Below, in pieces: positions 1 through 64,000 of a stretch of 64,000 nt of DNA. The notes beneath the pieces were generated by a model, which had not been told where the DNA came from, did no database searches, and saw only the letters and a list, made by a program, of their open reading frames with translations. Source of the DNA: Cetorhinus maximus. Lineage: Eukaryota. The position numbers and the translations under genes are program-made. Positions within the stretch are counted from its first letter, which is position 1; each line of letters starts with the position of its first letter. Location of the stretch: contig NC_135890.1 in the NCBI RefSeq assembly GCF_964194155.1, positions 95,294,001 to 95,358,000 on the forward strand, read 5' to 3'.

Positions 1-1396
1 ACCTCGACTACAGCTCCTCACACCCCGCTTCCTGTAAGGACTCCATCCCATTCTCTCAGTTCCTTCGCCTCCGTCGCATCTGTTCTGATGACGCTACCTT
101 CAAAAACAGCTCCTCTGACATGTCCTCCTTCTTCCTTAACCGAGGTTTTCCACCCACGGTCGTTGACAGGGCCCTCAACCGTGTCCGGCCCATATCCCGC
201 GCATCCTCCCTCACGCCTTCTCCTCCTTCCCAGAAACATGATAGGGTCCCCCTTGTCCTCACTTATCACCCCACCAGCCTCCGCATTCAAAGGATCATCC
301 TCCGCCATTTCCGCCAACTCCAGCGTGATGCCACCACCAAACACATCTTCCCTTCACCCCCCCGACGGCATTCCGTAGGGATCGTTCCCTCCGGGACACC
401 CTGGTCCACTCCCCCATCACCCCCTACTCCTCAACCCCCACCTATGGCACCTCCCCATGCCCACGCAGAAGATGCAACACCTGCCCCTTCACTTCCTCTC
501 TCCTCACCGTCCAAGGGCCCAAACACTCCTTTCAAGTGAAGCAGCATTTCACTTGCATTTCCCCCAACTTAGTCTACTGCATTCGTTGCTCCCAATGCGG
601 TCTCCTCTACATTGGAGAGACCAAACGCAAACTGGGCAACCGCTTTGCAGAACACCTGCGGTCTGTCCGCAAGAATGACCCAAACCTCCCTGTCGCTTGC
701 CATTTTAACACTCCACCCTGTTCTCTTGCCCACATGTCTGTCCTTGGCTTGCTGCATTGTTCCAGTGAAGCCCAACGCAAACTGGAAGAACAGCACCTCA
801 TCTTCCGACTAGGCACTTTACAGCCTTCCGGGCTGAATATTGAATTCAACAACTTTAGATCTTAAACTCCCTCCCCCATCCCCACCCCCTTTCCATTTCT
901 TCCCCCTCCCTTTTGTTTTTTCCAATAATTTATGTAGATTTTTCTTTTCCCACCTATTTCCATTATCTTTAAAGCTATACCTGTAATGCCCTGTCAGTCT
1001 TTCCACCCCACCCCCACTAGAGCTGTACCTTGAGTGTCCTGTCTTCCATTCTTAATTAGCACCTTTCTTAGACAATATCACCACCTTCAACACCTCTTTG
1101 ATCCTTTTGTCTGTGACATCTTTTGATTATCTGCTCCTATCACTGCTTGCTTATCTCCACAATCACCACACCCTCAACTTCTCTCTCTCCCCCCCCCCCC
1201 CCGCCCGCCCCCCACCTTAAACCAGCTTATATTTCATCTTTCTCCTAACTATGCTTCAGTTCTGCCGAAGGGTCATGAAGACTCGAAACGTTGACTGATT
1301 TCTTCTCCACCGATGCTGCCAGACCTGCTGAGTTTTTCCAGGTAATTCTGTTTTTGTTTTGGATTTCCAGCATCCGCAGTAGCTTTTTGTTTTTAG
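1..1396 (+). mobile_element. Penelope-like retroelement (family A), 3' part: RT C-terminus, GIY-YIG endonuclease, 3' UTR/pLTR
   Basis: ORFs 120-~360 (FFLNRGFPPTVVDRAL..PLVLTYHP) and 536-865 (NLVYCIRCSQCGLLYIGETKRKLGNRFAEHLRS..LEEQHLIFRLGTLQPSGLNIEF) match the GIY-YIG of Penelope-like elements; frameshift near the C-run at ~360; the 3' end recurs many times in the window. Confidence 0.9.
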
Positions 1397-1579
1397 CATC
1401 TACAGAGAAGCAGGGCTAACGTTTTAGGTCTGACATTGTTCTTGTGTATGTTGAGTGCAGCTGCAGAAGAGTTGCCAAAATCCTTGAGGGTGAGATTTAT
1501 TGTCAAACAGGCTGAAAATCCATACCTCACACAAGAGGTGATTTTTTTTTTGAATCCAAATGAGTGACTGGGGATGACA

Positions 1580-2110
1580 AGCCAGTGGAGGCGGGTAAGT
1601 GCGTGCGCACAATGCACCAGCGCGGGGAGCCCGTTCGTCACTGAGCACTTTGTCGGCTGGGAGGCGGTGGCTGCTGACCGCATCGGTGGCGGCAGACGGC
1701 TATTTCTCTGACGAAAACGTTTGGGAAGATGGCGGTTAGTATTGCCAAATAAATAACGCTTTTAAAAAAAAACTTCTGTTAGATTAAATCTGGATTTTCC
1801 CGAAGTCCGCAGTTGATGGTGCGGTAGCGAAGCTTTTCAATAGAAAATGGCGGCAGGCGCCATTTTGGAAATGTTGTTTTCTGGAACATTCGTCTCTTTA
1901 AATAAAAACATCAGCGTGAAGCATTTCCCAAATTACGTTGCAGTAGCAGTTGCTCATTTCTCATAGATGTTAGAAAATCCGATTTTTGGGGGTTAAGCTA
2001 GTGGCTGCTACGTTCTGAGCAGCTTTGTGATTGGCCACATTGTAGATCTGTTTGTTCTGCGAATTATGTTTTGAGGTACGCGGCCGTCGTCCTCGCTATC
2101 GTCTCTCAAC
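1580..2110. promoter_or_regulatory. CpG-rich promoter / first-exon region of RSRC2
   Basis: Locally CpG-rich; NRF1-like GCGTGCGCA at 1601; YY1-type AAGATGGCGG over the ATG (1726-1735), AAAATGGCGG at ~1844 and CGCCATTTT at ~1858. Confidence 0.7.
1729..1734 (+). CDS. RSRC2: RSRC2 coding exon 1 (MA)
   Basis: AAG ATG GCG|GTTAGT in CpG island. Confidence 0.85.
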
Positions 2111-5100
2111 GTGTTATGTATATCGTACATGAATACATATTGTTGATTGACTTATTTGACATCAAAAAGAATAATTCGGTTTGTTGGAGCCGGAAGCTTC
2201 TGGGGCCTAAAGCAGCGCTTGGATCCCCTCGGCTGAGTATATTGTGATGAGTTAGGTGGAGAAGCATCTAGAACACTATGATGTAGGAAGTTAGGTTATT
2301 GAGTTTGTATTCGATTTACAAACTTAAGTCTCGTGTAGGTGAAATCAGAACAACTTAGATTAAATCCACAGCCAGTATAGTTTTAATTTTAGTGTAATTG
2401 ATTTTATATCTGAGATGAGCAATTTTCTGGTGGTATTATGTTAAATTTTCCAATAACTACCTCTTTACTGAACATGTTTCCAGTTTACAGGTATGCCAAT
2501 CCCACAATCCCTCAAAAATTGAGGCAAACTCCCAAAATCATGAAGTTTGGTATAAACATCGTGAAATGCTTTTTTTTCAAACCTAAATCAATATAGATTG
2601 ATAGTTGATTTAGAAACCTCATTAATGGATTACTTATTCTCTAACAGGTCAGATCTCTACACAAATTGTTTATCTGCATCAAAAAAATGCTTTATAAAAA
2701 CTTGAACAAATCCAACCTGTTATCCAGATATGACTGTAGCCCCACATTGAGAGGGGAGGGGTCCAATGCCAGTGTTCTTTTCAAAGGCCAGTGAGCTGCA
2801 GAAAGCTGGCTGAGATGCTGGAAAGGGAGATGGTTCATCATCAGGACAACATCATATTATTGGAGCCATAAAACCCAAGAAGGGTACAGACTGGGGAGGG
2901 TCGGTTACTCTCAAGGCCCAATTCAAGAAAGTTATGATACTTCAATGTGAGATGGTGCTGTATAGGAATTATTATTAATACATTCTCACATTGTATTGAA
3001 TAGCAGGCTTTGAGCCCTGGGAAGTTGGAACTAGAGATAGATATCCAGGGGTGCAGATACATTTATCTTTTCCAGAACCACGTTAGTGGGTTATTTAATG
3101 TAGTTTGTTATGATACAAGTTTTGTGGCAAATAGCTCGTATTATCTTTCCACATTTACACCTGAATGACTGGAAGATTGCAAAGTTTTTTTACACAGGAT
3201 ATATGGCACTGAAACAGGCCATTCGGCCTAATCAGTCCATTCGATGTTTATGCTTCAGTCAAGCATTCTCCCATTTTTCCTTATCTCTGCAAACAAAAGG
3301 AATATGTGCAGGCCTCGCCTCGTGCCTTTTTTGAATTACCTGGGAGTTTCGGAACTTATAGTTCCCCATTGCTTTCTCCATGACAACACCTCAGCTGGTC
3401 AGAGTCAACTTGCTAACATGTCAGCGCCCTTTTCTCCTGTAGTATAAGTTGAGGTTGTTTGAAATTTGTCATTCTTGCATTTGTCCTGAGGAGTGCAAGA
3501 TGAAAAGCTTCGGCAACATGTCTCTTTTTAGCAATATTTGAGGCCATTTTTGTATTAAAATTATAACATCAGCTTTTAAAGGTGTACATTTTATTATTTT
3601 AATATTTATCCCATAAGTTTCTGCATCCACATTTATAATGGAAACTGCCAATGTAAACCTGCCACTAATTCTGCCAAATGTGTTGCTGCAATACTTCTAC
3701 TGAATGAAAGTCATTACATCATGAGAGGTTTAAAAAGGCATTCGATTTTAAAAGTGACAAATGGACATTTGCGCACCAAAGATTTTTAATTATAGATATA
3801 GCTTGTTATTAAAGTTATGCAAATTATTTAGAGGTGCAGTCTGTCAATTTTTTGTTCAACAGTCCTGGGGGTTCACCTTTGGGAAGGTGGTTTTGCGGCT
3901 CTTCCGACCACGGGACAGAGAGAGGGAAATTGGGTATGTTGGGCATAACTTAAAATGTTCTGAAGAGAATGATGGAAGGTGAGCTGTTACAAATTCTAAC
4001 TTGTACAATTTTTTTATTATTATTGAATGTATTCTTGTTTTATATATAATGTTATTTGGAGCTTTGGAAGAAATTGAAGACCCCACTTTTCAATGCTATG
4101 GTTGTCTTCACATCTAGCAACAATCACATATTCGAAAAACACTTGAAGGCTTTGGCTTTTTTTTGCTTTAAATTGCTGGTAGGCAAGTCATGTGGACAGA
4201 AAGTGAAATTTAGCCCAATGTCAACTCAAAAGTTGATTTTTAAGGGACAGTTTTTACCTCCTTGATTTTTATAATTCATTGACATTGGCGATTTCTTAAC
4301 TCCAAGTGGATTGGGTACGATACACAGTGCCTTAAAATAACCACAAACGTCATTATCAAATGTAAACAACAGCTTGGACATTAAGGGGATTCTAAAAGAA
4401 ACTACAAAGTTATCACTTTGAGATAAATGTATCTGCACCCCTGGATATCTGATCCTTCAGTCTTAAGAAACTTAGCGTAAGGTATGCTACCCCTCACTGG
4501 TCTTTTTGTCTGTATACTATTTCTGCTTTCTTATCATTGTCATCTATCCACTCACTTAATTTGTCTGTGACTTGCATCATTTGTCCATGTTTATCATGCT
4601 GTCTAATTTATCCAACTTTGCATATCTAGCTTGCTCATTCACCTCTCTCATTAGTTTATTTTCTGCAAGCCTAGAACAAATAGCATCATGTACTGTTTAA
4701 TGGACATTCATCCAGTTCTTTTCTATTAAATCTGCCAAAGAGTGGGTTTCACCACCTTTAATCATCCTTATACTTAAAGTTGCTTAAATTTCTTGGTTGG
4801 AGGGGGGAGAGTGCGCACGGTGTGATGTTGGTGGCATTTTTGGTGTTGGCCTTGGATCAGTGGCAGCACACTTGCCTCTGTTAGGTTGTGGATTCAAGCC
4901 ACACTCCAGAACTGAACACGTTGTTTCTCTGGTACTCTAGTGGAGTCATGAGGGAATTAGTCATGCACTGTCAGATGTGCCTGCTGTCAGATGAAGCGTT
5001 ATACTGAGGCCCTATCTGCTCTCAGGTGGGCATCCGAGATCCATAACACTATGCAACCAAGAGCTCAATATTTTCTTCCAATGTTCTGGTCAATGTTTAT

Positions 5101-8100
5101 CCTGCAACCAAGATGACTAAAATAATTTGATTGGTCACTTAACTGATTAATTTTGGCAGGATCTTGTGCACAGATTTGCCACTGCTGCCTTTCCCTACAT
5201 TATAACTGTGACTACACTTCAAATGTACTTTACTGTCTAAAGTGCTTTGATATATCCTAAGGTTGTGAATGATGAGTGTTGGGGGATGGCTAATTCCTGA
5301 ATTGATAGGGAAGTTTATACAGATTGTCTAACCTGGGACTTTGTGTACGAAAGTTCAGTTCATTCCTTCTGAGCTATGTCACCTAGTCCTTCAATCCTAT
5401 GCCCAGCTGATGAACCTTCCTCTATTCCAATTTTTCATAATTTTGAATATCTTAAAAAGACTTCCTATAGATGTGCCCTTTCCTTCGTCTTCTCTAGAGA
5501 TTGAAATTAGAATAAATAATCTTTGCACGTAACCCTATAATTTCAGGAATACCTTTTTTGACCACCAAAATATTGAGATGTCTTTTCTGTTAACTTAAGT
5601 ATCTTGCCATTTAATTTGTAATTCACATTTTCGCTTTCTGATCTTAATTTCACACATATTTTTATCAAATTTTTCATTTGCCACTTCTCTGCCCCAGCTT
5701 GTAATTATTTCTTTGAATTATTGTGCATTGATTAGCTTCATTGGTCACTGCATCTGACTTGGTGTCATTTGTAAACAGCTGATTTGGAGAATATTCCATC
5801 CTCAGTCATTTATAAAATTTCTAAGTTAACAGTTGCCAGATCATTAATCCTTGCCGTTTCACTGACACATGTGCTATCTGCCTTTCGGCCATGCATCAAT
5901 CCAGTTTAATACTTCACCACCTATCCCATGTGTATCAATCTGTTATATGGGGTAATGACTTCCTGAAATCAAATAATTTCCACTGCCTCACTTTTTTTAT
6001 CTGCCAGATCTTCAAATTCAGTCCATTTGTCAGAACTGAACTACTGCTTCTGAACCCAGATTCTCTTCAAACCGACCTTGTCCTCGATCAAACAGTTTCC
6101 TCACAATTGAAATGATAGGTCTGTAATTTTGAGGGTTCACCTCTTGTTGCCTTTTAAAGATGGAGCTCACACTTGCTATTTTCTAATTTTTTGAGATTTC
6201 AGTGGACATTGAAACATCAGTGGGCAGATTTGCAATCTCCACAACCAAGTGACCAGCTTTCTTAGGCAGACCCTGGAGCTTTGTTTAATTTTGGATTTCT
6301 AAATTTTTCTACCACGCTTTCCCTTGTGATTGAGGATCACCACTGTGCTTGCTGACCTACATTTTTTGACCCAGAGCCAATCTCTTAATTTTAAAATTCT
6401 CATCCTTGTTTTCAAATCCATCCATGGCCTTGGCCCTCCCTCTCTCTGTAATCTCCTCCAATCCCACAATTCTCCGAGACATCTGCACTCATCTAATTCT
6501 GTTCTCTTGAGCACCTCTAATTTTAATCACTCCATGATTGATGGCCATGCCTTCAGTTGCCTGGGCCCTACGCGCTGGAATCCCCTCCTTACACTCCTCC
6601 GCCTCTCTACCTTGCTTCCTCCTTTAAAGCACTCATTAAAATACAGCTTTGACCAAATCTTTGGTAATCTGACCCAATATGCCCTTCTGCAGCTCATATT
6701 TTGTTTTATAATGTTACTGTGAATCACCTTGGGACATTTCATCACACTTAAGGTGCATATAAGTTGCTGTTAAAATCTAATGGGTTACATGTGCATCTCT
6801 AGATCCATGAAGACCAAGGAGACTTCAAGAGCTTACAGTTGAGAAATGAGGATTTTTTTTAACCGATCCCACCCAAAAAAAAAAATTTGAACATTGAAAA
6901 TCAGAAAGAAAAGCTTGCATTTAGATTCTATCCCAAAATATTTTACAGCCAATTAAGTATTTTTGAGGTGCAGTCACTGTTGTAACATGGCATTAGGCCC
7001 CTGTATTGCAGCAAGGATATCAGCCAGGTTTCCTGCGCCTGGTTGTTACCCAGTAACAACTTCTCATATGCATGCACACCAGGTGAGAACTAGAGGCCAT
7101 GATGGACTAGGGGTTATGATTAGGTTTTGCCAAGTTGTCAACTCAAACTTCTGCCCTTTCGTTCCCCCTCCCCCAACAAACATGGTAAGATAGTTTAAAA
7201 GCAAAATACTGTGGATGCTGGAAATCTGAAACAAAAACAGAAAATGCTGGAAAAAGTCAGCAGGGCTAACAACATCTGTGGAGAGAGAAACAGTTAACGT
7301 TTCAAGTCCATATGACCCTTGTGTTGGTAAGATAGCTTACTTGCTCTGTCAAGGCCTTTGTTTGAATAGAAGCCAATTGGACTAAGAATTAGGGTGTTTA
7401 TGGTGAAACAATACCCCAGCAAAATGAACACCAGCTTTAGGAGCAGATGCAACTGAGGGCAAGAACAAAGTTTGTTAATTTAAAATTAATATCACTCTAA
7501 ATGCAACTTCTAAAATCTATCAACAGGCAAATGACACTGAACAGGATGACTTAGTTTTGAAAAAATCTACTTCTGACACGGAAAAGGAAAGTGAAAGATC
7601 AGCATCGTCTAAATCTCCCAAAAGCTACAAGCATCATTCTTCAAGATCGCAGTCTAGGTCAAGATCAAGATCTAGGGAGAAGGAACGGTCCAGGACAAGA
7701 TCAAAATCTAGGGAGAAGAAACGGTCGGGTACAAGGTCACGATCTAGGGAGAAGAAACAGTCTTGGTCAAGATCGCGATCTAGGGAGAAGAAACGGTCTA
7801 GGTCAAGATCACAATCTAGGGAAAAGAAACGGTCTAGGTCAAGATCACGATCTAGGGAAAAGAAACGGTCTAGGTCAAGAACAAGATCTAGGGAAAAGAA
7901 ACGGTCTAGGTCAAGGTCAAGATCTAGGGAGAAGAAACGGAAGTCTGGTGTGTACAATGTTCTTATTGGTATATAGGGTTGTAAACCTTTGATATGTTGG
8001 CATTACACTCTCAAGTTGTAAATAGGAAAATAATTGTTACAATTTGAGAGTATACTGTTTTCTTTTAACAGAATATTCTTTCTTCCTTATTTAGGTGGCC

Positions 8101-11100
8101 ATGTACTTGATAGGGCTTTCTTCCTGGATTTCTAGGAATACCAATATGTAACATGGCATCAGAGTTGCACAAAAGCAGCATGGATTGACTTAACCTCCTC
8201 ACAACACAGACACATGCGCAATTCCCTTTTTCCCTACCCTGACAAGCTACCGGAGATCAGGAGATTGTGAATTCTAATACATGGTGGAGCACATTGGACT
8301 TCTAATGCACCACAACTTCAAGCTGCTACTATCTTTAGTTTGATAGCACGTAGAAACTTTTCTGTCAGGTCACTAACCATAAAACACGTGCCTGGTATAA
8401 ATTTTAAAAGAACGCTTTAACTTATACAGTAAATGAATAGCAGCAGTTTATGCTAAACATTTTTTTTTGCATTTGTAGTTCTTCTCAGTATATATGAAAG
8501 TAAGAATCCTGAAAATAATGATGTTCCAAAAAGGTCAAAATAGATTCTTTAATAAGAGTAGCACACCCTTTACATTATGCATAATGCATATAAACATATG
8601 AGTGATGCGTATTTAATAATACCATACTTTGCTTCGGATATAGATACATGCAGTGGAAGCAGGGTCATTGAATATTTTTAAGGCAGAGGTAAATAGATTC
8701 TTGACTAACAAGGTAGTCACAGGTTACGGGGGTAGGCAGAATGTAAAGTTGGGAGTCACAATCAAATCAGCCATGATCTTATTGAATGGCCACGTAGGCT
8801 TGAGGGGCCGAATGGCCTACTCCTAGTTCGTATGTGTATTATTGCCTTTGCAATAATATTTTAATTGTGCATTATAATTTATTTACTAGCCCAAAGTGTT
8901 GGACAATGGATAAGTAAATAGTGGTGGTTCATGTCGCGTTCAAATTTCACGCCCAGGTACCAGAATGGTACTCATTCATGAGATCAGCACCTAACCTGCA
9001 TTGGAGCTGCTTTTGATATAAAATGTTTCTATACTGAGAATCTAGTGAATCTCTTCTCGCAGCTGCAAAGTTAAATAATTGCAAAAACATTTTCTATCAC
9101 AAACTTCCATTACCTGTTGGTTTGCATTGAATTGATGAAAATGAATGAATTTGTGACCAGTTCCTCTGGATTTTGATTTTTTTGACCTTTTTTAATATGC
9201 ACTACTGGATAAAGAAACTGTAATTCTAAAATTATCTTTTATAATGAACTCACTATTTTCTTTGCAACTGAGTTTGTTTGTCAGGTGTTCATGTAGCAGT
9301 TTTTCATTTTCCAGAAAGTGAAAGCCGGAAACCCAGACAAAGTCGCAGCAGAAGCAAAGAGGTAATTAACACTTTCTGTAGCATATCAGTAATTTAAGAA
9401 CTAAATATAATGCTGCTGACAATTTATTTATTGATTACTGACAGTCGGGATGGTAAGTACCAAAAATTGGTATACAAAAGTAAAATCGTTTAGCTGTCAT
9501 GACAAAGTACCATATCCTACCTAAGCATGTGGCTTTAAATATTTTTCTTCCCAGTTCTAATTCGAACAATATAGTAAATAGGTTAAAATTGACCAAATAT
9601 TATTTTAATATTTAGTCGTTACAATTTAGGAGGATATCAATGCAGATTTTTGGCATTTTTCTGTGTTTGGAAAGTTTACTTTGTATACATAGATCACATG
9701 ATAACATTTCTATAATGAATCGTACTCAGCGTGCTTATGCACGAAGAGACACAGCGAGCGGAAGACGCTGCAGAGTCAAATAGCAAAAAATATAAGCCTA
9801 CCTCCTGAAAAGGTAAATATCAGCCATTCGCACTCGTATTTGCTTTGTAACTTGAAAGAATCACCCAGCAAATCTGCTTTGTTTGTGGTAGTCAATTTTC
9901 GATTCAATTTGGTTTGGGGGGGAGGAGTTTGCTTCCTCGCAAACTACATTGAATAAGGTAATGTCCAAATATTTCAATTTGATTTTATTTAATTCTAAGA
10001 ACTGACCAATCTGTAATAACGTTGCTTTGTAAATTATACCCTAATTATTGCTTATATGTATTTTGCTGGGCTTTAGCCCAGAACTAACTTTGTTTCACTG
10101 TTGCTAATTGATATTGTTACCGACATTCTTGATTTAAATGCCAAAACATATTTTCTAGACATCATTGTGGGCACCAAGTTCAGTTCGGAGACGTGTTATA
10201 ATCTTATTTCAGGTCTTTACGAATAACAAATTTGTAGTCAGTAAAGTTGTTGAGATCTGGATAAAATGAAATGTTCAGAAGTACATTTGCATGTTCCAGT
10301 GGAGGTTAAATGCACAGTAAAGATGTATCACTAAGTCATGGATATCTAGTGACACTCAGTCCTCCCCACCAATAGGTAGGTGTGTGTGTATTGAGCTTGG
10401 TTGTAATTGTGTAGTGGACTAGCTAGCCACCATTAATTTTTGGAGCTTATATAAGGAATGACCACTTTGAGATTGGTTGAAGGTCGGGTAATTTTGCAGT
10501 GTGCATGTGGTGTTGTGCATGTATGGCTAGAAATTAAAAATGTTTATATTTGAATAAAAAATTGATGGCCATATCAAAATTGATACAAAATATTAGTGTC
10601 AGCGCTTTCTTGTTAAATATCTTAATTTAAATGAGGTTAACATTTTTAAAAACTTGCTGCAACAGGTTTGGACTTGCTGATTACAGGCGGAATTTTTTTT
10701 GGAAAGTCTAAACTTACATCAAGAGTAAATTAATATCAGTGATTATTGGCTACCACAAAATGATTTAGAATTCTGAAATATTTTCTAAGACATTAGTAGT
10801 TTGCTTAAATTAATCACCAGCATTATTTTAAACACTTATAGTTGCATGAAACTAGGATATGCAACACCCTTTTAAATCATTTTCCAAATTGCTGGTGGGA
10901 TTTAAGCATCTAAAATCTTAGTTGTTTAAATTTGTTTCATTGAAAAAATAGCTTAGTTGACATGGTCACTATGAAGGTATAGCATTGATGGTAAGTGCAC
11001 TTCCTGTGAACTGTCCCATATTTAGTAGTTCTTTCTAAATGTGGGGAATATTGTGTGTAGGATTGATATTTTGTAATTAGAATTGGAAAAATTGAAACAT

Positions 11101-14100
11101 GATCATGATGGGATCACTTATCTTATAGGCTATGTCCATGGTAATTTTATCATCTGGTACATCCTAGACAGTCTTTTGTAATCTTGCTCTGAAAGCTTGG
11201 CTTTATTTTGGCAACATTACAGTGTTTGACCTGAACACCCATTTACAGTAGCCTCGCAGAATTAAAACTACTTTGGTTGGAAATAGTTGATGCAGTTACA
11301 GAGTTTCCCAATTTGTAAAGTGAGAGGAACTGGACACAGGGGAAGGGACATTTATAGAGACAGGTACAGTTTTTAAGGTAAGTACAGCACTGAGTTTGGG
11401 TCAGATCTTAAAATGTAACCAATTTGCATTGAAATGGATCTTTTGCTGCTTGGATTATCTGCTGCAGCTGACTCCTTTGAGAAGTGAAAGGATCTGAACA
11501 GTGCCTAGTGATTGAAATTTAAGCCTGTGAAACTGCATAGGACTAGTAGATAACTGATGTGACAACCTAACTTTATTGTTTGACTGCATTGTGCTTATTA
11601 AGTGTAAAACTACATGTAAAGAAGCTGACATTTGGAACTTTCAGGAACGTGAGAGACAAGTAATCTTTGATTTGAATGAGTTAATTTTAGTTCACGTATA
11701 GCTGGAGAGTTTTTCAGTGTTGTCAGATGATATTTGCAGTGATAAATCTCATGAATACAGGATAATTATGTGGCTAATTATTGGTATCATTGGAACAAGG
11801 AGTAGGCCATTCAGCCCCTTGAACATGTATCGGTGTAACACACTAGTTTTTGATTTCAATATCTTGGGTTTGGTGTGTTGTAAAAAGCATTGAATGTTGA
11901 TAGCATGTTGCTTCACTTCTCCTAAGACATTCAAAGAATCGTTGCTTTTACAACCCACTATTAAATCTTTGTATTATAGTACCCATACTAACTCTTTTTG
12001 TTGCACTATTTTCCTGAAAGAACCAACTTCTTCTTAAAACAGGAACAAAGACGGGACTTAAAAGAGAAAAGTACCACCAAAAAACAAAAATCTTCTGATC
12101 AGCAAAGTGACAAGGAGCATGACAAAGGGAGGGAACGATTAAGTTCAACAGAAAATGGAGAAGACAGGCCAAAGCGAAAAGAAAAGAAACCTTCAAAAGC
12201 TCAAAGTTATTCAAGATCCAGGTCCAGAGAAAGGCAAGTATTAATATCATTAATGTGAATATTTTTAGCATTTGGACAATATCTTTGCCCCATTTCTAGG
12301 ATATGATATTGAAAAGTAATGCGTCTGCCTGATGCGGAGCCAGCCGCTTCTCAAAGCTTTAAATTTAAAAATGGATGGCTATTTCAGTTGAATGCCCCAG
12401 TTGCCTGGTTTCTCCAGGAGCATTCAGTTAAGATAGTTCTCAGGCATATGACTGGTTTTTCTTCTATGTAAACCTGAGTATATATTGTTTCTAATGGTGT
12501 ACTCTAGGCGGCACCGGAGTCGTGAAAAGAAGAAGTCACGTTCACGGAGCAAAGAAAAGAGGTCTCGGAGCCGAGACAAGCGGTCAAAAAGCAGAGACAA
12601 ACGCTCGAGGAGCTGGGACAGGCATTCGAGGAGCCGGGACAAGCGGTCCCGGAGCCTGGGCAGGCGCTCGAGGAGCCGGGGCAGGCGCTCGAGGAGCCGG
12701 GGCAGGCGCTCGAGGAGCCGGGGCAGGCGCTCGAGGAGCCGGGGCAGGCGCTCGAGGAGCCGGGGCAGGCGCTCGAAGAGCCGGGGCAGGCGCTCAAAGA
12801 GCCGGGGCAGGCGCTCAAGGAGCCGAGGCAGGCGGTCAAGGAGCAGAGAAAAAAAACGACGCATAAAATCTCGTTCAAGATCGCGATCGAGACACAGGAT
12901 ACACAGAAGTAGAAGCCGAAGCAAGTAAGTTCATTGCCCTGTTTTTCTTCCCAGTCATATAAAAACACAAAATATCTAACCTATTTAAAATAATTTTTTT
13001 TTTCGTATTCCGTTTTCTCCTGCCTTTTCTGGTCAAAAACTGTACTTCAATAAGGGAGTTAATCATCATCATCATTTTAACTCGAGTACTTGATGCACAT
13101 GTTTATCCACGAATGAGCTTTTCAGTAAGTGTTGACTTACAGCTAAGCCTCATCCTATCTTCACTTTGTATGAATGTGCACACTTATCGGTCAGGAATGA
13201 GAAGTATGGGTGTTTCGCTTCCCTAATCCAGAGCACTGTGGGAAATTTTACCACCCTATCGTTTCGCCAACTGAGATTAGCTAACTCTTTTAAGAACAGA
13301 AAATATATTAAACATATAGATTAAATATCATAATCTGTTTATATTACCTGACCGCCTATTCCATTATAAATTCCTATGTCCACATTTATAATAGAAACAG
13401 CCTATGAAAAGGCCACTTGATCTCATCTGTCTCTACGCAGCACCAGAGAAGATTGACGTTGGGCAGTGACTGCATGGGTTTGTAAGTAGCAATGGTATAG
13501 ACAGCAGAGAGTAGTGGTGAGTGGTTGTTTTTCAAACGGAGGAAAGAGTGAACTGGTTTTCTCTAGAGACTGATATTGGGACCACTGTTTTTGGTGCATT
13601 TATTTGCTGATAATACAGAGCTGGGAAATGCAGTAAGGAGGATAGTAACAAATTCCAGCGGAAGCATAGACTGAATGCTGAAATGGGCAAACACGTGGCA
13701 GAAGAAACTTACTGTAGAGAAGGTGTGGAACTGATTCAGTTTGGTAGAAAAAATGGGAAGAGACCAAAGAAAACTAAATGTTACAGTTTTGAAGGGGGTG
13801 CAGGAATGGGAGGTGCACTTTAGAAAGGATGTAAAGGCCTGAGAGAGGGTGTAGAAGAGATTTATTTGAATGGTGCAAGAGATGAAAGGCTTCATTATGT
13901 GGAAAGACTAGAGAAACTGGGTTTCTCTTCCAAGTAGTAGGATTTTTGATCGTGTAAAGAGAAACTGTTTATCAGTTTTTGAGGTGGCAGGGAGGTTGAG
14001 AAAGCAGTTTAAAAAGGCGTACAGGATAGTTGGCTTTATACTTAAAACCATAGAGTGCAAAAGTCAAGCGTTCTGCTAAGACTTTATAACACTCTGGCTA

Positions 14101-17100
14101 GGCCCCAGCTAATGTATTGTGACCAAAAAAGGATGCCAAGGCCTTCCAAAAAGTGCAGAGGGGCATTTACTAGGATGATATGTGCTGAGAGAGTTCAATT
14201 ATGTGGAAGGACCAAAGAAACTTGGGCTGTTTGTCTTGGAGCAGAGAGAGATTTTGATAGAGTAAAGAAAAATAGTTATCAGTGGTTGAAGGGTCATCAA
14301 CCAGAGGACACAGATTTGAGGTAATTGGCAACAAGAGGCAATGTGAGGAGAGAAAACCTTACGCACCAAGTTGTTCTAGAATGCATTCTCTGAAGTTCAA
14401 ACACCTGCCCCAGCTCCTTGAAGCAAATTCAATAATTTTCAAACAGGAATTGGATAAATACTTGAAGGGGAAAAATTTGTAGGCCATGGGGAATGAGCAG
14501 CAGAGAAAGACTAATTGGTTAGCTCCTTCAAAGGACCAGTGCAGGAACAATGGCCCAAATGCTGCCTCCTGTATTGTACTTCTATAACTTGTAATGAATG
14601 AACTTGCTTTTAGTCATTTTTGTTTCTTAATGGAAATGTATTTCTTATAAGACCATATGGGTCAGCAAAATCAGTGTATTAAATATACTTTTGTGTTTCT
14701 ACTGCATTCCCAGCCTGTAACTTTTCATCCCAATCATTTAAAAAACACCAAATATATGTGTAAATGTTTTAAGGCAGGAACATAGAAACAAAAACGAGCA
14801 GGGGATGGGAAACCAGTTAAGGGAGGTTACTGAAGAGTCTGAATGATCAAAAGGATCCAGTAGCACTTTGGGTTGTGATCTCTTGAGCCACTTCCCTGAC
14901 AGGGATCTTTCATTTCCCACCACTGCCAAACCCAGAAATCCTTTACCTCTTCTGCTGGACACCCTTTCTATGTCCACAGATCACTCCACATTCCAGAGCT
15001 TTTTGATACCAAAGATTCTCCATGTTTGATTCAACAGATTTCAAGTGTCACACTCAGCTCCCTCTATTAGCAAATGCAATTTCTTATAAAGAAAAGCATA
15101 AAGAAACAAAGGGGGACATTCTGAATGTAAATTGAAATTCTCTGGGAACACTGGAGTCGGAAATTGGCAACTTACTAATTATATTAGAAAGAAAAAACAA
15201 CCTATAGCTATAACATGCAATACGAATATTATTTATAAAATTTGAGCACGTGAATAATTTGGAAAACTAATTGCAGGAACTACTCAATAGATACAAATTC
15301 ATCCCTTTCACATACTTTTGATACTTGGGCTTAATCATTTCCTCAAGTTAAATTCTATATCTATTTAATGTATTCACTATATGATATTTTTTGAAAGTCT
15401 CAACAGAAATCCAGAAATGACAGAACACAAGCAAACTATAAAGATTGGTACTGGTTATGAAATTTGCTCAATTTTTACTGTTTTAGATCTTAGTGGCTTC
15501 CAAAGAGAATCAAATGAGGATGATGAGTTTTCATTTTTGATATAGTGCTCTTTTGAATGAATTAAATCATAAATGAAGATTTATATTGTAGAGAAAAAAG
15601 AAAACGCAAGTTCAGTAGAAGCAGAAGTCGTAGTCGGACTCCCCCAGCATTCAGGGGTCGCAATGCTGCCATGGATGCTCAGGAAGCATTAGCTCGGAGG
15701 TAACTTCTGTTTCTTCTCATTTTTAATTAGGTAACTTTGGTTATGAGTTTTTGTTTGGTTCCATGCAACCCTGTAATTTCAATACATTTTCTTGTGCTTT
15801 TGGTCCCGACATGAAAAATTTATTGCTGTATCAAAAGATTTTTTTCCCTCTGCCTATTTGTCTGCAAATTTGTAGCATTGGCCAGAGAGGGAACTCTTCA
15901 GTTAGCAACATTTGTACATTCCATACAGTAGTGATTGACAGGTGAATCCCTTACAGCCCAGAAAATTATTTTCATTTGGTTTTAATATGTCTGTGCTACT
16001 GATAATTCCAAAGCAGAACTTCTCAGTTAGCAACAGCATGCAAGTATTAAGTCGTCTTTATGATTGAGCTGCCATTTCCTGGTGTCCAAATTTGAAGTGG
16101 CTGCTTTTAACCTACAAGGTGCTGCTCAATATGATTCTTTATCAAAGTGAGTTTTTTGAATTGGCCTGAACATGTAAAGCATCACTAAGACAAAATGATT
16201 CAGATTAACTGTCTGAATCTATTGTATTGTATCAATGTAGGCTGTTTGTTCAAAAGTTCACTTTACAAATAAGTGCATACTGGCTGCAGTGATGCTGAAC
16301 TTATTTTAAAATTACCTGTTCTATTGAGTTCGCATTGCATCAGTGTTTTCGTATATAGCGATTTCATTGTAGAATTATTTGCACTAAGTTATCTGTCAGC
16401 GTCTGTGCAGCTTGTGATCTGACTTAGCTGAGACGGCTGCTCAAGCCTTGAAGCCAGCCAACTTATTCAGTATTTTCTATTCATTAGTTAATTTGTAAGA
16501 ATTTAATATGATCAGTTTTCCATTTAATAGCTGCAGCTTTACTGAAAAGTATTATCTGTTTTGGCACCTCTATTCAGAAGTGTACCGGTAAGAAGTTAAA
16601 TTTAGATTAGTGTTGATTATGAAATATGAATTCTGTTTCACAAAGTACATTGACTGCAGCTTAGAGGCACTGTAGCTGCTTTTCTTGTGCATATTGTAAA
16701 GGTCAGCTTTCACAGGCAAACTCCTGCTCCTTAGAATTGAAACATGCCCATATACACACATTAATCCGAGAGTGTACCTCATGGGGCAACAATGAACCCC
16801 AACTCTATGGAAGTACACCCTAGAAAAACAAATAACTACTACACACTTCTAATTTCTATGTCTGGCCAAATAACACTGACGGCCCATATATCTTGCTGTG
16901 AATTGAATCAGATTAATCTTGGGCCAGTATCCATGTTGCGAAGTTGATGCATGCAACTGGACATTCATGAAGTATTTGACTTTCCTGGCTCAGTTGCCTA
17001 GCAAAACAAATCTTTTGCAGGCAAGGATTGTCAATCCCCAACCATCCCTGCATGGTCTGGAAATATTTAACTAAAAATATAACTCACTCGCCAAGTTAAA

Positions 17101-20100
17101 TAAAAATAGTGCTAAGCCTTATCTGAAGCATGCAATGATAACTATGGAAGAGAATTGTTCCGATGCCAAGACAAAAATGTAGACGTGTTAGCAGTCAAAA
17201 TAATAATTGGTAATTTCTAATTCTTTGAATCCCAGGCTTGAAAGAGCAAAGAAGCTTCAAGAGCAAAAAGAAAAAGAGCTACTGGAGAAACAGAAAGTGG
17301 AACAACCAGATGTTGCAGGTAATTCTTAATTCATGCAATTAATTACCAAATGTATATATGCTAATTTTAAGGTCCACAGACTAATTCAAGTAGAAATGAA
17401 AAATTACATGGAAATAAATATAAAGCTTTCATATCTAAGTGATATTTATGGAATATTGGTTGAGTTATCAGTCTCTTGTGTTTGAGATGGGGAAGCGAGG
17501 ATGTTTGTGCACTGCAATTTAAAATTTGCAGAAAATCAGTTTCCACTTCACTGCAACAATTGGCACCTAAAGCAGTTACTTTGGCAGATTGGCTTCATAG
17601 TACACTTGAAATTTGAAAGCAAACTCCCCTGTAGTTGTAGGCTTCATGGCAGGAATGAAATCCCATCACTGGGGTGTATCTCTGGCTTCCAGGAAAATAA
17701 ATGACAAACAGGGCTTTTCTGCAGCAATCCATATCATGGCACTTTGATGTCATTGGAGTTGTAAATCAGCTTTGGAATTGGGGGGCACAGTGTGCCAGTG
17801 TGGATTGTTCTTTGCTTTTCTTTGTGCAATATAATTAAAAGAAGAAAATAATATCGATATAATTGCACAATTATTCCTGTAGAATTTTTGCTACATATAG
17901 TTGTATCATGTTTAAAAATTGTAGCCATGGCTTTTATACTACTGCCAATTAATTCCCAACCATCGGTCATGAAAGAAGTATTTGAACATGGAATTTAAGC
18001 ATGAGATTTTGTGTTACCTAATACTGTGATACTTCATGAAATATAATAAATAGATGAGTCTATAAGTAATGTAGTAGGAAACATTCATCCTTGGTTTTGA
18101 TTGTTAATTATAATTTATTTCATCATTAATATTTGCATTTTGCACTTCCCAGTTCCCATTCTTTACAAAACAATTTAAAATTGGAGTCTGAAAGTAGTAA
18201 AATATAAACATTGTCACTAATTTAGAGATAATTTGCAGTCCTCTGGTCATGTGAGACAAGAGAAGTAACATGTTAACCTTGGAGCAATAAATACTAGAAT
18301 ATCACCTCATAGTGTTCCTTGATAATTGTTACATATAACCAAAATGTGCATGCAAAACAGAAACTGCAGTAATATTTAAAATTAGATTTTGAAAAAACAA
18401 AGTTGATGAATACTATTGAAAAATAAGCACTATTTATTTTCAACAGATACAACAAATGGATCACTTGTAAGTGTCAACCAGCCAACAGGTAGGAAACTTA
18501 ATATCTGTTAGCAAAATATATCATTTTGCAATCACGTTTGCATTTAATTTCAAAATACTCCAGTTGCCTGAGCTTCTTATATGCAATTAATCTTTTAGTT
18601 TTAACTTGTAAGGGAGCTGTTATTTGAGTGCAAAACTCACAGCCAGATGCATTGGTGTTATTTTGTTTTTTGTCTTAGCATTTTCTTTAAGTCAAGTTTT
18701 TAAACAGTGGGTCAGGAATACTTGTCACTGTGCACCAATGCTCCTCACTACCAGTTCCATCTTCAGCTCTTGGCTGATGCTGATGCTACCTAGTTCGAAT
18801 TTCAAGATTATGCCACCATCCCCTAGGTTCATCCATTAGAGGAAATAGTTTCTACGTCTACCTTGGCAAACCCCTTTATAATTTTAGAGACTTCATTTAG
18901 ATCATTCCTCAACTTTCTAAATTTAAAATACAAACCAATTAATGCAACCTACCTTCCTTGTAAGTCAACCCTTTAAATCCCAGTATAAGTCATTGTATCT
19001 GCCCTTTACCCTCTTCTAAGGTCAGTATATCTTTCCTGCAATTTGGTGCCTAAAACTGAATTCAGTAATCCACATGGGGTCAGTACAAGGTTCTGTGCAA
19101 CTGAAGCATCACTGCTTTACTTTTGCATTCCAACTTCTTTGAATTAAAGGCCAACATTCCATTAGTCTTTTTGTGCCTGTTCACTAGCTTTTCGTTGTCT
19201 GTGCACATGAGCATCTAAATCCCTTAGCTCCCTTTTTAAATTCATTCTCAGGATGTGGGTATTGATGGCATGGTCAGCACTTGCTGCCAATGCCAAGTTG
19301 ATGGTCACGGTATCCATCTGGTGAAAGTGTTCCCAAACTACTGTATAGGAATTCCAGGATTTTGACTCAAGCACTGAAGGAACAGAAATACATGTCCATG
19401 TCAGGATGGTGTGTGATTTGGAGGTGTTAGTGTTCCCATGTACTTGCCACCCTTGTACTTAACAGAGGTGACCGGTTTGTTTGGTGTTGTCAAGGAAACT
19501 GTGGCATGGTGCTGCAGTGTATCCTGTAGATAATGTACGCTGCAGCTGCAGCATGATGAAGTGGATGATTAGATTATTGGATGAGGTACCAGTCAAATTG
19601 ACTGACTGATCTATCCTGGATGGTGTCAAGCATTGAGTGTTGTTGCAGCTTCACCAATTCAAGCAAGTGGGAAAGTAATCCATCACACACCTGATATGTT
19701 CCTTGTAGCTGGTAGAGAGACTTAGAGGAGTTAGGAGATGACCCAGTCTCTGGTGGGCTCTATTTAACAAGACATTTGTATGGTTGGATAAGTTCAGTTA
19801 CTAAGAAGTAGTGATCTCATGCTTTAGATGTTGATGATGGAGAATCCGTTGGTGACAATGCCACTGACTCAGGGGAGATGGTCAGGCTATCTCTGGCTCG
19901 AGATGATAATTGCCATTCGTCTAGTGTGAATGTTATCAGTCCAAGCCTGGATATGGTCTAGGTTGTGATGGATTGCTTCATTATGTGACAAATTATGAAT
20001 GGAGCTGAACATTTCTGAAATCATCAGCAAACATCACTTCTAATCTTGTGATGGGGGAGGATCAGTGATGAAGCAGCTGAAGATGTTGTGGTACAGGACA

Positions 20101-23100
20101 CTTCTGAGAAAAATAAAAACAAAATGCTGGAAAAACTCAGGTCTGGCAGCATCTGTGGAGATAGAAACAGAGCTAACGTTTCAAGTCCGTAAAACTCCTT
20201 CAGAGTTAAAGAAAAGTAGAAATGTGATGGATTTTATACCGTTTAAGAGGGGGTGGAGCAAAATAGAAGGTCTGGGATAGGTGGGAACTCATGAGAGATT
20301 GACAAAGTTGTCATGAACACAAGACAAAGGGAGTGTTAATGGTAGTGTAATAGACTAAAGAATGTGCTGATAGTGGCATAACGATAAGATAGCAGAATGT
20401 AGTAATAGCAGAACAAGGATTGGCGCTCTGTGAAAGCACAGAATAGAAGCAAGTGACAGATGGCCCTGTGTGGTGGGGGGTCGGGGGAGGTTTGGGGAAA
20501 AGGGTTTTTAAAATGAATGAATGAATAAATAAATAAATAAAAATAATAACAAATTGGATTAAAGAAGGGGTAAAGATGGAGGAGAGTTCGTGGTCTGAAG
20601 TTGTTGAACTCAAAAGTCCAGAAGGCTGTAATGTGCCTAATTGAAAGATGAGGTGCTGTTCCTCCAGTTTGCATTGGGCTTCACTGGAACATTGCAGCAG
20701 GCCAAGGATGGACATGTGGGCCTGAGAGTAAGATGGTATGTTGAAATAGCAAGCAACAGGAAGGCCTGGGTCATGCTTGCGGACTGAGCGAAGGTGTTCC
20801 GCAAAGTGGTCACCTAGTCTATTCTGAGAAACCCTTTCAGCAATAGTCTGGGACTTAAGAAGATCAGTTTCCAGCAACCTTCATTATCTCTTAGATCAGG
20901 TGTGACTCCAGCCAATGGAGAGTTTAACTCCTCAGTTACATTGGCTTTAGTTTTACTCAGATCGGTGACACACAGTTGTCAAATGCTGCCTTGATATCAG
21001 GAGCAGTCACTCTGATTTCCCCTCTTAACCATATTCAGTTAATTCTACTTGATATATGCAGGTATTTGAGCTATTCAGAGTTGAGTTTGTCTGAACAAAT
21101 ATATATATATTTCTTATGTTCTTAACAGTCAGTAGTGGATCAGTTCTCAATGTTGCTGCTCTTCTGGCATCTGGTACTCAAGTTACACCTCAGATTGCAA
21201 TGGCTGCACAAATGGCAGCACTCCAAGCCAAGGCACTGGCTGAAACTGGTATAGCTGTGCCTAGTTACTACAACCCAACTGCCGTCAACCCAATGAAGTT
21301 TGCAGAGCAAGAGAAGAAACGTAAACTTCTCTGGCAGAACAAGAAGGAAGGGGTGAGTTTGAATATAAGTTCTACTAGGTACATCAGTGCTGCACTGATG
21401 CTGTATGGCTTTCTGTGTTATACAAGATTTTAATACAAATATTAGTTCATTTTTACGCATGCACTCTTTTTTTCAGATTTTCCATTCTCTACCCAATCTC
21501 ACAACTGTTGTGCTTAATTTCATCATTCACCTAGCTTGATGGATTGCCTCCTCATTCCCAGGAATCTGCTATTACCATTTCTACTGGCTCTGAGAAAATT
21601 TGCCCATCCTTATATTATTTTTGTTCTGTAAATGTGGAAGAATTTTGATTTGTTTCTTACTCGCTGGAATCACAAAGCAATACAAAGTGTTTTCCTTCTG
21701 TGATTAGTTTAATCCTGAATCAGGAAATTTACTCTTGCTACACAAAATACAAATTCTGTTCAAAACAGGCTTTAGTTTTAAATTTGATTCTCTTGCATCA
21801 TGTATCTGTTAAGTGGGGAAGATCAATGTCTTAGGACTGGAAGTAAAAGAAACTCCAAGCTTGCAAGTGTTACCAAATCAAGTGAGACTGTAAACAACAC
21901 ATAATAGCTGATTAAATAATAACTCAGGTGGCTAATTCCAGCTATGAGAAGAGGATACAGGAGCTAAGAAATATATTTAAATTGGTGAAGAGAAGACTCA
22001 GATAAAAAAACAGAAACATTCACTTCCTAAATCGCACTGACAAAATAAACAATATATTTAACAAGGTCACTGATTCTACAGCAAGATAGTGGTGAAAGGA
22101 TTTTAAATTTAACTGCTGTACACATGGGATGGTTACTGTGTTTAAATAAATGTTATGGGAACAGTGGGGGCTTAGTGTATCAGCAAGTTGAGATTTGGAA
22201 AAATAGCTGGAGAAAAATTTGATGAAGGTTATAAGTTTTTTTAAAAATTCATTCACGGGATGTGGGCTTCGCCAGCTGGGCCAGCATTTATTGCCCATCC
22301 CTAGTTGCCCTTGAGAAGATGGTGGTGAGCTGCTGTCTTGAACCGCTGCAGTCCTTGTGGTGTAGGTACACCCACAGTGCTGTTAGGGAGTTCCAGGATT
22401 TTGACCCAGCAACAGTGAAAGAATGACAATATTTTTCCAAGTCAGGATAGTGAGTGACTTGGAGGGGAACTTCCAGGTGGTGGTGTTCCCATCTATCTGC
22501 TGCCCTTGTCCTTCTAGATGGTGGTGGTCGTGGGTTTGGAAGGTGTGTCCAAGGAGCCTTGTTGAATTCCTGCAGTGCATCTTGTAGATGGTACACACTG
22601 CTGCTACTGTGCATCAGTGGTGGGGGGTGTGAATGTTTGTGGATGTGGTGCCAATCAAGCGGGCTTCTTTGTCCAGGATGGTGTCAGGCTTCTTGAGTGT
22701 GGGAACTGCACTCATCAAGGCAAGTGGGGAGGGTGGAATTCCATCACACTCCTGACTTGTGCCTTGTAGATGGTGGACAGGCTTTGGGGAGTCAGGAGGT
22801 GAGTTACTCATGTCGCAGGATTCCTAGTCTCTGACTGCTCTTGTAGCCACAGTATTTATATGGCTAGTCCAGTTCAGTTTCTGATCAATGGTAACCCCAA
22901 GGATGTTGATGGTCATGCCATTGAACGTCAAGGGGCAATGTTAGATTCTCTCTTGTTGGAGATGGTCGTTGTCTGACACTTGTGTGGCACTAATGTTACT
23001 TGCCACTTGTCAGCCCAAGCCTGGGTATTATCCAGGTCTTGCCTCATTTGGACATGGGCTGCTTCAGTATCTGAGAAGTCGCAAATGGTGCTGGACGTTG

Positions 23101-26100
23101 TACAATCATCAGTGAACATCCCCACTTCTGACCTTATGATGGAAGGAAGGTCATTGATGAAGCAGCTGAAGATGGTTGGGTCTTGGACACTACTCTGAGG
23201 AACTCCTGCAGTGATGTCCTGGAGCTGAAATATCTGACCTCCAACAACCACAACCATCTTCCTTTGTGCTAGGTATGACTCCAACCAGTGGAGAGTTTCC
23301 CCCCTGATTCCCATTGATTCCAGTTTTGTTATGGCTCCTTGATGCCATACTCGGTCAAATGCAGCTTCGATGTCAAGGGCAGTCATTCTCACCTCGCCTC
23401 GGGAGTTCAGCTCTTTTGTCCATGTTTGAACCAAGACTGTAATGAGGTGAGGAGCTAGTGGCCCTGATGGAACCCAAACTGGGCATCAGTGAGTAATTTA
23501 TTGCTAAGCGAGTGCTGCTTGATAGCACTGTTGATAATCCCTACCGTTACTTCACTGATGATTGAGAATGGACTGGGTGTGGTAATTGGCTGGGTTGGAC
23601 TTGTGCTGCTTTTTGTGTATGGGACATACCTGGGCAATTTTCCATATTGCATTTAGATACCGGTGTTGTAGCTTTACTGGAACAGCTTGGGTAGGGGCAG
23701 GGCAAGTTCTGGAGCACAAGTCTTCAGTACTATTGCCGGAATATTGTCAGGGCCCATAGCCTTTGCAGTATCCAGTGCTTTCTTGCCATTTCTTGATATC
23801 ACATGGAGTGAATTGAATTGGCTGAAGATTGGCATCTGTGATGCTGGGACCTCCTGTGGAGGCCGAGATGGATCATCCACTTGGCACTTCTGGCCGAAGA
23901 TTGTGGCAAATGCTTCAGCCTTATCTTTTGCGCTGATGTGCTGGCTGCCCCCATCATTGAGGATGGGGATATTTGTGGAGCCGCCTCCTCCAATGTATTG
24001 TTTAATTGCCCACCACTATTTGCGACTGGATGTGGCAGGACTGCAGAACTTAGGTCTGATCCATTGGCTGTGGAACTCCCTCTCCTGTCTATCACTTGTT
24101 GCTTATGCTGTTTGGCATGCAGATAGTCCTGTGTTGTAGCTTCACCAGCTTGACACTTCATGTTTAGGTATGCCTGGTGCTGCTCCTGGCATGCCCTTCT
24201 ACACTCTTCATCGAACCAGGTTTGATCCCCTGGCTTGATGGTAATGGGTAGAGTGGGGTATATGTTGGGCCACGAGGTTACAGATTGTGTTCAAGTACAA
24301 TTCTGTTGCTGCTGATGGCCCACATCGTCTCCTGGATGCCCAATCTTGAGTTGCTAGATCTGTTCAAAATCTATCCCATTTAGCACGATGGTAGTGCCAC
24401 ACAACACGATGGAGGGTATTATCAATGTGAAGGTGGCACTTCATCTCCACAATTGTGCAGTGGTCACTCCTACCAATACTATCATGGACAGATGCAGGCA
24501 GGTTGGTGAGGTATGTTTATCTGTCTTGTTGGTTCCCTCACCACAATCCGCAGACCCAGTCTAGCAGCTATATCCTTTAGGACTTCGCCAGCTTGGTCAG
24601 TAGTGGTGCTACTGAGCCAATCTTGGTGATGGACATTGAAGTCTCCCACCCAGAGTACGTTCTGCGCCCTTGCCACCCTCTGTGCCTCCTCCAAAAGGTG
24701 TTCAACATGGAGGAGCACTGATTCATCGGTTGAGGCAGTACGTGGTAATCAGCAGGAGGTTTCCTTGCCCATGTTTGATCTGATGCCATGAGACCTCATG
24801 GGGTCCGGAGTCGATGTTTGAGGACTCCCAGGGCAACTACCTCCCGCCTGCATACCATTGCGCTGCCATCTCTGCTGGGCCTCTCCTGCCAGTGAGACAG
24901 GACATACCCAGGAGTGGTGATGGTGGTGTCTGGGACATTTTCTGTAAGATATGGTTCCATGAAGATGACTGTCAGGCTGTTGCTTGACTAGTCTGTCAGA
25001 CAGCTCTCCCAATTTTGGCACTAGCCCACAGATGTTAGTAAGGAGGACTAAGGGTCAACAGGGTGAGTTGGCCGTTGATGCCAGGTGGTTTCATTCCTTT
25101 TTTGAGACTTTGTAGTGGTTTGATACGACTGCGTGGCTCGCTAGGCCATTTTCAGAGGGCATTTAAGAGTCAACCTTCATTGCTGTAGGCCAGACCAGGT
25201 AAGGACAGCAGATTTCCTTCCTTAAAGGATATTAGTGAACCAGATGGGTTTTTACAACAATCGACTATGGTTTCATGGTCATCATTAGACTTTTAATTCA
25301 AATTCCACCATCTGCCATGGTGGGATTTGAACCCGGGTCCCCAGAGCATTACCCTGGGTCTCTGGATTACTAGTCCAGTCCAGTGACAATGCCACTACAC
25401 CATCGCCTCCCCAGCAACTATTATGCAATTTTAACATTTCTGAGAACCAGGAAAATTCAAGTGGAAAAGAATGAATAACTCCACGCAATTTTTTCCAGAA
25501 ATCGTGATTTGACCACTACAAATATAGGTCACTAAAGTTAGTTACATAGGATTATATAGTATATAAGGCACAGAAATGGGCCATTCAGCCCAACCAGTCC
25601 ATGTTGGTGTTCATGCTTTTATGCTCCACTTGAGTCTCCTCCCGCTTTTTCTCTCATTAATCTACCATTGTAACCATCTATTCTCTTCTCCCTCAAATGC
25701 TTGTCTATAAGACCATAAGATGTAGGAGCAGAAGTAGGCCATTCGGCCGATTGAGTCTGCTCCGCCATGCAATGAGATCATGTCTAGCTTCCCTTTAAAT
25801 GCATCTATATGACTTGCTTCAACTACTCCCCGTGGTAGCAAGTTCTGTATTCTTAATGCTCTTTGGGTGAGGAAATTTCTTCTGAATTCCGTATTAGATT
25901 TCTTATTGACTATCTTATTTTAGTGACCTCTAGTTATGCTCTTCCCCAGAAGAGGAGATATTCTCTCCATATCCATTCTATCAAAACCTTTCGTAGTTTT
26001 AAAGACCTCCATTAAGTCACCCCTCAGCCTTCATTTTTCAAGAGAAAAGAGACTCAATCTGCCAATCCTTTCCCGATATGTATACCCACCCATTTCTGAT

Positions 26101-29100
26101 ATCATCCTGAAAATCATCTTTGTACCATCTCCAATACCTCCATGTCCTGCACCTGAACTGCACACTATTATTATGTTTAGCCTAACCAAGTTACGATGCA
26201 GGTTCAGCATAACTTCCCTACTTTTTAATTCTATTCCTCCAGAAGTAAAGTATAATGCTTGGTATGCTTCTTTTAATAGCCGCAGATAAAAATTCTGTTT
26301 CTGAGAAAGAGTTGATCCATGATGTAGTGTATTTTTATAATGTAGAGTACAGTGACAATTAGTTAGAAAAGTTGAGAAAAAAGTCCATTTGAAGTATAAA
26401 CAAAATGCTGGAAAAACTGAGGGTCAGCAAAAACAGTGTTACATTTCAGACCTAAGATCTTTTCACCGGAACTGGAAAATGCTACTACGTAATATACTGC
26501 GCTAATGAAAGCGTGAGCATGAAATGCAACTTTTACAGTCGGAAGTAAGGAGGAAAAACATGTAAACATAAGAAATAGGGGCAGGAATAGGCCATTCGGT
26601 CCCTCAAGCCTGCTCTGCCATTCAGCTAGATTATTGCTGATTTTTACCTCAACGCCATTTCCTGCACTATCCCCATATCCCTTGATATCTTTAACCTAGT
26701 AATCTATCAATCTCTGTCTTGAATATGCTCAATGACAGCCCCCACAGCCCTCTGGAGTAGAGAATTCCAAAGATTCACTACCCTCTGAAGAAATTCCTCC
26801 TCATCTCAGTCCTAAATGGCCTACCTCGTTTTCTAGTGTCTCTCCTGGTTCTGGAGCCCCCATCAAGGGAAAAGATTTTTTCTGCATCTAAAATAAAAAC
26901 AAAATACTGCAGATGCCGGAAATCTGAAATATAAACAGAAAGCGCTGGAAAATCTCAGCAGGTCTGGCAGCATCTGTGGAGAGAGAAACAAGAGTCATAT
27001 TGGATTCAAAATGTTAGCTCTGTTTCCCTCTCCACAGATGCTGCCAGACCTGCTGAGTTTTTCCAGCACTTTGTTTTTATTTTCTGCATCCTTCCTGTTG
27101 AGTCCTATAAGAATTTTGTATGCTTCAATGAGATCACCTCTCATTCTTCTAAACCCTAGAGAATGTAAACCCAGTCTCCTCAATCACTCTAATCAGTTTT
27201 GTCAAACATGATTTCCCTTTCATAAATCCACGTTGACTCTGCCCAGTTCTACCATTATTTGATTATATCCTTTATAATAAACTCTCGCATTTTCCCAACT
27301 ACTGATGTCAGGCTAACAGGTTTTGTAGTTCCCTGTTTTCTCTCTCCCTCCTTTCTTAAATAGTGGGGTTACATTTGCTACCTTCCAACCTGCAGAAACC
27401 ATTCAGAACCTATAGAATTTTGGAAGTTGACCACCAACACATCCACTATCTCTAGAACCTCATCTTTCAACACTGGGATGTAGATCATCAGGTGAAGGGG
27501 ATTTATCAACTTCAGTCCCATTAATTTCTCCAGTACTTTTTTTCACTAATACTAATTTCTTTCAGTTCCTCATTCTCGCTAGTCCCTTAGTTTTTTAGTA
27601 TTCCTAGGAAGTTTTGTATCTTCCTCTGTGAAAAGTTAATCAAGGGCAACTGGCACTGCTTTGTTAAAGGCAATGCATTTAAAAGTGTTCTTTTGAAGAA
27701 TTTATCAGTTGACTAGCTAAAAAGAATGCATTGTGGGTGTGTAATAGCTTTTCTGAAGTTGTTTGATAAGATGCCCCACAAGTGGCTTGTTAGAATTCAG
27801 GGACATGGTTTAGGAGAAAGTGTAGCAGCATGGTTAGGAAGTTGGTTGACAGAAAAGAAACTGAGGATAATTTATTGTTACTTGGACTGGAAAAGGGTTG
27901 GAAGTGGTGTAACCAATGGGTGTGTGTTTATTTCACGTTTATTCTTGGCAAAAGTAGATGACTTGGACTTGGGTGTAGGGAAGACAATCTCAAAATTTGC
28001 TAACATCAGGTAGAAAGTTTGATCATGAAACAGGATCTAAATAATTTAAGAAAGATAATAGACCTGTCAGCAAAATGAACAGGCAGGTGGCAGATATGGA
28101 ATAAGTATAAGGTGATAATTTGGGGTGAAAAAAAGAAGAAATGAGACATTGTGAGGTTCAGCTATGAAATTCTATGAAAGAGCCAGTGGGTTTTATAAAT
28201 GAGGCACAGAGTCCAAGAGTTAAAGCAGTAAATCTAAATACATACAAAACACTTGTTGACCTAATGGGGAGTTAAAACGAAGTGTACTGTTCAAGTTAAG
28301 TAGGGTTGGAGGGTGAGGAGATAATTGGACCATGAAAGAAAGATGGAGAAGTGAGAAGCACAAGGATAGTTGGTGAGGAAGTAGGAGATTTAAGGCAGAC
28401 GTGTAAAGAGAATGGTCAATTACTGGACTAGATGCCATAATTCTACTCATTAGGTGAGAGGTGCATATGCTAATTCATGTTCAGGTTGCTGTGATATCGG
28501 GTTATGGTAGCAGAATTCTTTTGTGGGAGAATTCAGCTCTAGGTATATGTTGTTTCTCATCTGGGATGGGAGGGGTTCCGTACCAGGTGCTATTTGGCAC
28601 TCTATAAAGGTAGCCACCTTTTTTTAAAAAAAAATTTCTTTTATTCAGGGCTCAGGTGCAGTTCGAGCAACCTTAACCCATCAATTAATCAACAATGGTT
28701 TACTTTTGGGTACTGTTCATGGTGAGTACAGTCAGGTTGGCACATCATTTTAGGTGGAACTCCAATGAATTCAGTTGTATTAGAATATGAAAACGACCTA
28801 CATTTACAATACAGGTTCAATTTTGGCACTGGGTAACACTTTAAATATCTAAAAGATTGATCAAATCTTAGCTGGAATCCATATGCAGTTTTGGATGCTC
28901 TAAAATAGGCTATTATAGCCATAGACTCACTGGAATGATATGAGGGGTGGGAAATTGTCGTTACGAGGTAAAATGAGATATTAGACTATTTCTAGCAGAG
29001 CGAGAGACCAAGAGGAGAATAAATAGAGGTTTTTAAAATTATGAAGTTTTGATCATGAACAGAGAAAGACTTTCTTTTGGTTGGGAGTCAGTGATGAGGG

Positions 29101-32100
29101 GTTATAAAAATTATAGGATGACACAGCACAGAAGGTGGTGATTTGGCCCATTGAGTCTGAACAGGCTCTTTGAAAGAGCCATCCATTTAATCCCATTCCC
29201 CAGCCCCTTCCCCATATCCCTGCAAAATTTTTCCCTTTGAGTATTTATAAAAATTTCCTTTCAAATGTTACTGAACTGGTTTCTGACTCTCTTCCAGGCA
29301 GTGAATTCCAGGTCGTTACATTTGACTACAATTTTTAAAATAAAATTCTCATGTCACATTGGGTTCTTTTCCCAGTCACCTTAAAATTGTCTTCCGGTTG
29401 CCAACCTTTCTGCCCCTGGAAAGTTTATTCCTATTTACTCTATCAAAAATCTTCACGATTTTGAACACTTTGAAATCTCCTGTTAACCTTTTCTGTTCTA
29501 GGAACAGCAATACCTGCTTCTTCAGTCTCCATGTAATTAAAGTCCCACAAGGAGGGAGGCAGTGGCATAGTGGTATTGCCACTGGACCGGTATTCCAGAG
29601 ACCGAGCGTAATGCTTTGGGGACCCGGGTTCGAATCCCACCACGGCAGCGGGTGAAATTTGAATTCAATAAAAATCTGGAATTAAAAGTCTGAAGATGTT
29701 GATAGTTGTAAAAACCCATCTGGTTCACTAATCCCCTTTAGGGAAGGAAATCTGCTGTCTTTGTCTGGCCTACATGTGATTCCAGACCCACAGCCATGTG
29801 GTTGACAAGTGTGATGTCCAGAAATGTGATCCAGTGATTTATAAATGTTTAGCTTGCTTCATGCTCTGTTTATAAAGCCTATGCTTTTTAAACGGTGCTG
29901 CCATCTTTAAAGATTTATTCACATGCATCCCAGGTCCCTCTGTTAGTTTATATTACCTCTCCTCAGTGTACCTGTCAAAATGAGGTACTTCATGTTTCTC
30001 TGCATTTAATCATACCTGCCTTATGTCTGGTCATTTGGCCAGTCTGTCTCTGTCCTCCATGAGTTTGTCACTGTCTTCCTCACCGATGGCTTACATTTCT
30101 AAGTTCTGTGTTACCTGCAAACTCTGAAATTATGCCCATGTATAAACAAATCCAATTCTCTGGCACATTTCAAAATTAGCAATTTAAAATGATCAAGAGT
30201 AAGGAGAGGGCTTAGGAGAAATTTATTTACAAAGAGAGTATGGAATGCTCTGCTTCCCTTTGTTTTTAAGGGAAAGTTGGATAAATATTTGAAATGGAGA
30301 ATGATGCAAATATATGAGTAGATAACTCAACAATTAAGATTAGTGTTAAACTTAACTAGTACAGACACAGTAGGCTCTGAATAGTCCCTTCATGTTCTGT
30401 GAATATCACTGGTTCTACAGGAAGGTTTTGGGATGCAGAACAAATATTCCATTAAATAAATTACTTTTATTTTAACCAGATAGTGCAAATCTCCTATGAG
30501 AAATCAAACAAAATAATTCTAATGTAAAAAAAACTAGGAAATGGTGTTAAGACAGGAAGAGCAAAGTTTTTTGCTAAAAATATTATATGGTGGCAGATTA
30601 ATAGTATTACAAATATCAAGAATCTATATGAAAGTGTAAATTAGTTTGACTTTGTGTCAGTTGTGATAAATTGCACCAGCAGATTTGCTGTATTACAGCA
30701 CAAAGCAAACTGCAGTTTGTTTTAGGCTGCTACAGTATCATGGTAAACCTCAAGAACAACACTCCTGACCACAAATTAATTGTAAGCAGCACCAAGATGA
30801 TCTAGTTATCTATTTAATTTTACTATTTTTCTATCTAATGACCTATCCTTCTTAGTCTTTCTTTCTGTAAGATTTTAAATTGTTGACTTGTGTTTATCTT
30901 TCTCCAAGTCAGTTTTATGTACCTGTAGTGGATTTTCACATGTCTCTTCTGTTCTATTCAAGGATAAGTCACAGACTGCAGAATTATGGGAAAAGCTAAA
31001 TTTTGGTAACAAGGACCAAAATGTTAAATTCCGAAAATTAATGGGCATCAAGGTGAGTTGTGTTAAGAACAGTAACAGTAGAACATCATTTTTCTTTTGT
31101 GAATTTTTAAAAATGTCACTGATGAGAACAAAATAAAATAGCAAGTTGATTCCTGGAAAACATTAATGCTGTTAGAATGAAATAATGTATATCTGCTACA
31201 GTGGATGGTTTTTGAGTTAAAGCTATTTGAGCATTGCAGCCACTTATGATAAATATCACTTGAACCAAGTGGCTGTGGGAAGAAATTCTACACCTTGGTG
31301 GGCAAAAAGGGATTGGACTTACCTCTTAGTTAAATTGTATTCCAAAGTCCTCGAGTCCGTTGCCACCTTCCATATCTATTCATCTTTTCTGGAACAGGTC
31401 TCCACCCCTGCCACTGTACTGAAATGGCTGTTATCAATGTCATAAGTTACATCTTATGTGACTCACGAAGGGAAACCATCTCTCCTCATCCTTCTTGACC
31501 TTCACGAAGGGAAACCATCCCTCCTCATCCTTCTTGACCCATCTGTCACTTTTGACATGGTTGACTACACCATCCTCCTCCAATGCCTCTTCGCTGTTAT
31601 ACATCTGGGTGGGGTGGTTCTCACTTAGTTCCATTCCCAATGTATCCAGAGTATCATTTGCAGTGGCTTCTCTTCCTGCTCCTCCACGATTACCCCCCCC
31701 ACCCCCCCATCCAAGGATCTATGCTTGACCCCATCCTAATTCTCAAATACATGCTGCCCCTTGGGGGCATCATTTGAACAGTAAAAGTACAGCATTAGTT
31801 TTCACATGTGTGCTGACAACACCCAGTTGTACCTTGCCATGACCTCTCTTGACTCCTCCATGTTGCTAAATTATCAGATTGCTTATTCAACTTTGAGGAC
31901 TGAATGAGCAGTAATCTTCTCCAATTAAATATCAGGAAGAAACCTTTGTTTTTGGTGCTGCTCCAAACTCTGTTCCCTAGGTACCAAAGCCATTATTCTC
32001 CCTCGCAAAACTCTTTAAGACGATAATGCCAACTGTTACTGCAAACGACAGAATAGTGCAACACTCAAGAGAATCACAGTTGGTTTCTTTTAAATAGTTT

Positions 32101-34314
32101 AAAATATATTACTCGAGGGAATTTAAAATTATACGAACTAACTGTAGAATCTGTTCGCAACCTTTGGTATCATATTTGACCCCAAGATGAGCTTCCAAGC
32201 CCATATTTGCAACATTACTAAGATCACCCATTTCCACCTCTGTATTGTTGCTCAACTTCAGCCCTGTCTCAGCTCATTTGTTGCTGAAACCGCATTTGTG
32301 CCTTTGTTACCTCTGGGCTTGACTATTCCAACGCATTCCTGGCTGGTCACCAAAATTCTACTGTCCCTAAAATTCTGCTGCCCATGTCTTGCACCATGCC
32401 ATGTTCAGCTACCACCCCTGTGCTCACTAGCCTGTGTTAGCTCCTGGTCAATCAACATCTTAATTTTACAATTCTCATATCTTGTTTTCAAATCCCTCGC
32501 ATGTCCTCGTCCTTCCCTATCTCTATAATTTCCTACAGCCCTTCGTGATGCCTACACTAATCTAATCCTGGCCTCTTGAGCATCCCTGACTTTAAATCGC
32601 TTCACATTGATGGCTGCGCATTCAGTTGCCTAAGCCATAAACTCTGGAATTCCTTCCTTATGCGCCTCTACCTCGCTTTCCTCCTTTTAAGACACTCCTT
32701 AAAACCTACATCTTTGACTAAGCTTTTGATCATCTTACCTCCTTATGCATCTCAGTGTCATATTTTGTTTCATAATGCTCCAGCGAAATGCCTAGAGACT
32801 TTTAAGTTGTTGTTCAAGGTGATGCAGCTTCCTGCCTCTTCCATCCATTGTACAACACTTAATATGGGATCCTGGTGTTCAAATGGAAAACTCACCTGTA
32901 GAAGGAAAGTCTCTTAAAATTCACATTTATACTTTATTGAAGAGCCAAAACAATACAATTTTTATATTCCTTCAATCAAGGATCATCCTGAATGACTGTC
33001 ATTAATTGGCAGTGAACTACTCCACTTCAAAGCCAGACCCGGCAGTGGATGGCTAAAGCTGTTGCCTGAAACCTTGAGACCAATTTCTGCAAGTTCGATG
33101 GAATGTGAATGCAGATTCTACAGCTAGTTCCTATAGTTTTAAATTTCCTTGAGTAATATATTTTAAACTATTTGAAAGAAACCAACTGTGATCCTCTTCT
33201 GAATGTTGCAGTGTTCTGCAGTTTGCAGTAACAGTTGGCATTTTATACAGCTTATCACGACTGGCTTTTCACCTAGTCAGCTAGATATTGAAGAATGAGA
33301 AAGAAGTAACAGTTGAACATGTCCTAAGTGGGCATACTGTAAACCAACGGAGGACTGCATGCTCAGTTGTTAATTTTATTCAGGAACAAGACCAATAAAT
33401 TTTTGAACACCAAGGAGATCTAGGGATATGTAGAGAGGATGGGAAAGTGCAGTTGAGGTAGGAGGTCAGCTACAGTCTTAGTGAATGACAGAGCAGGCTT
33501 GATGGGCTATGTGGCCTATCCTTCCTTGATGGGCTGGGTTGTCATATTTGAGTAGAATGGGCCCATATTCTCCGAAGTTTAGAATAATGAGTGGTGTTCT
33601 CATTGGGCCGTATAAAATTCTTGGTGGGCTTGATAGTGTGGATACTGAGAGGCTGTTTTCCTTGGCTGGAGTGTCCAGAACTAGAGGTTGATCATTTAGG
33701 GCTGAGATGAGAAGTATCTTCATTCAGAGAGTTGAAAATCTTTGAAATTCTCTACACTAGAGGACTGCATGCTCAGTTGTTAATTTTATTCAGGAACAAG
33801 ACCAATAAATTTTTGGACACCAAGGAGATCTAGGGATATGTAGATAGGATGGGAAAGTGCAGTTGAGGTAGGAGGTCAGCTACAGTCTTGGTGAATGACA
33901 GAGCAGGCTTGATGGGCTGTGTGGCCTATCCTTCCTTCCTAAGTTATTGTGAACCAATATTAAAAAATGCCCATGAAAAGGTCTGTGGCCCACAGTGTCA
34001 TCAGCTGAAAAATGTTGTAGCAATCTGAAGGTAAGTCTGCCTTGTGTTACACAACTTGTAACTGTCAAAACACATTGAGAGGCCTGAATTGTCTGGATGT
34101 GTTATTTTATTGTAATTATTTTATTTTGAAGGATGAGGAAGAGATAGGAACCCCAATACCAAATCCTGATGAAAGTTTCAAAACTCTAAAGCAGCAGGAA
34201 GAAGTATTCAGGAACTTGGATGCTCAGTATGAGATGGCACGATCACAAACGCACACACAAAGAGGCATGGGCCTGGGTTTCTCCTCTTCGATGAGAGGAA
34301 TGGACGCAATTTAA
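1729..34314 (+). CDS. RSRC2: Arginine/serine-rich coiled-coil protein 2; join(1729-1734,7527-7947,9315-9361,12043-12233,12508-12924,15592-15699,17236-17318,21129-21352,30963-31052,34132-34314), 589 aa
   Basis: Phase-consistent exons; motifs FRGRNAAMDAQEALARRLERAKKLQEQ, GSVLNVAALLASGTQVTPQIAMAAQMAALQAKALAETG, WEKLNFGNKDQNVKFRKLMGIK, FRNLDAQYEMARSQTHTQRGMGLGF are recognisably RSRC2; adjacent to ZCCHC8 as in other vertebrates. Confidence 0.96.
3284..3538 (+). mobile_element. Penelope-like family B 3' fragment / pLTR
   Basis: Homologous to 53320-53570, which directly follows GIY-YIG C-terminal coding remnants. Confidence 0.75.
3481..3516 (+). ncRNA. Minimal type I hammerhead ribozyme motif
   Basis: ttgtc-CTGAGGA-gt gcaag at-GAAA-agct-TC^ggcaa: stem I ttgtc/ggcaa, 2-bp stem II, palindromic AAGCTT stem III; predicted cleavage after C3511. 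Confidence 0.7.
3863..3978 (+). other. RSRC2: Candidate frameshifting (poison) cassette exon in RSRC2 intron 1
   Basis: tttttgttcaacag| 116 nt GAAG|gtgagc; inclusion shifts the frame to a TAG early in exon 2. Confidence 0.5.
4850..5270 (+). mobile_element. tRNA-headed Deu-domain SINE (SacSINE1/AmnSINE-like)
   Basis: Degenerate A/B boxes then Deu-like core cagatgaagcgttatactgaggccctatctgctctcaggtgg. Confidence 0.7.
6325..6770 (+). mobile_element. L2 LINE 3' end
   Basis: ITTVLADLHFL..NFKILILVFKSIHGLGPPSLCNLLQ..AFSCLGPTRWNPL, typical L2 ORF2 C-terminus. Confidence 0.8.
7194..7324 (-). mobile_element. Penelope family A 3'-end fragment with 11-bp TSD
   Basis: Reverse complement of 1270-1396; tggtaagatag at 7183-7193 and 7325-7335. 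Confidence 0.8.
7527..7947 (+). CDS. RSRC2: RSRC2 exon 2
   Basis: caacag|GCA AAT GAC (ANDTEQDDLVLKK...REKKRKS) G|gtgtgt. Confidence 0.9.
7653..7940 (+). repeat. Coding minisatellite, 8 x 36 bp (SRSRSRSREKKR)
   Basis: Unit tctaggtcaagatcacgatctagggaaaagaaacgg, exactly 8 periods. Confidence 0.95.
8640..8840 (+). mobile_element. CR1 LINE 3' end
   Basis: aatatttttaaggcagaggtaaatagattcttg...gaggggccgaatggcctactcct 3' tail. Confidence 0.7.
9315..9361 (+). CDS. RSRC2: RSRC2 exon 3
   Basis: ttttccag|...(E)SESRKPRQSRSRSKE|gtaatt. Confidence 0.88.
9730..9812 (+). other. RSRC2: Poison cassette exon in RSRC2 intron 3
   Basis: actcag|CGT GCT TAT...AAA TAG(9781)...AAAG|gtaaat; CpG- and GAAGA-rich 83-nt island in an AT-rich intron. 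Confidence 0.7.
12043..12233 (+). CDS. RSRC2: RSRC2 exon 4
   Basis: aaacag|EQRRDLKEK...DKGRERLSSTENGEDR...SRSRE(R)|gcaagt (GC donor). Confidence 0.9.
12508..12924 (+). CDS. RSRC2: RSRC2 exon 5 (RS-repeat exon)
   Basis: ctctag|G RHRSREKKK...RIKSRSRSRSRHRIHRSRSRS(K)|gtaagt. Confidence 0.92.
12542..12856 (+). repeat. Coding minisatellite, 15 x 21 bp (SRSRGRR)
   Basis: Unit tcgaggagccggggcaggcgc; five identical copies at 12668-12772. Confidence 0.95.
13490..14590 (+). mobile_element. Decayed CR1 LINE fragments
   Basis: KSSVLLRLYNTLARPQLMYC, STRGHRFEV, FKQELDKYLKGK. Confidence 0.75.
15592..15699 (+). CDS. RSRC2: RSRC2 exon 6
   Basis: ttgtag|...RTPPAFRGRNAAMDAQEALAR(R)|gtaact. Confidence 0.92.
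17236..17318 (+). CDS. RSRC2: RSRC2 exon 7
   Basis: cccag|G LERAKKLQEQKEKELLEKQKVEQPDVA G|gtaatt. Confidence 0.92.
18447..18488 (+). CDS. RSRC2: Candidate extra 42-nt in-frame RSRC2 exon (DTTNGSLVSVNQPT)
   Basis: tttattttcaacag| ... ACAG|gtagga; symmetric phase 1, open frame. Confidence 0.55.
18800..19230 (-). mobile_element. Decayed CR1 fragment
   Basis: Reverse-complement similarity to CR1 at 41900-42330. Confidence 0.6.
19235..21020 (-). mobile_element. Old copy of the APE-RT LINE found at 22245-25410 (3' part), interrupted by a Penelope insertion
   Basis: Colinear similarity with 22245-23400 (ttcattctcaggatgtggg..., gaagcagctgaagatg...). Confidence 0.75.
20112..20821 (-). mobile_element. 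Penelope family A 3' fragment (GIY-YIG C-terminus + pLTR), 10-bp TSD
   Basis: RLGDHFAEHLRSVRKHDPGLPVACYFN...LEEQHLIFQLGTLQPSGL; ttctgagaaa at 20102-20111 and 20822-20831. Confidence 0.88.
21129..21352 (+). CDS. RSRC2: RSRC2 exon 8
   Basis: taacag|(V)SSGSVLNVAALLASG...KRKLLWQNKKEG|gtgagt. Confidence 0.95.
22245..25412 (-). mobile_element. Near full-length ~3.2-kb single-ORF LINE (APE + RT, CR1/L2 group) with tRNA-like 5' head; degraded
   Basis: APE (PKLGELSDRLVKQQPD; WVGDFNVHHQDW) and RT (ALDIEAAFDRVWHQG; GVPQSSVQDPTIFSCFINDL; MFTDD) fragments; A box TGGTGTAGTGG (25402-25392) and B box GGTTCAAATCC (25333-25323). Confidence 0.9.
25545..26285 (-). mobile_element. CR1 LINE 3' fragments
   Basis: Reverse-strand LFSLEK.RLRGDL-type coding and CR1 3' tails (ccattcggcc, gaagtaggcc). 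Confidence 0.7.
26565..27630 (-). mobile_element. CR1 LINE fragment with nested Penelope fold-back
   Basis: RRLGLHSLGFRRMRGDLIEAYKILIGLNR on - strand; 3' tail cataagaaatagg. Confidence 0.75.
26889..27079. mobile_element. Penelope family A fold-back (two inverted pLTR ends), 11-bp TSD
   Basis: gctggaaaatctcagcaggtctggcagcatctgtggagag and its reverse complement; ttttctgcatc at 26878-26888 and 27080-27090. Confidence 0.85.
27690..28430 (+). mobile_element. Highly decayed CR1 RT fragment
   Basis: FLKLFDKMPHKWL..WLGSWLTEKK..SGVTNG..DDLDLGVGKTISKFAN. Confidence 0.7.
29110..30150 (-). mobile_element. Decayed CR1 fragment
   Basis: LKKQVLLFLEQKRLTGDFKVFKIVKIFDRVNRNKL on - strand. Confidence 0.65.
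29551..29806 (+). mobile_element. tRNA-headed SINE / 5' end of the 22245-25412 LINE family
   Basis: A box TGGCATAGTGG, B box GGTTCGAATCC; colinear with the reverse complement of 25165-25412. Confidence 0.8.
30963..31052 (+). CDS. RSRC2: RSRC2 exon 9
   Basis: ttcaag|DKSQTAELWEKLNFGNKDQNVKFRKLMGIK|gtgagt. Confidence 0.95.
31330..32820 (+). mobile_element. Decayed L2 LINE
   Basis: RT remnants (PRIYA.PHP ~ GVPQGS region; HMCADNTQLY) and MSFQAHICNITKITHFHL..., DGCAFSCLSHKLWNS. Confidence 0.75.
33351..33937 (+). repeat. CR1 3' end with 177-bp local duplication (33351-33527 / 33761-33937)
   Basis: Two copies differing at about 4 positions, 410 bp apart. Confidence 0.85.
34132..34314 (+). CDS. RSRC2: RSRC2 last coding exon
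   Basis: ttgaag|DEEEIG...TQRGMGLGFSSSMRGMDAI* (TAA 34312-34314). Confidence 0.95.
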   Translation, partial: DEEEIGTPIPNPDESFKTLKQQEEVFRNLDAQYEMARSQTHTQRGMGLGFSSSMRGMDAI

Positions 34315-34871
34315 GAACAAACATTGTACTTGTGCTTAAGCACGTGATTTTTTTTATATCGTCTTCGTCCATGTTGGAGATTTAAAGCTTCATCTTGACT
34401 TTCACTTTCCCATTTACTGAAAAAGCTAGCAATCTAGCTTGCATGGTTGTTGCAATGCAAAATAATTTATTAAAAAGGTTTTGATTGTAAAGATAACTGG
34501 GTGTATCAACAATCATACTGTGATAGTTACTCTTCCTAAACATTGGGACTTCATTGAAGAAAGAGTTGATGGCAATGTTTTGCAACTAGGAAAAGGAAGT
34601 TCTATCATATCTTTTTTTCTTTTTATGTGTTTGAAGTGATGTACGCAGACTGGATTCAAACAGCCCAATGTCATTCATATTTTGTTGTAATACTTCATGT
34701 TGCTGTATTATGTGATTGCTTTTGTACTAAAACTTGTACAGTTATTTTCATCTTTTGAAATGCAAATGATGAATGTGTAGTTGTAAATTAGGATTTAGTT
34801 TGTATGTAAGTACTTATTCCAGTGCTGAAAAGCACTTTATAGTGCACTGTTCATTATCAAGCTTTCTGGAC

Positions 34872-34877
34872 AATAAA
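34872..34877 (+). terminator. Candidate RSRC2 polyadenylation signal
   Basis: AATAAA about 560 nt downstream of the stop in a U-rich 3' UTR (ATTAAA also at 34469). Confidence 0.5.
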
Positions 34878-35239
34878 TGGATGATTTTCAAAACAGGCAC
34901 TAATTTAATGAGATCAGGAATGCTCTGTGACCATGACCAGAATTCTATCACCAACAGATATGTTGTATGCAAGTTAAGAGGTTATCCTTTCCTACCCACT
35001 TCTCAGTCTCATCATTTTGACCAAGCTTTCAGACATCCCTAACAATTGAACCATGGCTCAGTATTTCTTCAGACTTTTTTGCCTTCTGTAAAGCATCTTA
35101 GGATGTTATATAAATGTTAGTTATAGAATAGCCTGCCAAAAGTCACAGTCTAGGCTAACATATTTGGGAGTTAATGTTATAGTTTCCATCCTTACAGCAA
35201 TCCCCCTGCCAGACCTTCAGCAAATGAGGGAAAAAATGG

Positions 35240-35560
35240 TAAGAAAAATTTCCATTTGTATAGCACCTTTCCTGACCTCTGCATTTCCCAAAGCAATTTA
35301 TACCCAACAAAGCACTTTGGGAGCTTTGTCACCCTTGTATGAAATTGGGCCTGTCAATTTCTGCAAAATATGCTGTTTGAGAGAGCCATGTCAAAATGAT
35401 CAGATAATCTTTAGTGATATTTGAGGGATGAATAGGCAAGACAATGGGGATAGCTTCCTTGCTGTTCAGAATAGTTGAATGGGATCTTTTATCTCCAGCT
35501 GAGAGAACAGGCAGAGCCTCGGTTTAATATCTTATCTGAAAGATGCCACTACTGACAGTG
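35240..35560 (-). mobile_element. Deu-domain SINE
   Basis: gggatcttttatctccagctgagag...gcctcggtttaatatcttatctgaaagatg is the reverse complement of the Deu core. Confidence 0.65.
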
Positions 35561-36429
35561 CAAATGATGGCTAACAATGCTTTGACATGCTTGAGAGCTA
35601 TTGCAGTCTACAATTCCTGCAATATCTGTGATTCTAAAATAAGATCTAAGGAATCATTCAAAGATGGGTGGGAAAGCAGGAAGAATGAACATACTGGATA
35701 AGATTCATGGTGAGAAAGACTGTACCAACATTGGCGCATCTATTTACCTATTATTGGTGCACATTCAGTGCATCATTGCTATTCAGTAGTTATAGATACA
35801 AGTCCAGGCTTACAATGATTGGTGAGATATTGCAGGACTGCTGTCATCCATGGTACTACATGCCCACAAAATCAATAGCATAAAAATAACCTGCATAGAG
35901 GGTTGAATTTGTGGTGGAAAGAAACCAACTGAATTGTTTCTTGAAATGGTCCTTTGAAAATTAAATACTGAAACACCCAGTAGCCCTTACAAGTGTTGAA
36001 TGCCTGCAGATTGTCTCCACAATATTCAAAGCACTAATTCTCAACAGAAACCAAAGCTGCTCCTGGAGTCAGTGATACTTCCATGACATAGGGAGGGAGA
36101 ACAATGAACCAAAATATGTCTGTATAAGAAAGAAGTTATACGAAGAACATCTGAGTAGTTTTGTTTCTAAAAATAGTAGATGGCAGGAGGATAGCTAGTT
36201 TTTCCTTTCAAGTGGTTGTACACAAACAACCAGAATGACTAAAGTTAATTGCAGGAGAACAATATGTGAGTGTGGTTAAGCAAAAGGAGACTCGTCTTTC
36301 GTGTCTGAAGACATCTGAGAGATTCCTCTGCTTTTCCCTGTTATCTAGCTTACCTGCTCATCGTATGTTCATATAACATTTACATTATTTAGAAACTACA
36401 GATAATGTAAGAGCATTAAAAACAGCATG

Positions 36430-36835
36430 GAGCTTCACTAACAGCAAAGATGTTAAAAGACAGTGAGTAAAACTGAACTATGCAGATCTGTAAGATTACT
36501 GACTTGTGATATGGGTGCTACAATTGATGGAGCGCTTTTGAGCCTGGCAAAAATAGCAATTTGTAGGTCCAGGATGGGTGAGTTACTCCTAGTTGCCTGC
36601 CTCTCTTCTGTGCCCTTATCTGTGCCTGGGTGAACCTGGAGAGAGGCGGCTGTGGGAGTCAGTGGACTTAAGAGACGAGATAGAAAAAAGTCAGTACAGT
36701 GGGGTAGAAACAAGCTAAAATGATAGGTCTACCAGGGCAGACCTGTTTGTGGATCTTGAGATAAGTGGCCTTTTTGGGGGTGGAGGATTATTTGGTTGGA
36801 AGCTCTGGTGCAATGGCTTGATATACCAGTATGCT
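36430..36835 (-). mobile_element. Penelope RT fragment
   Basis: KIHKQVCPGRPII-type RT motif on - strand; similar to 38225-38395. Confidence 0.6.
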
Positions 36836-37039
36836 TGATGCCTTCAATACCATAAGGTATAGAGTGTTTCCTAGACAATTGTGTTAGAATTTAATTGAGA
36901 AGGTTCCTTTTGCTTTTGTTTCAAACTTTTTTTGGCTTTTAGTTTGATTGAACCATATGTTTCTCACAGTGGTATATAAGCATCACTTATGATAATTCTT
37001 TTTTTGGTGACCTTGGGCATTCCAGTGTAACCCTTACAA

Positions 37040-38580
37040 GAGCAAAATACTGCAGATGCTGGAAATCAATTAAAAATAGAAAATGTTGGAAGTACTCAGC
37101 AGGTCAGGCATCTGTGAAGAGAGAAACAGAGTTAACATTTCAGGTTGGTGACATTTCATCAGAACTGGGAAATGTTACAAATAGTTTTAAGGTTGAGATT
37201 TTATGCAAGTGAAAGGGGGAGGGGTTTAAAAAAGAGTAAAAGAGAAGGTCTGTGATAAGGTGAAAGACAGAAGAGATTAAATGACATGGGTTGGCAGTAC
37301 AAGGCCAATGGAGCGGTAATGGGACAAACAAGATGTGCCCAGAGGAGGTGTGAATAGCAGAAATTGATTAGCTGTCCCTGAAAGGGGCAAAAAAACAGGA
37401 CTATAAAACCAAAGCCTGCAAAGAAAAAGGAAACAAAATGGGGGCAGAGGTTACGGTCTGATGTTGTTGAACTCAATGTCAAATCCAGAAGTCTATAACA
37501 TGCCCAGATGAAATGCTGTCCCCCAAGCTCGTGTTGATCTTCACTGAACAATGCAAGAAGCCAAGGACAGAGAGCAAAGTGGAGAATTAAAATGATAGGT
37601 GACCAACAGCTCAGCCTCAAGCTTGCAGACTAAATGGAGGTGTTCTACAAAGCGGTCACCCAATCTGCATTTGGTCTCTCCAACATAAGAGCAGACTATT
37701 GTGCATGAATATCATAAATTAAATTGGGTGCATGTAAATCGCTGTTTCACCTGGATGGAGTGTTTGGGGCCTTGGATGGTGATAGAGGAGGTAAAAGAGC
37801 AGGTATGCATCTCCTGCATTTGCATGGAAAGGTGCTATGAGAAGGGGAGAGATTGTTGAAGGTGATTGAAGAGTGAATCAAGGTGTTGTAGAGGGAATGT
37901 TTCCTTTGGAATGCTGATAGGAGAGGGGAAGTTCTGTTTGGTGTTGCTGAAGATGGCAGAAATGACAGCGGGTGATGGGTGGAAGGTGAGGACAAGCATA
38001 ATCCTATCATGGGTCTGAGAGGGAGGGGAAAGAGTGAAAGCAGAAAAGTGGGAAATGGGACAAACATGTTCAAGAGCCATGTCAATCACAGTGGGGAATC
38101 CTTAGTTGAAAAAGGAAGACATCAGAAGTGCTGGTATGGAAGGTTACATCATCAGAAGAGATGAAATGGAGAAACTAGGGAAATGGAATGGAAGCAAGGT
38201 GTGAGAAAATGTAGTCAAGGCAGCGGACTTAATAAGAGACTAGAAAGAAGTCAGTACAGTGGGGTAGGAACAGGCTAAAATTATAGGTCTACCACGGCAG
38301 TCATGTTTGTGGATCTTGGGAAGGAGATAGAGGCAGCCTTTTTGGGACTGGAGGATTATCTGGTTGGAAGCCCTGGTGCAATGTCTTGATATTCCGTAGT
38401 GGGGCAATATCTGGGGAACTAAGAGAAAGTGTTGGTGTTTGGCTCAACAAGGTAGAGGTTGGTTTGCCAGACAACAGATTTGATTAAAATGTTAGGAATG
38501 GAGAACAAGAGTGCAGCAAGTTTGGAGGGAGGCAGGTTAGAGTGAGTGAGAGGAGCAGAGAAATTGAGATGGCTTATGAT
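37040..38580 (-). mobile_element. Older, internally deleted Penelope family A element
   Basis: PKIHKHDCRGRPII RT motif, PPSQTHDRIMLVLTFHP, GIY-YIG remnants, pLTR with CTGATGA...GAAA at ~37162-37138. Confidence 0.8.
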
Positions 38581-39099
38581 CAAGAGGGATACATACTATT
38601 ATTGTACTTTTTTAATATTAGTGTGAAAGACAAATAATATGTAAACGTAAGATGACAATTTAAGATGCAATTCATGGATATGGGTCTCTTTTCAGACAAT
38701 CCTAGTAGATTAATGGATCCACAGTTTAGTATCCAAATCATTCTTAACAGTCCAAAACATAAACAAGGTCCAGATCCAAAATATAAACTTGTCTTCCCTT
38801 CACTGATGCGGACCTGTCGTGTGTTTGCAACATTTGTCTTTGTTTCAAACGTCCAGCATCTACAGTATTTTGCGTTTCTCATTCTTAGTCTATTGTTCAA
38901 GTTGCCCCCACCCCAAACCATTCCTGACAACAAACCAAGGATATGGTAATTAAATTTTAATGAAATAACATCTCCAAATGTCTGTGTAGACTTCTAAAAT
39001 GACTTTTTACTGTTCAAGATTATTCAACTTCTTCAAAAGATACCTAAATTGAAGCAGTGACATCTAGTTTAAATACTATCCAAACGCCTACCTAAAAAC

Positions 39100-39993
39100 T
39101 TATTTACATATCAAACTAGAATACAAAACATGAGCTACACCAGTGATTAGATTATGATTGGCAAACTCTAATATAAGCAGCACTATAGGATATTCACTTT
39201 GACGTTTCCACAAGGCAGAATTATCATCAAGCCCCATCCAGCTTAACAGCAAAACCTTCATTGCTTCAGGAAATAGTTTGTCTACCAATTCCTCAGCAGG
39301 TGGTAAGTCTGTGATTCTGTCGATGTGAGTTGTTTTAAACTCTTCTACTTGTCTGCTGATAGAGGCATTCGCAGAATAAAACTGATGACCCAACCAATTA
39401 CTTACAGTATAAAGCATGTGACTACAATAAATAGAATTAACCCCTGTTTCAGTGGTTTCTGTTTTGATAATGAAGTCTTGAAGATGAGTCAGAAGTTGCA
39501 GCATCATATCAGCCAACTTCTGTGCAGATATGTTTTCACTTATTAGGAGTTCTACAAAATCAAGTAACAGTGTAATTGCTTTCTTGTGTTCCTTTTGTAT
39601 TTGCAAAGGTAACATTTTAAAAGCCTGATAAACTGACCTAAACTTGATAGATAAAGAATCATAACCCAAAACCTCCACATATGATGAGTTATCTGCACAA
39701 AGTTCTTCAGTTTGTTGTAAAATTCTTTCCTCTTGTACACAATAGTTATGGTCATCCTGATTAAAAATACTGTTGCAAGTAGGATCGAAGGGTGAAGCAG
39801 CTTCCTGATATACATTAACATCAGATACCAAATTAGCACCTTGAATGCTTGAATGTAATACGTTGGAACTTTTGTGGTTCTTCATTTCAGGAATGCAATT
39901 TTCAAGCAATTCTTCTTTAGGGAAGTTTTGCAGAATCTTAACATCATATTTTTCATTCAGAATGGGGTCATTTATTCTCGCTTTCCACAAATC
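39100..39993 (-). CDS. Uncharacterised gene, last coding exon (297 aa + stop)
   Basis: 894-nt open frame after tctttttcttgtgatag acceptor. Confidence 0.9.
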   Translation of the reverse strand, partial: DLWKARINDPILNEKYDVKILQNFPKEELLENCIPEMKNHKSSNVLHSSIQGANLVSDVNVYQEAASPFDPTCNSIFNQDDHNYCVQEERILQQTEELCADNSSYVEVLGYDSLSIKFRSVYQAFKMLPLQIQKEHKKAITLLLDFVELLISENISAQKLADMMLQLLTHLQDFIIKTETTETGVNSIYCSHMLYTVSNWLGHQFYSANASISRQVEEFKTTHIDRITDLPPAEELVDKLFPEAMKVLLLSWMGLDDNSALWKRQSEYPIVLLILEFANHNLITGVAHVLYSSLICK

Positions 39994-42900
39994 CTATCAC
40001 AAGAAAAAGAAAGTTATGGTAGCCCAAAGTATTAGACAGCCACATAGTTTGATTGAAAACAGAATTGCATTACTTTTTTGCAAAACATGACTTAACATTT
40101 CCGTCATCAATACAGTTGCAGTAAGGAATTCAGCAGTTTGTCAAGGCATATATCATTCATTGGTCTAAAAAACTCAATCCTCCAGTCTGGTCCTCATTGT
40201 ACTCTCTCGCTGCAACTGAACACATTTGTAACTGATATTTTAATTAATAGATCTCAAAAAGTTGAGTAATGCAACTTAAAATGATAATTACTTCATTATT
40301 TGCTTTATTAATGTGTATGTTGTAATACAAAGCTATAGCGCTTTACAATTTTTAAAGTTACGTTACATGAAGAACTAAAATAATGCCAAATAATGATTTA
40401 TAGCTGTGATCTAAACAATAGCTGAAAAATGTTTTACAATTGACATTTATTTCAAATGTTAATGGTACCTGAAGTACAACAAGGACTTCTAACTGTTGCT
40501 CTTTTGTGTACATCTCGAAAGCAACTCGAAACAGTCCCTGAATGCTATAAAACCACAAATTGTTCACAACAGTTGGTATCTTCAGTCCTTCAAATCGAAA
40601 TTCTGCAAAAAAATATTTTCAGAAATCATAAATATGAGAGAAAGAGAAATGGAGAAGAGCTAATCTGAGAGGAGGCTGCAATCAACTTCGTTGACAATCT
40701 GCAGATGTCAAGGGCAGCAAAGGAGGTTGCAGCAGAGGCCATCATCAGAAGTGGGGAAGTCACAGAAAAAGCTAAAGCCAGCAGGGGAAATGATATGTAT
40801 AAAAGAGGTAAAATTAGTCATGGAATAGTTGATTGCAAGTCAAAGGAAGTCATGAGAAAACTGTATAGCACTCTGGTTAAACCACAACTTGAGTACTGTG
40901 TCTGGTTCCGGTCATCAAAACAAATCGAGGCATTTAAGCCCTGGAAATAGGGCAGAGAAGAGCCATGTAGCTGATCCCTACTATCCGGGGTCTGAATTAT
41001 GAAAACAGACTGGAGAAACTTCAATGTTTCAAACTTGAAAAGAGGCATCTTATTGAAGTATGCAAGATAAATCTAATAAATTATTTTAAATAAAAGGTGT
41101 GTGAGGAGGACATCATCTTTCAGTCTTCCCTAGACTCAGAAGTGTTGCCAGAGGACTGGAGAATTGCAAACATTATGCCCTTGTTCAAAAAAGGTTGCAA
41201 GGATAAGCCCAGCAATTGTAGACCGATCAATTTAACTTCAGTGGTGGGCAAGATTCTAGAAACAATTATTCGGGATAGAATTGGTAGCCACATGAAAAAA
41301 AGGGGTGATAAGGAAGAGCCAGCATTGATTTCTAAAGGGGAAATCGCATTTATCTAACTTGCTGGAGTTTTTTGAAGAGGTAACAGAAAAGGTCAATGAG
41401 GGTAATGCTGTTGATGTGACGTATAGACTTTGAAAAGGCATTTGACACCACACATCCGATGTGAGAAAAGTTATTGCTCATGGAATAAAAGGGACAGTAG
41501 CAACATGGATACAAAATTGGCTGAACAATAGGAAGCAGAGAGTAATGGTCAATGGATATTTTTTGGGCTGAAGGAAAGTTTGTAGTGGAGTTCCCCAGGG
41601 TCGGTATTGAGACCCTTGCTGTTCCTGATATATATTAATGATCTAGATCTTAGTGTGCAGGGGACAATTTCAAGGTTTAGGAATGATACAAAGACTGGGA
41701 ATGTTTCGAACTGTGAGGAGGATGGTGTGGAGCTTCAAGAGGACATAGACAAGTTGGGGTGGGCAGATAGGTGGCAGATGAAGTTTAATGCGGAGAAGTG
41801 TGAGGTGATGCATTTTTGTAGTAAGAACATGGACAAATAATATAAAATAAGGGGTGAAATTTTGAAGGGGGTGCAGGAGCAGAAAGGCTTAGGTGTATAT
41901 GTGCATAGCTCATTGAAGGTGGCAGGACAGGTGGAGAGAGCAGTTAATAAAGCATATAGCATCCTGGACTTTATTAATAGGGGCATAAAATACAAGAGCA
42001 AGGAGGTTATGCTGAATTTATATAAGAACTAGTTAGACCTCAGGTGGAATATTCTGTACAGTTCTGGGCACCATATTATAGGAAGGATGTGAACACTTTG
42101 GAGAGTGCAGAAGAGGTTTACAAGAATGGTTCCAGGGATAAGAAGCTTCTGCTATGAGGATAGATTGGAAAGGTTGGGACTGTTCTCCTTGGAGAGAAGA
42201 AGGCTGAGAGGAGATTTGATTGAGATATTCAAAATCATGAGGGGGCTGGACAGAGTAGATAGGGAGAGGCTGTTCCCACTCGTAAAAGGATTAAGACCAA
42301 GAGGGCACTGATTTAAAGTGATTTGCAAAAGAAGCAAGTGTGACATGAGAAAAAACTTTTTCACACGAGTGGTTCAGGTCTGGAATGTACTACCTGGAAG
42401 TGAGGTGGGCGCAGGCTCAATCGAGGCATTCAAGAGGACATTAGATGATTACTTGAATAGAAACAATACAAGGATACAGGGGAAAGGCAGGGCAATGGCA
42501 CTAGGTCCTAATGCTCATTTGGAGAGCCAGTGCAAACATGATGGGCCAAATGGCCTCCTTCCGTGCCATTAAGATTCTGTGACAAAAGAGACATCATTTC
42601 AAACTCGTTAAAGCAGATATTACTTGATATCAGCAAGGTTTTTTCATCCTGCAAAGAATGATCACTATACACATTGGACTTCCAAACAGAAAAGTGGAGT
42701 TGAATACCATGGACTTATTTAAGAAGCAAATGGATAAGAAGCAATGGGAGGCCTTTAGGGTCATTCTGCAAGAACAAACCAGGACTGATGAACTAAGATG
42801 CGCTAAATGGTCTTCATCAAACTTAATTATCTTGTGTATATGGAAGACACAGCTAAAGTGAGTTGTCACACTTGTTTTCCTTCTACAGATCTGCAACCTC

Positions 42901-44512
42901 TTTCAAATAGCCCTATTGATTCTACTAGATTCAAATCAGAATTAATATAGTACCTGAACTAAAGCTGAGCTTAGTTGCCAATCCTTTCTTTGCAAATTTT
43001 GCATGAATTCTTGGATGATTTTCACTGCGGATGCCAGTTTTTGCAACAACATCAGCACCAAGGAAAAGAGGAGTCAGGATTTCCTAAAAGTGAAGGAATG
43101 GAGGAATTAAAAATATGCGAGATATATTACTAGACATAAAATACATTGACTTTCTTGTTTTGTTTTCTTTTCTGTTACTTTTCCATGCACCATATCTCAT
43201 TCTTACTGAATGAGTTCTCAATGAGACTTAATAATCGAGCAAGGTAAGTTTGTAGCTTTCTGATTATCAGCCAACATGTGTCATTGCAAGTAATACTGTG
43301 TCTACAATTAAGTAAGAATGGAACCAGGTGACTGCAATCACACCCAGTTGGACAACAGTGTAGAGGCATTGTAGGAGGATGGTGTGGTCAGCTGTGTTAA
43401 AGGCTGCAAACAGGCTATCATGAGTATTATCATTTAGATGCTACCGTGTTAAAGGCTGCAAACAGGTTATCATGAGTATGATCATTTAGATGCTGGAGCC
43501 GTGGTTGCTAATCTATTTAAGAACTAAAAAAAGTTTTGAAAATCACAGATCTAGGCTGATACTCCAAGTATACTGTCTGAGATGTCATATTTTGGAAGAG
43601 ACATTAAACCAAGGCCCTGTCTGCCCTATCATGTAGGCATACAATATACTAAGAGCAGGGAAGTCCTCCCTGGTCCACTGGCCAATGTTTATCTTTCAAC
43701 TACAGGTCATATGATCATTATCACATTGCCGTTTGAGGGAGTTTGCTGTGCGTAAATTGGCTTCTGTGTTTGCTATGTTACAATAGTGATGACACTTTAA
43801 TAAAAGGTACTTCATTAGCTGTAAAGCACTGAATTGTGAAAGGTGCTGTATAAATGCAAGACTTCTTTTTTTCCTTTGAACTCTTAATTTTGTTTTGACC
43901 AGTAGTCTTGTGCAGTTCTTAAACAATTTTGTTTAGCCTGGATATTAAGTCTGATGCCAAATAAGATTGACATTTTCTCGTGTCCCTATATACCACACAA
44001 AAGAAAATAAAGAAATGAACATTGACTAGAGAGTATTCATGACTAGATTCACATTTCAATTAAACAAAGCATGCAAGCAACGATTCATATCTGCATAGCT
44101 ATCATGTATTCAGTTGTAATTGATAACCTAAAGGGACGCTGAACCTAATGCTATAGCTGTTCGAAGCCTTCGCTATGCACTAAAGTTTAAACTTTGGTTT
44201 TTAATGTATTCAAATAAATTAATTCATAGTAATTACATACATTAAATTACAGCTATCATCATACCCTCCTCTGTTTATAACGTAAATGGTATTTAAGAAT
44301 TAGGAAGTTACATTTTATCATCCAAAACAGTAAGACTTTGGAACTTTATATAATGAAAACTCTAATTTACTATTTTAAATAATACTAACCTCCACCTGAA
44401 AATCTTGACACACCTTAATTGAATTGGGAGGACTCAAGAATACAAATCTGATTTTCCTGAGACCTACACTCCATTCTGGTAAACGCACGGGAAAACGTTC
44501 AAAATATGCCAT
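39100..44512 (-). CDS. Uncharacterised protein, 426 aa; complement(join(39100-39993,40469-40602,42954-43083,44390-44512))
   Basis: Four GT-AG exons with matching phases (0,1,0) give one open frame [23 protein letters not shown]...[23 protein letters not shown]...[17 protein letters not shown]...[31 protein letters not shown]; strong Kozak ACCATGG; no transposon motifs. Confidence 0.88.
40469..40602 (-). CDS. Uncharacterised gene, coding exon 3
   Basis: ttttgcag|(E)[44 protein letters not shown]|gtacca. Confidence 0.87.
41097..42582 (+). mobile_element. CR1 LINE, 5'-truncated ~1.5 kb
   Basis: [65 protein letters not shown]; tail gattctgtga. Confidence 0.92.
42954..43083 (-). CDS. Uncharacterised gene, coding exon 2
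   Basis: cttttag|[44 protein letters not shown]|gtacta. Confidence 0.85.
43394..43494. repeat. Tandem duplication, 2 x ~52 bp
   Basis: gtgttaaaggctgcaaacagg(c/t)tatcatgagtat(t/g)atcatttagatgct twice. Confidence 0.85.
43550..43870 (+). mobile_element. Deu-domain SINE
   Basis: ggaagagacattaaaccaaggccctgtctgccct core; tail aggtgctgtataaatgcaag. Confidence 0.7.
44390..44512 (-). CDS. Uncharacterised gene, coding exon 1
   Basis: acceptor ttcctccag| at 44535/44534, ACCATGG at 44512, GAG|gttagt donor. Confidence 0.8.
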
Positions 44513-44929
44513 GGTTCACTGTTTGCCACTTCCCCTGGAGGAACAGAATTACTCAGATCTCACAATGAAGCCAGTTCCTATTCAGAAAGTAACTCCAAAA
44601 TAAAAAAAAAAGAGGCAAGTCTTCAAATGCGCAACCGGTTGATCAGCATCTGAAGGAGAAAAGCGAGTGTCTCCGATATCGTGGCTCTTCATCAGCAAGG
44701 TGGCCTAGGTCTACCAGAATCTCCTCCCAGCATTTTCTTCATGTTGACAGCTACACAAAACAATTGGTCTTCATGTCCACAAGAACTTCATGAACACGGC
44801 TCTCCGACTTATTGAGACTCCAGTGCTACATTAATATTATCAGCAATAATAATCAGTCGTTAATAATTCGAGCTGATTGATTTAGGCCAAGCAGCTTCCT
44901 CTATCGCCATGGAAGCAGGTAGGGTCACA

Positions 44930-45340
44930 ATCGCTCGCACTCTGAACTCCGCCCTTTAACCCGGCCGACGTCACTTACCGCTTAGTGACAAGATGGCCGC
45001 CGAGAGGGTGGATTTAGATTTCGGGGATCGCGAATTGTTCGAGGAGTTTGAAGATTCAAAACCTTCTCACCTTCGCTTTAACGACTCGGATGATGCGGGC
45101 GAGGTGGAAACTATGAGGAAGAAGCTGCTGGAATGTGAGGAGAGAGTAGGTTACTTGAAGGTGGAGAATATCCTTCCATTTATAGGAAATGAGCCTCGCA
45201 AAATCAAACGGGGCGCCTCGGGAGCGATTGGCTCGTGTCGGAGAAACCGCGTAAAGGAGACGAGGCAGAACGGCAGTTTAACGGCGTTCGCTCGCTGCCC
45301 GCAAGCGTTCACTCTGGTTCTGTCAGGTCGCGGTTACCCG
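44930..45340. promoter_or_regulatory. CpG-island bidirectional promoter (ZCCHC8 / uncharacterised gene)
   Basis: CpG-rich; GC box CCGCCC ~44949, CRE-like GACGTCA 44967-44973, YY1-type AAGATGGC over the ZCCHC8 ATG. Confidence 0.75.
44993..45167 (+). CDS. ZCCHC8: ZCCHC8 exon 1
   Basis: MAAERVDLDFGDRELF...YLKVE A|ATATCCTT (U12 donor). Confidence 0.93.
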
Positions 45341-48300
45341 GTTTTTTTTTAGAATATGGATTTTTTTGTTTTTGGTTTCGCTTCTTGGTTTGGTTTCACT
45401 GGATAGGCCGGGAACACAGGCCTGCGAGTCATCTCATTGTAGCTTCAGATCAGTTTCCTCAGGAATCCGACCACTGCAACCTCCTGGCCTGGAAAAAAAA
45501 TGGGGGTGGGGGAGATTCTTTTTACCCCTTCCGGAGGAGTGGCTGTGTGGTTTAAAGCTACTTTTTAAAGGTTTAAAGTTTGGAACAAATTTTGGCGGAA
45601 GTACATTTGTGACACTGGATGTGTCCATGCAGAACTGGCTGTAAATTCTGGTACTTTGAAACTTGCAACTTCTTTTTCAGTCTTTGTACAGTTTATTCAT
45701 TTTACCTTTGATTTATCCATTTTTTTAATACGAGGCGTAGCTGGCTAGGCCAGCACTTATTGCCCATCCCTAATTGCCCTTGTTCAGAGGGCATTTAAGA
45801 GTCAACTACATTGCTGTGGGTTTGGAGTCACATGTACGCCAGACCAAGGACGGCAGATTTCCTTCCCTAAATTTTACAACAATCAGCAATGGTTTCATGG
45901 TCATCATTAGACTTAATTCCAGATTTTTTTATTGAATTCAAACTCCACCATCTGCATTACCCTGTGTCTGGATTACTAGTCCAGTGCTAGCGCCTCCCCC
46001 CTAAAGTCAATCCATGAATAATATAAATTCTTTGAATGTTGCAAAATCTTAAATGTCTAGCATTACTGCAAGACTTTGATGAATATTGCAGTAAGGATTA
46101 AGGAATGGTACATTCACATTGCAATGTTAGTGTCAGTGTACAGGATTGATTAAAGGGGTGTAAATTGAGTGTGAAGACCCGAACTAACCAGACGGAGTAA
46201 AACTGGTCCAGACCGTAATTCGGATTCAATGTGCATTTACACAATGATTGTAACTTAAGTGCAAATCAAAACCGCTTCATATTGGTGCTGCAATTATAGT
46301 GTTAATGCGCTTTACGTCTTGATTTGAAACACAATCTGCCTTGTTTATGGACCCGAGTTATATACTATAAGCTCCACAAAGTTCTCTAGTCAAGAAAAAC
46401 AGTTGGACGCAACATAATCATACCAACTACTTGTTAAATTCTAATATTTAGCGGATTGTTCTGCTGACATTTTAAGATGATTAGAAGTTAAGTTGAAGTT
46501 GTAAGCCAGTCTTTTTGCTTTCCACTCGACATTTCCGGTATGCCAAACTGAAGGCGTGTGAGAGACCACGTTCTTGAGCTAGTCTCCCACCAGTTAGTAA
46601 ATTCGGAAATATTATCAGCACATGCAGTTGTATTGTTTATTTTGCTTTGGTGTAAAACCAAAACTGAAGAGGTGTAGTAATATCTAGGAAAATTAAATCT
46701 AGTATTTTGTTTATTTTAATGCCGCAATATTATGTGGATCTTTGTCCATTTCAAAGACTATTATAAATGCATGGTGATAAGGTGCAAACTTTGTGTTTTT
46801 ATATGATGTGTATGATGTTGGCTAGCATTTTATTACTTTAATCTGTGAGGTGTCAGTGTGATCTTTGGTGATTCAAATTTGAAGTTTAGAGAAGAAAAAC
46901 CAACTAAGTATAGTTTCTGGTCATTATTTAGTAAATAGAATATTATTATATGGGTGTAGTGAAAGATGGGTTGAGTAGTGCAGAAATAGCTGTGTATTTT
47001 AATGCGTTAGTTCTGCCCACAGAACTCTTGAAAAATGTTCTTAAGAGTTTGATCTTGAATGCTTTGTGTCAGTATTATAAGGGTCTTTCCCTTAACCATC
47101 AGTTAACATCAAGAACTGAAGAGGAAGTTGAACTTGTTGACCCAGCCAAGGTAACATGAATATTGAGAGCCTAACATTTCACACAAACCTCTAGATAATA
47201 ACTGCATAATGTTTTCTGTAATTATGTAGAAACCAACAGTTGCATTTAGTCAAAAGGATCATGTCATATTTTCTAATGTACACAATGTTATCTCCATACA
47301 TGTAAATGGATTGTGTGGCAATATTTGGCCAGTTGCATATTCTAATTTTTTCTTGGCTTTAAATACCACCATTACTTAAAATCTGTTAATAAATCTTAGC
47401 TTATAGAACTTCAACCAATAGCTTGACATGTTTATGCAATGTAATAAGATTACATGGGCAAAAAGTAATTAGTTTTGTGGTTTGTGTTTGACTTTCAACA
47501 TAAATGTAAATTTGGATTGGATTCCATATCCTTCAAGTTTTGAAAGTTTACATTAAACTTCTAACCTTTATTTGTGCCAGTAAAATAGTTGTGAGTGACT
47601 CCAAAACAGATGGTCCAATGGTTCAGATCTTGTTTATGAACAACAGTATTTCAAAGTAAGTTTCAGTTTTAAGCATCTTTTTTTTTAAGTTTTGCTTCTT
47701 CCTTTGCGGTTTTTCCAGTTTGACACCAGCCATTCTGATTTGTGCACCAATTTAATTTCAGACAGTTTCACCAAGAAATTGAAGATTTCATCACTGGTTT
47801 AGTTGAAAGATATGAAAAAGAAATGCAAAGTGACACTGAAAAAACATCATTTAACGTGAAACCTCAGGTGAATAAAAATGAGAAAATATAGCTTTTTTCA
47901 GAGAATTGTTTTTCAAATCTGTAAATAAAAGTACATACATTTCTTTTCAGCCATCAAGTGTGCTGCTAGAAGAGCACCTGAAAGTGAAAACTTCAAGTAC
48001 AGTAAAGAAAATAAAAGAAGCATTTCATGTAAGTGGGAAGTCCAACTATCAATATTTATTTGAATTATTAAAAACTAGGACAGAACTGAAGTCAAAATCT
48101 CTGAGCCACGCAGACTGAGGTTCAACCCTTGTTCTCAAGCCAAGTCAGCTGATCTCAGCTTGGGCGGTTGCAGGGGCCATGCAGTTGGCAGTTGGGTTAG
48201 GTAAGGACAAATCGACCTAGATTCCTGTCCCTACTTGCTGTCCAGTAAACTGCATTCATATGCAAATGCATATGAATACCAAATGAGGATGGGATTGAAC

Positions 48301-51300
48301 TTTGTACAATGTGTGTTAATCATTTTCATGACTCATTTGAATAATAGTCTCTTGGACAAGGCATCAGATGGATCATGAATTATATTCAAATTATTTAATC
48401 TTCTGAGGGGAAATTCAACAGCATTTCTCTGAACAGCAAAGGTAGTTGAACCAAACTCGAGTATCTAAAGGTCCATCTACATTGGTCAGCCATGGTTATC
48501 TCCATGGTCCTCAAAATTTAGAAATTATTACTTTCCTTATTTGCTCACCTGAGTCTTCAATTAAAACTTTCAGTATTGTTGCTAACTGGGTGCGAGCCAG
48601 TTTTTTTAAATTAAGGAGTTAAGCAATACAATACTAACTGCTATATCAGGAATCTTTCGCTTATGGGATGGAGGGGGAATTTCTTTTGTCTATTGCTGTT
48701 GAAGCTTGTAACTTTCTTATGGTGCTTAGCTCTGTGCCCAGTCTTGCATCTGAATTCTCTCTCAGCATTAAATACCTGGATTCCTGTTGCTGTTTTCCTC
48801 ATTACTAGAATCAGGCTAACTTGATCCATAATTTGCTGGCTTGTATTTCATACTATTTTTCAATATTGGAATAAAATTGTGTCCTCCAATCCTTGCATGC
48901 AGGTCTCATATTTGTGGAACTCCTTTTTAAAAAAAGAAGTTGATCACAACCATACCTAATCCCTCCTGTTTCTTTGAGAAGTCTAGGGTCTGTCCCATCT
49001 GGTTAAAATACCATTAAAAGTTAATTTCTTGAGTTTCTTTTTGCTATAAAAGTCATTGATTTCTACTTGTATTATGGACTTCTGAACTGGTGGCTAGATC
49101 CAAAGTTGCACATAAGCTTATTTTGGTAACATTTTTTTATTTTGGAAGACCAAGTTTGAGTTGGTTGTCTGCATTTACATGGTTAAGTCTGGCTTCTTTA
49201 TCCTTGTGACAGACTGGGCCTGTTTGTCTGCTACCAGGATAAGGGAAGAATACTTAGTAGTTTAAATGCCAGTAGGTAGCTCATGGATGCCAGTCTTTTG
49301 GAATCTAAACTAAAATAGTTTCAATATCAAAGAAGTTTTAGTCTTCATTTGTGAAGCATGATATAAAGAATTCAACATACCTACCATTTCCCAACACCAC
49401 CTTCAACATTTCTGCCATGCTTAATCATTGAATGATTTACCTCGTCTTTTATCACGCACATACTGCAGCGCATGTACAGCCAAAATATTTATTTGGGTTC
49501 CAGTCTATTTAATCCAACATTCTATTGCTCTCATCTCTTCTGAATTCATTTTAATTATTGAAAACTGACATTTGCACAATTAAGAGACTTTACCATTAAT
49601 TATTTTGTTGTATCTTTTCATTTTTGTCTTGGTAGGTCATCCAAAATACATTTGTTTGCAGTTTTAACTGATCTTAATCCCCGTACCTATGTAAAGTTAG
49701 TTTATGTGAGCTGCTAAATTTAATGCAATTGTTTTGAATAGTTTTGATAAAGTGGTGAAATAGATTTCAAACAGATTGGAAAACATCTGTTAAAATTTAT
49801 AAACATTGGGAAATCCACAAACAAAGTTATGTAATACATTGAACTATTTGCATTGGGAAATTAACATCGAAATTTGAGAAATATTTTACTCCCATTACAA
49901 TATGATATAATTACACTGACATTCCCAATGTCAATGTTTTAAACTATTTTTCTGTGCACTATGCACTACCTAACAGTTGAAGGGACCACAGCTCATCTGC
50001 TCCCAGTTTCTGTTAATATTGCTCTGAGATGATCCCCTTGGATGATTTCTGCTATCTCTATGGGGAAAACACCCAGTCTTTGCTGTGCCACTATTTTTCT
50101 ATACATGGTCTGGCTGGGATCGTGGATGGGGGAAGTTTATACCCTCCTATCCCATGACTTTCTGCATTGGTACGTCAATGCACTATACACTGGATCTTCT
50201 TCAGCACTTGTATTTAATGAAATAAATGATTGTGTTGCATCTGCCTCAGTTTCTTTTAGATTGGTTTCCAATTTTGATCATAAAGTTAGCCAATCCATGT
50301 CTATCTTAATGGTCCTCCAGCAAACAAATTTTTGCAGGTAGTACAGTATGGTATTGCATACTGAGCCACCTTCTTTTACTAGCATATTAATTCTTGGGTG
50401 CACTGTATTAAACTTCACAGATTATTTTATTCAGTATGCTGTTTCCAACCTTGTTTCTTAATTGCACCCATATTGACAGAGAAAATTAAATCCATAAGTA
50501 TTAATTTCCTTTATACTTTGATATTGGTATTAATACTTATTGCTGTGTAATCTGTACAGTGTAATTCCTACAATGTAGAAATTGTCTGAAATTGAGCCAG
50601 AGAATTTATAATAATATTTCACTAGTTTTAGTGCAATCCACAATTTTTCATAGTCCAAAACAAATCAAATTTTCTATGTTCATTAAACATTACGGTAAAA
50701 TCTGGTGTCTCTATTTGCACTTTCATTATTTTTTGCCCTCCATAATAGGGTAATTAAGTTTTTAAATATAGCAATCATAAAAGGATAGCAAATTTGTACA
50801 CCAGGTTTTAAATAATCAGATTTGGTATCTGCCACAGAACATTTCCTGTATGCTACTTTAGAATAGTTGTTTAACGATGATTGTTAGATTACTTGCTTTT
50901 TTCCAATGATTTGAACAGGTCCCTTTTGATTACTACACTCTGCACGTGTGTGTATGTATAGTGTGTATATAAAAAGTGTCAATGTACAGTAAATTCTTTA
51001 AACTTTAATGTGACAATTACTCCAGTAGCAAAACAAGCGATCATTAGTCTTTTGCCAATTAGTACATATTAGGAAAGTTTTGTAACTTTTTTTTCATGCA
51101 GGTTGTGGGAAGCGTTCAGTACTTCACCAACTTTTGCCTTGACAAACTCGGACAGCCATTGCTAAATGAGAATCCACAGCTGACAGATGGATGGGAAATA
51201 CCCAAGTATCCTGCACACTGAATGGAAAGTTTCTACTTCAGTTGACTTGTTTATTGTCTATTACAACATATTACAACAATATAGGCCAGAATTCTCCTTG

Positions 51301-54300
51301 GAAAGCTGAAGCCCCACCGCCAGAGCTGAAATTGGGAAGCAACCCCTCTTCGGCTGGCAACAGGGCCCAGGGAGGCATATTCCCAGCAACAATCAACTGG
51401 GGGCCTGCCATCCCAATTAAGTATGAAGGCTCGCCAACAGTTCAGTAGAATTCCTCGTGGTGGTCAGTGACAAGGCTGCAGCTGCAAGGAGAGGGTACCT
51501 CAAATTGCTGGGCACCCTCAGAGGGGTAACTGGGGTTTGTGGGTGCCAGAGCCAGACAGGCAGGTAAGCCCCAGCAATCAAAGGACAGCTGGTGGTTGTT
51601 AGGCACAGGCTGTGCTGTTGCTGTAGGACAGCCTTTGCTGCCCCAGGGCCCCTCTGTGAACCATGGAGTTTCCAAAAGCAGGCCCCCCCCACCCCCGGCC
51701 TCTAAACCAGAATCCACTGAGAGGCCACCAGGTGTTACTGGGCGGTCTCCCCACAGGGAGTAGGGAAGTGGCCTTTAATTAGCTACAGAAGTGGCTCTGT
51801 TGGTCTTCGGGTGGACAACACGTCTGCCAATATTCCTGCTGTTGGCAAAATGGCTTGGCATAGGGAAGATGGCAGGCACACCCCCTGACACCTTCCGGCA
51901 CCATTTTGCAAACTTTACCACCTCCCAACCCATTGCCAAAGGCCCAATAAAATTCTAGCCATAGTTTTGGAAGTGATTCTGAGCAGAATAGAAAACAATC
52001 TGGATATTTACTATAGAGATGTCAGTGAAATGTTATCATACTGTATTGGGAGTTTAGGAGTAAAATATTTCTCGCATTCAGATGTTAATTTCAAATACAG
52101 ATAATTTAATGCACTAAGTTTCATTTGTGGACTTCCAGATGTTTATAAATTTTAGCAGATGTTTTCCAATCTGTTTGACACCTTGAAATCTGTTTCACTA
52201 TTTCAATGAAACAATGCTCCTGATCTAGAGAGGGAAAAAATTGAGGATTTATGTGCAGTGTGTACAATAGTAACTTTTATCTTTCAAAACATTAAACTTG
52301 TAGCTGGCACAGATTTGTTAGTTTTATTTAAACAAAATTGTGCAAGAGCCGCAGTACCCTAAAGCGAAAATCTAATTAGCAGCTCTTTTGACCATCATGA
52401 CTTACTACACATAACAGGATTACTCTATGTATTAATAATCTTTATCACAGAATATTTTCTTTAATGTGCAGAACTTCATGGTTTGAAATGGCTAGTTCTG
52501 TAACAAGGCTGTTAAAATGTGGTGAAGAAATCAAGAAATGATATTGCTGAATAGAGAGACGTGTTACCAAACTTTTCATCTTGCACTCATCAGGGCAATG
52601 TGCAAGAATGTCAAATTTCAAACAATCACAATATTTTATACTTCAATAGAAAAGGGTGCTGATTGTTTGACAATTTGACATTGGTTGAGGCGTTGCCATG
52701 GAGAAAGCAGAAGGAACTCTTAGTACTTCAAAATCGCTGGTAATTCAAAAAAGGCACAAGGCAAGGCTTGAGCATATTCCTTTTGTTTGCAAGGAGAATG
52801 GGTACCTGCATTTGAATGTATGTTGCTGCTAGCAAGCATAAATGAGTCACGTTATGAGCTCAACTGATTATCTTAAATTGGTTGTTAGTGTGGCTATTGG
52901 CAAACTCAGGATTGTTCAGCAGGTGCACACTCCAGCATTGTTTAGCAAGTGATGCCCAATCGTGGAGTCGCACCTAACAGACGTTTTGTGGTTTGCAAAC
53001 ATGGTTGGTTGAGCGCGGTCTATACTCTACCTGTTATGAACAACCAAAAGATCACGTCGTTTAATTCGATCAGCCAGCCACTGGGATGTACGACCTAGGT
53101 ACCTGGCATTGCAGTTCATACACTAAGTGCTCAATTATATGGTAGGCAGAACGTCAGAACAAAACGTCCACTGTTAGATGTGATTCTGCGATTGGGCAGT
53201 GCCTGCTGAACAATCCTGCTAATAGCTACACTAACAGCCAATTTAAGATAAACCATCGTGCTTGTAATGTGGCTCATTTATGCTAGCTAGAAGCGGCATA
53301 CATTCATACTTGGGGACCCATTCTCTGCAAACAAAGGGAATGAGTTCAAGCCTTGCGACTTTTTTGAATTCCCAGGGAGCTTGGGGAGCCTATGGTTCCC
53401 ATTGCTTTCTCCATGGCAGAACCTCAGCCAATCAGAGTCAAGCTGCCAACCAATCAGCACCCTTTTCTCCTCCAGTATAAATTGTGATTATTTGAAATTT
53501 GGCATTTGAGTTTGTCTTGATGAGTGCAAAATGAAAAGCTTCAGCAACTTGTAATTTTTTTCAGCAATATTAATCTCGGATCATAATATCATTTACTGAT
53601 GATCATGATAATTATCATTAGTCAGATGGATGGAGTAGTTGAAGACAACTCTAATGGTCCAGATACACAGGGCTAATTATTTTTCATGTAAAATGACCAA
53701 ATTAATAGTTTTGCAGTTGTTATAGCCCATCAGTGCAATTCTTTGCAAAACACAAATTGACTTGCTATTCAACTTGAGAAATCTTATAATGAAATGCCAT
53801 ACGTTTATTAAGGCCTGGAAGCTTATTTTAAGATATAGATGTTTGTGGAAATGAGTAATTCCTGAATGCGCTGTAAAGATACCAGCAAGTCTTCGCCCAA
53901 GTTGTATCCTTAGATGGTCAAGAAATGGAATTGAAAGCTAAAAGGTATGTATAGATGCATGGGCTTCAAATCTCTCTCATTGAAGTAGATATTAAAACAT
54001 GTTCCTTTATTGAAACACACATTGTTAACTTAGGAAAAAACACATTTTGTATCAAATAGGCCAAAACCTTGTTGTTTCAACTGTGGTTCAACCGAACATC
54101 AGTTAAAAGATTGTCCAAAGGTAAGATCACATAACTTTGTATTGAGATTTTGTTTTAAATGGACAAGTTGCATGCATCAAGGTCATGCAGAAGTCAACAT
54201 TTTGTTTGCTTATTCTTTAATGGAAATTTATTTTACATCCAAAGACACACACTTCTGTGACTCAGACCAACTTTTTCTCTGTCGAGTAGTTGAACTAAAC

Positions 54301-57300
54301 ATGAGCTTAATTAAGCTATTGTACTTGGTCATCTTGGCTCATTGTTTTTTTTGTTATTCATTCATGGGATGTGGCTTTGCTGGCTGAGCCAGCATTTATT
54401 GCCCATCCCTAATTGCTTTTGAAAAAGTGGTGGTGAGCTGCCGCCTTGAACCGCTGCAGTCCATGTGGTGCACCCACAGTGCTGTTAAGGATTTTGACCC
54501 AGCAACAGTGAAGGAACGGTGATATATTTCCAAGTCAGGATGGTGAGTGTTTGGCACGCAAGTAGTCCAGTGTTATAGCTTCACCAGGTTGACACCTCAT
54601 TTTTAGATATGCCTGGTACTGGTCCTAGCATGCCCTCCCGCACTCTTCGTAGAACCAGGGTTGACCCCCCCTGGCTTGATGGTAACGGCAGAGCGGGTGC
54701 TATGCCGGGCCATGAGGTTACAGATTGTGTTCGAGTACACTTCTGCTGCTGATGGCCCACAGCACCTAATGGATGCCCAGTCTTGAGTTGCTAGATGTGC
54801 TCGAAATTTAGCGTGGTGGCAGTGCCACACAACACGATGGAGGGTATCCTCTGTGTGAAGGCGGGACTTTGTCTCCACATCAGCTGTGCAGTGGTCACTC
54901 CTACCGATACTGTCATGGACAGATGCATCTGCGGCAGACAGGTTGGTGAAGATGAGTTCAAGTATGTTTTTCCCTCTTGTTGGCTCCCTCACCACCTGTT
55001 GCAGACCCAGTCTAGCAGTTATGACCTTTAGGGCTCAGTCAGTAGTGCTACCGAGCCATTCTTGGTGATGGACATTGAAGTCCCCCACCCAGAGTGCATT
55101 CTGTGCCTTTACCAAACAAATGGTGTTCAACATGGAGGAGCACTGATTCATCAGCTGAGGGAGGGCAGTTCATGGTAATCAGCAGCAGGTTTCCTTACCC
55201 ATGTTTAACCTGATGCCATGAGACTTCATGGGGTCTGGAGTTGATGTTGAGGACTCCCAAGGCAACTCCCTCTTGCCTGTATACCATTGTGCCACCACCT
55301 CTGCTGGGTCTGTCCTGCCAGCGGGACAGGACATAACCAGGGATGGTGATGGTGGTGTCTGGGACGTTATCTGTAAGGTATGATTCCGTTGAGGATGACT
55401 ATGTCAGGCTGTTGCTTGACTAGTCTGTGAGACAGCTCTCCCAATTTTGGCACTAGTCCCCAGTTGTTAGTAAGGAGGACTTTGCAGGGTCAACAGGGCT
55501 GAGTTTGCCACCATTTTTTTTTGAGACTTTGTAGCAGTTTGATAGAACTGAGTGGCTTGCTAGGCCATTTCAGAGGGCATTTAAGGGTCAATCACATTGC
55601 TGTGGATCTGGTGTCACATGTAGGCCAGACCAGATAAGGATGACAGGTTTCCTTCCCTAAAGGATATTAGTGAACCAGATGGGCTTTTACAATAATCGAC
55701 AATGGTTTCATGGTCACCATTAGACTTGTAATTCCAGATTTTTATTGAATTCAAATTCCACCATCTGCTGTAGTGGGATTCAAAAGCATTATCCTGGGTC
55801 TCTGGATTACTAGTCCAGTGGCAATACCATTACGCCCTAAGTCAAAAACATTCTGGATTCAAGCCCTGCTCCAGAACCTGGCTGTACAGTCCAGGCTGCG
55901 TTGTCGTAGGTACTGTCTTTTGGATGAGATGTTAAACTGAGATGTCAGCAATGTTCAGAGAAGAGTAAGGAATTCTTGGAGTGTTCCAAGTTTCAGTCCT
56001 CCCTCAACCAACACTATCAAAACTGTTTAATTGCTTATTTCTCATTCATTGTTTGTGGGATCTTTGCATTGTAAATTAGCTTTGAAGGGATTTAGAATAT
56101 CTTGGCATAAAAGGTGCTTTTTTTTTCATTGTACTGTTTGAACAGGTTCATAATATAGAAAACAAATTCTAATGGGAAATGCTGTCTGTGGGCCCCCATG
56201 ATGGTTTGCTAGAAAATATAATGCATGGTGTGGTATGGAATAGCAAGATCCTAAATTTGATCTCTGTTCTCTGTGCCAGTGGTTGAGGTAAGGGGTATAG
56301 GCAGGTATTACAGTTTGCTCCTCTATCCTGGGTTGGTGGCCAGTTATCAATTGCCCCTCACTGGAAACTGCATATTATGGAAATGGTGTAAGGATACAGT
56401 CAGTTTGGTTGCAAAGCTGCCCGTTGATACTAATTATTTATGTTTGCTTGTGAAGAATTACTATGTTGTTGAGGTACTAGAGACCTGTTGGCATATGTAA
56501 AACTTACCACAGTATAAGTCAGGAGATGAGGTCAATAAAACTAATTTGGGAGGAATGCAGTATGGAGGCAGTCATCTTAAATTGCCTGATCTTCAAAGAG
56601 AGGCGAGCGAAACTGAAGCCTATTGTGAATTTTTGATGTCAATAGGTACATTAAAACATACTCTTGCATTTTCCACACTTAAAATTCCAACAGCATGAAT
56701 AATTAATATTTTGACATTTTATGCACAATTGTTACTAACTGTATTAAATAACTAACACATATTTCAATTGACTTTATAGCCACGTGATCTTGCTCGTATT
56801 AGTGAAAAAAGAAAAGAGTTCATGACAATGGCTAGTGATTCACCTCATTCAGGCTCTCAACCACGCTATCATGCAGAGAGGTTTGAAAAGTTCAAACCAG
56901 GTGTTATCAGGTAAAAACACTCTTGGATTATCATACAGCACAGAAGGAAGCTATTTGACCCATGATTCTTGTGCCAGTTCTTTGAAAGTTATTCAATTAG
57001 TCCCATTCCCCTGCCCTTTCCTCACAGCCCTACTGTGGCAGGATATGCTGAGGGGAATTACTACAGTTATGCCCCTTGCTTGTGTAACAATGCTGCCACT
57101 TGCAAAATGGCATATTATTCTATTTTCCTACCTTCAGAAAAAAAAGAAACTGCTTTCGTGCAGTAAGCTGCCTCTTTGTTATTATTTTTTGTAGATACAG
57201 CCTTTGTATTCTGTGTAAAATCCACAAAAATATCTTTTAAACCATAAAACTGTAAATGTCCTCTGGAATGACTTCCTGCCCATCTACCAATGTTATTGTT

Positions 57301-59663
57301 CATGGCATTGAATAATGTTTGTTTAACTCATGGGTTTTTGTTTAACTTCATTGGTCCTGCAGTGTAGAACTTAAAGAAGCTCTGGGGATGACTGATGAAA
57401 CTCTCCCACCATTTATCTATCGGATGCGTCGATTGGGTTATCCACCTGGATGGTTACTAGAGACCCAACAAGAGAATTCTGGGCTTGCTTTATATGACGG
57501 AAAAGGTGAAGCATTCCAAATACGAACTTTGTGAATATATAGATATTGGAAATGCATGTGGTATATTTAATCATTTCATAATCAATGTATTGATGCATTT
57601 TTTCTTTTGTTTATTTGCCATAGGGTAGTTTTGCTTTTATAATTAGCTTACACTTACTGGATACTTGGAAAAACCCTACCATACCCCAATCCAGTTAATG
57701 TCTCCAATCATTCTGTTGCGGGATATGATGAAGGGGATTACCCTTCTACTTCTGCTGTTGAACATGTTGAACTTGCCATATTATCGTAAAATGCATTATT
57801 CAAAAGCTAAATTTTGGAGAATAATGGAAAAAAATTGAGACCAGCAAGAAACTCTGAATAAGTGTTTCTGCTAGTAAATGATGATATTCTCATTAACCAA
57901 GGAATCTATGTCTGGCATTCATTGCTTTGCACCATGAAATATGTGCTGTTCACCTCAGTGACTCTGTTTATTAAACCACACATGACTCTTTGTTTAGAAA
58001 CAGCTTGCCCATTAAAATGTTTTAGCTGATAACTCCCATCAAATATATAATGTAGGTCTCCATCTCTTTGAACTATTTTTTGTTCCTTTTTATACTTGAA
58101 CTGTTAAACACCATGAAATTCTGACAGAGTATTTTTTTAAAGTGACCTCAGATTTTTCAATTGCAAGAAATCCATCTGACAACGTATTAGAGTGCCATCA
58201 ACACGTAGCAAGATGCAAGTTTTGTATTTTCCCTTCTTGAAATTCCCTACTAACAGCACCAGGGGAATGCCACCCAATATTAAGGCCGCAACCATTTAGA
58301 GATTTCAAGATTTTTACCAAACAGAAATGAAGAATTAAACAGTTTTTGCCTGAGTCAGGAGAATGTGTGACTTGTTTAAAAGCATATCTTCTTGGGGGGT
58401 GGGGGGGAAATACAATATTTGCAACAGAATTTTAAAGAAACTGAAAAGCTCATGCCTTTGTTCTAAAAGTTGGGGCCATTTTTTTCTCAGGCACAGTTAT
58501 AAACATATTTTAACAGTTTTCTCTATTTTATATATAGATTCGAGTGACAGTGAAACGGAACATGACAAACAACATCTAAAAACTCATTCTCCATCCTATG
58601 ACACCAGTAAACTAATAGATTATGCAGGATTCAATGCTGTCATTCCAAAAGGGATTCAGGATGTAAGCATTGCACTTTGTATGCTCCAATCTATTTTTGT
58701 TCCCCACCATACCCTTAGTTTCTTCTGTCTTTCCTCAAATGTGCTGGTTAATGCTGGACTTTGCATCTTCCAAGCTTTGGCCAACCAATTCCTACCTTTT
58801 CAGCCTGGATTGGTGAGCATTTTGACCATGGAGCATCACAACCTTGTCATTGCTTTGGAAAATTGAAGCAATCACTGGAGTTATTAAAAGCAGGATCCTG
58901 GTCTGCATTTTTTTCTCTCACTTCACTTCAGGGCTAATTCTGTTCCTAGCTGAGAGCAGCTAACTAAGGACAGACCAAGAATCAAAACTTAAATCTTCCT
59001 GACTCTTATGGCTTAGCAACAGAGCTATCACAGGATCCTTCAATCAATGTTCAAACAGTATTTGCCTTGCACAAAACTTCAGTGTTAACATTCAGTAAAT
59101 GTTATTTTTATCTTTTTTTTGGCCTCCAGGTAGCCCCTTCTCGGCCATTTGTATGTTTGTGAATTAGATGTCTTGAATGTAGTCCATAGACCCAGTTCCT
59201 GTGCAAATTAACAACACCGTCATGATTTTCTCAGTATCATCTCTTACTACAAACTGTGTAAACACGATTCCAAATATTTAGATTTAAAACTTTGCCTACA
59301 CTTTCAAAAATAAATGAAGCAAGCCTTTTGCTGATTAACCACCAGCATGAGGCTATATTAGCTGTGGAAATTCTAGTCCGAATAACTTTTTATTGCTTTA
59401 GGATATAAGGTTCATTTTTAAAACTTTGTAGAAAAAGATGTAATGAAATAAAGTAGCTCAGGTAGCTCTCCTCAGTGATTATTTTGCTCCGTAGCTGATT
59501 TTATGTATGCGGTGATATGCGCCAGAAAGTTTTTCTAACTGATTTGCTTCGGTATTTTGTTTTATGGTGTCCTTAGGAATGGAGGCAGTATGGTTCAATT
59601 CCAATGCAGTCCCATCACCTGAAGGAATACTTCGCACATCAATTGGTTGCTGATTATCCCACT
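44993..59663 (+). CDS. ZCCHC8: Zinc finger CCHC domain-containing protein 8 (NEXT complex), exons 1-12, 3'-incomplete; join(44993-45167,47108-47150,47581-47655,47762-47867,47951-48028,51102-51205,53879-53944,54060-54120,56780-56910,57363-57505,58538-58662,59577-59663)
   Basis: DFGDRELFEEF; ENQELKRKLN; VVGSVQYFTNFCLDKLGQPLLNENPQLTDGWEIPKY; zinc knuckle CFNCGSTEHQLKDC; PSP domain LPPFIYRMRRLGYPPGWL; all phases consistent. Confidence 0.96.
45725..46001 (-). mobile_element. Bipartite SINE: 5' head + 3' tail of the 22245-25412 LINE
   Basis: 45740-45782 matches LINE tail 22270-22313, joined directly to a match of LINE head 25151-25412. Confidence 0.8.
47108..47150 (+). CDS. ZCCHC8: ZCCHC8 exon 2
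   Basis: tcccttaac..ttaAC|(N)QELKRKLNLLTQP(S)|gtaaca. Confidence 0.9.
47581..47655 (+). CDS. ZCCHC8: ZCCHC8 exon 3
   Basis: KIVVSDSKTDGPMVQILFMNNSIS(K)|gtaagt. Confidence 0.92.
47762..47867 (+). CDS. ZCCHC8: ZCCHC8 exon 4
   Basis: QFHQEIEDFITGLV...EKTSFNVKPQ|gtgaat. Confidence 0.92.
47951..48028 (+). CDS. ZCCHC8: ZCCHC8 exon 5
   Basis: PSSVLLEEHLKV...IKEAFH|gtaagt. Confidence 0.92.
48100..48260 (+). mobile_element. Ancient LF-SINE-like fragment
   Basis: ggttcaaccc...agtcagctgatctcagcttgggcgg motif; related inverted remnants near 13170-13290 and 58900-59030. Confidence 0.5.
51102..51205 (+). CDS. ZCCHC8: ZCCHC8 exon 6
   Basis: VVGSVQYFTNFCLDKLGQPLLNENPQLTDGWEIP(K)|GTATCCTG. Confidence 0.93.
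51283..51961. mobile_element. GC-rich non-autonomous DNA transposon (MITE, Harbinger-like ends)
   Basis: Termini ggccagaatt...aattctagcc are inverted; sharp GC-content shift; AT/TA flanks. Confidence 0.6.
52541..53570. mobile_element. Penelope family B ~1-kb fold-back (two inverted 3' ends)
   Basis: 52541-~52990 is the diverged reverse complement of ~53160-53570; ends atattgctga...tcagcaatat; right arm encodes DSAIGQCLLNNP..FKI..LEAAYIHTWGPILCKQ (GIY-YIG C-terminus). Confidence 0.85.
53879..53944 (+). CDS. ZCCHC8: ZCCHC8 exon 7
   Basis: YQQVFAQVVSLDGQEMELKAK(R)|gtatgt. Confidence 0.9.
54060..54120 (+). CDS. ZCCHC8: ZCCHC8 exon 8 (CCHC knuckle)
   Basis: PKPCCFNCGSTEHQLKDCPK|gtaaga. Confidence 0.94.
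54352..55838 (-). mobile_element. Internally deleted 1.5-kb copy of the tRNA-headed APE-RT LINE
   Basis: Head + APE (VREPTRGKNILELIFTN..SIGRSDHCT) match 24110-25400, then jump at ~54550 to the 3' tail matching 22245-22455; RT missing. Confidence 0.88.
55850..56120 (+). mobile_element. Deu-domain SINE, degraded
   Basis: ggtactgtcttttggatgagatgttaaactgag core. Confidence 0.6.
56780..56910 (+). CDS. ZCCHC8: ZCCHC8 exon 9
   Basis: PRDLARISEKRKEFM...RYHAERFEKFKPGVI(S)|gtaaaa. Confidence 0.93.
57363..57505 (+). CDS. ZCCHC8: ZCCHC8 exon 10 (PSP domain)
   Basis: ELKEALGMTDETLPPFIYRMRRLGYPPGWL...SGLALYDGK G|gtgaag. Confidence 0.94.
58538..58662 (+). CDS. ZCCHC8: ZCCHC8 exon 11
   Basis: (D)SSDSETE...YDTSKLIDYAGFNAVIPKGIQD|gtaagc. 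Confidence 0.9.
59577..59663 (+). CDS. ZCCHC8: ZCCHC8 exon 12
   Basis: EWRQYGSIPMQSHHLKEYFAHQLVADYPT|gtaagt. Confidence 0.9.
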
Positions 59664-61287
59664 GTAAGTTTAACGCTTCACCTTCTGTCTATTACTATTG
59701 CTTTTTATGTTGATTGACATATCCGGGTTCAATTATTTTTTTCAATTTGAAATTCTTGTAATTGTAAATTCATGAGTAGAAGATAATTGGGCTAAAATTG
59801 ACTAATTTACCATGAAACAGGGAACAAAACTACAATCTGGTCAATATGATTCTGTGTCGCACCAGCGGCTGAGCTATCAGAAATGTTTACTGAGGTTCAA
59901 CTGTAAGGTATCAGATGAGGTTGAGCAGAGGCCAACCACATTCTTGCATCAATGTCCTGCCAGACAGCTGCTGCACACTTCCAGATACAAGGATTCTAAG
60001 AGCAGATTTCCTATGTCCCACTGCCTTGACCTAGATTGACTGGGCAAATTAACACAACTTCGGTTTATCTGAAATCAGTGTCACAATTGCACACCGTTTG
60101 ACATTTGTTCATGAGAGGGCAATAATATTTTTTCAAACTGCTCTTATCAAAACTTCTTTCGCCAAATTATTTCAATGATCAATCTTAAATGTATTTCTAA
60201 GCGAATTGGGTATAGTATAGGTTGTGTCTCAAAATTATCGTTGGAATTCTAATGCTTCTGGCCAATTAACCCTTTCACTGCTAAGTTCCAAGTGATTTGA
60301 TTTGACTTGTATTGGTGACAGTGATTATATATTTTATTCGATATAATGCAAAACTTAATGCGTTGCTGTTTTTGAGCAGTAGTTAACAAGGCACAATCGT
60401 GAGTTGTATTACCCATTTTATCCTGGGAGAAGGTTGCAATCTACCCCCGCCAGCCCATGTCACAAGTGCCTTAGCTCTATCGTTACACACGTGGGATATC
60501 AACATCAGCATGTCCCTCCCTTGGCTATGTCTGCTGGATGGTCCCAAACTCTGCAAAAATGCCTCTTTAAACCCTCTGTGCATGGGAAGTTATTTCTTAG
60601 TCTTTACACACTAAAGCCAACGGAGAGCAGTTTTACTCATTCGTGAACCTACAACGGACCTAACCTAATTACAGAAACGACACGTACTTAATGTTGCCCA
60701 CCCAGATCAGCCTAGTCCCTCATGATCCCTGAATCCATCTGTATTTCACTCTGTTACGAATACGAGACTTTAAGGTTTTAAACTGTCTCCTTTAAGGTAA
60801 AACAGAATGTCCTGGAAAGGAGGATGGTGAAATCATACTGAACCCTGCCCAGAGACAGGCCCACATTACTTTGTTGTCATGGGGAAAGAGGCCCAGGCTG
60901 AAACCTATAGAAAATCAAGAGCTAGTTTTCACACCTTGCACAAAAGAGGGACAACTGGTCTTTCTGGACACGGACTCTCAAACTCAGAGAGACCAAAAAA
61001 CAGCTGCTCCTATGCCAAGCAGAGGGAACCTGTTGAAAAGCCACGAGGTGTGTAGAACTTAATCTACAAGGCTACATATTTGCTGAGAACATGGCATAAC
61101 ATAAATGAGATGTTTTTGGTTGAGTTAATTAGTTAATGGGGAAGTACCTTCTCTGTAGTTTGGGTATTTTAGTTCCTTATTAGGTGATGTTTAGTCGATG
61201 CTGATTTTTCATTTGTTACAGTAACCAAACTGTTTACTGTAACAACAATACAATGTGAAATAGTCATTTGGTAGTACAGAACTTGAG

Positions 61288-61563
61288 TATTGCAGAAAAA
61301 GACATGTCAAAGCTTTTTGGCTTGCACTCGTCAGGATACTTGGCAAGAAAACCAATATAAGGGGAAAATAATTTACACTGTATGTAAAGAGAGTGCTGAT
61401 TGGTTGGCAGTGGACTCTGATTCGTAGAGGTGTTGCCATGGAGAATGTACCAATGATGGTGAATGACAGTATAAATTGTTGTTTTGCCCCTGATATTGGT
61501 ATTCTTGCAAAGTGTCCTGATGAGTGCAAGACAAAAGCTTCGAAATGTCTCTTTTCTCAGCAA
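61288..61563. mobile_element. Penelope family B short fold-back with two decayed hammerhead motifs
   Basis: + strand tgtcCTGATGAgtgcaagacaaaagcttcga (61513-61543); - strand atcCTGACGAgtgcaagccaaaaagctttgac (61337-61306). Confidence 0.8.
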
Positions 61564-63445
61564 AACTTGAAATGTTATTGTGTGATTCTTTCTGTCGTTC
61601 GCTGGGAAATTCATACCTCTTTAAAAGTTACTGTTCCCACGAGGATCATAACAAATTTGGGGCTCTTGCAGCCAGAGGCTGTAAAAGGGTACACTAGAAT
61701 TTTCCAGAGTTTAAACACACAAGATTTTGCGTTTACTTTCACTGCATTCAGCTACGAGTTAACATGGCCACTTCTATTGATCAGGTGTTTCTGGAGAAAG
61801 ACGACCTGCCTGCCTGCTAATGCCTTACAATAGTTAACAAAGGTTAACTTGAAGGCAGAGAAATTAGAAGTAGACTTGGAAATAGGGGCTGAAAAGGCCG
61901 AGATTATTGTAGCATTGGCTCAACACTTGAACCTTGAGGAGGAAGAGGGTGATCCTGATCAGGTTGGGTTAGCTGAAATCAGTTGCCAATGAAACTCCTC
62001 AAATTGGAGTTGGAAAGGCAAAAATTTAAATTTGAGAAAGAGAAATGAAAAAACTTGAATTTGAAAGAGTGGAAAAAGAAAGGAAAATGTGAAAATTGAT
62101 TTCGAATTCCACAGAGAAAAGGAAAATGTTGAAATTTAAAGAAAGAGAAAAGTGAAGAAATTTGAACTTTTGATTACTTTGGGGGTGTTAGGAAAACTTG
62201 ATGACAAATCTCAGATTTAACTCTTCTTGATATTTGCTTAGTGCCTAAGTTCGGTGAGGAAGGAGTTGAAATGTATTTTGCCATTTAAGAAAATTGCTAC
62301 AGAACTGCAATGACCAAAAAAAGTTGGAATGTTATTGCAAAGCGTAATCATAGGGGAAGGCTCTGGAAATGTACTCATCTCTTTTAGATGTACATTCTGG
62401 TAACTATGATACAGTGAAAACTATGGTTCTCAATGCCTATGAGATAGTGTCAGAGGCTTACAGACAGAAATTTAAGGAAGAAATTGAGTCAGACTTTTGT
62501 GGAATTTGCTAGAGAAAAGGAAATGATGTTTGATGGGTCCATGAATGTTCAACAAGACTTTGAAAACCTTTAGAGGTATTGTTAATGGAAGTTTTTAAAA
62601 ATGTCCCTTTGGGAATAAGGTCCCACATGGAAGACCATAAAATTGCTAAGATAAGAAGCTGCAGCAAAGATGGACAGTTACGAATTGTCTTGCAAGTATG
62701 TCAGTAGCAAGTCATTGTTTGCGAGCTCGCATAGAAACTGGAGAGATAAGAGATCAGACCTAAGTGAGAGAAGTGGCCTGGGGAAAGAAACAGACTCTCC
62801 TCAAGACTAGTAAAAAAGATAGCCTGGAGGCCAAGATTGATTCAATGTTATTTTTGTTATTAAAAAGGACATGTGAAGGTTGAATGCTTTAACTCAAAAA
62901 GCAAGGCTGTAGCATTTGTGAGATTGCACAGTGTTCCTCTTGAAATTACTGTCCCAGTGGGTAAAGCTGCTGGTAAACCTGTATTCACCACTAAAGAGGG
63001 TGGGAGGGCATGCTGCAGGGTGCAGTAAAATAATGTAACTTTTATGTTTCAAGGTGACATGTTCCCATTCTTGTCTGGTGAGGTAGGCAATCAAATTGTT
63101 GTGCTTGAAGATACTGGATCAGTCCAGTTAGATGTTGGCAGGTGACAGGACATTCCAGAAAATGTGCTAAATAAAAATTTATTGATACAGGGTTTTGATG
63201 AAAGTTATTTGCCCGTTCCTTTATGGAGAGTTGATTTAAAATTTGCCTTCATTTCTGGTCCTTTAATTGTGGGGGATGTGCCTAATTTGCCCATTGATGG
63301 TATAGATTTTTTTATGTGGAAATTACTTGGCTGGGGATAAAATATTGCTGTCTCCAGTGATTCAGCATAAACCCAATTGAGGCTGTTGAAACTGAAGTGG
63401 TACTAGAAAAGCCAAATGTCGTAAAAGAATCCTCAACTTTATGTA

Positions 63446-63653
63446 CAAAAACAAAAATACCTGGAAAAACTCAGCAGGTCTGGCAGCATCTGCGGAGAGG
63501 AACACAGTTAATGTTTCGAGTCCGAATGACTTGAATTCGGACTTGAAACGTTAACTGTGTTCCTCTCCGCAGATGCTGCCAGACCTGCTGAGTTTTTCCA
63601 GGTATGTTTGTTTTTGTTTTGGATTTCCAGCATCCGCAGTTTTTTGCTTTTAT
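63446..63653. mobile_element. Young Penelope family A fold-back, 14-bp TSD
   Basis: Near-perfect ~80-bp-arm hairpin centred at ~63530; ctcaactttatgta at 63432-63445 and 63654-63667. Confidence 0.9.
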
Positions 63654-64000
63654 CTCAACTTTATGTAACCTTGCTGTGAAAATTGCCATTTCAACTAAAG
63701 ATGTGTGCAGAGTCAGAAACTCAAACTACTAATGTTAAAAGGATGTTGGAGCATCAGACTATTGGGAACGAGGTAAAGCAGCCTGAATTAGACATGCAAG
63801 GAAAACATGAACAGGATATGACAAGCGCAGACCAACAGTACTCAAAGCTGATGGTGAAACAATGACCCAGTTGTATCCAATGTTGTTACCACAGCGCTGT
63901 GAGGAAAGATATATGGTCTTGAACGTAAATTAAAACTTCAAAATGAAGAACCAGTCACTCTTACTAGAAAAGAAATTGCGGACAAAGCTCGAGTTGAATT

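Follow-up and report, generated by a model that had tools for sequence, protein, structure and literature searches.

A spliced, conserved gene beside ZCCHC8 in Cetorhinus maximus with a predicted Bro-N-like domain and a candidate HCF-1-binding motif

What is encoded between RSRC2 and ZCCHC8 in the genome of the shark Cetorhinus maximus? The window analyzed here is a 64,000-nucleotide stretch of contig NC_135890.1 (positions 95,294,001 to 95,358,000), in which a sequence-only reading had proposed an intact, four-exon, 426-residue gene of unknown function, either ancient and lost in mammals or restricted to a lineage, with a motif resembling those that bind HCF-1. We asked whether the gene is real, how widely it is shared and what its product might do.

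Gene structure, transcripts and neighbors

The proposal of an intact gene is confirmed: four minus-strand exons (123+130+134+894 nt) join into one open frame of 426 residues that contains every peptide quoted in the sequence-only reading, and introns 1, 2 and 3 (1306, 2351 and 475 nt) each have GT-AG ends. The parts of the gene are as follows.

44513..44929 (at least), minus strand: 5' UTR part of exon 1, from unspliced contigs X3 (to 44929) and X9 (to 44920)
44390..44512, minus strand: coding exon 1, residues 1-41, where the predicted Bro-N-like domain begins; contig joint 43082/44389
42954..43083, minus strand: coding exon 2, residues 42-84, with the PLFLGAD strand-helix and the predicted recognition helix
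40469..40602, minus strand: coding exon 3, residues 85-129, with the predicted wing strand and WFYSIQG helix
39100..39993, minus strand: coding exon 4, residues 130-426 and stop, with the end of the N-terminal domain, the acidic linker and the C-terminal domain; contig joint 39992/40468
38955..39099, minus strand: 3' UTR, with ATTAAA at 38961-38956; contigs end at 38955-39040

The transcript contigs come from four of 19 listed runs, all from related shark species, and were aligned to two stretches either side of intron 2; the RNA status of the four runs is a software guess, no run being recorded as RNA. Introns 1 (1306 nt) and 3 (475 nt) are skipped at their predicted GT-AG ends in contigs of three of the four runs, which represent three studies, whereas the junction across intron 2 is based on contig coordinates and on a loose contig end that matches exon 2. 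All four exons lie in order on single contigs of X3 (1767 nt) and X5 (1714 nt), exons 1-3 are joined on one contig of run X9, and run X7 covers only parts of the gene, with no splice joint. Position 44534, previously taken as the gene's end or an exon boundary, did not survive this comparison, as the contigs extend exon 1, without splicing, as far as 44929 at least, which puts the length of the 5' UTR at about 420 nt. Eight upstream ATGs lie in this leader (44513-44929, minus strand); each opens a short frame that stops upstream of the main start codon. The minus strand also has a strong donor-like site at 44978 and, at 44535, an acceptor-like one, and a leader spliced there would drop all eight; contigs of the four runs, an assembly product that loses rare forms, contain no isoform spliced through 44535.

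The protein is 98.6% identical to RefSeq si:ch211-110p13.9 of Carcharodon carcharias, with 6 substitutions over the 426 residues, and by sequence it is the orthologue of zebrafish si:ch211-110p13.9, the same gene in both cases and described in databases as uncharacterized. It is single copy, its own four exons being the only matches in the 4.0-Gb genome. Within the folded domains (213 silent and 801 replacement sites) we counted at least 4 silent changes and 1 amino-acid change against X3, and at least 5 and 3 against X9; although counts of this size have low power, they are far from neutral and support purifying selection.

The neighbors lie on the plus strand, and we take them to be RSRC2, from a SMAP domain (34168-34278) together with exons rich in RS, and ZCCHC8, from a CCHC knuckle at 54073 and a PSP domain (57361-57486), in both cases with the help of general knowledge of these genes. 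The gene stands head-to-head with ZCCHC8, a layout checked in the shark genome and in related-shark contigs.

44930..44992, no strand: gap separating the divergent transcripts, 63 bp at most, from contig ends at 44929 (minus) and 44993-45013 (plus)
44993..45169, plus strand: first coding exon of ZCCHC8, from contigs; identity from the downstream CCHC and PSP domains

CpG content rises around this gap, which holds what we take to be a CRE-like GACGTCA at 44967 and a GC box at 44949, and it is likely to contain a promoter shared by the two genes. The co-regulation suggested in the sequence-only reading would be compatible with their head-to-head layout; nothing was found that ties the gene functionally to RNA decay. 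A presumably YY1-like site, AAGATGGC, at 44990-44997 (plus strand) overlaps the ZCCHC8 start codon. Because ZCCHC8 contigs begin at or downstream of that codon, the 5' ends of the two genes may overlap.

Distribution of the family

The family was surveyed through the best 120 of 367, 437 and 403 matches, respectively, in three protein searches, and through the best 150 of 194 matches in a profile search against protein clusters at 50% identity, 30 of which were looked up. Among the matches listed, vertebrate members come from cartilaginous and ray-finned fishes, coelacanth, lungfish and amphibians; invertebrate bilaterian members from Branchiostoma, two echinoderms, the centipede Strigamia, seven molluscs and a nemertean; and non-bilaterian members from the cnidarians Nematostella, Xenia and Rhopilema, Trichoplax and the sponge Corticium. 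By sequence, then, the family is pan-animal, from sponge to amphibians, and the suggestion that it might be vertebrate-only or lineage-restricted falls away. Conversely, the suggested loss in mammals appears to extend to all amniotes: among the matches listed, none of 170 named vertebrate proteins is from an amniote (sorted by general knowledge of the species names, and with a caecilian query included), and each unnamed vertebrate-like protein is nearest to a fish or amphibian one. To our knowledge there is no human gene at this locus. Loss in reptiles, birds and mammals is therefore likely on these sequence data, and it appears to fall in the amniote ancestor, raising the question of which role amniotes do without.

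A quick tree of 70 sequences, whose careful search is unfinished, unites the jawed vertebrates with a support of 100, branching as expected, and also yields a protostome group (support 89), with the sponge and Trichoplax on long, unplaced branches. A transposase or other mobile element was considered and rejected, there being no consistent Pfam match, only the gene's own four exons in the 4.0-Gb genome, and a tree that broadly follows animal groups. Four full-length cnidarian-like and sponge-like proteins (P0196, P0224, P0231 and P0237) lie on contigs of 0.6-4 Mb and hint that the gene may be intronless in early-branching animals.

Fish and amphibian genomes already carry the gene as an annotated uncharacterized protein, and we found no paper on the family or naming the gene in the open-access literature, a search that excludes subscription papers and supplements. 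The family is real, ancient and regulator-like, and unstudied in that literature. Transcription-factor catalogues built on domains would overlook it, since it lacks a Pfam domain and, apparently, a human copy.

Predicted domains and the [DE]HxY motif

The sequence-only reading had recognized no domain or transposon motif. This stands in so far as the protein belongs to no catalogued family and is not a transposase, and needs revision for the N-terminal domain, which AlphaFold models of the shark and Nematostella proteins place in the Bro-N/KilA-N/Ski-Dachshund winged-helix group. In these predicted models only, the fold is that of Bro-N (PF02498), and likewise that of the Mbp1-type winged helix of KilA-N/APSES (PF04383) and of Ski/Sno/Dachshund (PF02437). 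Viral proteins named Bro or Bro-N make up 23 and 22 of the 50 best Foldseek matches of the two models, with probabilities up to 0.99 and E mostly above 0.001; the whole shark model found nothing in the PDB with E up to 0.001. Bro-N is also the nearest look-alike by language-model features. A profile comparison with Bro-N scored 28-30 (probability 39-51%, null maximum 20) and was weak for subsets, pairing PLFLGADV with the WF-A-DV block of Bro-N and WFYSIQGLF with its I-E-GL(Y/F) block.

Direct sequence matching was negative throughout. Neither 35 vertebrate members (E up to 5) nor 32 diverse members (E up to 10) match Bro-N in Pfam, and there was no consistent family match with Pfam (the exons and two alignments), PHROGs or, by sequence, the PDB. 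KilA-N/APSES gave no Pfam match and a profile score of 15.7 against 13 bacterial KilA-N sequences. Ski/Sno/Dachshund likewise gave no Pfam match, the gene's locus is absent from that domain's eight matches in the shark genome, and a Ski/Dach/Skor profile built from those eight domains, a shallow alignment, scored 12.6, which is the null level.

Bro-N proteins (baculovirus BRO, phage antirepressors, giant-virus and Polinton proteins) resemble the shark N-terminal domain in predicted fold and element order, whereas the shark gene is cellular, intron-containing, single-copy and vertically inherited, lies below Pfam detection in this domain, and has its own C-terminal domain and an HCF-1-type motif. 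Unlike the fungal KilA-N/APSES factors (Mbp1, Swi6, PCG2 and Bqt4), the family is animal and has no Pfam match to their other domains. Compared with Ski/Sno/Dachshund, INI1-N, PHF10, BCOR and DNTTIP1, the N-terminal hairpin of the shark domain is longer, and the domain shares a C-terminal helix with Bro-N. We found no paper, by title or start of abstract, describing a Bro-N family of animals in the open-access literature.

42970..43026, minus strand: predicted DNA-recognition helix and turn, residues 61-79 (N63, R66, H68, K70, K73, K79; helix 61-73 in the model)
39739..39753, minus strand: DHNYC, candidate HCF-1-binding motif, residues 210-214, from sequence and conservation
39103..39660, minus strand: conserved all-helical C-terminal domain, residues 241-426, with generic helical-hairpin matches only

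Residues 66 and 79 are lysine or arginine in 98% of 53 invertebrate-set sequences and 100% of 43 vertebrate sequences, and residues 61-79 may form a DNA-recognition surface. The C-terminal domain is as conserved as the N-terminal one; the structural match lists of the whole-protein models are filled, for this part, by a generic helical hairpin. Helical tethering subunits, suggested by ESM Atlas for exon 4, reached only 0.79-0.82, below the tool's bar, and were set aside.

Between the two domains lies an acidic linker (residues 154-239), mostly below pLDDT 50 and disordered in the shark model, which in vertebrates cannot be aligned apart from the [DE]HxY motif. The suggestion that DHNY fits the HCF-1-binding consensus is supported: of 204 vertebrate-like homologues, 192 retain [DE]HxY, always before the core of the C-terminal domain, compared with 9.7 in shuffles. 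Landmarks allow the motif to be placed in 127 of the 137 other homologues, where it occurs in a late inserted loop of the C-terminal domain in 55 of 127 (0.75 expected by loop shuffles) and in the linker in 3 of 127; as the sequences are related, none of these counts represents independent events. Mapped on the tree, the loop form is characteristic of protostomes, with four copies in Strigamia, and the linker form of vertebrates, Branchiostoma and a crinoid, while the named non-bilaterian members have no [DE]HxY. The two positions provide a clean natural case of short-linear-motif turnover. P0198, P0208, P0219 and P0298, a centipede protein and three unnamed ones, carry four or five copies, arrayed in tandem within the C-domain loop wherever placement was possible. 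A basic, NLS-like cluster is often present in the invertebrate loop (38 of 127 homologues, against 2.7 in shuffles) and is absent from every vertebrate loop.

A mutational scan of HCF-1 ligands gives, in its accessible text, binding rules that include a small residue at x and preferences at Y+1 and Y+2, and reports that many consensus peptides fail to bind (bioRxiv 10.64898/2026.03.19.712392). Under the rules as given there, 193 of 194 vertebrate motifs and 52 of 75 others pass, although the shark residue at H-4 is Asn rather than the preferred hydrophobic. Permutations of [DE]HxY are rare, at 0-8 of 204 vertebrate-like homologues, except for the overlapping HxDY form. DHNY is likely, on its sequence, to be an HCF-1-binding motif.

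Proposed function and origin

We consider it somewhat probable that the protein is a nuclear, DNA-binding regulator that recruits HCF-1, THAP-like in plan with a different DNA-binding fold. In this model, the Bro-N-like winged-helix domain of a nuclear protein would bind DNA through helix 61-73 and the wing; in bilaterians, the [DE]HxY motif (DHNY in the shark linker) would dock in the Kelch pocket of HCF-1; the docked HCF-1 could bring partners such as OGT and histone-modifying complexes to the bound sites; and the helical C-terminal domain may serve as a protein-interaction module. THAP proteins have a comparable domain layout. The shark protein is like THAP1, THAP11 and other DHxY proteins in its N-terminal nucleic-acid-binding domain (here predicted), disordered [DE]HxY linker and helical C-terminus, and unlike them in its fold, its lack of the THAP zinc finger and the different motif sites of chordates and protostomes. 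Membership of the THAP family itself was rejected, with no Pfam match and no conserved Cys pattern in the N-terminal domain. THAP11 carries DHxY according to the accessible text of bioRxiv 10.64898/2026.03.19.712392.

The same features could be accommodated if the protein were an adaptor rather than a targeting factor, a subunit of an HCF-1-linked chromatin complex whose winged-helix-like domain would contact proteins, or would bind DNA with no preference for particular sequences. The fold group also holds Bqt4, which is bound to Rap1, and the Ski/SnoN domains; INI1, BCOR and DNTTIP1 are complex subunits with the same fold, sequence-specific binding being disputed for INI1 in the part of PMC4509781 available; and the C-terminal domain, conserved like the N-terminal one, looks like an interaction module. 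We nevertheless judge an adaptor role rather unlikely, since R, K, H and N residues on a single face of the helix are near-invariant between sponge and frog, as would suit contact with nucleic acid, and since the closest look-alikes are Bro-N domains, described in the accessible text of PMC12721341 as DNA-binding and as widespread among large DNA viruses and phages.

Alternatively, DHxY may bind another partner, or a metal together with the following Cys, leaving a nucleic-acid binder with no link to HCF-1. The absence of the motif from non-bilaterian members, Pro at Y+2 in many invertebrate copies, and a Y+1 Cys kept in 191 of 193 vertebrate motifs, more strictly than the rules need as far as the preprint text goes, would all suit such an arrangement. 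It seems quite improbable, however, given that the exact [DE]HxY order is preserved with few permutations, and that the motif turns up again at another site and in tandem copies, where Ser, Val, Gly or Thr takes the place of the Cys. Less credible still is an RNA-binding partner of ZCCHC8 in nuclear RNA decay: no more than 63 bp separates the divergent starts of the two transcripts, but many unrelated housekeeping genes are arranged head-to-head, and no RNA-binding or exosome-related feature was found.

Should the favored reading of an HCF-1-recruiting DNA-binding regulator be right, an unrecognized family of DNA-binding chromatin regulators would join the ancestral animal toolkit, and zebrafish and Xenopus, which keep the gene, would be suitable for testing it. 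As to origin, it is possible, if doubtful, that a viral Bro-N DNA-binding protein entered the animal stem lineage, ahead of the split between sponges and all other animals, was kept in single copy, gained the motif at two sites (in the chordate linker and the protostome C-domain loop) and was then lost in amniotes. Fungi have been argued, in the accessible text of PMC4862756, to have acquired KilA-N from a virus; a Bro-N capture might be seen as the animal parallel of the event that gave fungi SBF, and if true would make a second instance in which a DNA-binding domain of viral type gave rise to a family of host regulators. Descent from a cellular lineage of the Ski/INI1 type would fit the predicted fold equally well. 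Searches of phage genomes, viral contigs and prokaryote genomes (tblastn and pattern scans) found no relatives; they reach close relatives only and so have no bearing on a deep viral origin.

Several minor features of the window accompany the gene. Two RSRC2 RS frames on the plus strand, 7479-7973 and 12452-12925, contain 30 and 39 RS/SR pairs, and near-perfect tandem units in the latter suggest that the RS tract may have expanded in the shark. Intron 2 holds decayed reverse-transcriptase-like frames antisense to the gene (40700-42600, plus strand), which we take to be CR1-type LINE-like. Repeat-like stretches lie at 1-900 and at about 37000-38600, the second with GIY-YIG-like peptide remnants, presumably of a Penelope-type element, and many transcript contigs pile up at 38510-38575.
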